A stretch of 64,000 nt of DNA from Myxococcales bacterium (GTDB lineage: Bacteria > Myxococcota_A > Polyangia > Polyangiales > Ga0077539). The stretch is from the NCBI GenBank assembly GCA_016792845.1, contig JAEUKH010000018.1:10984-74983 (forward strand), in the 5' to 3' direction. Both the position numbers and the translations under genes were made by a program. Below are positions 1-64,000 of the stretch, piece by piece. The notes below the pieces were generated by a model. The model saw only the letters and a list, made by a program, of their open reading frames with translations. It did not search any database and was not told the DNA's origin. Within the stretch, counting starts at the first letter, position 1, and each line of letters starts with the position of its first letter.

Positions 1-219
1 GAGATCGACAAATCGGCCGACCCCGCCGCCACCCGGAGCCGCTTTGTCGACCAGTACCAGCGCACCTTCGCCAACCCCTTCAAGGCCGCCGAGCTGGGCT
101 TCATCGACGAAGTGATTCACCCCCGGGTGACCCGCCAGCGCCTCGCCCGCGCGCTCGATCTGCTCAAAGACAAGCGCGAGACCTTGCCGCAGAAGAAGCA
201 CGGCAACATCCCCCTCTGA
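1..219 (+). CDS. acyl-CoA carboxylase carboxyltransferase (beta) subunit, C-terminal fragment (gene starts upstream of window)
   Basis: Open frame from base 1 to TGA at 217-219. Translation ...FANPFKAAELGFIDEVIHPRVTRQRLARALDLL... matches the conserved C-terminus of the PccB/AccD-type carboxyltransferase family. Confidence 0.7.
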   Translation, partial: EIDKSADPAATRSRFVDQYQRTFANPFKAAELGFIDEVIHPRVTRQRLARALDLLKDKRETLPQKKHGNIPL

Positions 220-288
220 GCGCCCTGCTCCCCTTTGACGCGAGGGCCGCTCATGGCCTAGCGTCTCACCGTTGGGGGGTATTGGCCG

Positions 289-1887
289 ATGGCACGCGCA
301 CCGCTCTTTGATCTCGTCGCTCGCACGCTCCGCCGTGCACAACACACAGACATTCAGCCGACCCCGAAGGGCCGCGCGGCTGCCCCAGGGTCGGGCGAAA
401 GGAGTCTCTCGCTCACGCGACGCGCCCTGCTCGGGGGTTCGATGGGGGCCGCGGGCTGCGCGGCGCTGGAGCCCGTCGACCAGGCCTTCACGACGGTTCG
501 GGCGCAGGGCGCGGTGGCGGTGGTCGGGGCCGGGCTCGCGGGCCTCGCCTGTGCGCGGGCGCTCGAGCGCGCGGGGCTCACGGTCACACTCTTTGAAGCG
601 GGCGCGCGGGTCGGCGGGCGCGTGGCCTCGCTGCGCGATCGCTTCCCGGGGCAGGTCGCAGAGCGGGGCGGCGAGTTCATCGACACCACGCACAGCACGA
701 TGCGGGGGTATGCCAACGAGTTCGACCTCGCGCTTGAATCGGTCTCGCGGCTCCCGGGCGAGGTGTTCTACCACTTCGGCGGGCAGCGACACCCAGAGGC
801 CGCGGTGGTCGAGGCGTATCGCGCGTTTGTGCCGCAAATGCGTGCTGATTTGCGCGAGATAGGCTCGCCCACGGCGCTGTCGTTCACCGCCGCCGAGGCC
901 GCCCTCGATCGCGTCTCGCTGGCCGAATACCTCGAAACCCGCGGCGCGAGCCGGCTGCTCTACCAGGTGCTCGAACAAGCCTACGGCATCGAGTACGGCA
1001 TCGACATCGGCGAGCAGAGCTGCCTCGCGTTCTTGATGTTCGCCCACGCCGACCGCCGCAGCCGATTCCGCCCCTACGGCGTCTTCAGCGACGAGCGCTT
1101 TCACGTACGGGCCGGCAACGACGCGATCGCGCAGGGCCTTCACGGCACCCTGCTTCGCCCGGCCGAGCTCGGCGCGCAGCTCGTCAGGGTCGCGAAGCGC
1201 AGCGACGGTCGCATCGCGCTCACCACACAGCGCGGCAGCCAGAGCCGCACCGAGGCCTTCGACGCGGCGGTGCTCACCCTGCCCTTCTCGGTGCTGCGTC
1301 ACGTCGCCCTCGACGCCTCGCTCGCGCTCCCGCCGACCAAGCGCGACGTCATCGACCGCGCGCGCTACGGCGCCAACAGCAAGCTCATGCTCGGGTTCAG
1401 CGCCCGCCCCTGGATCGACCGCGGCAACAACGGCGCCGCCTACGCCGACCTCGACGGCTTCCAAGCCTGTTGGGAGACCAACCCGAGCGACGCCTCGGCC
1501 ACCCGCGCCGTCATCACCGACTACACGGGCATGGCGCTTGGCGCGAGCCTCGACCCCGCGCGCACCCAAGACGAAGCCGCGCGCTTCCTCGACAGCTTCG
1601 AGCGCGTTGTGCCCGGCGCCCGGGCCGCCGCGAGACGCGACACCCGCGGCGCGCTGGTCGCGCACCTCGAAGCGTGGCCCCGCAACCCGCTCTCGCAAGG
1701 CAGCTACACCGCCAACGGGCTCGGGTACTTCACCACCCTCGCGGGCCACGAGGCGAGCCCCGTCGGCAACCTCTTCTTCGCAGGCGAGCACACCGACTCG
1801 TTCTACGAGTGGCAAGGCTTCATGGAGGGCGCCGCCAACTCAGGGCTCCGCGCGGCCCAAGAGGTCGTAAGGCTCCTTCGCCGCTGA
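289..1887 (+). CDS. FAD-dependent amine oxidase (flavin monoamine/L-amino-acid oxidase family), Tat-signal secreted
   Basis: 532-aa ORF. Twin-arginine-like motif TRRALLGGSMGAAG near the N-terminus. Rossmann dinucleotide motif VVGAGLAGLACA..LFEAGARVGGR. Overall amine-oxidase-like length and C-terminal FAGEHT motif. Confidence 0.7.
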   Translation: MARAPLFDLVARTLRRAQHTDIQPTPKGRAAAPGSGERSLSLTRRALLGGSMGAAGCAALEPVDQAFTTVRAQGAVAVVGAGLAGLACARALERAGLTVTLFEAGARVGGRVASLRDRFPGQVAERGGEFIDTTHSTMRGYANEFDLALESVSRLPGEVFYHFGGQRHPEAAVVEAYRAFVPQMRADLREIGSPTALSFTAAEAALDRVSLAEYLETRGASRLLYQVLEQAYGIEYGIDIGEQSCLAFLMFAHADRRSRFRPYGVFSDERFHVRAGNDAIAQGLHGTLLRPAELGAQLVRVAKRSDGRIALTTQRGSQSRTEAFDAAVLTLPFSVLRHVALDASLALPPTKRDVIDRARYGANSKLMLGFSARPWIDRGNNGAAYADLDGFQACWETNPSDASATRAVITDYTGMALGASLDPARTQDEAARFLDSFERVVPGARAAARRDTRGALVAHLEAWPRNPLSQGSYTANGLGYFTTLAGHEASPVGNLFFAGEHTDSFYEWQGFMEGAANSGLRAAQEVVRLLRR

Positions 1888-1901
1888 GCGCCCCGCCGCC
1901 T

Positions 1902-3395
1902 TCACCGACCGAGCCGCGCGCGCAGCTTCGCCCACGCGGCGGTCACGAGCCCCGCGCGCCACGCCCACAGCCCCGCCACCGCCAGCACCAGCGCCCGCGA
2001 CGCAGGCCAGCGCAGCGTCGCCCACTGCCCCGCGAAGGCCATCGTCGAGGCCCCGAGGGCCGCGGCCACGACGCGCCACGAGACCCGAACACCGCACGCC
2101 TGGCGCAAGAGAAAGGGCGCGATCATCAAGGTCGTGACCTGCATGAAGGCGTAGGCCCAGCCCACTCCCATGAGCCCCACCCGCGGCACGAGGAGCCACG
2201 CCGCGAGGGCGAAGACCCCGTTCGCGTAGACCTCGCTGAGCACGAAGTGCCCGAGGCGCTGGCGGTAGAGGAGCGGCCCCAAGAGAACCCACACCATCGC
2301 GCGCGACGCGTCGGCCACCGAGAGCATGCCGAGGAGCGGCGCCGCTTCGCCGAAACGCGAGGAATACAAGAGCCACACCGCGAGGTCGCGGGTGCCGACC
2401 AAGAGGAGCACCGCGGGCGGCACGACCCCCAACACGAAGCGCGCCGTCTCGTCGACCTCGCGGCCCAACGACGCCGCGTCGGTCGCCGCCGCGAAGCGCG
2501 GAAAGGCGTAGCTCCCGAGGCTCCCGAGCATCAGCGCGAAGTAGGTCGAGCCGATCGCCCAGGCGGCTTGAAACTGACCGTTGAGCGCGGGGCCGCCGCG
2601 GTGCTCAAGGCTGAGCCGTACGACGCTCATCGCGCCCTGGGCCGAGAAGCCCGCGACCATCGACGCGAGGCCGAGGGTGAGCGCGTCGCGGCCGTACTTC
2701 GGGTCAAAACGAAGCGAGAAGCGCCACGAGAGGGTCGGCACCGCGCGACGCCCGAGGCGCTGACCGAGCGGCATGAGCACCAAGGCCGAGAGCAGCATCG
2801 CAACGAACTGCCCGGTGAGGCCGAATCGCCAGGTGGCCGCGCACACCAGCGCCATCTGGACGAGGGCGTTGAGCACCTGGAGGCGCGTCGCCGTCGCGAT
2901 CTCGCCCATCGCGACGAGGGTCTGCGAGGGCAAGAGCGCCACCGCGAGGAGCCCCGTCGCCAGCCCCGCGGGCAGCACCAACGGCCACGCCTCGGCCCCC
3001 CACGGCGCCGGGAAGACCGCCCGCGCCGCCAGCGTCGCCCCCAACGTCGCCACGAGGGTCACCGCCGCCATGCCCGTCGACGCCGACGCGTAGGCCAGCG
3101 CCACGTCGTCGTGGTCGCCGCGCTTGAACGAAGGGCTCACCCGCTGCACGAGCGCAGGGCCCCCGAGCATGGCCAGCGGCACCATCGCGGTCGCCACGAT
3201 CTGGAGCACCTCGGCCGAGACGCCGACCCCCACGGGCCCGAGCACATGGGCGGTCACCTTGCCCCGAACGATGCTCGCGAAGGTGCCGACCAGGGCGCCC
3301 GCCAGCGCGATGGCCGCCGCGAGGCCGCGAGAGGGGGTGCGGGCCGCCGCGGCGGCGTTGGCGTCGTGAGGCGCTTGCATAGGGCTACGACGCAC
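1902..3395 (-). CDS. polysaccharide biosynthesis/export membrane protein (MOP/Wzx-like flippase family)
   Basis: 497-aa highly hydrophobic ORF with about 12-14 predicted TM segments. The N-terminal pattern (VRGKVTAHVLGPVGVGVSAEVLQIV) is typical of O-unit flippases. It is adjacent to a GT2 gene. Confidence 0.55.
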   Translation of the reverse strand: MRRSPMQAPHDANAAAAARTPSRGLAAAIALAGALVGTFASIVRGKVTAHVLGPVGVGVSAEVLQIVATAMVPLAMLGGPALVQRVSPSFKRGDHDDVALAYASASTGMAAVTLVATLGATLAARAVFPAPWGAEAWPLVLPAGLATGLLAVALLPSQTLVAMGEIATATRLQVLNALVQMALVCAATWRFGLTGQFVAMLLSALVLMPLGQRLGRRAVPTLSWRFSLRFDPKYGRDALTLGLASMVAGFSAQGAMSVVRLSLEHRGGPALNGQFQAAWAIGSTYFALMLGSLGSYAFPRFAAATDAASLGREVDETARFVLGVVPPAVLLLVGTRDLAVWLLYSSRFGEAAPLLGMLSVADASRAMVWVLLGPLLYRQRLGHFVLSEVYANGVFALAAWLLVPRVGLMGVGWAYAFMQVTTLMIAPFLLRQACGVRVSWRVVAAALGASTMAFAGQWATLRWPASRALVLAVAGLWAWRAGLVTAAWAKLRARLGR

Positions 3396-3480
3396 TCTCT
3401 ACGCCATCTCGGGCCCCGCGCGCAGCACGCGCGGTGACGATGAACCCTAAGCCCGGCGCCGTGCTACCAACCCCTACGGC

Positions 3481-4383
3481 ATGGACAACTCGCTGCGATT
3501 TACGCTCCTCATGGGCACCTACAACCACGCGAAGTACCTCCCGACGGCGCTCGACCATGTGCTCTCGCAGACGCGGCCCCCCGAGCGGATCGTGTTCTTC
3601 GACGACGGCTCTCGCGACGACAGCTTCGCCCTCGCGCGGGCGCGCTTCGCGGGCGACCCGCGGGTGGTGTTCGTGCCCGACGCCGACCGCAACATGGGCC
3701 TGCTCACCCGCATGCGCCTCGCGCGCCCGCTCTTGCTGCCCGGCAGCTTCGTCGTCCAGCATGCAGGCGACGACATGCTCGACCGCGCGTGCTTCGCCCG
3801 TCACGCCGAGAACCTCAGCCGACGCGCCGCGCGATGGAGCGTCGCCGCCATCGACGCCGTCGACGAGGAGAGCGGAGAGTTCTTGTACGCGATCAAGCCC
3901 GACCCCGCGGTGCTCGAATCCGCGGCGCCGCTGCTCGAACGGCTACTCCGGGGTGCGCCCTTTCCGCCGGTGCACGGGTGGGCCTATCACACCGCCCTGC
4001 TCGACGAGGTGGGCGGCTACGACCCAGGCTTCGCGATGGAGGATCTGCCCCTGCTCTTCCGTTTCGCGGCGCGCGAGCGCCCCTCGCTCACCGACGCCAC
4101 CGTCTGCGCCGTGCGCGTTCGCCCGAACCAGTACGCCCGGTGGCGAGGCCAGCTCCCGCGAGACGCCGCGCGCCTCGCCCTTGAGAGCGTGCGGCAGCAC
4201 CCCAGGGCCGCGCTCGAATACGCCTCGCGGCAGTACATGGCCGCCGCCACCGGGTCTGCGCGGCACCGCGCCTGGGCCGATGCCCTCGCCGACCTCACCC
4301 GCGCCGTCGCCCTCTGGCCCGTGCCCACAGCGCCCCACTTCGTCGCCCCGCTGAAGAAGCTGAAGACTCGTTTGGTCGGTTGA
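3481..4383 (+). CDS. family 2 glycosyltransferase
   Basis: 300-aa ORF. N-terminus FTLLMGTYNHAKYLPTALDHVLSQT...VFFDDGSRDDS is the GT2 signature (DXD-type, Rossmann-like). Confidence 0.7.
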   Translation: MDNSLRFTLLMGTYNHAKYLPTALDHVLSQTRPPERIVFFDDGSRDDSFALARARFAGDPRVVFVPDADRNMGLLTRMRLARPLLLPGSFVVQHAGDDMLDRACFARHAENLSRRAARWSVAAIDAVDEESGEFLYAIKPDPAVLESAAPLLERLLRGAPFPPVHGWAYHTALLDEVGGYDPGFAMEDLPLLFRFAARERPSLTDATVCAVRVRPNQYARWRGQLPRDAARLALESVRQHPRAALEYASRQYMAAATGSARHRAWADALADLTRAVALWPVPTAPHFVAPLKKLKTRLVG

Positions 4384-4447
4384 CGCGACAGGCCGAGAGG
4401 GGTTGAACTGCCGATCCAACCCTCGCATCGTGAGGCCCGGGCGCGAC

Positions 4448-6607
4448 GTGGAGATCATCAAAGACACACCCTTCGAGGTCGCCACGGTGACCTGGCAATT
4501 GTCACCGCCTGCGTGGTCGCTCACGGTGGTGGTCAAGGGCACCTTCAGCCTCGCCGACGATGGCAGCCTCAGCGTCGCAGAGACCCAGCGCCCCTGCGAG
4601 GGCGACATTCTGTGGGACGATGTCGAGCCCGGCTCGCCGCGCCGTGAGAGCGACCTGGCGGTGTACAAACCCCGAGGCGAGTGGTTCGTCGAAGGCCACT
4701 GTTACCCGCCCGGCGGCGAAGCCACCACGTCGGCGTGCAGCGTCACCCTCGGCCGTTCGGGCCGCGCCCTCGCCGTCTTCGGCGACCGCCACTGGGGCGC
4801 CGCAGGCGTCGCCTCAGCGCCCGCGCCCTTCACCGCGATGCCCCTCCGATGGGAGCGCGCCTACGGCGGCCCCGGGCACCCGTCGAACCCCGTGGGCCGC
4901 GGCGTCGAGGCCGTCGAGACCCGCGAGGGGCGGGTGCATCGCTTGCCCAACCTCGAAGCCCCCGAGGCGAGGGTCGAGAGCCCCCATCGCCCGGGTTTCG
5001 CAGCGTGTTTCGCCCCCGTCGGGCGCACCTGGCCGGTGCGGAGCGCCTTCGCGGGCACCTACGACGCGACCTGGCGCGCGACGCGCTTCCCGTGGTTCGC
5101 CGCCGACCTCGACACGGCGTACTTTTTGGGCAGCCAGCACCTCCAGTGGGCCGAGACGTATTGGCGCGGCGACGAGCCCTTCGAGCTGGTCAACCTCCAT
5201 CCGCAGCACCCCCGCCTGCGAGGCCAGCTCGCGGCGATGACCGCGCGGGTGCTCGCGACCCCCGCGGGCCTCGCACCCAATGAGACGAACGCCCGGGCCC
5301 TCAACGCCGTCCTCGACACGGTCACGTTTCTGCCCGACGAGATGGCCGTTACGTGTGTCTGGCGCGCGGTGCTCACGGTCACCGACGAGACCGCCTCGAA
5401 CCTCGGCTTTCTCTACGTCACCCACGACGACCTTGAGGCGCCGCGCCCCCTCGCGGCCCTCGTCGCAAGGCTCGCCGCGGAGCGCGACGCGCAGGCCGCC
5501 GAAGCGGGCGCCGACGCCGAGATGCCGCCCCCCGGCGCACCCCTCAGCGACGCCGAGCGGATGTTCTCGCCTGCCGTCGCGGGCCTCGCGGGCACCCTCG
5601 CCGCGCGCGGCATCAGCGCCTTCGACGCGACCCTCCGCACCCACGACGCCGCCCCCGCCCCATCGCCCCCGCAGGTCGATCACGCCGCGTTGCGGGGCCG
5701 CCTCATGGCGCGCCTCGCCAACGACGAGGCCGTCGACGATCTCGACCTGAGCGACGCCGACCTCCGCGGGCTCGACCTCGCCGGGCGGAGCCTCAAGGGC
5801 CTCCTCGCGCCCCGCGCCCAACTGAGCGGCGCGACCCTCGACCGTTGCGATCTCAGCGACGCGGTGCTCACCGACGCGAGCCTCGCCCACGCCGCCCTGC
5901 GCGGCGCGACGCTGACCCGGGCTGAGCTCTCGGGGTGCTCGGCCGAGGCCGCGAGCTTCGACCGCGCGGTGCTCCGCGAGGCGGTCTTCGAGGCCGCGAC
6001 CTTGAGCCGCGCGAGCTTCGCCAACGCCATCGTCGACGGCTGCGATTTCACCCGCGCGGCGCTCTCGGGCGCGGTGCTCCGAGAGGCCTCGGGCAAGGGC
6101 GTCGAATTCACCGCGGCGCGCCTCGACGGCGTTCAGGCCGAGCGCGCAGTGCTGCCCGACGCGACCTTCCGCCGCGCGAGCGTGGTGGGGGCCCGTTTCG
6201 ACGACGCGCGGCTCGACAACCTCCGGGCCCTCGACGGCGCGGTCTTCGACACCACCAGCTTCCGCGGGGCGAAGCTCGACGGCGCCAACTTCAGCGAGTC
6301 GCGGCTCGTCGGGTCACACTTCGCCTTCGCGAGCTTGAAGAAGGCCGAGTTCAGCGACGCCGCGCTCACCCGCGCGGGCTTCGAGGGCTGCGTGCTCAAG
6401 GGCGCGTGCTTCGACCGCGCTGACCTGCGAGAGGCCGCGATGCTGCGCTGCGACCTCCACGAAGCCCGCTTCGAAGCGAGCGACCTCCGCGGCGCCGACC
6501 TCCGCGGCTCGAACCTCTACGGCGCCGAGCTCTGGCGCGCGCAGACCGAAGGGCTACGCACCGAACTGGCCATCGTCACCCGCTCTGGCCTCGACCCCAA
6601 CCTCTGA
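4448..6607 (+). CDS. DUF2169-domain protein fused to C-terminal pentapeptide repeats (T6SS spike-associated family)
   Basis: The six-frame ORF starts at TTG 4403. I place the start at in-frame GTG 4448 (VEIIKDTPFEV..., the typical DUF2169 N-terminus). About 400 aa of DUF2169-like sequence is followed by about 300 aa of A(D/N)LxxA pentapeptide repeats (ADLSDADLRGLDLAGRSLKG...). Confidence 0.65.
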   Translation: MEIIKDTPFEVATVTWQLSPPAWSLTVVVKGTFSLADDGSLSVAETQRPCEGDILWDDVEPGSPRRESDLAVYKPRGEWFVEGHCYPPGGEATTSACSVTLGRSGRALAVFGDRHWGAAGVASAPAPFTAMPLRWERAYGGPGHPSNPVGRGVEAVETREGRVHRLPNLEAPEARVESPHRPGFAACFAPVGRTWPVRSAFAGTYDATWRATRFPWFAADLDTAYFLGSQHLQWAETYWRGDEPFELVNLHPQHPRLRGQLAAMTARVLATPAGLAPNETNARALNAVLDTVTFLPDEMAVTCVWRAVLTVTDETASNLGFLYVTHDDLEAPRPLAALVARLAAERDAQAAEAGADAEMPPPGAPLSDAERMFSPAVAGLAGTLAARGISAFDATLRTHDAAPAPSPPQVDHAALRGRLMARLANDEAVDDLDLSDADLRGLDLAGRSLKGLLAPRAQLSGATLDRCDLSDAVLTDASLAHAALRGATLTRAELSGCSAEAASFDRAVLREAVFEAATLSRASFANAIVDGCDFTRAALSGAVLREASGKGVEFTAARLDGVQAERAVLPDATFRRASVVGARFDDARLDNLRALDGAVFDTTSFRGAKLDGANFSESRLVGSHFAFASLKKAEFSDAALTRAGFEGCVLKGACFDRADLREAAMLRCDLHEARFEASDLRGADLRGSNLYGAELWRAQTEGLRTELAIVTRSGLDPNL

Positions 6608-6616
6608 GCACACCCC

Positions 6617-8566
6617 GTGAACGTACTGACCCACGCGCGCGCCGTGCTCGACCACATTGACGCCCACGGCGCCCTCGAAGACCTGGTGATTCGCGACGTC
6701 GAGCTCTCTGGGCAGACCCTCGCGGGGCTCAAGGTGCGCCGCTGTCGCTTCGAGCGCGTGCGGCTCTGGCGCTGCAATTTCGACAAGAGTCAGTGGCACG
6801 AGGTGACCTTCCGCACCGTCGACCTGCAAGAGTCGACCTGGCGCGGCTGCCGCCTCGAAGGCCTCGACCTGAGCCTCGACGGCGACGATTTTACCCAAGC
6901 CACCGGCGCCGATTTTACCGAGAGCCATTGGCTCCGCGTCAACGCCTCGCGGGCCAACTTCACCCGGGCCGTGCTCCGCGACGCGACGCTGGTGCAGTGC
7001 GACCTCTCGGGCGCCTCGTTCGAAGAGGGCGAGCTGTCGGGACTCACCGCGCCGGGCCTCGTCGCCGTGCAGTGCCAGCTCAGCCGGGCGCGCCTCCACC
7101 GGGCCCTCCTCCGCGGCGCCAACCTCTCGCACGCCATCGCCAAGGGCATCGAGCTGGTCGGCGCGACCCTCGACGAGGCGACGGTCCGGAAGGGCCAGTA
7201 TGACGGCGCCGACTTCTCCGGCGCGAGCGCAGAACGCGTTGATTTCTCAAGAGTTTTGGTACTCACCGGCGCCTTCCAGGGCGCCCGCCTCGGGGGAGCT
7301 CGGCTCGCGCGGTTGAACCTCGGCAGCAGCGATTTTCGCGGCGCCGACCTCCGCGAGGTGTCGTTCTCGGGTTCGCGGCTCGTCGAGTCGCGCTTCGACA
7401 GCGCCAACGCCGCCCGGGCGCGCTTTGCGGGCTCGCGCCTCCGCGCCTGCGTGTTCGAGGGCGCCGACCTCAGCGACGCAGACTTCTCATCGGCCATGCT
7501 CGAACAGGCCCGCTTCACCCGCGCGACCTTGCACCGCGCCGTGTTTCAAGGCGCCAACCTCCGAGAGGCCAGCCTCGACCACGCCGACCTCGGCCACGCC
7601 GACCTCGACGGCGCGACGCTCGCCCAGGCCTCGGGGCGCGGCGTCGGCTTCGCGCACGCCACCCTGCGCGGCGCGACGCTCGCCCACGCGCGCTTCGAGG
7701 GCTGCGATTTTCGAGCGGCCGTCCTCACCGAGGTCGACGCCCGCGAGGGTCACTTTCTCGCGAGCGAGTTCGTGCAGAGCAACCTGGCCAACAGCCAGTG
7801 GGCGCAGGCCAGGCTCGACGAGTGCCTCTTCACCGAGGCCGCCCTCACGGGCGCCACCCTCGCGCGCGCGTCGCTCTGCAAAGCCGTCTTCGCCGAGAGC
7901 GCCCTCGACGGGCTCGACCTGAGCGAGGCCACGCTCACCGAGGCCGACCTCGACGGGCTCGACCTCCGCGCGGTGTTCTTGCGCGGCGCCGACTTCACCC
8001 GCTGCGCCATGGGCGCCGTCGACCTGCGCGAGGCTGACTTGAGCCGCGCCATCCTCACCGACGCCGACCTCGCCGGCGCCCAGCTCAACGGCGCCGTCTT
8101 CGACGAGGCCTGCTGCCTCCGCACGCGCTTCACCGGCGCCGCGATGACAGGGCTCCGCGCCCGTCGCCTCGTCGCCCGCAGCGCCGATTTCAGCGAGGCC
8201 ACCCTCACCGCGGCAGACCTGCGCGGCGCCGACCTCCGCGAGGCCCACTTCGACCGCGCCGTCGTGACCCGCGCGCGCCTCGAACTCGCCCGCCTCGACC
8301 GATGCCGCTTCGTCGAGGCCGACCTCCGGCAGGTCGATGCCGCGTTCGCGCGCGCCCACCACGCCGATTTCGCACAGGCCCGGCTCGACCTCGCCAGCTT
8401 CGTCGACGCCGACCTGCAAGGCGCGAGCTTCCATCGCGCGAGCCGAGACACCGCCCGCTTCGAACGCGCCGACCTCCGCGGGGCCACAGGCACCGACGAA
8501 GAACGCGCGCGGGCCGAGACCTTCAGCCCTCCGAGCGGCCCAGACGCCATGACACACGCGAGGTGA
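6617..8566 (+). CDS. pentapeptide-repeat protein
   Basis: 649-aa ORF composed almost entirely of pentapeptide repeats (…ADLSDADFSSAMLEQARFTRATL…). Starts 10 nt after the previous stop. Same operon as the DUF2169 and PAAR-like genes. Confidence 0.7.
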   Translation: MNVLTHARAVLDHIDAHGALEDLVIRDVELSGQTLAGLKVRRCRFERVRLWRCNFDKSQWHEVTFRTVDLQESTWRGCRLEGLDLSLDGDDFTQATGADFTESHWLRVNASRANFTRAVLRDATLVQCDLSGASFEEGELSGLTAPGLVAVQCQLSRARLHRALLRGANLSHAIAKGIELVGATLDEATVRKGQYDGADFSGASAERVDFSRVLVLTGAFQGARLGGARLARLNLGSSDFRGADLREVSFSGSRLVESRFDSANAARARFAGSRLRACVFEGADLSDADFSSAMLEQARFTRATLHRAVFQGANLREASLDHADLGHADLDGATLAQASGRGVGFAHATLRGATLAHARFEGCDFRAAVLTEVDAREGHFLASEFVQSNLANSQWAQARLDECLFTEAALTGATLARASLCKAVFAESALDGLDLSEATLTEADLDGLDLRAVFLRGADFTRCAMGAVDLREADLSRAILTDADLAGAQLNGAVFDEACCLRTRFTGAAMTGLRARRLVARSADFSEATLTAADLRGADLREAHFDRAVVTRARLELARLDRCRFVEADLRQVDAAFARAHHADFAQARLDLASFVDADLQGASFHRASRDTARFERADLRGATGTDEERARAETFSPPSGPDAMTHAR

Positions 8567-8570
8567 TCCG

Positions 8571-8984
8571 ATGTTTCCAGCTTCGACCAAAGAGGGCGGC
8601 CAGTGTTTCGGCTTCCCTGACGTGTGCAAGGTGCCTGCGCCCCCGGCGCCGCCCATTCCGACACCGTTTCCCAACATTGCAATGTGTGCCAACGCGAGCG
8701 GCGCCTCGGTGACCCAGAAGGTCAAGATCCGTAACAAGCAGGTCTTGCACAAATCCAGTGAGATTCCGAATAGTTCTGGCGACGAGCCGGGCACCCTGGG
8801 GGGCATGATCTCGGGCGTCAACATGTCAAAGGCCGTTTACAAGACGGCATCGTCAAAGGTGCTCGTCGAGGGCAAGTACATCGTCACGCACCTCAAGACG
8901 ACCCCCCAGAACGGGAGCCGCGCGAACGTCCCCATGGGCACCCAGGTCGCCCCCAGTCAGACCAAAGTCATCATCGGTCGGTAG
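8571..8984 (+). CDS. PAAR-like (DUF4150) spike-tip protein, domain only, no C-terminal toxin extension
   Basis: 137-aa ORF. N-terminus FPDVCKVPAPPAPPIPTPFPNIAMCANAS is the hallmark of DUF4150 PAAR-like proteins. GC is about 58-60 %, against about 70 % in the flanks. Confidence 0.65.
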   Translation: MFPASTKEGGQCFGFPDVCKVPAPPAPPIPTPFPNIAMCANASGASVTQKVKIRNKQVLHKSSEIPNSSGDEPGTLGGMISGVNMSKAVYKTASSKVLVEGKYIVTHLKTTPQNGSRANVPMGTQVAPSQTKVIIGR

Positions 8985-9006
8985 CCCCAAGGCAAGAGGC
9001 ACGCGT

Positions 9007-17570: not shown

Positions 17571-19175
17571 ATGAAGTCGATTCGTCGGACGTTCGGAGCT
17601 GCCATCGTCGCAGCCGCCATGCTTGTGGGCGCTGCCCCGGTTTACGCCCAGGTGCCCCAGACCCTCGTGCACCAGGGCCGCCTTCTCGACCGCAACGGCG
17701 CTGCCGTGAGCGGCACCCAGACCCTCACCTACCGCATCTACGACGCCGCCACAGGCGGCTCGCCGGTTTGGTCAGAGACACACACCGTGACCTTCGATGA
17801 AGGGTACTTCTCGGTGCAACTCGGCTCGGTGACCATGATCCCGTCGACGGTGTTCAACGGCTCGACCCGCTACCTCGGGGTCACCGTGGGCAGCGACGCC
17901 GAGATGGCGCCCCGCGAAGTGGTGTCCAGCGTGCCCTACGCCCTCTTGGCGGGCAACGTGGTGGGCGACATCAGCCCCCGCAGCGTCACCGTGGGCGGCC
18001 GCCAGATCATCGACCCCTCGGGCAACTGGGTGGGCGGCTCATCGGGCATCGCGGGCCCCGCCGGTCCGCAGGGGCCTGCCGGGCCTGCCGGCGCTCAGGG
18101 GCCTGCCGGGCCTGCCGGACCGCAAGGCGCCGCGGGGCCTGCCGGCGCGACGGGGCCTGCCGGGCCTGCCGGGCCGCAAGGGCCTGCCGGCACCGGGGGC
18201 GGGGGCAGCGCGCTGAACGGCGGCTGCGTCCAGGGTGTGCGCATCCACGACGTGTGCGTGACCCACTTCGACAACTCGAACCCCGGCACCGACTGGAACA
18301 CCGCCGCCTCGACCTGCGCCGGTCTGCGGAGCGACCTCTGCTCGGCCACGCAGTACAACCGCTTGCGCTACACCAGCGCTTATGACGGCGAAGACTTGTT
18401 CTACAACGACCAGGTCGGTCGACGCGCGGTCTGGTCGCGTCACTTCTCTGACAACGATGCCGGTCGCATTTCGTTTACGTTGCAGAGTTCTGACGATCCC
18501 TCCATCAGCCAGACCTACGGCTTCGCCTGCTGCTCTGCGGCGGCCCCAGCCGATGTCGTCGCGGCCTCGACGCTGGTGCCCGCCCAAGGGTCAACCGACC
18601 GCGGTGTTCGCATCACCTACATCCGCAACGTCGAGTCGGTCACCAGCATGATGGCGGCCAACATCTGCGCGGGTCTCCACAGCGACCTGTGCTCGACGGC
18701 GCAGTACGTCACCCTCAACGACGCGGGCCGCTTCTCGGGCAGCACCCGTCGCCTCACCAACCACTACTCTGACAACGACGGCACGCTGTTCAACCCCATC
18801 CTCGGTTCGAACACGGCCGACAACCCTCAGTGGAACAACGCCTGGTCGTTCGCTTGCTGCGTCTCGCAGCGCCCGGCTGACCTCTCGTGCCCCTCGCCCG
18901 GCACCTCGGTCAACAACGTGTGTGTGATGGCCTTCAACGAGGTCGAGAACGCCACCTTCTTCGACGCCGCCCGCGCCTGCGCCCGGCTCGGGGCCGACGT
19001 CTGCTCGAACAGCCAGATGCAGAGCATCCGCAACGGCGGCCGCTTCGCCGGGGTGCGCGCATGGACGAACAACGGCGCCGACAACGACTCGAACCGCGTC
19101 GGCGGCTTGCTCACCAGCATGCCCGACAACCCCAACCCCACCTCAGACCGCTTCGGCTACGCCTGCTGCCTCTGA
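17571..19175 (+). CDS. secreted collagen-like triple-helix repeat protein with N-terminal beta-rich domain and three C-terminal Cys-rich modules
   Basis: RBS agaggag 8 nt upstream of ATG 17571. Signal peptide MKSIRRTFGAAIVAAAMLVGAAPVYA. About 30 Gly-X-Y triplets (GPAGPQGPAGPAGAQG...). Three modules of about 100 aa each contain CAGLxSDLCS...DND... and end F/Y-(G/A)-(F/Y)-ACC. Confidence 0.7.
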   Translation: MKSIRRTFGAAIVAAAMLVGAAPVYAQVPQTLVHQGRLLDRNGAAVSGTQTLTYRIYDAATGGSPVWSETHTVTFDEGYFSVQLGSVTMIPSTVFNGSTRYLGVTVGSDAEMAPREVVSSVPYALLAGNVVGDISPRSVTVGGRQIIDPSGNWVGGSSGIAGPAGPQGPAGPAGAQGPAGPAGPQGAAGPAGATGPAGPAGPQGPAGTGGGGSALNGGCVQGVRIHDVCVTHFDNSNPGTDWNTAASTCAGLRSDLCSATQYNRLRYTSAYDGEDLFYNDQVGRRAVWSRHFSDNDAGRISFTLQSSDDPSISQTYGFACCSAAAPADVVAASTLVPAQGSTDRGVRITYIRNVESVTSMMAANICAGLHSDLCSTAQYVTLNDAGRFSGSTRRLTNHYSDNDGTLFNPILGSNTADNPQWNNAWSFACCVSQRPADLSCPSPGTSVNNVCVMAFNEVENATFFDAARACARLGADVCSNSQMQSIRNGGRFAGVRAWTNNGADNDSNRVGGLLTSMPDNPNPTSDRFGYACCL

Positions 19176-19187
19176 GCTTCGCCTCCC

Positions 19188-19217
19188 GCGGGCCTCTCGT
19201 CATCTGAGAGGCCCGCC
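19188..19217. terminator. bidirectional stem-loop between convergent genes (11-bp perfect stem GCGGGCCTCTC / GAGAGGCCCGC, 8-nt loop)
   Basis: The perfect inverted repeat sits 13 nt after the stop of the collagen-like gene (+) and 24 nt before the stop of the PBP gene (-). It is followed by a C/T-rich tract. Confidence 0.5.
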
Positions 19218-19240
19218 GCCTCGCTCGCCCCTTTCTCGCG

Positions 19241-21802
19241 TCACTGCATCGGTAGAACCAGGCCCGGCGCTTCGGCCGCCGCGGTGCTCGGGGGGCCGCT
19301 GTCGTCGTCCTCGCTCCCGGCGTCGGCTTGGGGCGCCGTCGGGTTCTCGACCTCCGCGCCCGCGTCAATCGCCTCGCTCGGAGCCACCGCCGGAAGCACC
19401 GCCTGCCCCGCGTCGACCTCGATGGGTCGCTGCGGCTCGGTGCCCGCGAGAAAGTACTCCTCGATCGGTCGCGCCTGCTCGACCCCCGTCGCCATGGCGG
19501 CGCCCACCGAAGGCAAGCCGCCGGTCAGCGGGTCGATCATCGCCGTCACGACACCCGCGGGCCGCGCGAACTCCAACGCCGGAGCGCGGCTCACCCGCAC
19601 ATACTCGCGCATGAACTGCGTCCAGACGGGCACCGCGGCGCGCGCGCCCTCTTCGCCTGCGCCGAGAGGTTGTCGGTCGTCGAAGCCCACCCAGACGCCC
19701 GCCACGAGGTCAGGGGTGTATCCCACAAACCAGGCGTCTCGCGCCCGATCGGTGGTGCCGGTCTTGCCCGCAGCCGGACGCCCGAGCGCGCGGGCCGCAC
19801 GGGCGGTGCCCTCGTCGATCACCGAGCTGAGCAGGCTCGTCACCAGCCACGCCTCGGCCGCCCCCATCGCTTGCTGCGGCGCCGCCCGGGCCGGCAACGC
19901 GAGCTCGCGCCCCGAAGGATCGACCACCCGAGTGATCACCCTCCAATCTTGGTACTGACCGCCCGCGGCCCAGGTCGCATACGCGTTCGTCAGCTCGATC
20001 GGCGTCACCGACCCTGACCCGAGCGAGAGCGACAAATCAGCCGGGAGCGGCGAGCTCACCCCCAAGGCCCGCGCATGCCCGATCACGGGCTCTGGGCCGA
20101 GCGCGTCGAGCAGGCGCGCCGCGACCATGTTGCGCGACGCGGCCAAGGCCGGGCGCAATCGCATCGGCGCTTCAATCACGCCCGGGCGAGCGTGCGCCTC
20201 GGCCGGGCACCAGGCGTTACGGCCCGAACCAAAGCACCCAGGGTTCGGGTCAAGGGTCGAGGCCAGGGTGTACCGCCGTGCGCTCAGGGCGTACGAGTAC
20301 AGAAAGGGCTTAAAGGCGCTCCCAGGCTGCCGCGAGGCGCGGGTCGCGCGGTTGAACATCCCCGGAAGGGCGTCGTATCCGCCGACCATCGCGCGCAACT
20401 CGCGGGTGTGCGGGTCGATCACCACCATCGCCCCTTGGGGGCCGAGCTCAAGCCTGAAGGCGCCCGTCTCGTTGGCGTTGAGGGTGCGATCGGGCGAGAC
20501 GCGCACCACCGCACCGGGGGGCGCAAACTGCGTCGGGCTCAGCGAAGACGCGTAGCGAAGGGCGGCGTCATTCCACGGCACGCGGCCCGTGACGGTGCCG
20601 ATGCGCACGGTCAGAGCGCCGGGGTGTCTTGAATCTCCGTCTTCAGCAGATTCGACCACGGCTGTATAGATATGCCCAGAGACGACGCGACCGTCTCGCC
20701 CTGGGCGTTCTGCCCTGAGCACGTTGCCGGCCCCGCTCGGCCGTCGCTGGCCCGGCAGCACCAAGGGGCCGCGGTATCCGTGCCGCTGGTCGAGGCTCCG
20801 AAGCCCCCGTTCGAGCGCCTCACGGGCTGCCCGCTGCAGCTGCGGGTCGAGGGTGGTGTACACCGTGTATCCGCCGCGCCGAAGGGCGTCATCGCCGCCC
20901 ACTGCGGTGAGGGCCCGTCGCGCGAGTTCGACCACCTCGGGCGCGTACCCTTCGCTGTCTTCGGGCGCCGACGCGAGGCGCACGGGCTCGTTCGCCGCCC
21001 GCTCGGCCTCGCTCTGCGAGATGAAACCTTTGGCCACCATTTCGCCCAAGATCCAGCGGCGACGGCGCAGCGCGGCCTGGAGATCGTTGCGCGGCGAGTA
21101 GTGCACCGGGCTCTTCGGGATGCCCGCGAGCAGCACCGATTCGCCCAGGGTGAGCTCCGAGACGTGGCGCCCGAAGTAGTACCGCGCCGCCTCTTCGACC
21201 CCATTTCGGCCGTGCCCGAAGGCGATGTGATTCACATACAGATAGAGAATTTCGTTCTTGCTGAGGTCGCGCTCGATGCGGCGCGCGAGGAGCACCTCAC
21301 GCACCTTGCGCGCGAGCGTGCGCTCGCCGCCGAGGAGCACGTTCTTGACCACCTGCTGGGTGATCGTGCTGGCCCCTTGGGCCACCGTGCCGCGACGAAT
21401 GTTGACCACCAGCGCGCGCACCATGCCCGGCCAATCGAGGCCGCGGTGACGGTAGAAATCAGCATCTTCGGCCGCGAGGAGCGCCATCACAAGGTGCCGC
21501 GGCAGCCGCTCAAGCGGCACCACCGTGCGACGCTCCAGGAACAGCTCGGCCAGCACCGAGTTGTCGCGGGCCAGGATCCGCGTCGTCTGCGGCGGTCGCC
21601 ACGCGTTGCGCAGACCATGAACGTCGGGCAGATCGCGGCCATAGTAGGCGAAGAGGCCGACCACCACGAGCACGCCGGTGAGCCCCGCGCCGAGGCCGAG
21701 CGCCCCGACGAGCCCCCAGAGCCGTTTGCGCGAGCTGCGAGTGCGACGAAGACCCTGGTTCGAGGCAGACCCGCCGGGGTCGCGGGAGAGAGACGCTGAC
21801 AT
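19241..21802 (-). CDS. class A penicillin-binding protein (PBP1A-type bifunctional transglycosylase/transpeptidase)
   Basis: 853-aa ORF with an N-terminal TM anchor. GT51 motifs (EDADFYRHRGLD, ...GASTITQQ) and a transpeptidase domain. The C-terminus is Asp/Ser-rich. Confidence 0.8.
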   Translation of the reverse strand: MSASLSRDPGGSASNQGLRRTRSSRKRLWGLVGALGLGAGLTGVLVVVGLFAYYGRDLPDVHGLRNAWRPPQTTRILARDNSVLAELFLERRTVVPLERLPRHLVMALLAAEDADFYRHRGLDWPGMVRALVVNIRRGTVAQGASTITQQVVKNVLLGGERTLARKVREVLLARRIERDLSKNEILYLYVNHIAFGHGRNGVEEAARYYFGRHVSELTLGESVLLAGIPKSPVHYSPRNDLQAALRRRRWILGEMVAKGFISQSEAERAANEPVRLASAPEDSEGYAPEVVELARRALTAVGGDDALRRGGYTVYTTLDPQLQRAAREALERGLRSLDQRHGYRGPLVLPGQRRPSGAGNVLRAERPGRDGRVVSGHIYTAVVESAEDGDSRHPGALTVRIGTVTGRVPWNDAALRYASSLSPTQFAPPGAVVRVSPDRTLNANETGAFRLELGPQGAMVVIDPHTRELRAMVGGYDALPGMFNRATRASRQPGSAFKPFLYSYALSARRYTLASTLDPNPGCFGSGRNAWCPAEAHARPGVIEAPMRLRPALAASRNMVAARLLDALGPEPVIGHARALGVSSPLPADLSLSLGSGSVTPIELTNAYATWAAGGQYQDWRVITRVVDPSGRELALPARAAPQQAMGAAEAWLVTSLLSSVIDEGTARAARALGRPAAGKTGTTDRARDAWFVGYTPDLVAGVWVGFDDRQPLGAGEEGARAAVPVWTQFMREYVRVSRAPALEFARPAGVVTAMIDPLTGGLPSVGAAMATGVEQARPIEEYFLAGTEPQRPIEVDAGQAVLPAVAPSEAIDAGAEVENPTAPQADAGSEDDDSGPPSTAAAEAPGLVLPMQ

Positions 21803-21876
21803 CGTAGCGCGATGCTACCACCTCTCTCGCGATGGCCTCGGGGCATTGGCCCAAGGTCTGCTAGTGACGGCCTTTG

Positions 21877-23265
21877 ATGACTCACTCCATCGTGCGCAAC
21901 CGTAAGGCACGGGTCCTCGTGGTTGACGACGACCAAGACCTCGCGGCCTTCTTGGTCGACGTGCTGAACGCCTCAGGGCACGACGCGAGCGCGTGTCACG
22001 CCGCCACCAGCGCGATGGCCAGCATCGAAGAGACCACCCCCGACCTGGTCGTCACCGACGTCCACATGGAGGGCACCGACGGGATCGCCCTCATCGAGTG
22101 GGTGCGCGGCTTCGACCCCCGGGTGGCCATCATCGCCATCACGGCCTTTGGCAGCATCGAGACCGCCGTACGGGCCGTGCGCGCCGGGGCCTACGATTAC
22201 CTCACCAAACCCTTCGAACCGCAGGCCTTCCGTCTCGGCGTCGACCGCGCCCTAGAGACCACCGAGCTGCGCAGCGAGCTTCGGCGGCTCCGCGACGCGC
22301 TCGGCGAGCGCTTCGGCATCGCGGGCCTCGTCGGTCGTTCGAGGGCCCTGGCCGAGATCTCTGCGTTGGTCCAGCGCGTGGCCGACTCGAGCGCCACGGT
22401 GCTGGTCACGGGCCCCTCGGGCTCGGGCAAGGAGCTCATCGCGCGGGCCCTGCACACCGAGTCAAAGCGCCGAAACGCACGCTTCGTCGCGGTCAACTGT
22501 GCAGCCATCCCCGACACCCTGCTCGAGAGCGAGCTCTTCGGATACAAAAAGGGCGCCTTCACCGACGCCAAGGGCGACCGCACGGGGCTCTTCCAAGAGG
22601 CGCACCGCGGCACGCTGTTTCTCGACGAAATCGGCGACCTGCCGATGGCCCTTCAGGCCAAGATCTTGCGCGTCTTGCAAGAGCGCGAGGTGCGCCCCCT
22701 CGGGGCCGCGCGGGGCGAGGCCATCGACGTCAGGGTCGTCGCGGCGACCCACCATGATCTCCGCAAGGCCGTTCAAGAAGGGCGCTTTCGCGAAGATTTG
22801 TTCTACCGCCTCGCGGTCATCGAGGTGGGCGTGCCGGCCTTGCGCGACCGGCCCGAAGACGTCTTGCCGCTCGCAGAGCACTTTCTGAAACGCTTCACCG
22901 CACGGGCCAGCGCCAAGATCCGAGGCTTCTCGGGCGCCGCCGTCAAGCGCATGGAGAGCTACCACTGGCCCGGCAACGTGCGCGAGCTCGAGAACGCCGT
23001 CGAGCGCGCGGTGGCCCTCGCGCGCGAGGAGCTTGTCACCCCCGACGACCTCCCGCCGAGCCTCGCCTCGCCCGAGCCTGGCGATTTTCTCACCTTCGCC
23101 GCCGAGCGCGAGATGACCCTCGATGAGCTCACCATGGCCTACCTGCGCCGCGTGCTCGAGCGCACCGGCAACAACAAGAAGCGAACCGCGCGCATCCTGG
23201 GCGTCGACCGGCGCACCGTCCAGCGCTGGCTCGGCGAGCGACCTGACGCCGACGACGACACCTGA
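21877..23265 (+). CDS. sigma-54-dependent response regulator (NtrC/Fis family: receiver + AAA+ + HTH)
   Basis: ATG 21877 (MTHSIVRNRKARVLVVDDD...). Receiver Asp in DLVVTDVHMEG. AAA+ motifs GPSGSGKE and GAFTDA (GAFTGA variant). C-terminal Fis-type HTH (KKRTARILGVDRRTVQR). Confidence 0.8.
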   Translation: MTHSIVRNRKARVLVVDDDQDLAAFLVDVLNASGHDASACHAATSAMASIEETTPDLVVTDVHMEGTDGIALIEWVRGFDPRVAIIAITAFGSIETAVRAVRAGAYDYLTKPFEPQAFRLGVDRALETTELRSELRRLRDALGERFGIAGLVGRSRALAEISALVQRVADSSATVLVTGPSGSGKELIARALHTESKRRNARFVAVNCAAIPDTLLESELFGYKKGAFTDAKGDRTGLFQEAHRGTLFLDEIGDLPMALQAKILRVLQEREVRPLGAARGEAIDVRVVAATHHDLRKAVQEGRFREDLFYRLAVIEVGVPALRDRPEDVLPLAEHFLKRFTARASAKIRGFSGAAVKRMESYHWPGNVRELENAVERAVALAREELVTPDDLPPSLASPEPGDFLTFAAEREMTLDELTMAYLRRVLERTGNNKKRTARILGVDRRTVQRWLGERPDADDDT

Positions 23266-23372
23266 AACGCCGAAACGGCAACGCGCCACACCGTGCGGTA
23301 GAATGTCACACGCTCTCAACCGCAGCGCGTCAACGCGCGCCGCGTAGGGCCGGGTAAAGGCCTCGGGCGGGC

Positions 23373-23389
23373 TGGTCAGGGGGTTGCAT
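23373..23389 (+). promoter_or_regulatory. candidate sigma-54 (-24/-12) promoter TGGTCAGGGGGTTGCAT upstream of the RND efflux operon
   Basis: GG at 23374-75 and GC at 23386-87 have the canonical 12-nt register and are followed by A. Consensus is TGGCACG-N4-TTGCW. It lies about 110 nt upstream of ATG 23497 and immediately downstream of a sigma-54 EBP gene. Confidence 0.45.
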
Positions 23390-23496
23390 AGGGTGGGCGA
23401 CCGAGGCGACTTGCCGCTCAGTTTCGTGCTTGTGCGGTGTTTGGGCCGCTCTAGCAATTCTGTAGAAGCTCAGTAGATAGGGGCAGCGATGCTCTG

Positions 23497-24792
23497 ATGC
23501 GAGACAGCTTGCGACATACGGGTCTGACCCCAGAGAGTTCTGTACGGCGAGGCCGAGCGATTTTCGCCTTGGCGTTGTGTTTCTTCACCGCCCGGGTCGA
23601 GGCCCAGACGCCCGAGGCGAACCTGTGGGATGAGGCGCGCGTCATCGCCCGGGCGCGGCGCGCGTCGCCGACGGTGCGGAGCGCAGAGTCGGCCTTGCGG
23701 GTGGCGCAGGCGGGGCGCGCTTTTGGTGAGGTGCCGGTGATCGGCAACCCGACCGTGGGCGTGACGATGCTGCCGGGGTGGCCCGAGTTTGGGGCGTACA
23801 CGATGGCGGCCTCGGTGGGCATTCCGATCGAGGTGGGGGGGCGCCGGGCCCGGTATCGCAGCGAGGCCGAGATCGACATTCGGGCGGCCGAGGCGCGGGT
23901 CGACGCCGCCGTGGTGGCAGGCGTGGCCGAGGCCCGAATGGCCTACGTCGAGCTCGTCACCATTCACGAAGAGGTGAGCATTCAGCAGGCCCGTTTGACC
24001 GCCGCGCGCACCATCGACGAGCGGGTCCACGCCCGCGTCGACGCGGGGGCCGCCACCGCCGTCGAGCGCGCGCTCACGTCACGCGAACGCGCCGAGGCCG
24101 AGGCCGATCTCGCCGAAGCGCAACGTCGGCGGGTCGAGGCCGAGTCGCAGCTCCGGCGCCACCTCGACCTCGGCGCCAACGACGCCCTCGCGGTGGCTCC
24201 GTTGACCCATCCGTCGAGGGTCGAGGCCGGCGAGCAGAGCCAGGCCGCGCCGCGCGCGCAGCGTCAACGCCGCGATGTCGCAGCACTCGAACAGAGCGCG
24301 GCCCGCTTCGACGCCAGCGCGAGCCGTTGGCAGGCGGCCAGCGTCGCGCCGCTCATCGTGGGCCTCGAAGGGCAGCAGGTCGCAGTGAGCGACAACGCCC
24401 GCGCGTCGAGCCTGGGCGCATCGCTTCGATGGGAGCTCCCCTTGGCGCAGCGCAACCAGGGCGAGCGCGCGCTGGCCAGCGCCGAGGCCTCGGGGCAGCG
24501 CGTCTTGGCGACGCTCTTGCGGCGGCAGATCGACCGAGAGGTGATGTCGAGCATCGCCGGGTTGCACGCCGCCCTCGATGAGCTTGAGGTGTTGCAGCGC
24601 GACGCGCTCCCCGCGGCCGAGCGCCTGGTGACCGCGACCGAGGCGTCGTTCTCGGCGGGCGCCCTCGATTTCTTTCGTGTCTTGACAGCCCAACGCGACC
24701 TCCTCTCGGTGCGCAGCCGCATCCTTGAGGCCACCCGTCGGGCGTGGCGTGCGCGTCTTGAGTACGAGCGCACCACAGGAGCGATGCCATGA
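23497..24792 (+). CDS. outer membrane efflux protein (TolC/CzcC-like OMF)
   Basis: 431-aa ORF with a signal peptide (ALALCFFTARVEAQ). Two-repeat coiled-coil/beta organisation typical of OMFs. ATGA overlap with the downstream MFP gene. Confidence 0.7.
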   Translation: MRDSLRHTGLTPESSVRRGRAIFALALCFFTARVEAQTPEANLWDEARVIARARRASPTVRSAESALRVAQAGRAFGEVPVIGNPTVGVTMLPGWPEFGAYTMAASVGIPIEVGGRRARYRSEAEIDIRAAEARVDAAVVAGVAEARMAYVELVTIHEEVSIQQARLTAARTIDERVHARVDAGAATAVERALTSRERAEAEADLAEAQRRRVEAESQLRRHLDLGANDALAVAPLTHPSRVEAGEQSQAAPRAQRQRRDVAALEQSAARFDASASRWQAASVAPLIVGLEGQQVAVSDNARASSLGASLRWELPLAQRNQGERALASAEASGQRVLATLLRRQIDREVMSSIAGLHAALDELEVLQRDALPAAERLVTATEASFSAGALDFFRVLTAQRDLLSVRSRILEATRRAWRARLEYERTTGAMP

Positions 24793-25967
24793 TCCGCAAC
24801 TATTGGAAGATTCTTGTCATCGCCCTCGGGGCCTCGCTCGTCGTAGGCACCGTGGTGGTGGTCTCGGGGCGGAGCGGCGAGGCGCAGGTGCCGGCCCCCG
24901 CGCAGGTCGGCCCCGAGGTGCGCGGGCCTCGCACGGTGCGCCTCGACGCCGCGACCCTAGAGCGGCTCCGGGTTCGGGTCAGCGAAGCCGGGTCGGCCTC
25001 TGAGGCCCTCGCGCTCGAGCTCCAGGGCACCCTCGACTGGGATCGTGACCACTACGCCGAGGTGGGCGCGCGGCTCGACGGCCGCGTCACCCGGCTCAAC
25101 GCGCGCATCGGCGACCGAGTGAATCAAGGCGCGAACCTCGGTCAGGTCGCGGCCCCGCAGCTCGGCACGGCCCTGGCAGACTTCGTGAGCGCCCGGGCCA
25201 CGCTCGTGGCGGCCCAGTCGAACGCGCGGCGTCAGTCGTCGCTCCTCTCGCAGCAGCTCACCACGGCGCGCGAGGCCGAGGTCGCCCAAGAGCACCTTCA
25301 CCAGGCCGAAGCGGGGGTCGCCTCTGCGCGACAGCGGCTCGGTGCGCTCGGCCTCTCGACGCCGCAGAACACCACCAGCATCGCCAACGACGTGCATTTT
25401 ACGCTGGTGTCGCCGATCCGCGGCACGGTGGTGGCGCGGCGCGCGGTGCTCGGCGGCTTCCTCTCGGCCAGCGACGCGGCCTTCGTGATCGCCGACACGC
25501 AGCAGCTCTGGGCCATGATCGACGTCTTCGAGAGCGATCTGCGTTACGTCAACGTTGGCGCCGAGGTGAGCTTCAGCGTCGACGCCTACCCCGACCGCAC
25601 GTTCACCGGGCGCGTCGAGTACATCGAGCCCCAACAAGACGAAGCGAGCCGCGCGACCCGGGTGCGGGTGGTGGTGCCGAACCCCGACGGGCTCCTGAGG
25701 CACGGGCAGTTTGTGCGGGCGCGGCTGCAGGTTCCGGGGGCGGCCGCCAACGCGCGCACGGTGCGGGTGCCGGTCGAGGCGATTCAGCCCGTGGGCGACG
25801 GCGAGGTGGTCTTCGTCGAGCGGGCCCAAGGGCAGTTCGAGGTGCGCACGGTTCGGGTGGCGCGCCGCGGGCCGCAGGTGGCCGAGCTCGCAGAGGGGCT
25901 CCAGCGCGGCGAGCGCATCGTCACCGAGGGGGCCTTCCTCCTCCGGGGCGAGCTCTTGAAGCAGTGA
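24789..25967 (+). CDS. efflux RND periplasmic adaptor (membrane fusion protein, CzcB/CusB-like)
   Basis: 392-aa ORF with a single N-terminal TM segment. Lipoyl/beta-barrel MFP pattern (…VSPIRGTVVARRAVLGGFL…, …RVEYIEPQQDEASRATRVRVVV…). Confidence 0.75.
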   Translation: MIRNYWKILVIALGASLVVGTVVVVSGRSGEAQVPAPAQVGPEVRGPRTVRLDAATLERLRVRVSEAGSASEALALELQGTLDWDRDHYAEVGARLDGRVTRLNARIGDRVNQGANLGQVAAPQLGTALADFVSARATLVAAQSNARRQSSLLSQQLTTAREAEVAQEHLHQAEAGVASARQRLGALGLSTPQNTTSIANDVHFTLVSPIRGTVVARRAVLGGFLSASDAAFVIADTQQLWAMIDVFESDLRYVNVGAEVSFSVDAYPDRTFTGRVEYIEPQQDEASRATRVRVVVPNPDGLLRHGQFVRARLQVPGAAANARTVRVPVEAIQPVGDGEVVFVERAQGQFEVRTVRVARRGPQVAELAEGLQRGERIVTEGAFLLRGELLKQ

Positions 25968-26023
25968 GCCGGGTCGCGTCAGCGTCACGCTTTCAACATC
26001 ACAAGTACGTACTGAGGTGACCT

Positions 26024-29000
26024 GTGGGAGCCCTTGTCAAATGGGCCGACGCCAACCGGGTGGTGGCGCTCGCGTTGATGATTCTGTTGATGGTGATCGG
26101 CGGCTTCTCGGCCACGCGCTTACCCATCGACGCCGTGCCCGACGTCACCAACATTCAAGTGCAGGTGGTGACCCGCGCGCCCTCGCTCTCGGCCCCCGAA
26201 ATGGAGCAGATGGTCACCCTGCCCGTCGAGCGCGCCATGGCTGGCTTGCCGAAGCTCCGCGAGGTGCGCTCGATCACGAAGTTCGGGGTCAGCATCGTGA
26301 CCCTGGTCTTTACCGACGAGGTTGACATCTATTTCGCGCGAAACCAGGTCAGCGAGCGGCTGGTGTCGGTGCGCGAAGAGATCCCCGCGGCGGTGGGGCG
26401 CCCCGAGCTCGGGCCCATCTCGACGGGCCTCGGCGAGATCTTCATGTTCGAGCTCCGCTCGCCGCGCCGCACCCCCGACGAGCTCCGCACCATGATCGAC
26501 TGGAACGTCGGCGTACAGCTCCGTCAGGTGCCCGGCGTCATCGAGGTGGTGGGCTTCGGCGGCACCGTGCGCCAGTACCAGGTCACCGTCGACCCCGGGC
26601 GCATGCACGCCCACAACCTCTCGCTCTCAGAGGTCTTTCGCGCCCTCGACAGCGACAACCGCAACACCGGCGGCGGCTACATCGAGCGCGCCGGCGAGAT
26701 GGTGGTGATCCGCGGCGAGGCCCGCTTCCGCAGCATCGAAGACATCCGCGACGTGGTGATCAAGACCGACCGCGACGGCACCCCGGTGCGGGTCGGCCAG
26801 GTGGCCAACATCAGCGTCGGCGCGGTGCAGCGCCAGGGCGCGATGACCCGCGACGGCCGCGGCGAAGTGGTGGGCGCGAGCGTCTTGATGCTCAAGGGCG
26901 AGAACAGCGTCGCGGTGCTCGATCGCATCAACGCGCGGCTCACCGAGGTGCGCGCCCGGCTGCCCCGCGACGTCACCATCGAGCCCTACTACAACCGCGC
27001 CGACTTCATCGACCGCACCCTCGGCACGGTGAAGAAGAACCTCCTCGAAGGCGCGCTCCTGGTGACCCTCACCCTGGTGCTCACCCTCGGCTCGCTCCGC
27101 GCCGGGCTCGTGGTGTCGGGGGCCATCCCCTTCTCGATGCTCTTCGCCTTCATCTTCATGACGGCCTTCGGCGTGTCGGGCAACCTCATGTCGCTCGGCG
27201 CGGTCGACTTCGGCATCATCGTCGACGGCGGCGTGGTGATGATCGAGCACATCCTCCACGAGATCGCGCACCGAAAGGGAGACGGCTCTCGGCGGGCCAC
27301 GGTGACCCACGCCGCGGCCATGACGGCGCGCCCGGTGGTCTTCTCGGTGGTCATCGTGCTCTTGGTGTTCTTGCCCCTCGCGACCCTCGAAGACGTCGAG
27401 GGCAAGATGTTCCGCCCCTTGGTGATCGCCCTCGCGCTCATGCTCTCGGGGGCGGTGCTCTACTGCCTGTTTGTGATCCCCGCGATCTCACCGATGGTCT
27501 TCGCCAACGCCAAGGTGAAGGAAGAAGACCCCTGGCTCGCGCGCATGTTTCGCATCGGGTCTGAGCCCCTCGTGCACCGCGGGCTGCGCAACCCGTGGCC
27601 CACCATCGGGCTCCTCGGGCTCATCGCGGCGGCGCTCATGACCAGCGGCTCAGGCCTCGGCGCCGAGTTCTTGCCCCGCATCGACGAGGGCTCGATCGCC
27701 ATCGACGCGCGACGCCCGCCGAGCACCTCGCTCTCGCAAGCGATCACCCTGTCGCGCGAGACCGAGCAGGCGCTGCGCGAGATCCCCGAGGTGCTGAGCG
27801 TGGTCTGCCGCATCGGCCGCCCCGAGGGCGCCGTCGACCCCGCGGGCCCTGAGTCGAGCGACATCTTCGTCACCCTCAAGCCCCGCGATCAATGGCGGCA
27901 CGGGCTCACCCGAGAGGCCCTCGTCGAAGAGATGAGCCGGGTGCTCGATCGGCGCGTGCCCGCGACGCTCAACGCCTTCAGCCAGCCCATCGAGATGCGC
28001 GTCAACGACCTCATCGCGGGCGTCAAATCTGACGTCGCGGTGAAGGTCTTCGGCGACGACCTCGCGACCCTCGAAGCCCTGGCGGGGCGCATCCGCACGG
28101 TGCTCGCGCGGGTGCCCGGCGCCGCCGACGTGAAGGTCGAGTTCGCCTCGGGTCTGCCAGAGTACCGCGCCGTGCTCGACCGGCAGCGCGCGTCGCGCTA
28201 CGGCGTGCGGGCCGAGTCGGTGCTCCAGGCCATCGAGGCCAGCCGCGGGGGGCTCGAAGTGGGCCGGGTCTTCGAGGGGCAGCGGGTCTTCGACCTCGTG
28301 ATCCGTGCGGGCGGCGAGAGCGTCCGCGATGTGACCAACCTCGAAGACATCCCCGTCGAGGCTGCCAACGGTGAGGTGGTGCCCCTCGCCCTGGTGGCGC
28401 GCATCACCCAGGAGCGCGGCACCTTTCAGATCTCGCGCGAGCAGATGCAGCGCCGTCTCGTGATCGAGGCCAACGTGCGCGGGCGCGACCTCGTGGGCTT
28501 CGTGGCCGACGCCCGGGCCGCGGTCGAGCGCGAGGTGCAGCTCCCTCCCGGAGTGACCGTCACCTGGGGCGGTCAGTTTGAGAACTTCTCGCGCGCCACG
28601 GCGCGGCTCTCGATCCTGGTGCCCATCGCGTTTGTCATCCTCGCGGTGATGCTCTTCTTCGCCCTCGGCCAGCTCAGGCTCGTCGCGGTGTCGCTCTTGA
28701 ACCTCCCCTTCGCCTTGGGCGGCGGGCTCCTCGGGCTGAAGATCGCGGGCCTTCCCTTCTCGATCCCCGCGGGGGTCGGCTTCATCGCGCTCTCGGGCGT
28801 GGCGGTGATGTCGAGCGTGGTGCTCTGCACGCGCTGGCTAGAGCTCGACGAGACCCTCGCGCCGGTGTTGCGGGTCGAGCAGGCCGCCCACGACACGCTG
28901 CGGGCGCGCATCACCGCGGCGCTGGTGCCCGCCATCGGATTTGTTCCCATGGTGCTGGCCCACGGCGCCGGGGCTGAGGTTCAGAAGCCCCTCGCGGTGG

Positions 29001-29122
29001 TGGTGATCGGCGGCCTCACGTCGAGCATGATCCTCTCGCTGGTGGCCCTGCCGGTGATGCTGCTGATCGCCTCGCCGCCGGCCAAGCCCGCCACCGTCAG
29101 CGAAGACGCCGTACCGCTCTGA
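26024..29122 (+). CDS. heavy-metal-efflux (HME) RND permease, CzcA/CusA family
   Basis: 1032 aa. N-terminus ...ALMILLMVIGGFSATRLPIDAVPDVTNIQVQVVTRAPSLSAPEMEQMVTLPVE is the CzcA/CusA-family signature. 12-TM RND architecture. Confidence 0.85.
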   Translation: MGALVKWADANRVVALALMILLMVIGGFSATRLPIDAVPDVTNIQVQVVTRAPSLSAPEMEQMVTLPVERAMAGLPKLREVRSITKFGVSIVTLVFTDEVDIYFARNQVSERLVSVREEIPAAVGRPELGPISTGLGEIFMFELRSPRRTPDELRTMIDWNVGVQLRQVPGVIEVVGFGGTVRQYQVTVDPGRMHAHNLSLSEVFRALDSDNRNTGGGYIERAGEMVVIRGEARFRSIEDIRDVVIKTDRDGTPVRVGQVANISVGAVQRQGAMTRDGRGEVVGASVLMLKGENSVAVLDRINARLTEVRARLPRDVTIEPYYNRADFIDRTLGTVKKNLLEGALLVTLTLVLTLGSLRAGLVVSGAIPFSMLFAFIFMTAFGVSGNLMSLGAVDFGIIVDGGVVMIEHILHEIAHRKGDGSRRATVTHAAAMTARPVVFSVVIVLLVFLPLATLEDVEGKMFRPLVIALALMLSGAVLYCLFVIPAISPMVFANAKVKEEDPWLARMFRIGSEPLVHRGLRNPWPTIGLLGLIAAALMTSGSGLGAEFLPRIDEGSIAIDARRPPSTSLSQAITLSRETEQALREIPEVLSVVCRIGRPEGAVDPAGPESSDIFVTLKPRDQWRHGLTREALVEEMSRVLDRRVPATLNAFSQPIEMRVNDLIAGVKSDVAVKVFGDDLATLEALAGRIRTVLARVPGAADVKVEFASGLPEYRAVLDRQRASRYGVRAESVLQAIEASRGGLEVGRVFEGQRVFDLVIRAGGESVRDVTNLEDIPVEAANGEVVPLALVARITQERGTFQISREQMQRRLVIEANVRGRDLVGFVADARAAVEREVQLPPGVTVTWGGQFENFSRATARLSILVPIAFVILAVMLFFALGQLRLVAVSLLNLPFALGGGLLGLKIAGLPFSIPAGVGFIALSGVAVMSSVVLCTRWLELDETLAPVLRVEQAAHDTLRARITAALVPAIGFVPMVLAHGAGAEVQKPLAVVVIGGLTSSMILSLVALPVMLLIASPPAKPATVSEDAVPL

Positions 29123-29135
29123 GGGGGCTGCCTAC

Positions 29136-29852
29136 TCAGAGCGGCGCGATCTTCTCCCTGATCGCGTCGAGAAAGTCCTTGAGGCCGTTCGCTTGACCTC
29201 GCGCACGCAAGCGTTCGAGCGGAGCCCTTTCGAGAACTTCCTCTCTCCGCGTCTTCGAGAGCCTCAGCTCATCGAGCGCGCGCTTCGCATCGTTCGGGTC
29301 GGTCACCTTGGCTGAGGTCAGCCGCTCACTCTGCTCACACGGGTCGAAGCCGAGGCGCTTGCGAAGCGCTGCGAAGTTCGCCGTCTCGGTCTCCCCCTCG
29401 GGGCTGTATCCCGCAAGCACCCAAGCCTCGTGCTCTGGCTGCGCGATGCCGAAGGCTAGGCGATCTTTTTCGTGACGCTTCCACGCCGAGATGCCCGCTG
29501 CGATGCCCTCGGCCCAAGCTGAGGCGTTGCGGTCACCGTCATGCACGAACACCACGCAGCAGTGCTCCTTGCGTCGTTGCCTCTGAATCGCACGCGCGAG
29601 CCGGAGCACCTGGCGCTGGACCGGACTCCCAGACTCCCCGTGCACAGGCGGAACTGTGAGCGGGGCCGCAAGCTTGAGGATCTCAGTCCACGAGACGTAC
29701 CCGGCGCTGCCGTCTGGGTGCCACCACGTCACAACGCTTTCGGTGATGCCACGAACCCAGTCGTGCTCTTCTTCGATCACCCGGGTCGTCAACGCCCTGA
29801 GGTCGGCGGCATCGGCCCCTCCTTCGCAGACCAGCACGAGGGTCCAACTCAC
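29136..29852 (-). CDS. small Toprim-like protein (DUF4276-like; conserved LVCEGG Glu and VHDGD DxD), partner of upstream ABC-type ATPase
   Basis: I place the start at GTG 29852-29850, which overlaps the TGA of the upstream ATPase as GTGA. The alternative ATG at 29933 would overlap the ATPase by 84 nt. Motifs: VSWTLVLVCEGGAD..., ...CVVFVHDGD..., EAWVLAGY. Confidence 0.5.
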   Translation of the reverse strand: MSWTLVLVCEGGADAADLRALTTRVIEEEHDWVRGITESVVTWWHPDGSAGYVSWTEILKLAAPLTVPPVHGESGSPVQRQVLRLARAIQRQRRKEHCCVVFVHDGDRNASAWAEGIAAGISAWKRHEKDRLAFGIAQPEHEAWVLAGYSPEGETETANFAALRKRLGFDPCEQSERLTSAKVTDPNDAKRALDELRLSKTRREEVLERAPLERLRARGQANGLKDFLDAIREKIAPL

Positions 29853-31018
29853 GGATCGCCCCCCCCTCGCTGGGCCACCCAGCCTTCGAGTTGCGCCATC
29901 CAGAGTTCGCCGGGCTTCACCATGTCGCGCCACAACTCAAACTCGGGATGCGCGTCGAGACCGGCGCACCGCACGGCCCCCTTGGGGTCGAGGGTGGTGA
30001 CCCGCACCTCGTCGAAGCCCACCGCATCGAGCAGGTACGGAGAGTGCGTGGTGGCCAGGATCTGCAAGCCCGGGCGCACCACGCGTTGAAACTCCTTGAG
30101 TTGGGCCACCAGATCGATCTGGGCCTTCGGGTGCAGGCCTCGGTCTAGCTCGTCGAGCATCAGCACGCGCACATGCTCGTGCGCCAGCACCGCGGTCGCC
30201 ACCGCGAGCACCAGGGTCGTGCCCTCGCTCGCCGCCGAAAGCGGAATGTTCGACCCGCTGTCAGTGTCGACCACCACCCGCTGGCCCCACACGCTCTCGT
30301 CGCGGCGCTGCGACATCGCGTGTCCGTTCACCACGATCTCGTCGGCACGCACCCGGCTCACCCGCGCCCGCTCGACCCGCACACCCCGCACCGACGGAAT
30401 CACCCGCCGCACCATCCCCACGATGCCCTCGCGCGTCTCCGGCCTGCGCGCCCAGAGGTCACCCAACACCGACCCCAGCCCCTCGCCGTTGGGCCCCAGG
30501 CGCGGCACCGCCTCGTCTGAGTAGCTGGGTCGCGCCAGGGTCGGAGCGTCAAACGCATGCAACACCCCCTCGCCGAGCCACGCGCGAAGCTCAGCCCACG
30601 CGGGTTCGCGCGACTTCGCGAGGCCGCGCGCTTCCACCTCGCCGATCGACTCTTCGATCTGGCCAACGACCTTCGCAGACGCCAAGACCGGGCCGTCACC
30701 CAGCACGCGCCGCTGCACCGAGCCGACCTCACCCGGGCCGACCCGAAGCGTCGCCAGCAATAACTTCTGCGCGACCGCCTCAAGGCTGATCGTCGTCGCG
30801 CCGACGGCGTCACGCGAGAGCACCGACACGTCGTCACTCCACGCCGCGTCAACGCCCTCCGAGAGCGACCCCGCGAGCGCCTGGAGCACCAGCCCCACGC
30901 CCGCCAGGAGGCTCGACTTGCCCGCCCCGTTGGGCCCCACGAACACCGTAAACGGCGCCAGATCGACCGACACCGACCGCAGCGCTCGAAAGTTCTCGAA
31001 GCTCACCCGCTGAATCAT
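29849..31018 (-). CDS. ABC-type (AAA_21/OLD-like) ATPase
   Basis: Start ATG 31018-31016 (MIQRVSFENFRALRSVSVDLAPFTVFVGPNGAGKSSLL: Walker A). C-terminal signature-like LSAASEGT, Walker B VRVLMLDELD, H-loop ILATTHSP. The 204-codon N-terminal extension of the six-frame ORF (to 31630) is antisense to a real + strand gene and is rejected. Confidence 0.65.
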   Translation of the reverse strand: MIQRVSFENFRALRSVSVDLAPFTVFVGPNGAGKSSLLAGVGLVLQALAGSLSEGVDAAWSDDVSVLSRDAVGATTISLEAVAQKLLLATLRVGPGEVGSVQRRVLGDGPVLASAKVVGQIEESIGEVEARGLAKSREPAWAELRAWLGEGVLHAFDAPTLARPSYSDEAVPRLGPNGEGLGSVLGDLWARRPETREGIVGMVRRVIPSVRGVRVERARVSRVRADEIVVNGHAMSQRRDESVWGQRVVVDTDSGSNIPLSAASEGTTLVLAVATAVLAHEHVRVLMLDELDRGLHPKAQIDLVAQLKEFQRVVRPGLQILATTHSPYLLDAVGFDEVRVTTLDPKGAVRCAGLDAHPEFELWRDMVKPGELWMAQLEGWVAQRGGGDP

Positions 31019-31045
31019 CGTCGCCCGCAGTCGTACCCCGGCCCC

Positions 31046-31798
31046 GTGCGGCGTGTCACCCGCGCGGACCCGCCCTGGAGTACCCTTCGCCAGGTGACGC
31101 CTCCCCGACGCCTCGCCGCCGCGCTCGCGCTCGCCACCCTGGCCCTGGGTCTGCTCTGGCTCCGTCGCCGCCCCAGCGACCCCGAGACCGCCGCGGGCGC
31201 CCCGCAGCCCCGCCGAGGCACCTACGAGGCTCAGGAGCGCCCGAACCTGGGTGAGACCGAGCGACGCCCCTCGGAGCCCCCGCGCGCCCCCGCACGCACC
31301 CTCCACGACCGGGCGCAGCGCGACGCCTTGCGGGCGGCCCTGGTGACCCTCTGGCAGCGCGAGGCGGCCGCAGCACGCGCCGAGCAAGCCCGCGATGCGG
31401 CCACCGACGACGACGCGGGGGTGCGCTACCCCGCCATGCCCACCCGCGACGGAGGCGTCGACCCTGAGTACCTCCGGAGCCGCATCCGAGAAGACTTTCT
31501 GCCCATGGCCGGAGCTTGCTACGACCAGCTCCTCGCGCGGCGCCCGGGGGTCGAGGGCCGGGTGGTGATCGACTTCACCCTCGTGGGCGATTCGCGGGTC
31601 GGCGGCGTCGTCGACGAGGCCTCGCTGCACTATGGCGACGCAGGGGTTGCCGACGCGGGGCTCATGGAGTCGGGCTTCGAGACCTGCCTCCGCGAGTCGA
31701 TGCTCGCCATGGCCTTCGCCCCTCCCCCCGGGAGCGGTCAGCTCAGGGTTCGCTACCCGCTGAACCTCCGCCCCGACGCTCCCGACGCGGGCCGCTGA
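31046..31798 (+). CDS. membrane-anchored protein with C-terminal TonB-C/AgmX-like domain
   Basis: N-terminal signal-anchor (RRLAAALALATLALGLLWL). Charged/coiled middle region. C-terminus GRVVIDFTLVGDSRVGGVVDEAS...FETCLRESMLAMAFAPPP...LRVRYPLNL fits the TonB C-terminal-like fold. A second protein at 40750-41865 carries a similar domain. The exact start is uncertain. Confidence 0.45.
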   Translation: MRRVTRADPPWSTLRQVTPPRRLAAALALATLALGLLWLRRRPSDPETAAGAPQPRRGTYEAQERPNLGETERRPSEPPRAPARTLHDRAQRDALRAALVTLWQREAAAARAEQARDAATDDDAGVRYPAMPTRDGGVDPEYLRSRIREDFLPMAGACYDQLLARRPGVEGRVVIDFTLVGDSRVGGVVDEASLHYGDAGVADAGLMESGFETCLRESMLAMAFAPPPGSGQLRVRYPLNLRPDAPDAGR

Positions 31799-31820
31799 GC
31801 CGCGACGCCGCCCGGCGCGA

Positions 31821-32040
31821 GCGTATCTCCAGATTCGTCAGGGCGTATCTCCAGATACGTCAGGGCGTATCTCCAGATACGTCAGGGCGTATCTCCAGAT
31901 GCCTCGGGACGTGTCTCCAGATGCCTCGGGCGTATCTCCAGATGCCTCGGGCGTATCTCCAGATGCCTCGGGACGTATCTCCAGATGCCTCGGGACGTAT
32001 CTCCAGATGCCTCGGGACGTGTCTCCAGATACGTCGCGGG
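31821..32040. repeat. array of ten tandem 21-22 bp repeats (consensus CGTATCTCCAGAT[A/G]C[G/C]TC[A/G]GG[A]), each containing inverted hexamers GTATCT-CC-AGATAC
   Basis: Read directly from the sequence. There are 3 A-type units (…AGATACGTCAGGG) and 6 B-type units (…AGATGCCTCGGG[A]), plus a degenerate terminal unit. The array is intergenic between convergent 3' ends (31798 and 32043). Confidence 0.9.
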
Positions 32041-32042
32041 GC

Positions 32043-32597
32043 TCAGCCCTTGGCGGGCTTCTTCTCGCGCTTGGCCTTGCGGCCGAAGCCGCCGAAGTAG
32101 GCGAGCGGCTCTTGGAGCGCGCGGCGCAGCTCGGGGTTCGATTTCGCGAGCACCGAGAGGTCGTTGTAGACCCGCAGCGTGGGTTTGCGGCTCTTGGCGC
32201 CGTAGAAGAGGGCCGAGTCGCTGAGCCGCGACACCATCTGAACGCTCACCGCGTCGACCTGGGCTGCGGCCTCGGCGAAGCGCTCGTGGAGCGTAAGCCA
32301 GTCGCGCAGGATCTCGGCTTCGAAGCGCTGGGGGTCGACCCCGCCGTCGCCGTGGCCTGCGACCAGGGCCGGGTACTTCTCGGCAGCGTCGAGCACGCCC
32401 CGAAGCACCTCGCTCTCGCCCACCCGCAGCTTGCCGAGCGACACCTTGCGCGCGTCGGGGCTCAGCACCGTGACGTGCGGCGCGATCAACGCCGCGGCTT
32501 CTTCGACCAGGGCCACCGCCCGGGTCAGATCGGCCAGCATCGCAGCCCGCCTGGCCGACCCGTCGACCTTGTTCGCCTTCTTCGAGACCTTTGCCAT
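32043..32597 (-). CDS. hypothetical protein (Lys-rich termini), last gene of a Clp-like ATPase operon
   Basis: 184-aa ORF with GC3-rich codon usage consistent with coding. No family is recognisable from the sequence. Confidence 0.45.
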   Translation of the reverse strand: MAKVSKKANKVDGSARRAAMLADLTRAVALVEEAAALIAPHVTVLSPDARKVSLGKLRVGESEVLRGVLDAAEKYPALVAGHGDGGVDPQRFEAEILRDWLTLHERFAEAAAQVDAVSVQMVSRLSDSALFYGAKSRKPTLRVYNDLSVLAKSNPELRRALQEPLAYFGGFGRKAKREKKPAKG

Positions 32598-32645
32598 GTG
32601 AGACGTACCTCCGTTCTTGCGAAGGTAGCGCAGGGCGAGGTGTCG

Positions 32646-33410
32646 TTACCAGAGCCCGTCTCCGGCGATGCGAAGCCCCACCGAGCCCCAAGGCGCTTGG
32701 GCGGGTTGCCCCCAGAGCCCCGCGCCCACGGTGGTATCGAGCTGCACGGCGTGACTGAGGAGGTATCGAACGCCGCCTTGCATCGAGCCGCCAGACGCCC
32801 CGGCGTAGGGGTCACCCGAGAAGAGTTCTGCGACCCCGTAGAGGTCGCGCCAGAGGTGGAGCTGCGTGCCGACGCCCCAAGTGAGGGCCAGCGGGTGCTC
32901 GACCGCGGCGGTGGTGGCGTAGAAGCCCACGTTGGCGTGCACCAGGAAGTGGTCGTGAGGGCGCAGCGACTCGGTGAGCGCGAGATACCCGAAGCCGTCC
33001 CAACCGGTGGCGCCGAAGCCGCCCACGTGGAGCGGCGGCACGCCCCCGAGCACCATCGCCACCCCGGGGAAGCCCAGCCGCTCGGGCATGCGTCGCAGCA
33101 GCAGCTTGGCCTGAAAGAGCGGCCCCGTCGCCGAGAAGGCGCGGCCCCCCGCGAGCGTCGTCCCGTACACCCCGCCCAGGGTGAGTTCGACGCGCTCGTG
33201 CGGCCCGAAGGCAGGGAGCACCCAGTGCTGGAGCGCGTTGCGATCGAGCCTGAGCCAGGTCTCAAGCTGCGCCCCGCGCGCGCCGACCACCCGCGCATCG
33301 TCTGTAACGAAGGGCCTGATCGCCCACGCCGGCGAAGGCGCCAGCAGCAGCGACGCGAGGCAAACCCAACGACGCGCGTTCGGCGCCGCACCCGCAACAC
33401 GAGACAGCAT
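32646..33410 (-). CDS. outer-membrane beta-barrel protein (MetA-pathway/transporter-like family)
   Basis: Signal peptide MLSRVAGAAPNARRWVCLASLLLAPSPAWA. N-terminal RPFVTDDARVV motif. Alternating hydrophobic beta-strand pattern ending with an aromatic residue (…GLRIAGDGLW). Confidence 0.55.
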   Translation of the reverse strand: MLSRVAGAAPNARRWVCLASLLLAPSPAWAIRPFVTDDARVVGARGAQLETWLRLDRNALQHWVLPAFGPHERVELTLGGVYGTTLAGGRAFSATGPLFQAKLLLRRMPERLGFPGVAMVLGGVPPLHVGGFGATGWDGFGYLALTESLRPHDHFLVHANVGFYATTAAVEHPLALTWGVGTQLHLWRDLYGVAELFSGDPYAGASGGSMQGGVRYLLSHAVQLDTTVGAGLWGQPAQAPWGSVGLRIAGDGLW

Positions 33411-33412
33411 CC

Positions 33413-35719
33413 TCAGGCCCTCGGCCCCTCGGCTGCGCCGAGATCGATCACGCCGTCACCCCCGACGGTCACCCCGCGGTCACGCAGGGCGGGCTCCCGC
33501 GCGAGGAGCGCCGCCACCGGAGACACCACCCGGTCTTCGAGCACCCGCTTGAGCGGACGGGCCCCGCGGGTCGGGTGAAAGCCCTCTTCGGCGAGCTGGA
33601 GCCGCAGCGCGGGGGTCACCCTCAGGCTGAGGTTTCGCCGCACGAGGCCCGAGCGTTGGGCGGCCTTCGAGAGCTCGAGGTCGACGATCCGCAGCACGTC
33701 GTCGGGGCTGAGGTTGCGGAAGCTCACCACATGGTCGATGCGGTTGAAGAACTCAGGGCGAAAGTGCTGGCGCACGGCGCGGTCGAGCCCCGCGGCGGTG
33801 GCGTCGGCGTCGAAGCCCACGGGCCGCGTCTCGGTGACGCCGAGGTTCGAGGTCATCACCACCAGGGTCATGCGAAAGTCGACGACGCTGCCGAAGCTGT
33901 CGGTCATGCGCCCCTCGCCGAGCACCCCGAGGAGGAGGTCGAACACCTCAGGGTGGGCCTTCTCGACCTCGTCGAGGAGCACCAACGAGAGCGGCTGCTC
34001 GCGCACCCTTTGGGCGAGGCTGGTGACCCCGCTCCCCACCTCAAGGAGCCGCTGCGCCGACCCGGCGAACATGTACTCGCTCATGTCGAGCCGCACCATG
34101 CGCGCCTCGTTGCCGAACATGTACCGCGCGAGGGTGCGCGCGAGCTCGGTCTTGCCGACCCCCGTGGGGCCGACAAAGAGCAGCGTGCCGATGGGGCGCT
34201 CGGGGTCATCGAGGCCCGCTTTGAAGCGCGCGAGCACCCGGGCCGCCACCGCGCAGGCGTGGTCTTGACCGATCACGGCCCCCGAGAGCCGCGCGGCGAG
34301 GGCCGTCGCGCCCACCCGCGTCTCGTCGGCGATGAGCTCGACGGGCAGCCCGGTGTTGCGCGCGAACAGCTCTGACACGTCGCGGGGGTAGAGAGTCTTG
34401 GGCGCACGCACGCTCTGCCCGGGCGCGGGCGCGCCTTCTCCCGCGGCGAGCCAGTCGACAAAGCGCATCGCCTTCCCGGGGAAGGCCACGTCGCGCTGGA
34501 AGGTCGCGAGGTGATGAATGAGCCGCTTCATCGCCCCGGCGTGCAAGCTGAGATGCGGCGCCTTGCGCTGCTGGTAGCTCGCGAGGAGCACGGGCAGCTG
34601 GTACGCCGGCGGCGGCGTGAGCCTGAGCACCACCAAGGGCTCGACCAGCGAGGCGAAGCGACGGCGGCAGTGCTCGTACTCGGCCTCGGTGCACTCGGCG
34701 ATCACCGAGACCTCGCCGTCGCGGGCCGCGGGCAAGAGGATCTCTCCGAGCGAGGCGCCGTCGCTCTGCGGCTGGAGGAGCTTCACCAGCGCGTCGAGGT
34801 AGAGGTAATCGCCCTCGTGGCTGAGCTCGCTTAGCAGGTCGAAGCAGCGCTCTTGCCACATCCCGACGTAGGTCATGCCCGCGATGAGCCGCGTGGCGCT
34901 GGTGGCCCAAAGCCGCGGGGTGTGAGCCTCGCGGCCCTCGCGACGGCGGGCGAGGAGGCTCCGCGCGAGGCGCCGCACGAAGGTCGTCTTGCCGACGCCG
35001 CTCGGGCCCACCAAGAGCACCGACGGCGGCGGGCTGCGCGAGAGGAGCCCCAGCGCGTTGGTGAAGGCGTCGCTCTCGCCCACGACCCCCGGGAGCTTGT
35101 TGCGCGCCGCGCGCTCGACCCACTCGTCGGCGACCTGTGACAGCACCGGGAAGCGCCGCGCGGCGTCGAGGTCGTGGGCCTCGTCTTCGGTGGTGCCGGT
35201 GCCCCGCATCGACCAGCTCCTGACGTACTCATCGCCGACGTAGCGGAAGTCGTAGAGGGTCGAGGCCTGCTCGCCGAGGAGCGCCGACGACACCGCCGAT
35301 TGCAGCACCTCGGCCGCGATGTCGAGGCTCTCGATGACGAACCACCACCCGAAGCGCGGCAGCATCACGCGGTAGCCGCCCTTGCGCAGCGCGCACCACG
35401 CGTAGCTCATGCGAAGCGGGATCTCTTTGGCCCCGATCACCATGCGCTTGTTCGACACGCTCTGCGGAAACACCCGCAGCGACACCTGGCGGGTCTGGAA
35501 GTCTTCCTCCCACAGGTACCGCTCGACGTCGTCGTCGCCCACCGCGAGGGCTTGTTGCAGCGCCACTTCGAGCTGCCGCAGCACGTCGTCTTCGCTGGTG
35601 CCCACCGCGCTCGGCGGCGGGCGATCGAAGAACGCATCGAACTGCCGAATGAGCGTGCCGGTCAACAAACCCCTGGCGTGCGGCACGAAGTAAACGCGAA
35701 ACGAACGCTTGTCACCCAT
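33413..35719 (-). CDS. ClpA/ClpB-like double-ring AAA+ ATPase with a non-canonical 200-aa N-terminal domain
   Basis: 768 aa. D1 Walker A is LLVGPSGVGKTT. D2 has FVGPTGVGKTELARTLA, Walker B LVLLDEVEKAHPEVFDLLLGVL, and sensor-2 GARPLKRVLE. The N-terminal 200 aa have no Clp_N features. The next gene starts 3 nt after its stop. Confidence 0.7.
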   Translation of the reverse strand: MGDKRSFRVYFVPHARGLLTGTLIRQFDAFFDRPPPSAVGTSEDDVLRQLEVALQQALAVGDDDVERYLWEEDFQTRQVSLRVFPQSVSNKRMVIGAKEIPLRMSYAWCALRKGGYRVMLPRFGWWFVIESLDIAAEVLQSAVSSALLGEQASTLYDFRYVGDEYVRSWSMRGTGTTEDEAHDLDAARRFPVLSQVADEWVERAARNKLPGVVGESDAFTNALGLLSRSPPPSVLLVGPSGVGKTTFVRRLARSLLARRREGREAHTPRLWATSATRLIAGMTYVGMWQERCFDLLSELSHEGDYLYLDALVKLLQPQSDGASLGEILLPAARDGEVSVIAECTEAEYEHCRRRFASLVEPLVVLRLTPPPAYQLPVLLASYQQRKAPHLSLHAGAMKRLIHHLATFQRDVAFPGKAMRFVDWLAAGEGAPAPGQSVRAPKTLYPRDVSELFARNTGLPVELIADETRVGATALAARLSGAVIGQDHACAVAARVLARFKAGLDDPERPIGTLLFVGPTGVGKTELARTLARYMFGNEARMVRLDMSEYMFAGSAQRLLEVGSGVTSLAQRVREQPLSLVLLDEVEKAHPEVFDLLLGVLGEGRMTDSFGSVVDFRMTLVVMTSNLGVTETRPVGFDADATAAGLDRAVRQHFRPEFFNRIDHVVSFRNLSPDDVLRIVDLELSKAAQRSGLVRRNLSLRVTPALRLQLAEEGFHPTRGARPLKRVLEDRVVSPVAALLAREPALRDRGVTVGGDGVIDLGAAEGPRA

Positions 35720-35896
35720 CGCGAAGGCCCGCGAGTGTACGCGAAGCCCTCACCCGCGTCGCGTCGCGATCGCCGTAGGCCTCTCGCGACCCCGCGCATC
35801 GGCCCCTCGGCGACGCCGCGGCGGAGGGCCCAAATGCCACGCGGCCCATGAGAGACCCACGAGCCGCGGTGCGAGGGCGCGCCGAGAGGCTTCAGC

Positions 35897-37702
35897 TCAG
35901 GGCGACGAGCCCACGTTCTGGACGCACTCGATGAGGGCGCTGGCGCCGTTGTCGATGCTGGCCCCTTCGGTGAACGAGATGCGCTGGAGGCAGCTCGGCG
36001 CCGACGGGTCGACGGTGGTGTCGTAGTAGAAGCCCGCGCCCGCGGTGGGGCGGCCGCCGAGGGGGGCCGGCACCTGCTCGACGAGGCACTGCTCGTTGCC
36101 GTTGGCGTCGCGACCCGCAGGGCGACGGCCGCGGGCGGGGGTGCAGCGGTCGGCCGCGCGGAGGTTCGACGGCAAGGTCTCACGCACCACGCAGTTGACG
36201 CGCACCGGGGTGGTCGAGCCCATCGAGACGCAGCCCGCCGGAGTGCCCATGCCCGTACAGATCGGCGGCGTGGTCTGAAGCGGACGCGGCAGACACCGAC
36301 CCGAGAGCTGGTTCTGGATGCGCTCGACGATCTGCTGGAGGGCCGTCGAGTAGTCGCTGCGGCAGATCGAGCTGACGGTGCCGTTCTGGTAGCCCACGGC
36401 GAAGCGGCGGGCGACCTCGACGATGCGGCGCGAGGGCCACGCGAAGTACTGCGAGGTGGTGTCGCAGGCCGGGCGCGAGGGGTCGTACGAGGTGCCCTCG
36501 CGGCGACAGGCCGGCACCACGCGCATCGCGCAGGCGGGATCCATGTTGCGCTGGCGCATCGAGACGGGGCCCTCGGTGCTCATGCCCGTGAAGCCCTCAG
36601 AGCCGTTCGGGTTGGCGCCGAGCAGGGTGCCCCAGTCGATCTGGGTGGTGCCGCCCGAGGTGGTGCTCGGGAGGTTGATCGGCACGCCCAAGATGCCTGC
36701 GAAGATCACGAGGTTCGGCCGCCCAGGCTTGAGCGAGAGGAAGCCGCGCGTCGGGCGCATCGGGTCGATGTACCGGTTCAAGTTCCACGTGGGGTCTTGC
36801 CGCGTGCCGGGCTCGTACATGTAGAACCTGAGGTTCAGGTCGTTCGAGGCCCAGTCGCCCGAGCTGCTGTCGAAGACGCCGAGGGCGTCGCCGCGAGGCG
36901 CCCGGCAGTCGCCGTCGGGGTCGCCCTGCTCTTGGTAACGGCAGTCGCGCACCGAGCCGTCTTCTTCGTCAGACACGAGCACGATGGCGAGCACCGAGTC
37001 GTTGCGCACGAAGCCCGCGTTCGGGTCGGTGTTGCCGGCCTGCGCGCGGGGGTTGCGCACCACGAGGGCGCGGTACGCCGACTCGAGCTGCTGCTCAAGG
37101 CCGCAGCCGCCCGTCGACAAGAAGGCGTTGCACACGAAGTCTTCACGAAACGCCGCCGCGTCAGTCATCTGCGCGTCGAAGGTCAGGAAGTTCGGGTACT
37201 GGTTCAGGTTCATCGTGCAGCGGGCGGGGCGGATGCCCGCGGGCGCCGTCGTCCACGGTTGGTGCATGCGGATCGCGAGGCCGTTGCGCACGGGGTTCAA
37301 CAACCCGTCGTCGCCCGAATCGCTGTTCACACACGACGGCACCGTCGAGCCCGGAGTGCCGAGGTCTGAGCTGATCACACCGACGTGCATCGAGCGCACG
37401 GGCGTGTAGCGCGGCCGCATGGTGGCAGGGTCGACCGGCGGCGACACCAGCTGCGAGATCAGCACGTCGAACTGACGCGCGAGCTGCGCCTGGTTGTCAC
37501 GCATCGAGTTCGAGTTGTCGATTTCGAAGAGAATGTCGACCGAATCGACCGCGTTGTTGACCACCGGAAGGCGGACACCCGACTGCAGCTTCGGCTCAGG
37601 CGCCGACACCGGACGATCAAGACAGCCCGCCGTGAGCGCGCCCAACACGCCCACCGCCATCACGCTGCCAACCCAGAAGCGGAAGCCAACCCGCTGCGAC
37701 AT
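35897..37702 (-). CDS. secreted lipoprotein with von Willebrand factor A-like (MIDAS) domain
   Basis: Signal plus lipobox VLGALTAGC. DxSxS MIDAS motif in DILFEIDNSNSMRDNQ. Cys-rich C-terminal half. Confidence 0.6.
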   Translation of the reverse strand: MSQRVGFRFWVGSVMAVGVLGALTAGCLDRPVSAPEPKLQSGVRLPVVNNAVDSVDILFEIDNSNSMRDNQAQLARQFDVLISQLVSPPVDPATMRPRYTPVRSMHVGVISSDLGTPGSTVPSCVNSDSGDDGLLNPVRNGLAIRMHQPWTTAPAGIRPARCTMNLNQYPNFLTFDAQMTDAAAFREDFVCNAFLSTGGCGLEQQLESAYRALVVRNPRAQAGNTDPNAGFVRNDSVLAIVLVSDEEDGSVRDCRYQEQGDPDGDCRAPRGDALGVFDSSSGDWASNDLNLRFYMYEPGTRQDPTWNLNRYIDPMRPTRGFLSLKPGRPNLVIFAGILGVPINLPSTTSGGTTQIDWGTLLGANPNGSEGFTGMSTEGPVSMRQRNMDPACAMRVVPACRREGTSYDPSRPACDTTSQYFAWPSRRIVEVARRFAVGYQNGTVSSICRSDYSTALQQIVERIQNQLSGRCLPRPLQTTPPICTGMGTPAGCVSMGSTTPVRVNCVVRETLPSNLRAADRCTPARGRRPAGRDANGNEQCLVEQVPAPLGGRPTAGAGFYYDTTVDPSAPSCLQRISFTEGASIDNGASALIECVQNVGSSP

Positions 37703-37970
37703 AAACTACATCTCCTTCGAGACAGACAACGCTACGAAGCCGCGCGACGATACCGACTGTCACGCCCCGCAGCAATCCATTTGTCGCGCTCGCCGCACCA
37801 TCGCCCTGCACCCCGCGGGCCAGCGCCGACTCACCCCGGTTTCGTCGGCGTCACCGCCCAGAACCACGCGCCACGACCGCCAACCAAGTTGGCACTTGTC
37901 GAAACGGGGTTGTCACTGAAATTAGTTCACGCGGGGCGCGGAGCGGCCGTTATGCTTGGTGTTGAGAGCC

Positions 37971-39329
<1,359 letters not shown>

Positions 39330-39332
39330 GCG

Positions 39333-39845
39333 TCACCCGAGCGGCGTGAGGCTCACGAGCACCGCGTTGGCCTCGACGGTCTTGCCCGCGGCGACATGGA
39401 CCCGGCTCACCGTGGCGGCCGCGCGGGCGCGCACTTCGTTCTCCATCTTCATGGCCTCGACGATGACCACGGCCTGCCCCGCAGCGACCACGTCGCCCTC
39501 GTTGACGAGCACCTTGACCACCCGGCCCGGCATCGGAGAGCGCACCTCGCCTGCCCCGGCGCCGCTGTCTTTGCGCTGGGCCCGGGCGGCCATCCGCATG
39601 CGCTCGCTCTCGACCTCGATGTAGCTCCGATGGCCCGAGGCCACGACGCCGAGCTTCGGCGGCGCGCCCTCGATGGTGAGGTCGACCACCCGATCGCCGA
39701 CCCGCACCGAGAGCTGGTGGTCGTTGATGTTGACGGCGTCGAGGGCGACCGGGCGCCCGCCCACCGCAGCGGCCACCGAACCGTCGGGGCGGCGGGTGAT
39801 ATCAACTTCGTGCTCACGACCCGAGACCGTCACAAAATACCGCAT
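39333..39845 (-). CDS. biotin/lipoyl-attachment domain protein (BCCP-like)
   Basis: Start ATG 39845 (MRYFVTV...). The C-terminus ...AVVIVEAMKMENEVRA... has the EAMKM biotinylation motif. The upstream 285 codons of the six-frame ORF (to 40700) are antisense to the CPBP gene and are rejected. Confidence 0.6.
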   Translation of the reverse strand: MRYFVTVSGREHEVDITRRPDGSVAAAVGGRPVALDAVNINDHQLSVRVGDRVVDLTIEGAPPKLGVVASGHRSYIEVESERMRMAARAQRKDSGAGAGEVRSPMPGRVVKVLVNEGDVVAAGQAVVIVEAMKMENEVRARAAATVSRVHVAAGKTVEANAVLVSLTPLG

Positions 39846-39950
39846 TAGTACCTCTGTAGGGGGTGACGAAGCTACGAGAGCCCGAGCAAGTTTGGCAATG
39901 CCAGATGCGCGCCCCCGGCGCCCGTGGCACCTTCGCCCGAGGGTGACGCG

Positions 39951-40742
39951 ATGGCACACGAGCCCGAATCGAACCGTACGCCTCGCTTCTGGCGCGACCG
40001 CCAGGGGGTGATCATGCCTGAGCCCGTGAGGCGTTGGTTTTTGCCGCGCATCGACCCGCTGACGAACCTCTTTCTGGTCTTGCCGGTCTACCTCTTTTAC
40101 CAGCTCGGGGTGCTCTTCACGCTGCGGCGCGGGCCCTCGGGCGCGTACCAGTGGGTTGGCAACGGCGTCGATTTTCTCACCGGCACGCTCTTGTCGCTCT
40201 CGGGGGGCAGCCTCGCGGTGTACGCGGGCGTGACGTCGGCGGTAGGGGCGGCGCTCGGCGGGCTCACGCTTTGGGCGCGGCGGCGCTCGAAGCTGTCGCC
40301 GCGGCTGTTCATCCCGGTGGTGATCGAGAGCGGGGTGTATGCGCTCTTGATGGCCGCGGGCGTGGGGGCCCTGGTGTCTTCGCTGGGGCTCGGCGTGCTC
40401 GACGGGCTGAGCTTGCCGGCGCAGTGGGTCTCGTCGGCTGGGGCGGGGCTCCACGAGGAGCTGGTGTTTCGTCTCGGGCTCTTTCACGGGCTCGCGTACC
40501 TCGCGGTTCCGCGGCTCGGTCGTTGGGCGGGGTGGAGCCTGGCCCTCGTGGTCTCGGCCACGCTCTTTTCGGCGATGCATTACCTCGGCCCCTTGGGCGA
40601 CCGGCTCACCGTCGAGAGCTTCGTGTTTCGGCTGTTTCTCGGCATCGTGCTGAGCGGCGTGTACCGCTTCCGCGGCTTCGCCATCGCCGTGTGGACGCAC
40701 TTCCTCTACGACGTCTTGTACTTCAGCCTGCGCGCGAGCTGA
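39951..40742 (+). CDS. CPBP-family intramembrane metalloprotease (CAAX protease/bacteriocin-processing family)
   Basis: ATG 39951. Multiple TM helices. Motif 1 EELVFRLGLF, and a later FSAMHY...-type His motif and YRF..AIAVWTHFLYD. Confidence 0.65.
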   Translation: MAHEPESNRTPRFWRDRQGVIMPEPVRRWFLPRIDPLTNLFLVLPVYLFYQLGVLFTLRRGPSGAYQWVGNGVDFLTGTLLSLSGGSLAVYAGVTSAVGAALGGLTLWARRRSKLSPRLFIPVVIESGVYALLMAAGVGALVSSLGLGVLDGLSLPAQWVSSAGAGLHEELVFRLGLFHGLAYLAVPRLGRWAGWSLALVVSATLFSAMHYLGPLGDRLTVESFVFRLFLGIVLSGVYRFRGFAIAVWTHFLYDVLYFSLRAS

Positions 40743-40749
40743 GCGCGGC

Positions 40750-41865
40750 CTAGCGGGCGCTGCCGAAGCGCATGGGATAATCGACCTCGACCTCGCCCCC
40801 CTCAGGCTGCGGATACCGCCAGGTCGCGACTTGATTCTGGAGACAGGTCACGAGCTCAGGCACGCGCACGGTGTCGCTCATGACCCGGGTGCGACGCACG
40901 CGGCCGTCTTCGCCGATGCGCACCCGCATCACCACCACGCCGTTGACCTCGCGGTTGCGCGAAGCGCTCGAATAACAGCTCGAAATCTGCGGGCTGTAGT
41001 GGCGGTACACGTACGTGAAAGCCTGCGGATCCATGCGGCCCGTGGCGTCGGTCTCGTCGCCCATCGCGTAGCCGCCGCGGGAGGTGCGGGGCCCCCGCTC
41101 GGTGACGCCATTCTCGTCAGGCCCCGAGGGCGCGGGCGCGGCCCCGTTGGCCGCAGTGTTCGTGTTGGCCGCGGCGGCGGGTGCGGCCTGGCCGGGGTCT
41201 GGCGACGCGGGCGTCGCAGGGTTGTTGTTGGCCGCGGTCGGCGTCGCAGGGTTGCCGTTGGCCGCGGTGGGCGTCGCAGGGTTGCCGTTGGCCGCGGTGG
41301 GGCGCTGGGCGGCGGGCGCGGCGGCGCGTGGGGCTTGCGCGAGCGCGGCGCCATTGGGAGCCCGCGGGGGGTTGCCCACAGGGCGCCCGGAGGGTTCGAC
41401 TGGCGCAGGGCCGCCGCGCTCGACGGGGCCCGCGTCGACGGGCTCGACGGGGGCGGGCTGACCGATCAGGCCCACCGGGGTCACTGGCTCGCCCTCGGGC
41501 GTGTTGCCGCGAAAGGCGCGCACCGCCACGAGGGCGCCGAGGGCCGCGCACCCGAGGCCCACGCCGAGAAACATCGCGAGCAAGGTGCGCTTCGAAGGCC
41601 CGGTCATCGGGAGCTCGATGGCATCACCCGTCGAGAGGCCGAGGTCGAGCCTCGCAGAGCTCTGCCCCGAGAGCGAGGCGCGACGCGGAGAGGTCGCCCC
41701 CGCGGCGGTCACCCGGTCGGCAGGCGGCGCGCCCGAAGCCGCGCCCGACGCCCCGTGCCCTGTGGGCGGAGACGCCACCGGGGCCATGCTCTCGATGCGC
41801 ACGCCGCACTGGTTGCAGAAGCGCGCGCTGTCAACATTTTCGACCCCGCAAGCTGGGCAAAACAC
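40750..41865 (-). CDS. zinc-ribbon membrane protein with Pro/Ala-rich repeats and C-terminal TonB-C/AgmX-like domain
   Basis: N-terminus MFCPACGVENVDSARFCNQCG (zinc ribbon). TM segment LLAMFLGVGLGCAALGALVAV. Repeats TAANGNPATP x3. C-terminus ...VNGVVVMRVRIGEDGRVRRTRVMSDTV...LVTCLQNQVATWRYP... Confidence 0.55.
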   Translation of the reverse strand: MFCPACGVENVDSARFCNQCGVRIESMAPVASPPTGHGASGAASGAPPADRVTAAGATSPRRASLSGQSSARLDLGLSTGDAIELPMTGPSKRTLLAMFLGVGLGCAALGALVAVRAFRGNTPEGEPVTPVGLIGQPAPVEPVDAGPVERGGPAPVEPSGRPVGNPPRAPNGAALAQAPRAAAPAAQRPTAANGNPATPTAANGNPATPTAANNNPATPASPDPGQAAPAAAANTNTAANGAAPAPSGPDENGVTERGPRTSRGGYAMGDETDATGRMDPQAFTYVYRHYSPQISSCYSSASRNREVNGVVVMRVRIGEDGRVRRTRVMSDTVRVPELVTCLQNQVATWRYPQPEGGEVEVDYPMRFGSAR

Positions 41866-41952
41866 GACCTCGACGCTAGCCGAGGCCCCTCACCTTCGCA
41901 ACGATTGCCTCTTTCTTCTGCTTTTCTCTGCACTCCTGAAACACTACGCTTT

Positions 41953-42540
41953 ATGGAATCTCACTCCCGCGACGCGGGCTGGATCGAGGTGATCTGTGGG
42001 CCGATGTTCAGCGGCAAGACCGAGGAATTGATCCGTCGGTTGCGGCGCGCGGTGATCGCCCGACAGGCCGTTCAGGTCTTCAAGCCTGCGATCGACAAGC
42101 GGTATCACGACACCCGGGTGACCTCGCACAGCGCGCAGTCGGTCGAGGCCGTCGCGGTGGCCGACGTCGAGGCCCTGAAGCGCGCCGTCGGCGCCGGCAC
42201 CCGGGTGGTCGGCATCGACGAGGCGCAGTTCTTCGGAGCGGGCCTGGTCGAGGCGGTCCAGTCGCTCGCAGACAACGGCACCCGCGTGGTAATCGCGGGG
42301 CTCGACCAAGACTACCGCGGGCAGCCCTTCGACCCCATGCCCGCCCTCATGGCGGTGGCCGAACAGGTCACCAAGTGCCTCGCGGTGTGCGCCCAGTGTG
42401 GCGCCCTCGGGAGCCGCTCGTTCAGGCTCTCGGGCGGCGACGGGCGCGTTCAAGTCGGGGCCGCAGACAGCTACGAGGCCCGCTGCCGTCAGTGCTTTCA
42501 TCAAGGGATGCTCGAAGCCAGCCGCGGCCGCGTAGCCTGA
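41953..42540 (+). CDS. tdk: thymidine kinase
   Basis: ATG 41953. GWIEVICGPMFSGKTEELIRR (P-loop), VVGIDEAQFF, and a C-terminal zinc ribbon C..C...C.QC. About 195 aa. Confidence 0.8.
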   Translation: MESHSRDAGWIEVICGPMFSGKTEELIRRLRRAVIARQAVQVFKPAIDKRYHDTRVTSHSAQSVEAVAVADVEALKRAVGAGTRVVGIDEAQFFGAGLVEAVQSLADNGTRVVIAGLDQDYRGQPFDPMPALMAVAEQVTKCLAVCAQCGALGSRSFRLSGGDGRVQVGAADSYEARCRQCFHQGMLEASRGRVA

Positions 42541-42710
42541 CCCGCGCGCCCTTCAGACGGTCTGTGGAGCCCGCATCGGTCGCACGGGGCCACAGGCCGT
42601 CTCTCTTTGGGGCCGCGGGGTCAGCCTCGTCGTTCGCGGCCCAACGCAAAGCGCCCGCTGAGGCCCGCGCAGGGCTCAACGGGCGCGGCGAGGCAGCCCC
42701 GGGAGGGCGC

Positions 42711-43661
42711 TCAGCGCGGGCAGCTCATACCCGAAACACGAGAGTAACCGCGGGGTTGGCAGACCGCGTCGCGGGCGAAGGGCCCGTTCGAGGGGCAAGC
42801 CCGGCAGTCCATCGGGAAGTCTTGGCCGGGCGAGCACGTCGACTGATCGACCGGCGCGACGCCGTTGTTGCAGTCAGGGTTCGCCACCGCGCCCATCGCC
42901 GTCTCGGGCGCGTTGGCGTCAGCCGGGAAGCGCACGAGGCAGTGGCAGCACACGTTGACCGGGTGATCGTAATAGGGCGTCTGCACTTCGACGCCGCCGA
43001 GGGTGCGGCCGTAGGCGCGAAAGCGCACGATGAGCCGGCGGTCGTTCGAGGTGAAGCTCGGCACCGGGCACTCGTTGGTGACGCCCGTATTGTTGACCAC
43101 ACAGACCGGCGGCAAGGTGACCGTCTGGCCATCCACGGTGATCTGCGCGCCGTTGCGGAGTTGCGTCACCAACGCCGGCGGGATCGCCTCGAAGATGGTC
43201 ACCGCGGCCGACACCTGCCCGCCCACGCTGGCTGGGATGACCGTCGACTGCGGCACCCCGAAGGCCGACTGGTTGATGATCGGCCCATCGGGCGACTGGT
43301 CGTGCACCTCGACCTCGAAGCCGTCGATCTGCACGATGTTCGACTCGGTGCGGCCCGAGGTCTGGTCGGCCCGGGCCACGAGCTGGCTCTGGATCACCGC
43401 CGCGGTCTGGTACGAGTTCGACACGCTCAGGTCGAGACGCCCCTCGGTGATGCGCGTGCCGTTCTGGTCGAGCGGCACGGTGCAGAACGTCCCCATGGGG
43501 ACTTGCGCCACGATCGAGCGAATGAAGATCGACGGTGAGTCGTCTGCGCAGCCGCCCGACATGACCGCCACAGCGGCGGTTAGCAAGGCCGCGACCCGAT
43601 TGCCCTGCATCATCCTCGAAGCACCCATACGCTGTAGGATAATCCAGTCAGCGGGCATCAT
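42711..43661 (-). CDS. hypothetical secreted lipoprotein (Cys-rich C-terminus)
   Basis: Signal plus lipobox ...AALLTAAVAVMSGGCADD. Alternative starts lie at codons 12 and 17. Start/stop overlap with upstream aroKB. No family recognised. Confidence 0.45.
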   Translation of the reverse strand: MMPADWIILQRMGASRMMQGNRVAALLTAAVAVMSGGCADDSPSIFIRSIVAQVPMGTFCTVPLDQNGTRITEGRLDLSVSNSYQTAAVIQSQLVARADQTSGRTESNIVQIDGFEVEVHDQSPDGPIINQSAFGVPQSTVIPASVGGQVSAAVTIFEAIPPALVTQLRNGAQITVDGQTVTLPPVCVVNNTGVTNECPVPSFTSNDRRLIVRFRAYGRTLGGVEVQTPYYDHPVNVCCHCLVRFPADANAPETAMGAVANPDCNNGVAPVDQSTCSPGQDFPMDCRACPSNGPFARDAVCQPRGYSRVSGMSCPR

Positions 43662-45271
43662 CCATTTTCGAGCGCAGCCCGAAACACATCGGCCACCTCG
43701 GGGGCGTCGACGTGCCGCAGGCGCGCCCGACCGGGGGCCTCGGCGAGCACAAATCGCAGCCCCTGCGAGTCGCGCTTTTTATCGTGAAACAAAGCCTTCC
43801 ACGCGAGGTCATAGTCGACCCCCGGCGAGGCCCCGAGCCGCATCGCGCGGAGGGTGCCCACCACCCTCTGACGGAGCTCCGCCGGGGTGATGCCCAGCCG
43901 TACCCCGAGGTCAAGGGCCGCGCGCATCCCAAAACCGACGGCCTCACCATGTCGCAGCGCATACCCCGAAGCCTGCTCGACCGCGTGCCCGAGGGTGTGC
44001 CCGAAATTCAGCACCGCGCGGAGGCCCGCCTCGCGCTCATCGGCCGCCACCACGGCGATCTTGGCCGCGATGGCGCCGCGGATCACCTCGACCCGAAGCG
44101 CCCGCGCCTCGGCCCACCCCGCTGCCCGCGGCGCGACGGCGAGGGCCGCAGCGTGAGCCTCACAGAAATCGAGGAGCCCCGGGTCGACCACCACGCCGAC
44201 CTTCAGCACCTCGGCGAGCCCCGCGCGGTACTCACCCGCCGACAGGGTGTCGAGGGTGTCGACATCAACGCAGACCGCGCGCGGGTGATGAAAGGCGCCG
44301 ATGAGGTTCTTGCCCTCGGCGAGATCGACCGCGGTCTTGCCGCCCACCGCGGCGTCGGCCATCGCGAGCAGCGTGGTGGGCACCGAGACGTAGTCGATCC
44401 CGCGGAGGTAGAGCGCTGCGGCGAGGCCCACCATGTCGCTCACGACGCCTCCGCCGAGGGCTGCCACGAGGCCCTGACGGTCGACCCCGAGGCGCAAGAG
44501 CGTCGACCACACGGGCCCGAGCGCCGCGAGCTGCTTGTGGGCCTCGCCGGCTTCGAGCCGCAACGACTCGGCGCCCCAAGCGCGACAGAGCGCGTCGAGG
44601 GCTCGGGCCTGCGCGACGGCCACCGTGGTGTCGGTGACCACCAACCCGACGCGACGCGAAGGGCCGCCGCCGCGCGCCAGGTGTGATGCGAAGCTCGCAG
44701 CGGGGCCGAAGGAGATCGGGTAGCTGCGTCGCCCCAAGGGCACCACGAGGCTGTCACCGAGGGCGTCGTTGAGACCCGCGAGGGCGGCCGCCGCCGAGGC
44801 CACCGAGCCGCTGTTCTCGACGGTGGCGTCGACCTCGGCGTATCCCTCTTCGCGCGCGCTCAGAAGGGCCGCCAGCTGCCGCGCGGGGTCGTCGCTGACG
44901 AGGGGCCGGTGGCCCTCACGCGCGGCCCGCGAGACGAGCGTCGGCAGCGGCGCAGAGAGGCCGAACACCCGCGCACGGGTGAGCACGGTGTGACGCCAGG
45001 CCGTGTCGGTGAGGGCGCCTCCGCCGACCGCGATCACGCGCTCGGTGCCCGAGAGCAGGCTGTCGAGCATCGCCCGCTCTGCGGCGCGAAACGAGGCCTC
45101 GCCCGACTCTGCGAACCAGGTCGAGATCGCGCGACCGTGGGCGGCTTCGAGGGCGCGGTCGAGGTCGATGAACTGCCACCCGAGAGACGCCGCGAGGGCA
45201 GCCCCCACGGTGCTCTTGCCGACCGCCGGCGGGCCCCCAAGCACGATGCGGCGCGCGCGTGCGACGCTCAC
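43658..45271 (-). CDS. aroKB: bifunctional shikimate kinase / 3-dehydroquinate synthase (AroK-AroB fusion)
   Basis: Start GTG 45271-45269 overlaps the aroC TGA (GTGA). N-terminus RRIVLGGPPAVGKSTVGAALA is the shikimate kinase P-loop. Downstream are DHQ synthase motifs (GGGVVSDMVGLAAALYLRGIDYVSVPTTLLAMAD, NFGHTLGHAVE). The six-frame extension to 45733 is rejected. Confidence 0.75.
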   Translation of the reverse strand: MSVARARRIVLGGPPAVGKSTVGAALAASLGWQFIDLDRALEAAHGRAISTWFAESGEASFRAAERAMLDSLLSGTERVIAVGGGALTDTAWRHTVLTRARVFGLSAPLPTLVSRAAREGHRPLVSDDPARQLAALLSAREEGYAEVDATVENSGSVASAAAALAGLNDALGDSLVVPLGRRSYPISFGPAASFASHLARGGGPSRRVGLVVTDTTVAVAQARALDALCRAWGAESLRLEAGEAHKQLAALGPVWSTLLRLGVDRQGLVAALGGGVVSDMVGLAAALYLRGIDYVSVPTTLLAMADAAVGGKTAVDLAEGKNLIGAFHHPRAVCVDVDTLDTLSAGEYRAGLAEVLKVGVVVDPGLLDFCEAHAAALAVAPRAAGWAEARALRVEVIRGAIAAKIAVVAADEREAGLRAVLNFGHTLGHAVEQASGYALRHGEAVGFGMRAALDLGVRLGITPAELRQRVVGTLRAMRLGASPGVDYDLAWKALFHDKKRDSQGLRFVLAEAPGRARLRHVDAPEVADVFRAALENG

Positions 45272-46446
45272 GGGTGAGCCCCCATCTGTTGCCGCACGGC
45301 CTCGACGTTGCGGAGCAGCTCGCGCATGCTGTCGCCCCCGCACTTTTCGAGCAGGGCGTCGGCGAGCACGAGGCACACCATGGCCTCGACCACGACCCCC
45401 GCCGCGGGCACGGCGCAGAGGTCGCTGCGCTCGGTGTTGGCGTCGACGGGTCGGTGGGTCAAGAGATCGACCGAGGGCAGCGGGCGCCGCAAGGTCGAGA
45501 TCGGCTTCATGGCCGCCCGAAGCGTCAGCGCCTCGCCGTTGGTGACGCCGCCTTCGAGCCCCCCTGCGACGTTCTGGGTGCGGAGGTAGCGCCCGTGCTG
45601 GCGGGTGATCGGGTCGTGCACGGCGCTGCCCCGGCGACCCGCCGCGGCCCATCCGTCTCCCAGTTCGACGGCCTTGATGGCGTGCACGCTCATCACCGCG
45701 CCGGCGAGACGGGCGTCGAGTTTGCGATCCCATTGGGTGTAGCTCCCGAGGCCCACCGGGAGCCCCAAGGCCACCACTTCGACCACGCCGCCGAGGGTGT
45801 CGCCTTCATGCGAGACGCTGTGAATGGCCTCGCGCATGGCCTCCTCGGCCTCGGCCGAGAGCACCCTCAGGCTCGACGCTTCGAGCGCGTCGCGGCCTGG
45901 CCCGGGCAGGCACCATTGCCTCGGGTCGACCTCGGTGGGGTCTTCGACGCCGCCGATGGCGCAGACCCTCGACGCGACCCGAACCTCGACCGCCGCGAGG
46001 AGCGCGCGGGCCACCGCCCCGGCAGCCACCCGCGCCGCGGTCTCGCGTGCGCTCGCGCGTTCGAGCACGTCACGCACATCGCGACGGTCGAACTTCAGGG
46101 CCCCTGCGAGGTCGGCGTGCCCAGGCCTCGGGGTGCTGAGCGGGGCCGGCGCGGTCTCAAAGACCTCGGCCCCCATGCGGCCCTGCCAGTTGGCGAAATC
46201 GCGGTTCTCGATGCGCAGCCCGATGGGGGCCCCGAGGGTCTCGCCGCCGCGCACGCCGCCCTCGATGAGCGCCCGATCGCGCTCGATTTTCATGCGGCCG
46301 CCGCGGCCGTACCCGAGCTGCCGTCGCGCGAGGTCGTGGTTGATGGCCTCGGCCCCAAGAGAGAGCCCCGCGGGCACCCCGTCAACGATGACAGAGAGCG
46401 CGGGGCCGTGTGATTCGCCTGAGGTCAACCAGCGGAGGTGAGGCAT
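45268..46446 (-). CDS. aroC: chorismate synthase
   Basis: MPHLRWLTSGESHGPALSVIVDGVPAGL N-terminus. Conserved ...RSSARETAARV..., ...GGISNG-like GGVTNGEAL. Confidence 0.85.
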   Translation of the reverse strand: MPHLRWLTSGESHGPALSVIVDGVPAGLSLGAEAINHDLARRQLGYGRGGRMKIERDRALIEGGVRGGETLGAPIGLRIENRDFANWQGRMGAEVFETAPAPLSTPRPGHADLAGALKFDRRDVRDVLERASARETAARVAAGAVARALLAAVEVRVASRVCAIGGVEDPTEVDPRQWCLPGPGRDALEASSLRVLSAEAEEAMREAIHSVSHEGDTLGGVVEVVALGLPVGLGSYTQWDRKLDARLAGAVMSVHAIKAVELGDGWAAAGRRGSAVHDPITRQHGRYLRTQNVAGGLEGGVTNGEALTLRAAMKPISTLRRPLPSVDLLTHRPVDANTERSDLCAVPAAGVVVEAMVCLVLADALLEKCGGDSMRELLRNVEAVRQQMGAHP

Positions 46447-46492
46447 CTTCGGGGGCCTCGTTTTGCCCCCGAAGCGGTCTCACGCGCAACGG

Positions 46493-48094
46493 TCAGCGGC
46501 CGATTGACTCGGCGCGGTTGACGATGCGCGGGGTGAGGAAGATGAGCAGCTCAGCGCGGGTGTCGTTCTGTCGGTTGCGGCGAAAGAGCGCCCCGAGGAT
46601 CGGGATCTCGCTGAGCACCGGCACGCCCGTCACGTTACGACCCGTGGTGCGGCTGTAGATGCCGCCGATCACCGCGGTGCGGCCGTCTTGCACGAGGAGG
46701 TCGGTCTCGGCCTGGCGGCGCAAGATCGTGGGGTCGCCGCGGGCGCCGGTGTTGTTGAAGTCAGGCTCGTCGCGGTTGATCTGGACGTGCATCGAGATCG
46801 AACCGTCGGCGGTGACGTGGGGCCGCACCCGCAGCGCGAGCCGCGCCTCCTGAAAGGCCGTCTGGACGCCCGCGGCGCTCACCTGCGAGTACGGGATGAG
46901 CGTACCCTGCGAGATGGTGGCCTCGCGGTTGTCGAGGGTGAGCACCCGCGGCGAGCTCACGATGCGCAAGATGCCTGAGTTTTCAGCGGCCGAGAGGCGG
47001 GCGTTGAGGTTCAGGTTCTGAGAGAGCGAGCCGAGGCTCAACCCGAGCGCACCGCCCGCGCCGGTGCCCACCGAGGCCGGGAGGTTGATGGCGAAGTTCG
47101 GGTTCGCCACGGTGCGTGAGATGGGCGACAGACCCGCCGTCGGGGCGTTGGCATCGGCCGCGCCGCCGACGAGACCGATCGAGGCCGGGAAGGTGAGCCC
47201 GGTCTGATTGCCAAAGGCCGGCGAGAAGGCCACGTCACCGCCCCACTGGATGCCCACGTCGCGGGTAAACGTGCTCGTGGCCTCGACGATCCGCGCCTCG
47301 ACCAACACCTGCGGCGTCTGCGTGTCGAGCGAGCGGACGAGCTGCTCGATCTGGTTCAGGTTGGCCACCACGTCGCGCACGATCAGCACGTTGGTGCGGT
47401 CGTCGACCGAGAGGTTGCCGCGCCCCGAGAGGAGCTCCCGCGCCCGCGGCGCGATCTCAGAGCCCGTCGCGTAGCTCACGGGGATGAGCCGCGTCTCAAG
47501 GGGCTCAAGCGTCACGAGCTGCTTCTGCCGCTCGATCTGGAGCTCGCGCTCTTTATCGAGCACCGACTGCGGCGCGATGCGAATGATGTTGCCGTCGCGC
47601 TGCATCCCGAGCGAGCGCGCCGCGAGGATCACCTCAAGCGCACGATCCCACGGCACGTTGTGCATGCGGATGGTGACGTTGCCCGCTACGTCGTCAGAGG
47701 TGACAATGTTGACATTGCCCACTTCGGCGAGGAGCCGCAGCACGTTGTGAATGTCGGCGTCTCGGAGGTCGATGTCGATGCGACGCCCGGTACCCAGGGT
47801 CTGACCCCGCGCGCCGGTGATCTGCATCGGCACGGTTGAGAGAAAGCCCGCCTCGGCGCTGTCATCGTGGGCGGTGACCCCTGCGAGCGGGGCCTCGCGG
47901 GCGATGACCCGAGAGGGCGGCCGGGTGGGCGCCTCGGTGGGGGGCGTCAGGGGTTGTGCGTTGGCGGGCCTCGCCGTGCCCAACACCGCGGCAAGCACCA
48001 GCAGCGGCGCGAGCACGCACCACGGCCCGAACGGCCGCCCCGGCGCGTGTCGAAGGCCTGCTTGAATAGGGTGACCGTACATCCAAAACCTCAC
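46493..48094 (-). CDS. pilQ: type IV pilus secretin PilQ
   Basis: Signal peptide. AMIN/N0-like N-terminal region. Secretin core (…NLNARLSAAENSGILRIVSSPRVLTLDNREATI…VPVLSEIPILGALFRRNRQNDTRAELLIFLTPRIV). Confidence 0.8.
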   Translation of the reverse strand: MRFWMYGHPIQAGLRHAPGRPFGPWCVLAPLLVLAAVLGTARPANAQPLTPPTEAPTRPPSRVIAREAPLAGVTAHDDSAEAGFLSTVPMQITGARGQTLGTGRRIDIDLRDADIHNVLRLLAEVGNVNIVTSDDVAGNVTIRMHNVPWDRALEVILAARSLGMQRDGNIIRIAPQSVLDKERELQIERQKQLVTLEPLETRLIPVSYATGSEIAPRARELLSGRGNLSVDDRTNVLIVRDVVANLNQIEQLVRSLDTQTPQVLVEARIVEATSTFTRDVGIQWGGDVAFSPAFGNQTGLTFPASIGLVGGAADANAPTAGLSPISRTVANPNFAINLPASVGTGAGGALGLSLGSLSQNLNLNARLSAAENSGILRIVSSPRVLTLDNREATISQGTLIPYSQVSAAGVQTAFQEARLALRVRPHVTADGSISMHVQINRDEPDFNNTGARGDPTILRRQAETDLLVQDGRTAVIGGIYSRTTGRNVTGVPVLSEIPILGALFRRNRQNDTRAELLIFLTPRIVNRAESIGR

Positions 48095-48270
48095 AGAAGG
48101 GTGACGTCTCAGGGGAGGCTATGACGGCCTCACGAAGGACCCCACATTTTGAGCAACTCTTGTCTCAGCCCGACAGAACCCTTCGTCTGCCCGCTCCGAC
48201 GATGCCGCGATCAAGCAAACATCGTCGTGTTTCTACCGCTCCGCACGGCCCCCTACGGGTGGCTTCGCGC

Positions 48271-49260
48271 TCAGCGAAGCGGCGACTCGCCCCCGGTGAT
48301 CACCACCGGCGGCGGCGTCGTGGGCACGGCCATCGGCTGAACCGCTTGTTGAGCCGGAGGCGCTTGCACGATCACCGTCGTCTGCTGTGGCGGCGGCGGC
48401 GCGCCCACAGCGCCCCGCACCCCCGCCGGCGTGGGCGGTACGATGCGCCCCCCACCCGGCGCTGCGCCGGGCACGCCAGGGCCCCCTGGAGGCCCTGACG
48501 GGCCACCTCCGCCGAGGTTCGACGGCAGGTACGCCGGGCCCCCGCCTCCGAGACCGGGCGGCAGGGCGCCCACGGCGCTCGGGTCGACGGCGCCGGTGCT
48601 CGTGACAGCGCTCGCCTGGTCGTTGCCCGCGAGGGGCAGCGAGCGCTCGACAACCTGGGCGGTGGGGTTGAGCGGGTCGGGCCGCTCGAGCACGAGCTCT
48701 GCGGGCACCTCGAACATCTGCCCGTCGGGGCCGCGACGGAGCCGCGACGGGAGCACCCGCGCGACACGCCAATGCACGGCGTAGTCGTTACGGTTCTCGG
48801 TGTTCGAGTGGATCATCTCGGGCCGACCGACGAGCACCCCGCGGCGCAGGATGGTGCCGCGCCGGGTCGGGTCGACCACCATCGCGTAGGGGCTGTCGGT
48901 GCCGAGCACCACGGCCACGAGGCGGAGGTCGTCGAGCGAGTAGTTCGACAAGGCCACCGAGCGGGTGTCTTGATTCACCACGGTGCCGTCGGTGCGAAAC
49001 ACTTCGGCGTACGACCTGAAGGGGTCGCGCACCTGGCCGCTCTCGACGAACGAGTTGTCGGTGACCGTGAGCGCCGGCAGCGAGGCGTCGGCCTCGGTCG
49101 CGGCATCGCCGCGGTTGCGGTTTCGGTTACGGGGCCCGCCGGTGGGGGTCGCCGTCGGAGGCGCGGGGGCCGCCGCGGGGGGCGCTTCGTCGTCGCCGCA
49201 ACCGGCCAAGGCGACGGTCGAGGCGAGCACGATCGCGCCAAACGAGGTGTTGCGTTTCAT
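48271..49260 (-). CDS. pilP: type IV pilus assembly lipoprotein PilP (with Pro/Gly-rich C-terminal extension)
   Basis: Lipobox LAGCGDD. Conserved PilP core (RDPFRSY...LDDLRLVAVVLG...YAMV). Position between pilO and pilQ. Confidence 0.6.
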   Translation of the reverse strand: MKRNTSFGAIVLASTVALAGCGDDEAPPAAAPAPPTATPTGGPRNRNRNRGDAATEADASLPALTVTDNSFVESGQVRDPFRSYAEVFRTDGTVVNQDTRSVALSNYSLDDLRLVAVVLGTDSPYAMVVDPTRRGTILRRGVLVGRPEMIHSNTENRNDYAVHWRVARVLPSRLRRGPDGQMFEVPAELVLERPDPLNPTAQVVERSLPLAGNDQASAVTSTGAVDPSAVGALPPGLGGGGPAYLPSNLGGGGPSGPPGGPGVPGAAPGGGRIVPPTPAGVRGAVGAPPPPQQTTVIVQAPPAQQAVQPMAVPTTPPPVVITGGESPLR

Positions 49261-49928
49261 GGGCGGGCTCCGTCGGTCACGCCGCGACCGGTTTGATTGC
49301 GGGGCGCCGCGGCGCCGTTACGCGGCCCACCCTCGACGCTGCGGAAGGTCGTCGCCTGCACGTCGGCTTCGAGGTGCCACTCGTTGGTCGCCGGGTCGAG
49401 GGTCGGCTGCCGGAGACGAATGTTCTCCATATTGATCACACGCGGCAGCTGCGACACCGAGTGAAAGAAGCGCGCGAGCTGCAAGAAGCCGCCGCGGATC
49501 TTCAGCTCGACCGGGATGCGCGCATAGTACTGCTCGACGCGCTCTTCGACGGGTCGAATCAGGCTCAGCTGGAGGCCGCTGGCCTCGGCGAGCGCGTTCA
49601 CGTTTCGGATGAACCCGGGGATGTCTGGGTCGCTCGGCAACACCTGCCGCAGCGACTCTTCGCGCTGCCGGGCGCGGGCCAGCTCGGCCTGGTCGCTGTT
49701 GTACCGCCGGAGGTCTTCTTCGACCTGGCGGCGCTGCGTCTGGAGGGTGCCGCGACGGGTCTCCTCCATCTGCCGGTTCTCATCGAGCGGCGTGTAGAAC
49801 ATGGTGTAGTACAGCGCGCCGACCGCGAGCACCGCCACGACCCAGGCGCCGACCACGAGCGCGTTCGGGTTGATCGAGCCCAGGGCCCGCGGCTGCGAGA
49901 GCTGGGTATTCTTCTTCGCGGTGGCCAT
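49257..49928 (-). CDS. pilO: type IV pilus assembly protein PilO
   Basis: Single TM segment, coiled coil, and the PilO C-terminal domain (…IPVELKIRGGFLQLARFFHSVSQLPRVINMENIRL…). Order pilM-N-O-P-Q. Confidence 0.65.
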   Translation of the reverse strand: MATAKKNTQLSQPRALGSINPNALVVGAWVVAVLAVGALYYTMFYTPLDENRQMEETRRGTLQTQRRQVEEDLRRYNSDQAELARARQREESLRQVLPSDPDIPGFIRNVNALAEASGLQLSLIRPVEERVEQYYARIPVELKIRGGFLQLARFFHSVSQLPRVINMENIRLRQPTLDPATNEWHLEADVQATTFRSVEGGPRNGAAAPRNQTGRGVTDGARP

Positions 49929-50594
49929 TCAGTACCTCACCCGCGCAACAATGGTGAACTTCTGCACCGTTACACCGCCGCCCCGAGGGCCCGACGCGGT
50001 CGCGGCCTGGGTGCTGTCGAGCCGCACATCGCGGAAGTAAACCGAGAGCTGCAAGCGCCGCATGAACTCGCCCACGTCGTCGGGCGTGCGACCCTCGCCG
50101 CTGATCCGCACCGAGCGATTCTCTTCGATCAGCTCGGTGATCCAGAGGCGTTGAAAATCCCAGGTGGGGCTCCACATCCGGTCGCGCTGGTTGGTGCTCC
50201 GGAGCCGCTCGACCACGGTCGGGTCAGCGGTCGGCACGCCGCCGCGCGAGAGCATCCGCGAGACCTCGACGAACATCGCCGTCGGGCCCGTGCGGGCGTT
50301 CTGAAGCTCGCGAATGGCGTCTTCGCGGCGCTGCGCTTCGGCCAGCTCGTCGAGGATGCGCTGGTGGTCGCCGACCCGCGAACGGATCGACTCGATCTCG
50401 CTCTGGACGCGGGTGTTCTGCTCGACAAGACTCTGGAGCTCTTTGTCTTGCGAGGCGTGGAAGAGGAAGAGCCCCCCGAGCAGGAGCACCACCGATGCCA
50501 CGGCGCCCACCAGCAGAAACGTCGACACCGTGTTGGTGCTCGGCGTCGAGGCCCTGCGGGCTTTGTCCTCGGTAAGTAGGTTGATCTTCAGCAT
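49929..50594 (-). CDS. pilN: type IV pilus assembly protein PilN
   Basis: MLKINLL N-terminus (PilN hallmark), one TM segment and a coiled coil. Confidence 0.7.
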   Translation of the reverse strand: MLKINLLTEDKARRASTPSTNTVSTFLLVGAVASVVLLLGGLFLFHASQDKELQSLVEQNTRVQSEIESIRSRVGDHQRILDELAEAQRREDAIRELQNARTGPTAMFVEVSRMLSRGGVPTADPTVVERLRSTNQRDRMWSPTWDFQRLWITELIEENRSVRISGEGRTPDDVGEFMRRLQLSVYFRDVRLDSTQAATASGPRGGGVTVQKFTIVARVRY

Positions 50595-50601
50595 CGTGGG
50601 C

Positions 50602-51669
50602 TCACACCTTCTCGCGGTCTTTCCGCAGGGCGAGGCCGATGGCCACGCACACCTGGGCGCGGTGGAGGTTCAACTGTTCGGTGTTGACCTCTTTGGGGTC
50701 TACCGCAATGTCTCGAAACGGATCGAGCGGCTCGACCGGCGCCTTCGCGCGCCGCTCAAGGGCCACTGCCATCTCCGGAATGTTCGCCGTGCCGCCCGAG
50801 AGATAGATGCGCCCGATCTCGCGCTCGCCGCTGGTGGCGAGGTAGAAATCGAGCGAGCGCAGGATCTCGGCCGAGAGCTGCTCGACCGCCTGACGGATGA
50901 TCTGCGGCACCTCGGCGGGCACCACCGCGCGGGCGTCGAGCTGGCCGCCGGCGGCGTGGGTCTTGTAGACCTCGGCCTCCTCCCAGCTGATGCCGAGCCG
51001 CTTCTGGATCTCTTCGGTGATGGCGTTGCCGCCGTTCACGATGCTGCGGGTGAAGGCCGGGATGCCCCCGGACAAGATGTTCACCGTGGTGAGACCCGCG
51101 CCGATGTTGATGAGCGCGACGTTGCCCTCGCGGGGCAGCCCGTAGTTGACCTCGAAGGCGTTCTGCACCGTGAAGGCGTCGACGTCGACCACGGCGGGCT
51201 TGAGCTTGGCTTCCCGCGCCACCTGCGCCGCGTCGTTGATCTCTTCCTTCTTGGCCGCGACGAGGAGGACGTCCATCTGCCCCTGTTCGGGTCGACGGCG
51301 CAGCACCTCGTAGTCGATCTGCACGTCTTTGATGTCGTAGGGGATCTGCTGCTCGGCCTCCCACGGGATCTGCTCGGCCAGCTCGGCCTGCGTCATCATC
51401 GGCAGCGCGAGTCGGCGGATGATCACCGCGTGGCCGCTCACCGCGAGCGAGCACTCCTTGCGCTTCAGCTTGAGCTGACTCCACAGACTGTTGAGGCCCT
51501 GGATGATCGCCGACGCGTTCATCACGTGACCGTCGACGACGGTCTGCGAGGGCAACGGATAATAGCCGAATTTCACCAACGTCCGTTTGCCGCGGACGTC
51601 TTTCAGCTGACAGAGCTTGATAGAGCTCGACCCAATGTCGACGCCCACGAGGTAATTGCCCTCGGCCAT
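50602..51669 (-). CDS. pilM: type IV pilus assembly ATPase-like actin-fold protein PilM
   Basis: N-terminus YLVGVDIGSSSIKLCQL... of the actin/FtsA-like fold. Length 355 aa. Confidence 0.85.
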   Translation of the reverse strand: MAEGNYLVGVDIGSSSIKLCQLKDVRGKRTLVKFGYYPLPSQTVVDGHVMNASAIIQGLNSLWSQLKLKRKECSLAVSGHAVIIRRLALPMMTQAELAEQIPWEAEQQIPYDIKDVQIDYEVLRRRPEQGQMDVLLVAAKKEEINDAAQVAREAKLKPAVVDVDAFTVQNAFEVNYGLPREGNVALINIGAGLTTVNILSGGIPAFTRSIVNGGNAITEEIQKRLGISWEEAEVYKTHAAGGQLDARAVVPAEVPQIIRQAVEQLSAEILRSLDFYLATSGEREIGRIYLSGGTANIPEMAVALERRAKAPVEPLDPFRDIAVDPKEVNTEQLNLHRAQVCVAIGLALRKDREKV

Positions 51670-51770
51670 TCGACGCTCCTCGGACTACGCAATACGCGTT
51701 GCCCTCAACCGCATTGAAGCACCTTCAATGTGACCCGGTCAAAACAAGCGTGGAATGTGAGCACCCGAGG

Positions 51771-51819
51771 CGGAGCTCTCTTAGAGCTCTCACGGAGCTC
51801 TCGTCGAATCCGAGAGCTC
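51771..51819. promoter_or_regulatory. cluster of GAGCTC-containing repeats: three direct (G)GAGCTCTC copies at 11-bp spacing plus an inverted copy forming a 9-bp stem hairpin
   Basis: + strand GGAGCTCTC(51771), TTAGAGCTCTC(51781), ACGGAGCTCTC(51791), GTCGAATCC, GAGAGCTCC(51811). Intergenic, 3' of the membrane-protein gene and about 100-150 nt 5' of pilM (both on the - strand). Confidence 0.3.
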
Positions 51820-51840
51820 CAGGTCGAAGCGAGACGAAGC

Positions 51841-52350
51841 TCAGGCCTTCTTGCGGGCCCGGGCGCCGTTCTGGGCGGGCGCTTCTTCTTCATCAACCTT
51901 GATGTCTTCGAGGTTGATTCGCACCTTTGACTGCACCGCGGGCTCGGGGTTCTCACCGCCGTCGTCGACCTCGACCAGCGTCGCGTACACCGTCGCGATG
52001 GTCGGCGCGAGCAAGAGCGGGATCTGTTGCAGCGTGTGCCCCGCGCCCACCCCGGCGAGCGGCACCTCGAACTTCAAGAGCCCCGCCAACGCGTAGAGCC
52101 CCACACCGACCCCGAGGCCGAACACCGCCCGAAGGATGGCCGCAACCCCCGCCCCCTCACGCCACGCCGGACGCCCCGCGAGGAGCCCCGCCAGCGCCCC
52201 GACCACTGCGTAAAAGACGTACGCCAGCGGCCCGATCAGCGTCGTGGCCCCGAGGCCGAAATGGAGCGCCGCCCCGAGTGCACCGCCGACCAGGAGGCCC
52301 TTCACGAGACCAATTACGAGTCGTTTCATGCGAGGCGTAGACGGTGCCAC
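51841..52350 (-). CDS. small integral membrane protein (4 predicted TM helices, acidic/Lys-rich C-tail)
   Basis: Hydrophobic Gly/Ala/Leu-rich ORF. The likely start is the internal MKRLVIGLV (52329). No family assigned. Confidence 0.4.
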   Translation of the reverse strand: MAPSTPRMKRLVIGLVKGLLVGGALGAALHFGLGATTLIGPLAYVFYAVVGALAGLLAGRPAWREGAGVAAILRAVFGLGVGVGLYALAGLLKFEVPLAGVGAGHTLQQIPLLLAPTIATVYATLVEVDDGGENPEPAVQSKVRINLEDIKVDEEEAPAQNGARARKKA

Positions 52351-52412
52351 GGGCGCCCCGAGGCGGCAACCCTTCGATCAGTCGCCGCTCGGGTCGCGCC
52401 GCGCGCCCGCGA

Positions 52413-55079
52413 TCAGAAGCCCGGCGTCGCGCCGGTGGGGACGAGCTGCGTCGAGAGCGCGCCGTGCGCGTCGACACCCTCGGCGCGAAGCACGAAGAGC
52501 GCTTCGACGTAGAGCCGCCCCTCGTCGAGGCGACCCTCGCCGATGGCGCTCACCCGCACGTTGCCGTCGCCGAGCCGTGAGAGCTCGATGACGAGCGGCT
52601 GAGAGGCCCCGAGGCGCAGCGCCGCGTCGCCCTTCTCGAAGCCCGTTGGGTGCGCCGCGAGCGCCGCCAGGGCGTGAAGCCCCGCGTCGGCCGAGGGCCC
52701 TTCGAAGCCGAGCAGCATGCCCTCGCTGCCCGTAGTGAGACGGCCCACAAAGGCCCGCGCGACCTCGGCGTTGCTGTCGCCGAAGGCCACACGCCCCGCG
52801 CGCATCGAGAGCGCCAGCTGAACCGCAGGCCCCCACCCCGAAGCCCCCTGCGCGCGGAACGACAAGGCCGACCGACGCGCCCGCGAGAGCTCGTCGTGCG
52901 CCTCGACCAGCGCGACCCGATCACCCGCCGGGAGCTCGCCGAGCAACGCAGCCAGGAGCGTCGTACGCCCCGCGCCCCGCGCGCCCACCACGACGATGTT
53001 GCGCCGCGAGACCAGCGCGTTGTGCAGCAGAGCCACCGCGGGCGCCGAGAGCACCCCACGGGTGGCCAGCTCTTGCAGCGAGGCCGGCCGCGCCGCCGCG
53101 CGCTCAAGGGTCGCCACCACCCCGTGCGGCACCAACGGAGCGTAGGCCGCCACCACCCGCACGCCGCCGTGCACCACGGTGTCGATGTGGCTCGACGCGC
53201 CGCGGTTGAAGCCCTGGGCCCCGAGCCAGCGGTCAAGACACTCGGCCGCCGCTTCGCTGCTCGAGAACCACTGCCCTGTCGCGGCAATGGCGCCCCCGCG
53301 GGCCGCGTGCACAGCCCCCGCGCCGTCGATCACCACCGCGGTGGTCTCGCCGTCTTCGAGGAGCGCCTCAAGGGCGCCGCTGCCCGCGATCTCTGCCAGG
53401 GCGTCGCGGGTCAGCCGCTCGACGGTGACCCCCGCGGGCATCGGGCCTACGGCGCGGGCCGTCTGCTCGACCAGGGGCCGAAGCCGCGCGCGCGCAACCT
53501 CGTCGCCCGCAGCGCCGTCACCGCCGCGCTGCCTGGCCTGCCGAACAACCTGCCCCAAGACCTCTTGATACTCGTTGCCGACCTGCGGTTCGAGCGCCCG
53601 CGCCACGGGCCGCGAGGCGATCTGAGCCGTGGCCCCGAGGCCCAACGAAGGCGCAGCGAGAGGCGTCGGCGCAGGGCCCGAAGGCGGCAGCCCCAAAGCC
53701 GGCGCTGACAGCGACTCTGCCATCATCGGCTCGGGCTGCGACTCGCGGTGAATCTCAACCGGCACCGGCGCCATCACGGGCTCGATGGGCGCCGCCTGCG
53801 GTGCGCCGAAACCAGGCGGAGGGCCCATCATCGGCGGGGCCCCGAGACCAGGCGGAGGGCCCATCATCGGAGCACCCAGACCGGGCGGAGGGCCCATCAT
53901 CGGAGCACCCAGACCGGGCGGAGGGCCCGGCGGTGCGCTCAACCCTGGGCCCATGCTCGGCGCCGCCAACGGCGGGGTCGCGAGATTGGGAGGAGGGCCA
54001 CCAAGCGACGGCGGAGGGCCGCCAAGCGACGGCGGTGGGCCACCAAGCGACGGCGGTGGGCCACCAAGCGACGGCGGTGGGCCGCCAAAGGAGGGTGCGG
54101 GCCCACCAAACGACGGCGCAGGCCCCCCCATCGGAGGCGGAGGGCCGCCCAGCGACGGCGGAGGGCCGCCAAGCGACGGCGCGCCGGGCTGGCTTGAACG
54201 GAGCGGCGGAGGCCCACCCACAGGAGCCCCTCCGGGCGGTGTGGCCATGGGGCCAGGAGGCCCGCCAAGCGGCGCGGCCGAGAGCCCACCCGCAGCAGGG
54301 CCCATCGAGGGTCGATTGCCAGGACCCCCAGAGGCAGACCCCACGCGCGGCGCAGGCCCGTTCGACAAGCCCGGCGGCGGGCCCATCGGCGGAGGGCCAC
54401 CCATCGGCGCGCCACCCATCGGCGGAGGGCCGCCCATTGGCGCACCACCCATCGGCGGAGGGCCGCCCATCGGCGCACCACGCATCGGCGGAGGGCCACC
54501 CATCGGCGCGCCACCCATCGGCGCGCCACCCATCGGCGGAGGGCCGCCCATCGGCGCGCCACCCATCGGCGGAGGGCCGCCCATCGGGCGCGGACCACCC
54601 GGCGGCGGACCCATCATCCCGGGCGGTGCGGTCATCGCGCGGGGACCACCCGGCGGGCCCGCAAAGCTCGGCGCCGGAGCCGGTGCTTCTTCTTCGTCGC
54701 CCCCGCCCCCGCCGTCGTCTTCGGGCGGCATCGCGTCGGCCGAGCCGTCGTCGACAAACTGGGCGTTCGGGTCGTCGACCATGGGCTGATCGCCCATCTC
54801 GACCATCACCACGAAATCGCCGATGTAGATCTTGTCGCCGGGGCGAACCACCGAGGGCGTCGTGATACGCCGACCGTTGAGGTAGGTGCCGTTGGTGCTC
54901 TTGAGGTCAACGACGAAGAAACGCCCGTCTTGACGCACCACCCGAGAGTGCCGCTTCGAAACATTGCCCTTCGGCAGCACAATGTCATTGCCCGGGACCC
55001 GACCGACCGTCACCTCGTCTCGGTCGAACTCCATCCGCTTCGGGGTACCGCCCTTTTCAGTGACGATCAGTGTCAGCAT
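52413..55079 (-). CDS. FHA-domain protein with long Pro/Gly-rich repeat region and C-terminal CpaF/VirB11-like (type II/IV secretion-type) ATPase domain
   Basis: N-terminal FHA domain (VTVGRVPGNDIVLPKGNVSKRHSRVV...TNGTYLNG). About 350 aa of GGPPPM / GGPPPSL tandem repeats. C-terminal Walker A VVGARGAGRTTLL and VALVEAHDEL. Immediately upstream of the pilM operon on the same strand. Confidence 0.7.
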   Translation of the reverse strand: MLTLIVTEKGGTPKRMEFDRDEVTVGRVPGNDIVLPKGNVSKRHSRVVRQDGRFFVVDLKSTNGTYLNGRRITTPSVVRPGDKIYIGDFVVMVEMGDQPMVDDPNAQFVDDGSADAMPPEDDGGGGGDEEEAPAPAPSFAGPPGGPRAMTAPPGMMGPPPGGPRPMGGPPPMGGAPMGGPPPMGGAPMGGAPMGGPPPMRGAPMGGPPPMGGAPMGGPPPMGGAPMGGPPPMGPPPGLSNGPAPRVGSASGGPGNRPSMGPAAGGLSAAPLGGPPGPMATPPGGAPVGGPPPLRSSQPGAPSLGGPPPSLGGPPPPMGGPAPSFGGPAPSFGGPPPSLGGPPPSLGGPPPSLGGPPPSLGGPPPNLATPPLAAPSMGPGLSAPPGPPPGLGAPMMGPPPGLGAPMMGPPPGLGAPPMMGPPPGFGAPQAAPIEPVMAPVPVEIHRESQPEPMMAESLSAPALGLPPSGPAPTPLAAPSLGLGATAQIASRPVARALEPQVGNEYQEVLGQVVRQARQRGGDGAAGDEVARARLRPLVEQTARAVGPMPAGVTVERLTRDALAEIAGSGALEALLEDGETTAVVIDGAGAVHAARGGAIAATGQWFSSSEAAAECLDRWLGAQGFNRGASSHIDTVVHGGVRVVAAYAPLVPHGVVATLERAAARPASLQELATRGVLSAPAVALLHNALVSRRNIVVVGARGAGRTTLLAALLGELPAGDRVALVEAHDELSRARRSALSFRAQGASGWGPAVQLALSMRAGRVAFGDSNAEVARAFVGRLTTGSEGMLLGFEGPSADAGLHALAALAAHPTGFEKGDAALRLGASQPLVIELSRLGDGNVRVSAIGEGRLDEGRLYVEALFVLRAEGVDAHGALSTQLVPTGATPGF

Positions 55080-55203
55080 CGGCGCCGTCTACTCCTCGTT
55101 CTCGTGCCAGAGCACGCTACCAGACCCTACCCTGTCAAGGGCACTCTTTTATGTTGTCTTCGCGCGAAAGTGCGCCCCGCGCCGCCGACCCGACGGCGCG
55201 TCG

Positions 55204-56334
55204 TCACCACAACGGATCGTCAGCGTCGGCCTCGCGCGCCTCGACGGCCTCAACCCGCCGCATCGGAGACGCCGCGAGCCGCGCACGCACCGCCCCCACC
55301 AGCACCTCGGCGTACCCCGCAAAGGGCGGGCACTCAATCGCTGCGCCGCGCAGCCAACGCTGCGAATTCGAAGCACCAAACCACGCCCGCGAGGCCACCT
55401 GGTCGAAGAAGGCCCTGGGGCTCCGCGCGAGGCGCTCAAGGCCCGGCGCCGACAAGAGCGCGCGCGCGACGTGAACCGGCACAACGCCGCGCCCAAGCTG
55501 CTTCGAGCTCGCGCGGGCCAGGAGCTCCCACACGCGCCTCACCGGCAAGGGCGACGGGTCGACCAGATGGACGGTCTGCCCCGCCATGGTCACGTCTTGC
55601 CCCAGCGCCACACTCGCGCGGGCCACAAAATCGACCGGAACGATGTTGAGCGGCTGCTCGCCGATGACCGGCAGGGGCACCACCTGGAGGTCGACCGGCG
55701 CGCTCAGCAGCAGCAAGATCAGCACGTAGAGCCCGTCGAGGAGGTCGACCTCGCCGGTGACCGAGTGCCCGACCATGAGGGCCCGTCGCACCACGGTCAC
55801 GCCCCACGCCGCGGGGGCGCGCCGCCACGCGCGTTCGGCCCGAAAGAGCGACGACTCGATGGGGCCTCGGAAGCCCTGCCCGAGCTCAAGGTCGGCCTCT
55901 GAGAGGGTGCCGACGAAATCACCGGCGACCCGCACCGACGATTGGATCACCACCCGCGGGCGGCGGCCCCAACCGTGGGCGGCGTCGACGAGGGCGATGA
56001 GCTCGCGGGTGCCTTGAAGGTTCAGCTGCTCGGCGAGGCGCACTTGTTCGCCCTCGGCGGTGGCGACGGCGGCGTGGTGGATGACATCGGCCCGGGTGGC
56101 CAGCGCGCGATACGCGGCCCCGCTCAGCCCGAGGTCGATCGACGACACGTCGCCGAGCACCGCCTCGACCCGCGCGGCGCGCTCGCCGAGGCGCTGCGCC
56201 CAAGCGCCCCACTCGCCGTGATGCCGCGGCCTCACCAGCATCACCGCGGTGACCTCGGGGTCTTCGAGGCTCTCTTCGGCGATGAGCCGCGCGAGCTGTC
56301 GCGGGTACCCGGTGATGAACACCGTGCGCTTCAT
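55204..56334 (-). CDS. NAD(P)-dependent epimerase/dehydratase (extended SDR) family protein
   Basis: Start ATG 56334 (MKRTVFITGYPRQLARLIAEE, with a TGxxGxxG-like Rossmann N-terminus). ATGA overlap with the upstream coaE. Confidence 0.6.
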   Translation of the reverse strand: MKRTVFITGYPRQLARLIAEESLEDPEVTAVMLVRPRHHGEWGAWAQRLGERAARVEAVLGDVSSIDLGLSGAAYRALATRADVIHHAAVATAEGEQVRLAEQLNLQGTRELIALVDAAHGWGRRPRVVIQSSVRVAGDFVGTLSEADLELGQGFRGPIESSLFRAERAWRRAPAAWGVTVVRRALMVGHSVTGEVDLLDGLYVLILLLLSAPVDLQVVPLPVIGEQPLNIVPVDFVARASVALGQDVTMAGQTVHLVDPSPLPVRRVWELLARASSKQLGRGVVPVHVARALLSAPGLERLARSPRAFFDQVASRAWFGASNSQRWLRGAAIECPPFAGYAEVLVGAVRARLAASPMRRVEAVEAREADADDPLW

Positions 56335-56942
56335 CTCGGGGCCCCGAAGCGCGCGACCAGGGCCTCGTAGACCGACGTGACCTGTGCGGTGAGGGCCTCG
56401 CGGTCGCCGCTGTTGTCGATGACCCAGTCGGCGACGCTGACCTTCTCGGCGAGGGGCCATTGGGCGTCGATGCGGGCTTGGGCCTCATCGCGGGTCGAGC
56501 CGTCGCGGGCCATGAGCCGGGCGCGCTGGACCTCGGGCGCGGCGCTCACCACGACGAGGGCCGCCATGCCTCGATAGACCCCGTTCTCGACGAGGAGCGC
56601 GGCTTCGTAGAGGGCGAAGCGGCGGCCCTCGGCGGCGAGCTCAGCGAAGCGGCGTGCGCTCTCGGCGCCGATGCGCGGGTGCAAGATGCCGTTGAGCGTC
56701 GCGCGGGCCGTGGCGTCAGTGAAGACGCGCTGACCGAGCTTCTTTCGATCGAGGGAGCCGTCGGCCGCGAGCACCTCGGGGCCGAAGGCGTCGACCACCG
56801 CGGCGAGGCCCTCAGAGCCCGGCAGCACCACGTCGCGGGCCACCGCGTCGGCGTCGATGACCGCGACGCCACGGGCGCGAAAGCCTTCTGCCACCGCGCT
56901 CTTGCCACAAGCGATGCCACCCGTCAGCCCAACCACCTGCAT
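56331..56942 (-). CDS. coaE: dephospho-CoA kinase
   Basis: MQVVGLTGGIACGKSAV P-loop N-terminus characteristic of CoaE. About 200 aa. The alternative upstream ATG at 56981 is less likely. Confidence 0.7.
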   Translation of the reverse strand: MQVVGLTGGIACGKSAVAEGFRARGVAVIDADAVARDVVLPGSEGLAAVVDAFGPEVLAADGSLDRKKLGQRVFTDATARATLNGILHPRIGAESARRFAELAAEGRRFALYEAALLVENGVYRGMAALVVVSAAPEVQRARLMARDGSTRDEAQARIDAQWPLAEKVSVADWVIDNSGDREALTAQVTSVYEALVARFGAPR

Positions 56943-57145
56943 ACCGGTTTCAAGACCTTGCAGGAACTCCAAGGCCATCACAACGCTTTCGAACGGAATC
57001 CTTGCCAGCGCCCCTCGAAGGCGGCCAAGTTGAGGGCGCAGTGAAGGCTCCCAGAGACCCCTCCGTGCTGCCTGATGAGCGCGTCATTCACGTCGATTTC
57101 GAGCGTGGCCGTCGCGTCGACCAGGCCTTGCTGCGGGCCCCCGCG

Positions 57146-58051
57146 GTGCGCGAGCCCGACCGTGACACCGTCGCGCGCACCTTCACCCGCGCCGAGGTGG
57201 CCGAGCGCTTCGGCGTCGCGGCGCGGCGGCTCTCGTCTTGGGAGCGCGCGGGGATCATTGTCCCTTCGGGGCCGCGCGCGCGGGGAGCGGCGAAGTACAC
57301 CTTCACCGACCTCTTGGCGGTTCGCATCGCGAAGGGGCTCTCGGCGTCGGGCTTTAGCACCGCGCAGCTTCGGGCGGCGATCGCGCACTTGCAGACGCAG
57401 CTCCCGCCGCTCGCTCAGCCGCTCACCGAGATGCGCCTGGGCGCCGAGGGCCGTTCGCTGGTGGCGCGGCACGAGGGCGCGCGCTTCGACCCGCTCACCG
57501 GCCAGCTGATCTTCGACTTCGACGTCCGCGCGCTCCGCGACGACGTGGTGCGGGTGATCCGCCCGCGGGTCTCGGCGCGCCAGCAAGAAGCCTGGAAGTG
57601 GTACCTTGAGGGCCTGCGCCTCGACGAAGACGAGACCGCCCGCGGGCGCGCCGAAGCGGCCTACCGCAAGGCCATCGAGCTCGACCCGAACCTCGCCACG
57701 GCCCTGACCAACCTCGGCAACCTTCGGCTCACCGACGACGACCGCGACGAGGCCGAGGCTCTCTACCGCCGGGCCCTCGCGGCAGACCCCAACCTTGCCG
57801 AGGCGCCGTACAACCTCGCGTACCTCTTGGTCGAGCGCAACGAGCGCGAGGCCGCGGTGGTGCTCTTCGCGCGGGCCATCGAGCTCCGCCCTGACTTCGC
57901 CGAGGCCCACTACAACCTCGCCATGGCGCTCTCAGAGCTGGGTCAACACCTTCAGGCCCGCCCGCACTGGAAGCGGTACCTCGAGCTCGACCCGCGGGGC
58001 CCGTGGAGCGCCCTCGCGCGGCAGCGGCTCGACGCGCATCGGCCCGCTTGA
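57146..58051 (+). CDS. MerR-family HTH protein fused to TPR repeats
   Basis: The six-frame ORF starts at TTG 57002. In-frame GTG 57146 puts the MerR-type HTH (TRAEVAERFGVAARRLSSWERAGII) at the N-terminus, as expected for this family. C-terminal TPRs (AYRKAIELDPNLATALTNLGNL..., AHYNLAMAL...). Confidence 0.5.
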   Translation: MREPDRDTVARTFTRAEVAERFGVAARRLSSWERAGIIVPSGPRARGAAKYTFTDLLAVRIAKGLSASGFSTAQLRAAIAHLQTQLPPLAQPLTEMRLGAEGRSLVARHEGARFDPLTGQLIFDFDVRALRDDVVRVIRPRVSARQQEAWKWYLEGLRLDEDETARGRAEAAYRKAIELDPNLATALTNLGNLRLTDDDRDEAEALYRRALAADPNLAEAPYNLAYLLVERNEREAAVVLFARAIELRPDFAEAHYNLAMALSELGQHLQARPHWKRYLELDPRGPWSALARQRLDAHRPA

Positions 58052-58060
58052 GCGTTGACC

Positions 58061-58993
58061 TCAGCGCTCTGAATGCCCGCAGCGAATGCCCACGTCGACC
58101 GAGGGCTCTCTCGATTCGGTGCGGCACCTTTCGTTGAGGCTGACCGGGCGCTCTCGAAAGCTCGACCCGCAGCTCTCGATGTAGAGGCTCGTCGTCCAGT
58201 AGCGAAGGTTGCCGACCAGGTCTTCGACCCCGACCGCCGAGCGCGGTCTCGCGGGGCTCGCCTCACAGGGTAATGTGCGCCGCGCTTGCGGGCTCCAGCA
58301 GGTCTCGGTCGTCGGCGCTTCGTTGCCCCAGGGGTAACGTCGATCGTCGCCCGCACGGCCCACCGCGGGCCACATCCCAGACTGTGGGATCTCGGCCTCG
58401 CGAAACCGACAGAATGCCCGCGCGTTTTCGAACGAGACGCAGTTGATGGGGCGCAGGGGCTCGCCAGGCCGGGCGGCGCTGCACCCGGGCCCGAGCCCCG
58501 GTGGGGGGCAGGCGCGCGCGGCCACACACGCGAGATACTCGCCTACGGTCACCAACCGTGTCGACAGGCAGTTCGTCGGCCCGATGCTGCCCTCGCCCAC
58601 CTCGGGGATGCCGCTGTAGCCGGCCCGACACAGCGGAATCGGACCGATCCTTTCCAGCCGATGGATCTCACCCACGACCTCCTCGGGGCGCCGCTCGGTC
58701 GCTCTCGGAGGGGGCCCTGAAGGCCCTGAAGGCCCCGAAGGCTCTGATGACCCCGAAGGAGCTGATGACCCCGAAGGAGCTGATGACGCCGATGACGCCT
58801 GGTCGCGACCACCCGCCACGCAACGCAGGACCCCCGACACGTTGACCTGGCGGTAGCCCGGGGCGCACAGACATTGCTGGCCATCGGGTGCGGGGCGACC
58901 GCGGTTGCTCGGGCCGCACTGGAGCCGCGCCTGCGCCCAAACCGACGATGTTGACAGTGTCAACATGAGCAAGGCCGTCAGCGAGCGCTTCAT
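58061..58993 (-). CDS. secreted FGE-sulfatase (SUMF1/formylglycine-generating-enzyme-like) domain protein
   Basis: Start ATG 58993 (MKRSLTALLMLTLSTSSVWA signal). Ser-rich linker. FGE-domain motifs INCVSFENARAFC, RYPWGNE, GNLRYWT. Confidence 0.6.
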   Translation of the reverse strand: MKRSLTALLMLTLSTSSVWAQARLQCGPSNRGRPAPDGQQCLCAPGYRQVNVSGVLRCVAGGRDQASSASSAPSGSSAPSGSSEPSGPSGPSGPPPRATERRPEEVVGEIHRLERIGPIPLCRAGYSGIPEVGEGSIGPTNCLSTRLVTVGEYLACVAARACPPPGLGPGCSAARPGEPLRPINCVSFENARAFCRFREAEIPQSGMWPAVGRAGDDRRYPWGNEAPTTETCWSPQARRTLPCEASPARPRSAVGVEDLVGNLRYWTTSLYIESCGSSFRERPVSLNERCRTESREPSVDVGIRCGHSER

Positions 58994-59811
58994 CGCGCAC
59001 CGAGCGGGGCGACGCATCGAAAGCCGACGCGGCGGAGGTGGGTGGCGTTGGCCGCAACGCCGATGCGTGAGGTGACGGTGACGAACTCGGGCGAGACGTC
59101 GCCGTATCCGCCGCCTCGCACGGCGACCCGGGCCTGCGCGAGGGGGGCGTCAGGCTGGAGATTGGCGGGCATCTCCAAGGAGACGGGCTGGGCTGAGCCG
59201 GCACTCTGGGGGCCGCCCATCGGCAGGAAGAGGTTGAGGGTGAACTCCCAGACGTTGCCGGCCATGTCGTCGAGGCCGAGCGGGCTGCGCCCTGCGGCGA
59301 AGCTCCCGACCTGGCAGGTGCCTTCGCGCTGGCCTTCGAAGGCGCCGCTCCAACAGAGCTGTGAGACAGGCGGAGCGTCGCCCCAAGGGTACCGCCTTGG
59401 GTCGCCGCTCTGGGCGGCGTACTCCCACTGCGCCTCGGTAGGGAGGCTGAACCCGAAGGCCTGACAGTACCGACTGGCCTCGATGAAGCTCACGCAGTTC
59501 ATCGGGTGCCTGCCGTTGCCTGCGCGCACGATGTTGCAGTTCTCTTGAAAGGCTCGCCCCGAGCATGCGCCGCGCGCGACGCACGCGCTGTAGTCGTCAG
59601 CGGTGACCTCTGCGGTGTGGATGCAGAACCCGCTCTGCGAGACGGCCTGGGCCTGGACCTGGCGTTGGGACGCGCTGAGGCCGATGATGACCTGCCCGGC
59701 GGTGACCGCGACCATGCCCTGAGGGCACGCCGGGCCGACTTGCGCGAGCGCTGCGGCGGAGCCTAGCAGCGCCGCGAAGAACGACACGCTTCTTGTGTGA
59801 TGCACTGTCAT
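58990..59811 (-). CDS. secreted FGE-sulfatase domain protein (paralog)
   Basis: Start ATG 59811 (MTVHHTRSVSFFAALLGSAAALA). Motifs MNCVSFIEASRYCQAFG, RRYPWGD, GNVWEFT. TGA overlaps the ATG of the downstream paralog (ATGA). Confidence 0.6.
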   Translation of the reverse strand: MTVHHTRSVSFFAALLGSAAALAQVGPACPQGMVAVTAGQVIIGLSASQRQVQAQAVSQSGFCIHTAEVTADDYSACVARGACSGRAFQENCNIVRAGNGRHPMNCVSFIEASRYCQAFGFSLPTEAQWEYAAQSGDPRRYPWGDAPPVSQLCWSGAFEGQREGTCQVGSFAAGRSPLGLDDMAGNVWEFTLNLFLPMGGPQSAGSAQPVSLEMPANLQPDAPLAQARVAVRGGGYGDVSPEFVTVTSRIGVAANATHLRRVGFRCVAPLGAR

Positions 59812-59822
59812 GATCGCCCTCC

Positions 59823-60785
59823 TCACCGAATGCAACGAATGCCGACGCCGGCCAGCGCCCCGGGCTCATCGGGGACGGGGTAGCGCACCGTCGCGCCGAG
59901 GTACTCGGTGTTGACGACGCGCCAGCTGCCGCCCCGCGCGACGCCGAGCGCCCCGGCGGCGCCCCGCACCGGTACGTTCGCCAGCACGTTCTCTCGGGTG
60001 GCATAGGCGTTGGCGACGTAGACGTCGGCGGTCCACTCCCAGAGGCTGCCGACCATGTCGGCGACGCCGAAGGCCGAGAGGTTGGCCGCGCAATTGCCCG
60101 GGTAGCGATACTCGACCGGCCGCTCTTCACCCGGTCGCCGAATCAGACACGGCACCTCGTTGAGGCTCGTGCCCCACGGGTAGCGCGCCCCGGTGGCGCC
60201 GCGCGCTGCGAACTCCCACTCGGCCTCGGTGGGCAAGCGCATATTCCGCCACGCACAGAAAGCCGCCGCCTGCGCCTGGGTCACGCAGCTGATCGGCCGA
60301 TCGTACGTCGTGTCGGTGCGCGGCACGGTGCTCGGCGGCACGCTGCATCCCGCCCATCGCCCGGGCGGCGTGCACGCTTGCGCGTCGACACACTCGAGGT
60401 ACGCGCGCGCGGTCACCTCGCGGGTCATCATACAAAACGGCGCGACCTCGACGAGGACCCGCGGGCGCTCATCGGGGCGCCCCTCGCCCTCGCGAGAGCC
60501 CATCATGAACCACCCGCCTTCGACCGCGCGGGAGTCGACGTCGCAGCCGCGGCGCAGCGGCCACAACAGCCGCCCGGGGGGCCGCCCGTCGGCCACCGTG
60601 ATCGACAGCGCCACGCACATCGAGACCGACCCCTCGGTGCGCTCCTCGGCGCCCGCAGGGCACTCGCAGCGCGCGGCCGTGGGCGACGGACGCCCGGCGC
60701 CGCAGCGCATCACCGTCGGCACCGCGAGCGCAGTGCCAACATGCGCCATCATGAGACAGAATAGCAAGACTCGGGGGTGGGTCAT
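59823..60785 (-). CDS. secreted FGE-sulfatase domain protein (paralog)
   Basis: Signal peptide MTHPRVLLFCLMMAHVGTALA. Motifs ISCVTQAQAAAFCAWRNMRLPTEAEWEFAA, ARYPWG, GSLWEWT. Confidence 0.65.
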   Translation of the reverse strand: MTHPRVLLFCLMMAHVGTALAVPTVMRCGAGRPSPTAARCECPAGAEERTEGSVSMCVALSITVADGRPPGRLLWPLRRGCDVDSRAVEGGWFMMGSREGEGRPDERPRVLVEVAPFCMMTREVTARAYLECVDAQACTPPGRWAGCSVPPSTVPRTDTTYDRPISCVTQAQAAAFCAWRNMRLPTEAEWEFAARGATGARYPWGTSLNEVPCLIRRPGEERPVEYRYPGNCAANLSAFGVADMVGSLWEWTADVYVANAYATRENVLANVPVRGAAGALGVARGGSWRVVNTEYLGATVRYPVPDEPGALAGVGIRCIR

Positions 60786-60791
60786 GGGTGT

Positions 60792-62606
60792 CTAGTTCGG
60801 CGCCTTCACGCATCGAAAACCGGTGTGTTCTGTGCCGCTCGCCCGCTCTTCGGTGCCGTGGATGACGTAGTCTTCGAGGTCATCGTGCGGGACCCCGAAG
60901 TAGCCGCCCATGGCGTGCTGAAAGGGCTCGTGTTGGGTGGCGTCGACCCACTCGTTGACGTTGCCGAGCGCGTGGCGATACCCGTCGTTTTCGTCAGTCG
61001 GGAGTGCGATCGGGGTGTCAGCGCGGCTGAGGAGTTGCAGCTCGGGGGTGAAGCCGCGCGCCCACGGAGGGAGGCCCGAAGCGTCGACGCCGAGGGCCTG
61101 AGCCCACTCGGCACGGGTCGGGAGTCTCGCGTCGAGCCGCGCGCACCACGCCGCGGCTTCGGCGTGCCCGATCTTGACCACCGGGAGCTGTGACTCGGCC
61201 TCACCCAGCGATTCTCGCGCGACCAAGAGGTTATATTCACCACGCGAAACCTCCATACGCTGAATATACACACCATTTCTCATCGCAAAAGGATTGCTAC
61301 GAAGCACGATGTCGCGGGGTTGCAGCGCGGGCGGTAATTCACGGGGCGCCGCGCGAGGGCCCGCCGTGGCGGTGCGCGGCGTGGTCACCGAGGGGGTTGC
61401 GGGCGCGGGTTGCGGCCGAGGCGCCCGGCGCAGAACCCAGATGACCGCCGCGGCGAGTACGAGGCCCATCGCCGCCGCCACGCCAAGGCTTGAGCGCCTC
61501 AGGCGGGCTCCCCCCGGAGGGGCTACACCGTTCGGTGTCGCGGCCCCCGACGACGCCGCCGCGACGGTCGCCTGGGCCACCACCGACAGCGGCTGAGTGG
61601 CCGCGGTCTCGCCCCCGGGCGCGCGCGCCACGGCGTCGACCACAACCCGCGGCAGCGGCGCGGTCGGCGCGAAGGGCGTCGCGCGCAACGGCTGCGTCTC
61701 GTGCGACGGCTCGGCGGCGGGCGGGGGCTCGACCGGGACGCCTGCGAGCGCGCTCTCGAAGGCGGTCACGCAGGCCGCGACGTCGACGAATCGGTCAGAC
61801 GGCTCCCATGCGATGCAGGTCGAAAACCACGCGTCGAACTGAGGCCCCGTCGGCACGCCGTAGTCGCCCGATCGCGCGGAGAACGGCGCGTTCGAGCGCG
61901 AGAGGACCTCGCGCCGCACATCCTCGGGGTGCAGCGCTTCGCCGTTCGCGGTCGGCCAGTAGTGCCGCCCCGTGACGAGGTAGAAGGCCACGAGGCCGAG
62001 GGCCCAAACGTCAGCGGCGGGGGTGACCGCGCCGACCGAGACGAGCTGTTCGGGCGCCGCGTAGGCGGGCCTGAGCGCACCCCGGGCCCCCTCACCCGCC
62101 GACGTCGCGGCGAGCGCCTCTTGGAGGCCTAGATCGAAGATCTTGAGCGTCGGCAGCGCGCCGCCCCCCTCGACGAGAAAGAGCGTCTCGGGCCGGAGGT
62201 CGCGGTGCGCGAGGCCCCGCGCGTGAAGCCCCCCGAGCGCCGCACCGAGCGACCGAAGGAGCCACTGGAGGTCGTCGCGCGCCCACCGACCCGCGCGCTG
62301 GACCCGCGACGCGACGCTCTCGCCGCGCAAGAGCTCGCGCACCTCGAAGAGCCCCGCGGTCGCGTCGCACCCTACCTCGACGAGCCGTACGCCGTGCCGC
62401 GGCCCCAGGGTCGCAGCGTGGGCCTCGACCCCCGCGCGGATCGCCGCGAGGGAGGCCGCGTCAACGCGCTGATCTGGCACGAGCCTCAGCGCGAGCCGGT
62501 CGCCCCCGCGGGGCGCCTCGACCTCGTACACGGCGCCGAGGCGGCCTTGCCCGATGGTGCGCACCACGACATATCGCCCATCGATCACCATGCCCGCACG
62601 AAGCAC
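60792..62606 (-). CDS. Ser/Thr protein kinase-like domain (VAIK Lys replaced by Arg) - TM segment - extracellular FGE-sulfatase domain fusion
   Basis: Gly-loop IGQGRLGAVYEV. Beta-3 LALRLV (Arg where the catalytic Lys is expected). HRDLRPETL catalytic loop. DLG variant of DFG. AYAAPE. TM segment LGVAAAMGLVLAAAVIWVL. C-terminal FGE-like region (HAEAAAWCARLDARLPTRAEW..., GNVNEWV). Confidence 0.7.
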   Translation of the reverse strand: MLRAGMVIDGRYVVVRTIGQGRLGAVYEVEAPRGGDRLALRLVPDQRVDAASLAAIRAGVEAHAATLGPRHGVRLVEVGCDATAGLFEVRELLRGESVASRVQRAGRWARDDLQWLLRSLGAALGGLHARGLAHRDLRPETLFLVEGGGALPTLKIFDLGLQEALAATSAGEGARGALRPAYAAPEQLVSVGAVTPAADVWALGLVAFYLVTGRHYWPTANGEALHPEDVRREVLSRSNAPFSARSGDYGVPTGPQFDAWFSTCIAWEPSDRFVDVAACVTAFESALAGVPVEPPPAAEPSHETQPLRATPFAPTAPLPRVVVDAVARAPGGETAATQPLSVVAQATVAAASSGAATPNGVAPPGGARLRRSSLGVAAAMGLVLAAAVIWVLRRAPRPQPAPATPSVTTPRTATAGPRAAPRELPPALQPRDIVLRSNPFAMRNGVYIQRMEVSRGEYNLLVARESLGEAESQLPVVKIGHAEAAAWCARLDARLPTRAEWAQALGVDASGLPPWARGFTPELQLLSRADTPIALPTDENDGYRHALGNVNEWVDATQHEPFQHAMGGYFGVPHDDLEDYVIHGTEERASGTEHTGFRCVKAPN

Positions 62607-62852
62607 ACCTTAGTCTGCCCCGCCGCGCCTCTCGACTCAACGGATTTTCGACACAGCGGTCGACCGCAAACCAATAAGAGCGGTGCCCGACGCGCGGGCG
62701 ATGGGGCCGCGCACGAGGTCAGCGGGGCGCCGCGCCGACGACGGCGCGAGGGCGCGCGGGGCGCGAGAGAGAGCAGTACACAGGGCCGTCGAATTCGACT
62801 AAGAGCACCGGCGCTTCGCGGGGCCGTTGTGGCGCCCCGGCGGGGCCCTGAG

Positions 62853-64000
62853 GTGACCGTGGCGCTTGATCTTGTGACGGTGATTGCGAACGAGCTCGGC
62901 GTACCCGAGCGCGGGGTTCGCGCGGTGGTGGCGATGCTCGTCGAGGGGGCGACGGTGCCCTTCATCGCGAGGTATCGCAAAGAGCAGACCGGCGGCCTCG
63001 ACGAGGTCGCGATCCGCACCGTTGAGGAGCGACACGGGTACCTTCGCGAGCTCGACGAGCGCAAAAAGACCATCATCGAAGAGATCGAGCGTCAGGGCAA
63101 GCTCACCCCCGCGCTCAGGGCCCAGATCGAGGCGTGCACCGTCAAGAGCGAGCTCGAAGACTTGTATCTGCCGTACAAGCCGAAGCGCCGCACCCGCGCG
63201 ATGATCGCACGCGAGAAGGGCCTTCAGCCGCTCGCCGACCGCATCGCGTCACAGCCCGAAGAGGGTGACCCCGCGGCCGAGGCGGCGGCCTTTGTGAACG
63301 CCGACAAGGGCGTCGCGACGGTGAAGGAGGCGCTCCAAGGGGCGCGCGACATCGTGGCCGAGGCGGTGGCCGAGCAGGCGCCGGTGCGGGCCATGGCGCG
63401 CGAGCTCTTCCTCAACGAGGGCGTGCTGGTGGTGAGCCGCGCGCCGGAGGTGAGCGGGCCCACGAAATTCGAGATGTATTACGAGTTTCGCGAGGCGTGC
63501 CGCACCATCCCCTCGCATCGCTTCCTCGCGGTGCGGCGCGGCGAGACCGAGAACGTGCTCCGCACCGAGGTCGAGGTCGACGTCGCGCGGGCCATCGGCC
63601 AGGCCGCGGCGCTGGCGGGGCGCAGGGCCGCGTCGCCCTTCGCGGGCGAGCTTGATCTGAGCCTCGCCGACATGTGGCGGAGGCTCCTCGCGCCGAGCGT
63701 CGAGAGCGAAGTGCGGGTCGAGATGAAGCTCCACGCCGACCGCGGGGCGGTCGACATTTTCGCGCAGAATCTACGCTCGTTGCTGCTCGCGGCGCCGCTC
63801 GGGCCGCGGCCGGTGATCGGCATCGACCCCGGGCAGCGCACGGGCTGCAAGCTCGTGGTGATCGACGCCACGGGGCGCATGATCGAGCACACGGTGCTCT
63901 ACCTCGTTCAGGGCGACGCCGCGGTGGCGCGGTCGCGCGAGACGCTCCGCGGTCTGGTGAGCCGGCACCGCCCGGTGGCCGTGGCGGTGGGCAACGGCAC
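62853..64000 (+). CDS. tex: transcription accessory protein Tex (N-terminal part; continues beyond window)
   Basis: Open frame to the window end. N-terminus ...IANELGVPERGVRAVVAMLVEGATVPFIARYRKEQTGGLDEV is the Tex signature, followed by a YqgF/RuvC-like region. Candidate GTG starts lie at 62853/62859, so the exact start is uncertain. Confidence 0.75.
   Translation, partial: MTVALDLVTVIANELGVPERGVRAVVAMLVEGATVPFIARYRKEQTGGLDEVAIRTVEERHGYLRELDERKKTIIEEIERQGKLTPALRAQIEACTVKSELEDLYLPYKPKRRTRAMIAREKGLQPLADRIASQPEEGDPAAEAAAFVNADKGVATVKEALQGARDIVAEAVAEQAPVRAMARELFLNEGVLVVSRAPEVSGPTKFEMYYEFREACRTIPSHRFLAVRRGETENVLRTEVEVDVARAIGQAAALAGRRAASPFAGELDLSLADMWRRLLAPSVESEVRVEMKLHADRGAVDIFAQNLRSLLLAAPLGPRPVIGIDPGQRTGCKLVVIDATGRMIEHTVLYLVQGDAAVARSRETLRGLVSRHRPVAVAVGNG

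What the first reader, a model, noticed from the sequence alone, without database searches (positions are those of the whole stretch)
58061..62606. Four consecutive FGE-sulfatase (SUMF1-like) domain genes, the first fused to a kinase domain, with no sulfatase gene nearby
Three secreted paralogs (ATGA-coupled) and one transmembrane kinase-FGE fusion lie in a row. FGE domains normally generate formylglycine in sulfatases, but no sulfatase is encoded in the window. In Myxococcota these domains are frequently extracytoplasmic sensor or ligand-binding modules of kinases. The paralog array next to one such receptor suggests a diversified ligand-binding family.
Basis: partly seen in the sequence, partly recalled or inferred. 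Interest (0 to 1): 0.5.

Follow-up and report, generated by a model that had tools for sequence, protein, structure and literature searches.

The report
Kinase-linked non-catalytic FGE-fold protein cluster
A four-gene operon in an uncultured myxobacterium encodes a membrane receptor with a probably inactive kinase domain and three secreted relatives of the sulfatase-activating enzyme; all four lack that enzyme's catalytic cysteines, so this is an ordinary member of a large, poorly understood family of bacterial surface "sensor" domains, not a sulfatase-maturation system.

Summary
Four adjacent minus-strand genes (58061-62591) all match Pfam FGE-sulfatase. The first is a kinase-TM-FGE fusion and the other three carry signal peptides. 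No sulfatase is encoded anywhere in the 64 kb window.

None of the four has the FGE catalytic Cys pair, and only 4 of the 240 nearest homologues do. These are therefore non-catalytic FGE-fold (C-type-lectin-like) extracytoplasmic modules, not formylglycine-generating enzymes.

- The kinase domain has lost the beta3 Lys (to Arg) and the catalytic-loop Lys and Asn (HRDLRPET). Of 312 related kinase domains, 94-98% keep these residues, so it is probably a pseudokinase.
- The paralogues are 30-38% identical and are not each other's nearest relatives, so this is not a recent diversifying array.
- Only one junction is ATGA-coupled.
- There is no diversity-generating retroelement in the window.

The cluster is identical or near-identical in three sequencing runs. 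It is not found next to Tex in the closest genomes. The best non-self homologues are only 35-44% identical.

FGE-like domains attached to kinases or anti-sigma-like proteins, and tandem FGE arrays, recur elsewhere and are described in the literature.

Verdict: a new member of a known kind, with the ligand unknown and modest interest.

The parts
60792..62591 (-). Gene 1: single-pass membrane protein, kinase-like domain - Pro/Ala linker - TM - minimal FGE-fold ectodomain (599 aa; alternative GTG start at 62606)
   Evidence: Pfam Pkinase 83.6 bits and FGE-sulfatase 30.8 bits. Called as 599 aa on Logan contigs L001, L002 and L088.
61737..62591 (-). Hanks-type kinase-like domain (aa 1-285) with degenerate catalytic residues: ALRL instead of VAIK, HRDLRPET instead of HRDLKPxN, DLG instead of DFG
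   Evidence: Alignment to PknA and to 8 homologues (A1). Survey of 312 related kinase domains: 294 keep Lys, 306 keep Asn, and none has this combination.
61431..61487 (-). Transmembrane helix LGVAAAMGLVLAAAVIWVL (aa 369-387)
   Evidence: Kyte-Doolittle 19-residue mean of 2.5, the only such segment outside the kinase core.
60795..61280 (-). Compressed FGE-fold ectodomain (aa 438-599, about 160 aa versus 230-250 typical), ending in GFRCV; no catalytic Cys
   Evidence: Pfam match to profile positions 86-218. AF2 model pLDDT 71.8, pTM 0.70. Foldseek top hits are T. curvata FGE, SenA, pFGE and EgtB. Alignment A2.
59823..60785 (-). Gene 2 (FGE2, 320 aa): signal peptide, 4-Cys N-terminal mini-module (aa 28-57), full FGE-like domain (aa 88-320)
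   Evidence: Pfam 134.6 bits. Best PDB sequence hit is pFGE/SUMF2 1y4j. The Cys-pair columns hold V and L. Cys pattern and module motif.
58990..59811 (-). Gene 3 (FGE3, 273 aa): signal peptide plus FGE-like domain. ATG at 59811 is preceded by GGAGGG (59817-59822), 11 nt after the FGE2 stop
   Evidence: Pfam 123.6 bits. Junction sequence. Called as 273 aa on Logan contigs. The Cys-pair columns hold V and V.
58061..58993 (-). Gene 4 (FGE4, 310 aa): signal peptide, 4-Cys mini-module (aa 26-58), Ser/Pro/Gly linker, degenerate FGE-like domain (family motifs RLPTEAEWE and GNVWEW read EIPQSGMWP and GNLRYW here). Its start overlaps the FGE3 stop as ATGA
   Evidence: Pfam 45.1 bits, partial match. AF2 model pLDDT 70 with the FGE core above 85. 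Foldseek finds CalU17 at 7.6e-7, then pFGE, FGE and PvdO. Junction sequence.
58706..58795 (.). 9-nt tandem repeat encoding the SSAPSGSSAPSGSSEPSGPSGPSGP linker of FGE4
   Evidence: the repeat finder family D1, 7 copies at 9-nt spacing.

Best explanation
This is a lineage-specific, tightly packed four-gene operon of an uncultured Polyangiales-like myxobacterium. It encodes an extracytoplasmic binding or sensing set built on the non-catalytic FGE (C-type-lectin-like) fold. Gene 1 is a type-I-like receptor: a cytoplasmic Hanks-kinase-fold domain, one TM helix and a minimal FGE-fold ectodomain. Genes 2-4 are Sec-exported, disulfide-rich FGE-fold proteins. None can make formylglycine, because the two Cu(I)-ligating catalytic cysteines are absent. 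The most likely mechanism is this. The FGE-fold modules bind an unknown periplasmic or surface ligand through the variable loop between the RGGSW and GFRC motifs, which is the region that holds the active site in FGE and the variable region in DGR targets. The secreted paralogues may act as independent binders or as partners of the receptor ectodomain, by analogy with the pFGE-FGE pairing. The cytoplasmic kinase-fold domain has Arg for the beta3 Lys and HRDLRPET for HRDLKPxN, so it most likely transmits as a pseudokinase scaffold or a very weak kinase, not as a normal phosphotransferase. Shown here: domain content, absence of catalytic residues, predicted topology, operon packing, and recurrence of the same architecture elsewhere. 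Inferred: ligand binding, ectodomain-paralogue interaction, and loss of kinase activity.
For: All four match PF03781, and the FGE fold is confirmed for the two weak domains. In alignment A2 with three Cys-pair-bearing FGE-type references (P0087, P0103, P0116), Cys1 is V/V/S/V and Cys2 is L/V/C/L in the four window proteins. The alignment to T. curvata FGE shows the same. Only 4 of the 240 nearest homologues carry the GGSxxC....C motif. The best PDB sequence hit of FGE2 is the non-catalytic paralogue pFGE/SUMF2. Signal peptides, a single TM helix and a shared 9-Cys pattern point to an extracytoplasmic location. Junctions of 6 nt, 11 nt with a Shine-Dalgarno motif, and a 4-nt overlap indicate co-transcription. 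FGE-like domains recur as outer modules of signal transducers. Kinase-FGE fusions appear in the hit lists (P0064, P0075, P0082, P0095, P0108, P0120, P0126) and in locus L010. P0002 is a TM-FGE protein translationally coupled to an ECF sigma factor. P0219 lies directly upstream of a Ser/Thr kinase. P0007 lies in a tandem array of four FGE-domain genes. Kinase degeneracy is shown. The N-lobe contains no Lys at all (sequence). Literature: the family is expanded in myxobacteria (PMC8436480), and a third of kinases in Ca. Thiomargarita carry the domain with unclear function (bioRxiv 10.1101/2022.02.16.480423). The FGE/FGS domain is a CLec-fold binding module (PMC7159879, PMC10907252).
Against: No ligand, partner or phenotype is known for any kinase-linked FGE-like domain, so binding is inferred by analogy. 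Some FGE-fold proteins without the Cys pair are annotated or studied as biosynthetic enzymes or enzyme components (PvdO, ToxD, CalU17, EgtB C-domain), so loss of the cysteines does not prove a non-enzymatic role. The genome is Lys-poor overall, with most proteins at 0-2% Lys, so Lys-to-Arg changes could partly reflect compositional drift, and residual kinase activity cannot be excluded. No orthologues above 44% identity exist in 5.8 billion proteins, so conservation of the operon, and hence selection on it, cannot be shown. The strain comparison has too few substitutions to help.
Confidence: 0.55

Rival explanations
1. Genes 2-4 are periplasmic enzymes of a non-FGE chemistry, for example PvdO-like oxidative maturation of a secreted metabolite or peptide. 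The kinase-FGE protein would be a co-regulated or unrelated neighbour.
For: FGE-fold proteins lacking the Cys pair include proteins annotated or studied as biosynthetic enzymes or enzyme components. PvdO, ToxD, CalU17 and the EgtB, SenA and OvsA C-domains are all among the PDB hits. NCBI names the family 'nonheme iron enzyme'.
Against: Scores are far below every equivalog cutoff: PvdO 41.6 vs 500, EgtB 63.9 vs 360, SenA 76.7 vs 420. There is no DinB-like iron-binding domain. There are no biosynthetic genes in the operon or its flanks. FGE4 and the ectodomain are degenerate even in the family's core motifs.
Confidence: 0.2
2. This is a decaying, functionless remnant of a lineage-specific expansion: a dead kinase, a truncated ectodomain and a degenerate fourth paralogue.
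For: Catalytic residues of the kinase are lost. The ectodomain is about 160 aa instead of about 240. FGE4 has lower GC3 (0.75-0.78) and a partial Pfam match. There are no orthologues in the closest genomes next to Tex.
Against: All four ORFs are intact, tightly coupled and identical or 99% identical in three independent sequencing runs. GC3 of 0.84-0.88 in three genes indicates coding constraint. Structural Cys patterns and core fold motifs are preserved. FGE3 shows 4 synonymous and 0 non-synonymous differences between strains.
Confidence: 0.1
3. This is a surface immune or conflict sensor. The FGE/CLec modules would recognise or neutralise an invader (phage or a competitor's molecule), as proposed for FGS domains in multicellular-bacteria conflict systems, with the kinase-fold domain acting as the regulatory switch.
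For: FGE/FGS domains are proposed invader-binding modules, often fused to kinases, STAND NTPases, TIR domains or caspases (PMC7159879, PMC10907252, PMC12803255). TIR- and trypsin-fused relatives occur in the hit lists (P0028, P0068, P0069, P0260).
Against: The window has no DGR, STAND NTPase, vWA-MoxR, TIR, caspase or other effector. PADLOC gives only generic kinase-domain matches and nothing for the FGE proteins. The neighbours are housekeeping genes (Tex, CoaE, pil, aro).
Confidence: 0.1
4. These are true formylglycine-generating enzymes that serve sulfatases encoded elsewhere in the genome.
For: The Pfam family name, and the automatic JGI annotation of homologues as 'formylglycine-generating enzyme required for sulfatase activity'.
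Against: The catalytic Cys pair is missing in all four. They lack the roughly 55-residue insert present in the Cys-pair-bearing references. There is no sulfatase in 64 kb.
Confidence: 0.02

Closest known systems
pFGE / SUMF2 (PDB 1y4j), the non-catalytic paralogue of human FGE
   Same: Same fold. It lacks the catalytic Cys pair, is located outside the cytoplasm (ER lumen), and is the best PDB sequence match of FGE2 (E 4.3e-16). It is among the top structural matches of both models.
   Different: It is a eukaryotic ER protein known, from my own recall of the literature and not checked here, to associate with FGE. The window proteins are bacterial, Cys-rich, shorter (they lack the long insert), sit in an operon with a kinase-fold receptor, and share only about 17-23% identity with it in structural alignment.
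Bacterial Ser/Thr kinase-FGE fusions ('bifunctional serine/threonine-protein kinase/formylglycine-generating enzyme family protein', 'SUMF1/EgtB/PvdO family nonheme iron enzyme')
   Same: Same N-kinase / TM / C-FGE-like architecture, as in P0075, P0108, P0126 and locus L010. The group is widespread and its function is unknown.
   Different: Those examined keep VAIK-Lys, HRDLKPxN and DFG and have a full-length FGE domain (A1). The window protein has R / HRDLRPET / DLG and a domain of about 160 aa, and it is followed by three secreted paralogues.
DGR variable proteins with FGE-type C-type-lectin fold (TvpA, PDB 2y3c; cyanobacterial and purple-sulfur-bacterial kinase, STAND or vWA-CLec targets)
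   Same: Same fold class, a C-terminal GFRC-type motif, and a variable loop at the position of the variable repeat. There are weak sequence hits to TvpA (E 2e-4 to 5e-4).
   Different: The window has no reverse transcriptase, no template/variable repeat pair and no adenine-biased variation. The strains compared are invariant in the loop.
PvdO (PDB 5hha) and PorK/GldK (T9SS ring lipoprotein)
   Same: They are periplasmic or outer-membrane-associated FGE-fold proteins without the FGE Cys pair, which shows the fold is reused outside sulfatase maturation. Both are hit by sequence and structure searches.
   Different: Scores are far below the family cutoffs (41.6 vs 500; 67.3 vs 350). There is no lipobox, and no pyoverdine or T9SS genes are nearby.

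Membership tests
Formylglycine-generating enzyme (SUMF1-type, aerobic, Cu-dependent) | FGE fold / PF03781 domain | tested here: met
   Pfam scores of 30.8-134.6 bits, all above the gathering score of 23.3. Foldseek on the AF2 models.
Formylglycine-generating enzyme (SUMF1-type, aerobic, Cu-dependent) | Two catalytic, Cu(I)-ligating cysteines in the GGS-x-L-C-[HN]-x-S-Y-C motif (human C336/C341) | tested here: not met
   Alignment A2 with the motif-bearing references P0087, P0103 and P0116 gives V/L, V/V, S/C and V/L at the two columns. The T. curvata FGE alignment agrees.
Formylglycine-generating enzyme (SUMF1-type, aerobic, Cu-dependent) | A sulfatase substrate (PF00884, C/S-x-P-x-R) encoded in the neighbourhood or genome | tested here: not met
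   None in the 64 kb window. The rest of the genome and the DNA beyond Tex are not available, so the genome-wide part is untestable.
EgtB / OvoA / SenA sulfoxide (selenoxide) synthases | N-terminal DinB-like domain with a 3-His iron site, plus the family equivalog score | tested here: not met
   No DinB domain in Pfam. NCBIfam EgtB scores at most 63.9 vs cutoff 360, SenA at most 76.7 vs 420, and OvoA 21 vs 400.
PvdO (dihydropyoverdine dehydrogenase) | Equivalog-level similarity and pyoverdine gene context | tested here: not met
   NCBIfam scores of 41.6 and 22.4 vs cutoff 500. No pvd genes in the window.
PorK/GldK, GldJ (T9SS / gliding lipoproteins) | Lipoprotein signal, equivalog-level similarity and T9SS context | tested here: not met
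   GldK scores 67.3 and 59.6 vs cutoff 350. The signal peptides are A-x-A type with no lipobox (read from the sequence). No T9SS genes.
DGR variable (target) protein | Nearby reverse transcriptase and a template repeat matching the C-terminal variable repeat with A-specific mismatches | tested here: not met
   No RVT Pfam hit in any window ORF. No repeat of the 3' regions other than 51-65 nt paralogue cross-matches at 70-78%. A template repeat elsewhere in the genome cannot be excluded.
Active Hanks-type Ser/Thr protein kinase | Protein-kinase fold (PF00069) | tested here: met
   83.6 bits vs cutoff 31.7. PknA E 1.7e-17.
Active Hanks-type Ser/Thr protein kinase | Beta3 (VAIK) Lys, catalytic-loop HRDxKxxN Lys and Asn, DFG Asp | tested here: not met
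   R36 stands for Lys, and HRDLRPET has R for Lys and T for Asn. The HRD Asp and DLG Asp are kept. Of 312 related domains, 94% have the beta3 Lys and 98% the Asn.
Pseudokinase (operational definition: lacks at least one of beta3-Lys, HRD-Asp, DFG-Asp) | Absence of at least one of the three canonical residues with no compensating Lys | tested here: met
   The beta3 Lys is replaced by Arg, and there is no Lys anywhere in the N-lobe; the first Lys of the protein precedes DLG. Actual loss of activity is not testable with these tools.
Kinase-linked non-catalytic FGE-like extracytoplasmic domain proteins (NCBI 'SUMF1/EgtB/PvdO family') | N-terminal kinase fold, a TM helix, and a C-terminal PF03781 domain without the Cys pair | tested here: met
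   The same architecture is seen in P0126, P0075, P0108 and L010.

The most novel reading that the evidence does not exclude
A pseudokinase receptor with a minimal FGE-fold ectodomain works together with three co-expressed secreted FGE-fold paralogues as a hetero-oligomeric periplasmic ligand-capture system. This would be analogous to FGE-pFGE pairing, or to receptor/co-receptor/decoy sets in eukaryotic lectin receptors, and would signal through scaffold allostery instead of phosphotransfer. It would be a first mechanistic handle on the very large, unexplained family of kinase-linked FGE-like domains in multicellular bacteria.
Probability: 0.12. Interest if true: 0.55.

Novelty: new member of a known kind. 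Interest (0 to 1): 0.25.

Why it matters
FGE-sulfatase domains are among the most expanded families in myxobacteria, cyanobacteria and giant sulfur bacteria, and are routinely mis-annotated as sulfatase-maturation enzymes. This locus is a clean example of why that annotation is wrong: no Cys pair and no sulfatase. It also adds a small twist, in that the attached kinase domain is itself degenerate. If the receptor and its secreted paralogues interact, this compact four-gene operon could be a tractable system for finding the ligand class of the fold. As it stands, it mainly serves as an annotation correction.

Tried and rejected
1. DGR hypothesis. I looked for template/variable repeats locally and across the window with 3'-region blastn, and for a reverse transcriptase among all ORFs. 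Nothing was found.

2. Sulfatase search. Pfam on about 50 ORFs and the PROSITE PS00523 and loose CxPxR regexes in six frames gave only three loose matches, none within a PF00884-matching ORF.

3. Synteny. I used Tex as an anchor in 185k species genomes and ran tblastn with the cluster proteins. The closest genomes (Tex 73-78% identical; Polyangiales MAGs L004-L009) have no kinase-FGE array, MerR-TPR or CoaE next to Tex, so no orthologous locus was recovered.

4. Exact look-ups. The window FGE2 and the NCBI member P0490 were not on record. The 275-kb NCBI MAG contig carrying MBL8601434-36 could not be fetched, so DNA beyond Tex remains unseen. L088 extends only 826 nt further, and that is still Tex.

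5. dN/dS between strains. There are too few differences to use: kinase 3 synonymous / 4 non-synonymous, FGE2 5/2, FGE3 4/0, FGE4 0/0. L088 is 100% identical to the window.

6. Defence-system models (PADLOC). Only generic kinase-domain hits appeared.

7. Promoter and terminator consensus scan. There were zero sites, which is uninformative in a 70% GC organism.

8. Recent tandem duplication. This was rejected because the paralogues rank 65th-124th among each other's hits. However, FGE2 and FGE4 share a unique N-terminal 4-Cys module, and the three secreted proteins share a 9-Cys spacing, so an old duplication is likely.

Full report
**1. What is at the coordinates**

The region 58061-62606 holds four consecutive minus-strand ORFs with no room for anything else. 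Codon-position GC content shows them to be the coding frames. GC3 is 0.84-0.88 for three of them and 0.75-0.78 for the last, which contains a low-complexity linker.

Gene calls on independent Logan assemblies give the same four genes at 599, 320 (or 309), 273 and 310 aa. I therefore use these coordinates:

| Gene | Coordinates | Start |
|---|---|---|
| kinase-FGE | 60792-62591 | ATG; a GTG at 62606 is possible |
| FGE2 | 59823-60785 | ATG |
| FGE3 | 58990-59811 | ATG |
| FGE4 | 58061-58993 | ATG |

- Kinase to FGE2: a 6-nt gap.
- FGE2 to FGE3: an 11-nt gap containing GGAGGG.
- FGE3 to FGE4: an ATGA overlap. Only this junction is ATGA-coupled.

The array is bounded by a divergently transcribed Tex gene (about 62.7 kb to the window end). 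On the other side a convergent MerR-TPR regulator gene ends 9 nt from the FGE4 stop. Beyond that lie CoaE, a NAD_binding_4 reductase, an FHA-ATPase and pilMNOPQ.

Yes.
- All four proteins exceed the Pfam gathering score (23.3) for PF03781 FGE-sulfatase, at 30.8, 134.6, 123.6 and 45.1 bits. The first also has a Pkinase domain at 83.6 bits.
- I modelled the two weak cases with AlphaFold2 on alignments of homologues. The kinase ectodomain gave pLDDT 71.8 and pTM 0.70. FGE4 gave pLDDT 70 with the core above 85.
- Foldseek returned only FGE-fold structures at the top: T. curvata FGE, SenA, pFGE, EgtB, CalU17 and PvdO.
- The kinase protein has one strong hydrophobic helix (aa 369-387). The other three begin with typical A-x-A signal peptides and carry 10-16 cysteines each (the signal peptides are read from the sequence, no predictor was run).
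- No sulfatase is encoded in the window. There was no PF00884 hit among about 50 ORFs and no PROSITE sulfatase signature in six frames.
- An HMM of the domain finds only three FGE-like ORFs in about 1.15 Mb of unrelatedly chosen, mostly Myxococcota DNA. Four in a row is therefore not chance.

**3. Are they FGEs**

No.
- Among the 120 best homologues of FGE2, a few carry the canonical GGS-x-L-C-[HN]-x-S-Y-C motif. I aligned three of them (P0087, P0103, P0116) with the four window domains.
- In that alignment the first catalytic Cys column holds V, V, S, V. The second holds L, V, C, L. The HMMER alignment to the T. curvata FGE crystal sequence shows the same for FGE2.
- The window domains also lack a roughly 55-residue insert present in the motif-bearing references.
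- Only 4 of the 240 nearest homologues of FGE2 and FGE3 have the motif.
- The top PDB sequence match of FGE2 is pFGE/SUMF2, the non-catalytic human paralogue.
- Scores against NCBIfam equivalogs are far below cutoff: EgtB, SenA, OvoA, PvdO, GldK and GldJ. There is no DinB-type iron domain.

So these are not sulfoxide synthases, PvdO or T9SS lipoproteins either. They belong to the large non-catalytic branch that NCBI labels 'SUMF1/EgtB/PvdO family'.

**4. The kinase domain is degenerate**

- Aligned to PknA and to its eight nearest homologues, the window protein has ALRL where all others have ALK[VL]. This replaces the beta3 Lys with Arg.
- It has HRDLRPET where the others have HRDLKPxN. This replaces the catalytic-loop Lys with Arg and the Asn with Thr.
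- It has DLG for DFG.
- I surveyed 312 kinase domains from the 245 closest relatives found by two database searches. Of these, 294 keep the Lys, 306 keep the Asn and 289 keep the loop Lys. None has the window's combination.
- The N-lobe contains no lysine at all, so a WNK-like compensating Lys is excluded.
- One caveat: the genome as a whole is lysine-poor, with most proteins at 0-2% Lys.

By the usual operational definition this is a predicted pseudokinase. Loss of activity is inferred, not shown.

**5. Relationship of the four domains**

They are old and divergent.
- Pairwise identity is 30-38% over the core.
- In a BLAST ranking against the homologue set, FGE3 and FGE4 rank 121st and 124th of 124 for FGE2. 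FGE2 and FGE4 rank 89th and 65th for FGE3. Only FGE4 has a window paralogue (FGE3) near the top of its list, at rank 3.
- The three secreted proteins share a nine-Cys spacing (C-x13-C-x5-C-x8-C ...), which is also seen in P0002 and P0007.
- FGE2 and FGE4 alone share an N-terminal four-Cys, beta-rich mini-module. It was found nowhere else in the window or in the homologue sets fetched at that point.
- The kinase ectodomain is a compressed, Cys-poor version of about 160 aa.
- FGE4 is degenerate even in the family's most conserved motifs: EIPQSGMWP for RLPTEAEWE and GNLRYW for GNVWEW.

This looks like an ancient duplication set, not an actively diversifying array. I found no diversity-generating retroelement in the window: no reverse transcriptase and no template/variable repeat.

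**6. Distribution**

- The locus is 100% identical in one Logan assembly (L088) and 99% identical in two others. It also corresponds to proteins MBL8601434-36 of an NCBI 'Myxococcales bacterium' MAG.
- Otherwise the best database hits are only 35% (kinase), 39-44% (FGE2) and 40-44% (FGE3) identical among 5.8 billion clusters.
- The closest genomes by Tex identity (73-78%; Polyangiales MAGs) do not carry the array, MerR-TPR or CoaE next to Tex.
- The operon is therefore lineage-specific as far as can be seen.
- The theme is not unique. Kinase-FGE fusions are frequent in the hit lists and occur in locus L010.
- P0002 is a TM-anchored FGE-like protein translationally coupled to an ECF sigma factor, which is an anti-sigma-like arrangement.
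- P0219, the best homologue of FGE3, lies directly upstream of a Ser/Thr kinase and a TPR gene.
- P0007 sits in a tandem array of four FGE-domain genes.

**7. Literature**

- The family is over-represented in the myxobacterium Minicystis rosea, with 69 members (PMC8436480).
- In Ca. Thiomargarita magnifica about a third of kinase domains are fused to FGE-sulfatase. There are too few sulfatases to explain this, and the function is described as unclear (bioRxiv 10.1101/2022.02.16.480423).
- The FGE/'FGS' domain is treated as a C-type-lectin-fold ligand-binding module. It is often a DGR target and is proposed as an invader sensor in conflict systems of multicellular bacteria (PMC7159879, PMC10907252, PMC12803255).

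So the kind is known and its biochemical role remains open.

**8. Most likely mechanism**

My confidence in the following is about 0.55.
- The operon encodes a periplasmic or surface binding set on the non-catalytic FGE fold.
- The receptor's minimal ectodomain and the three secreted paralogues bind an unknown ligand through the variable loop between the RGGS[WY] and G[FI]RC motifs. That loop differs in length and sequence in all four. It corresponds to the active-site loop of FGE and to the variable region of DGR targets.
- The cytoplasmic kinase-fold domain transmits as a scaffold or a very weak kinase.

Rivals:

| Rival | Confidence |
|---|---|
| Periplasmic enzymes of other chemistry | 0.2 |
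| A decaying remnant | 0.1 |
| An immune or conflict sensor | 0.1 |
| True FGEs | 0.02 |

**9. Verdict**

This is a new member of a known, functionally unresolved kind. Its value is mainly as an annotation correction and as a compact candidate system for finding what the kinase-linked FGE fold binds. Interest is 0.25.

Noticed in passing
window 10659-13457 (+): A 932-aa ORF whose start overlaps the stop of the VgrG-like gene (9007-10662, Phage_GPD). It has 9.1% Lys, 2.9% Arg and no Cys, in a genome whose proteins are mostly 0-2% Lys, and it matches no Pfam family. It is a candidate T6SS cargo or effector, possibly acquired horizontally.
   Followed up: partly
window 4403-8566 (+): A DUF2169 plus pentapeptide-repeat protein and a second long pentapeptide-repeat protein lie immediately upstream of the VgrG-like gene. 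This is a T6SS-associated accessory module.
   Followed up: no
window 13454-15037 (+) and 17331-19175 (+): An RCC1-repeat protein with a Stig1-like Cys-rich segment, and a protein with a collagen-like triple-helix repeat. Both are Cys-rich (4.6% and 2.9%).
   Followed up: no
window 58706-58795: A 9-nt tandem repeat (7 copies in register) encodes the Ser/Pro/Gly linker of FGE4. It is a potential site of length variation, but it is identical in the three other assemblies.
   Followed up: partly
window 52413-55079 (-): An 888-aa protein with an N-terminal FHA domain and a weak C-terminal T2SSE/AAA ATPase match lies between pilM and the CoaE-FGE region. FHA domains bind phospho-threonine, so it would be a conceivable partner of a Hanks kinase, although the local kinase looks inactive.
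   Followed up: no
window 46493-51669 (-), 43658-46446 (-): A pilMNOPQ-type type IV pilus assembly cluster (the PilP assignment is weak) is followed by chorismate synthase and a fused shikimate kinase/3-dehydroquinate synthase gene.
   Followed up: no
L084 2054-8667 (JGI metagenome 3300050373): Five tandem genes of 423-439 aa, four with FGE-sulfatase hits, lie next to an FHA-sigma54 activator. It is an independent example of an FGE-paralogue array without a kinase.
   Followed up: partly
L083 5402-7521 (JGI metagenome 3300042200): An ECF sigma factor gene overlaps by 4 nt the start of P0002, a 506-aa protein with a cytoplasmic N-terminal region, one TM helix and an FGE-like ectodomain. This is an anti-sigma-factor-like use of the same domain.
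   Followed up: partly
proteins P0338-P0486: Many of the closest kinase-domain relatives are multi-kinase proteins with 2-6 kinase domains, up to 7165 aa. In several, one domain is degenerate at the beta3 Lys, HRD or DFG positions. Pseudokinase domains are therefore recurrent in this kinase clade.
   Followed up: partly
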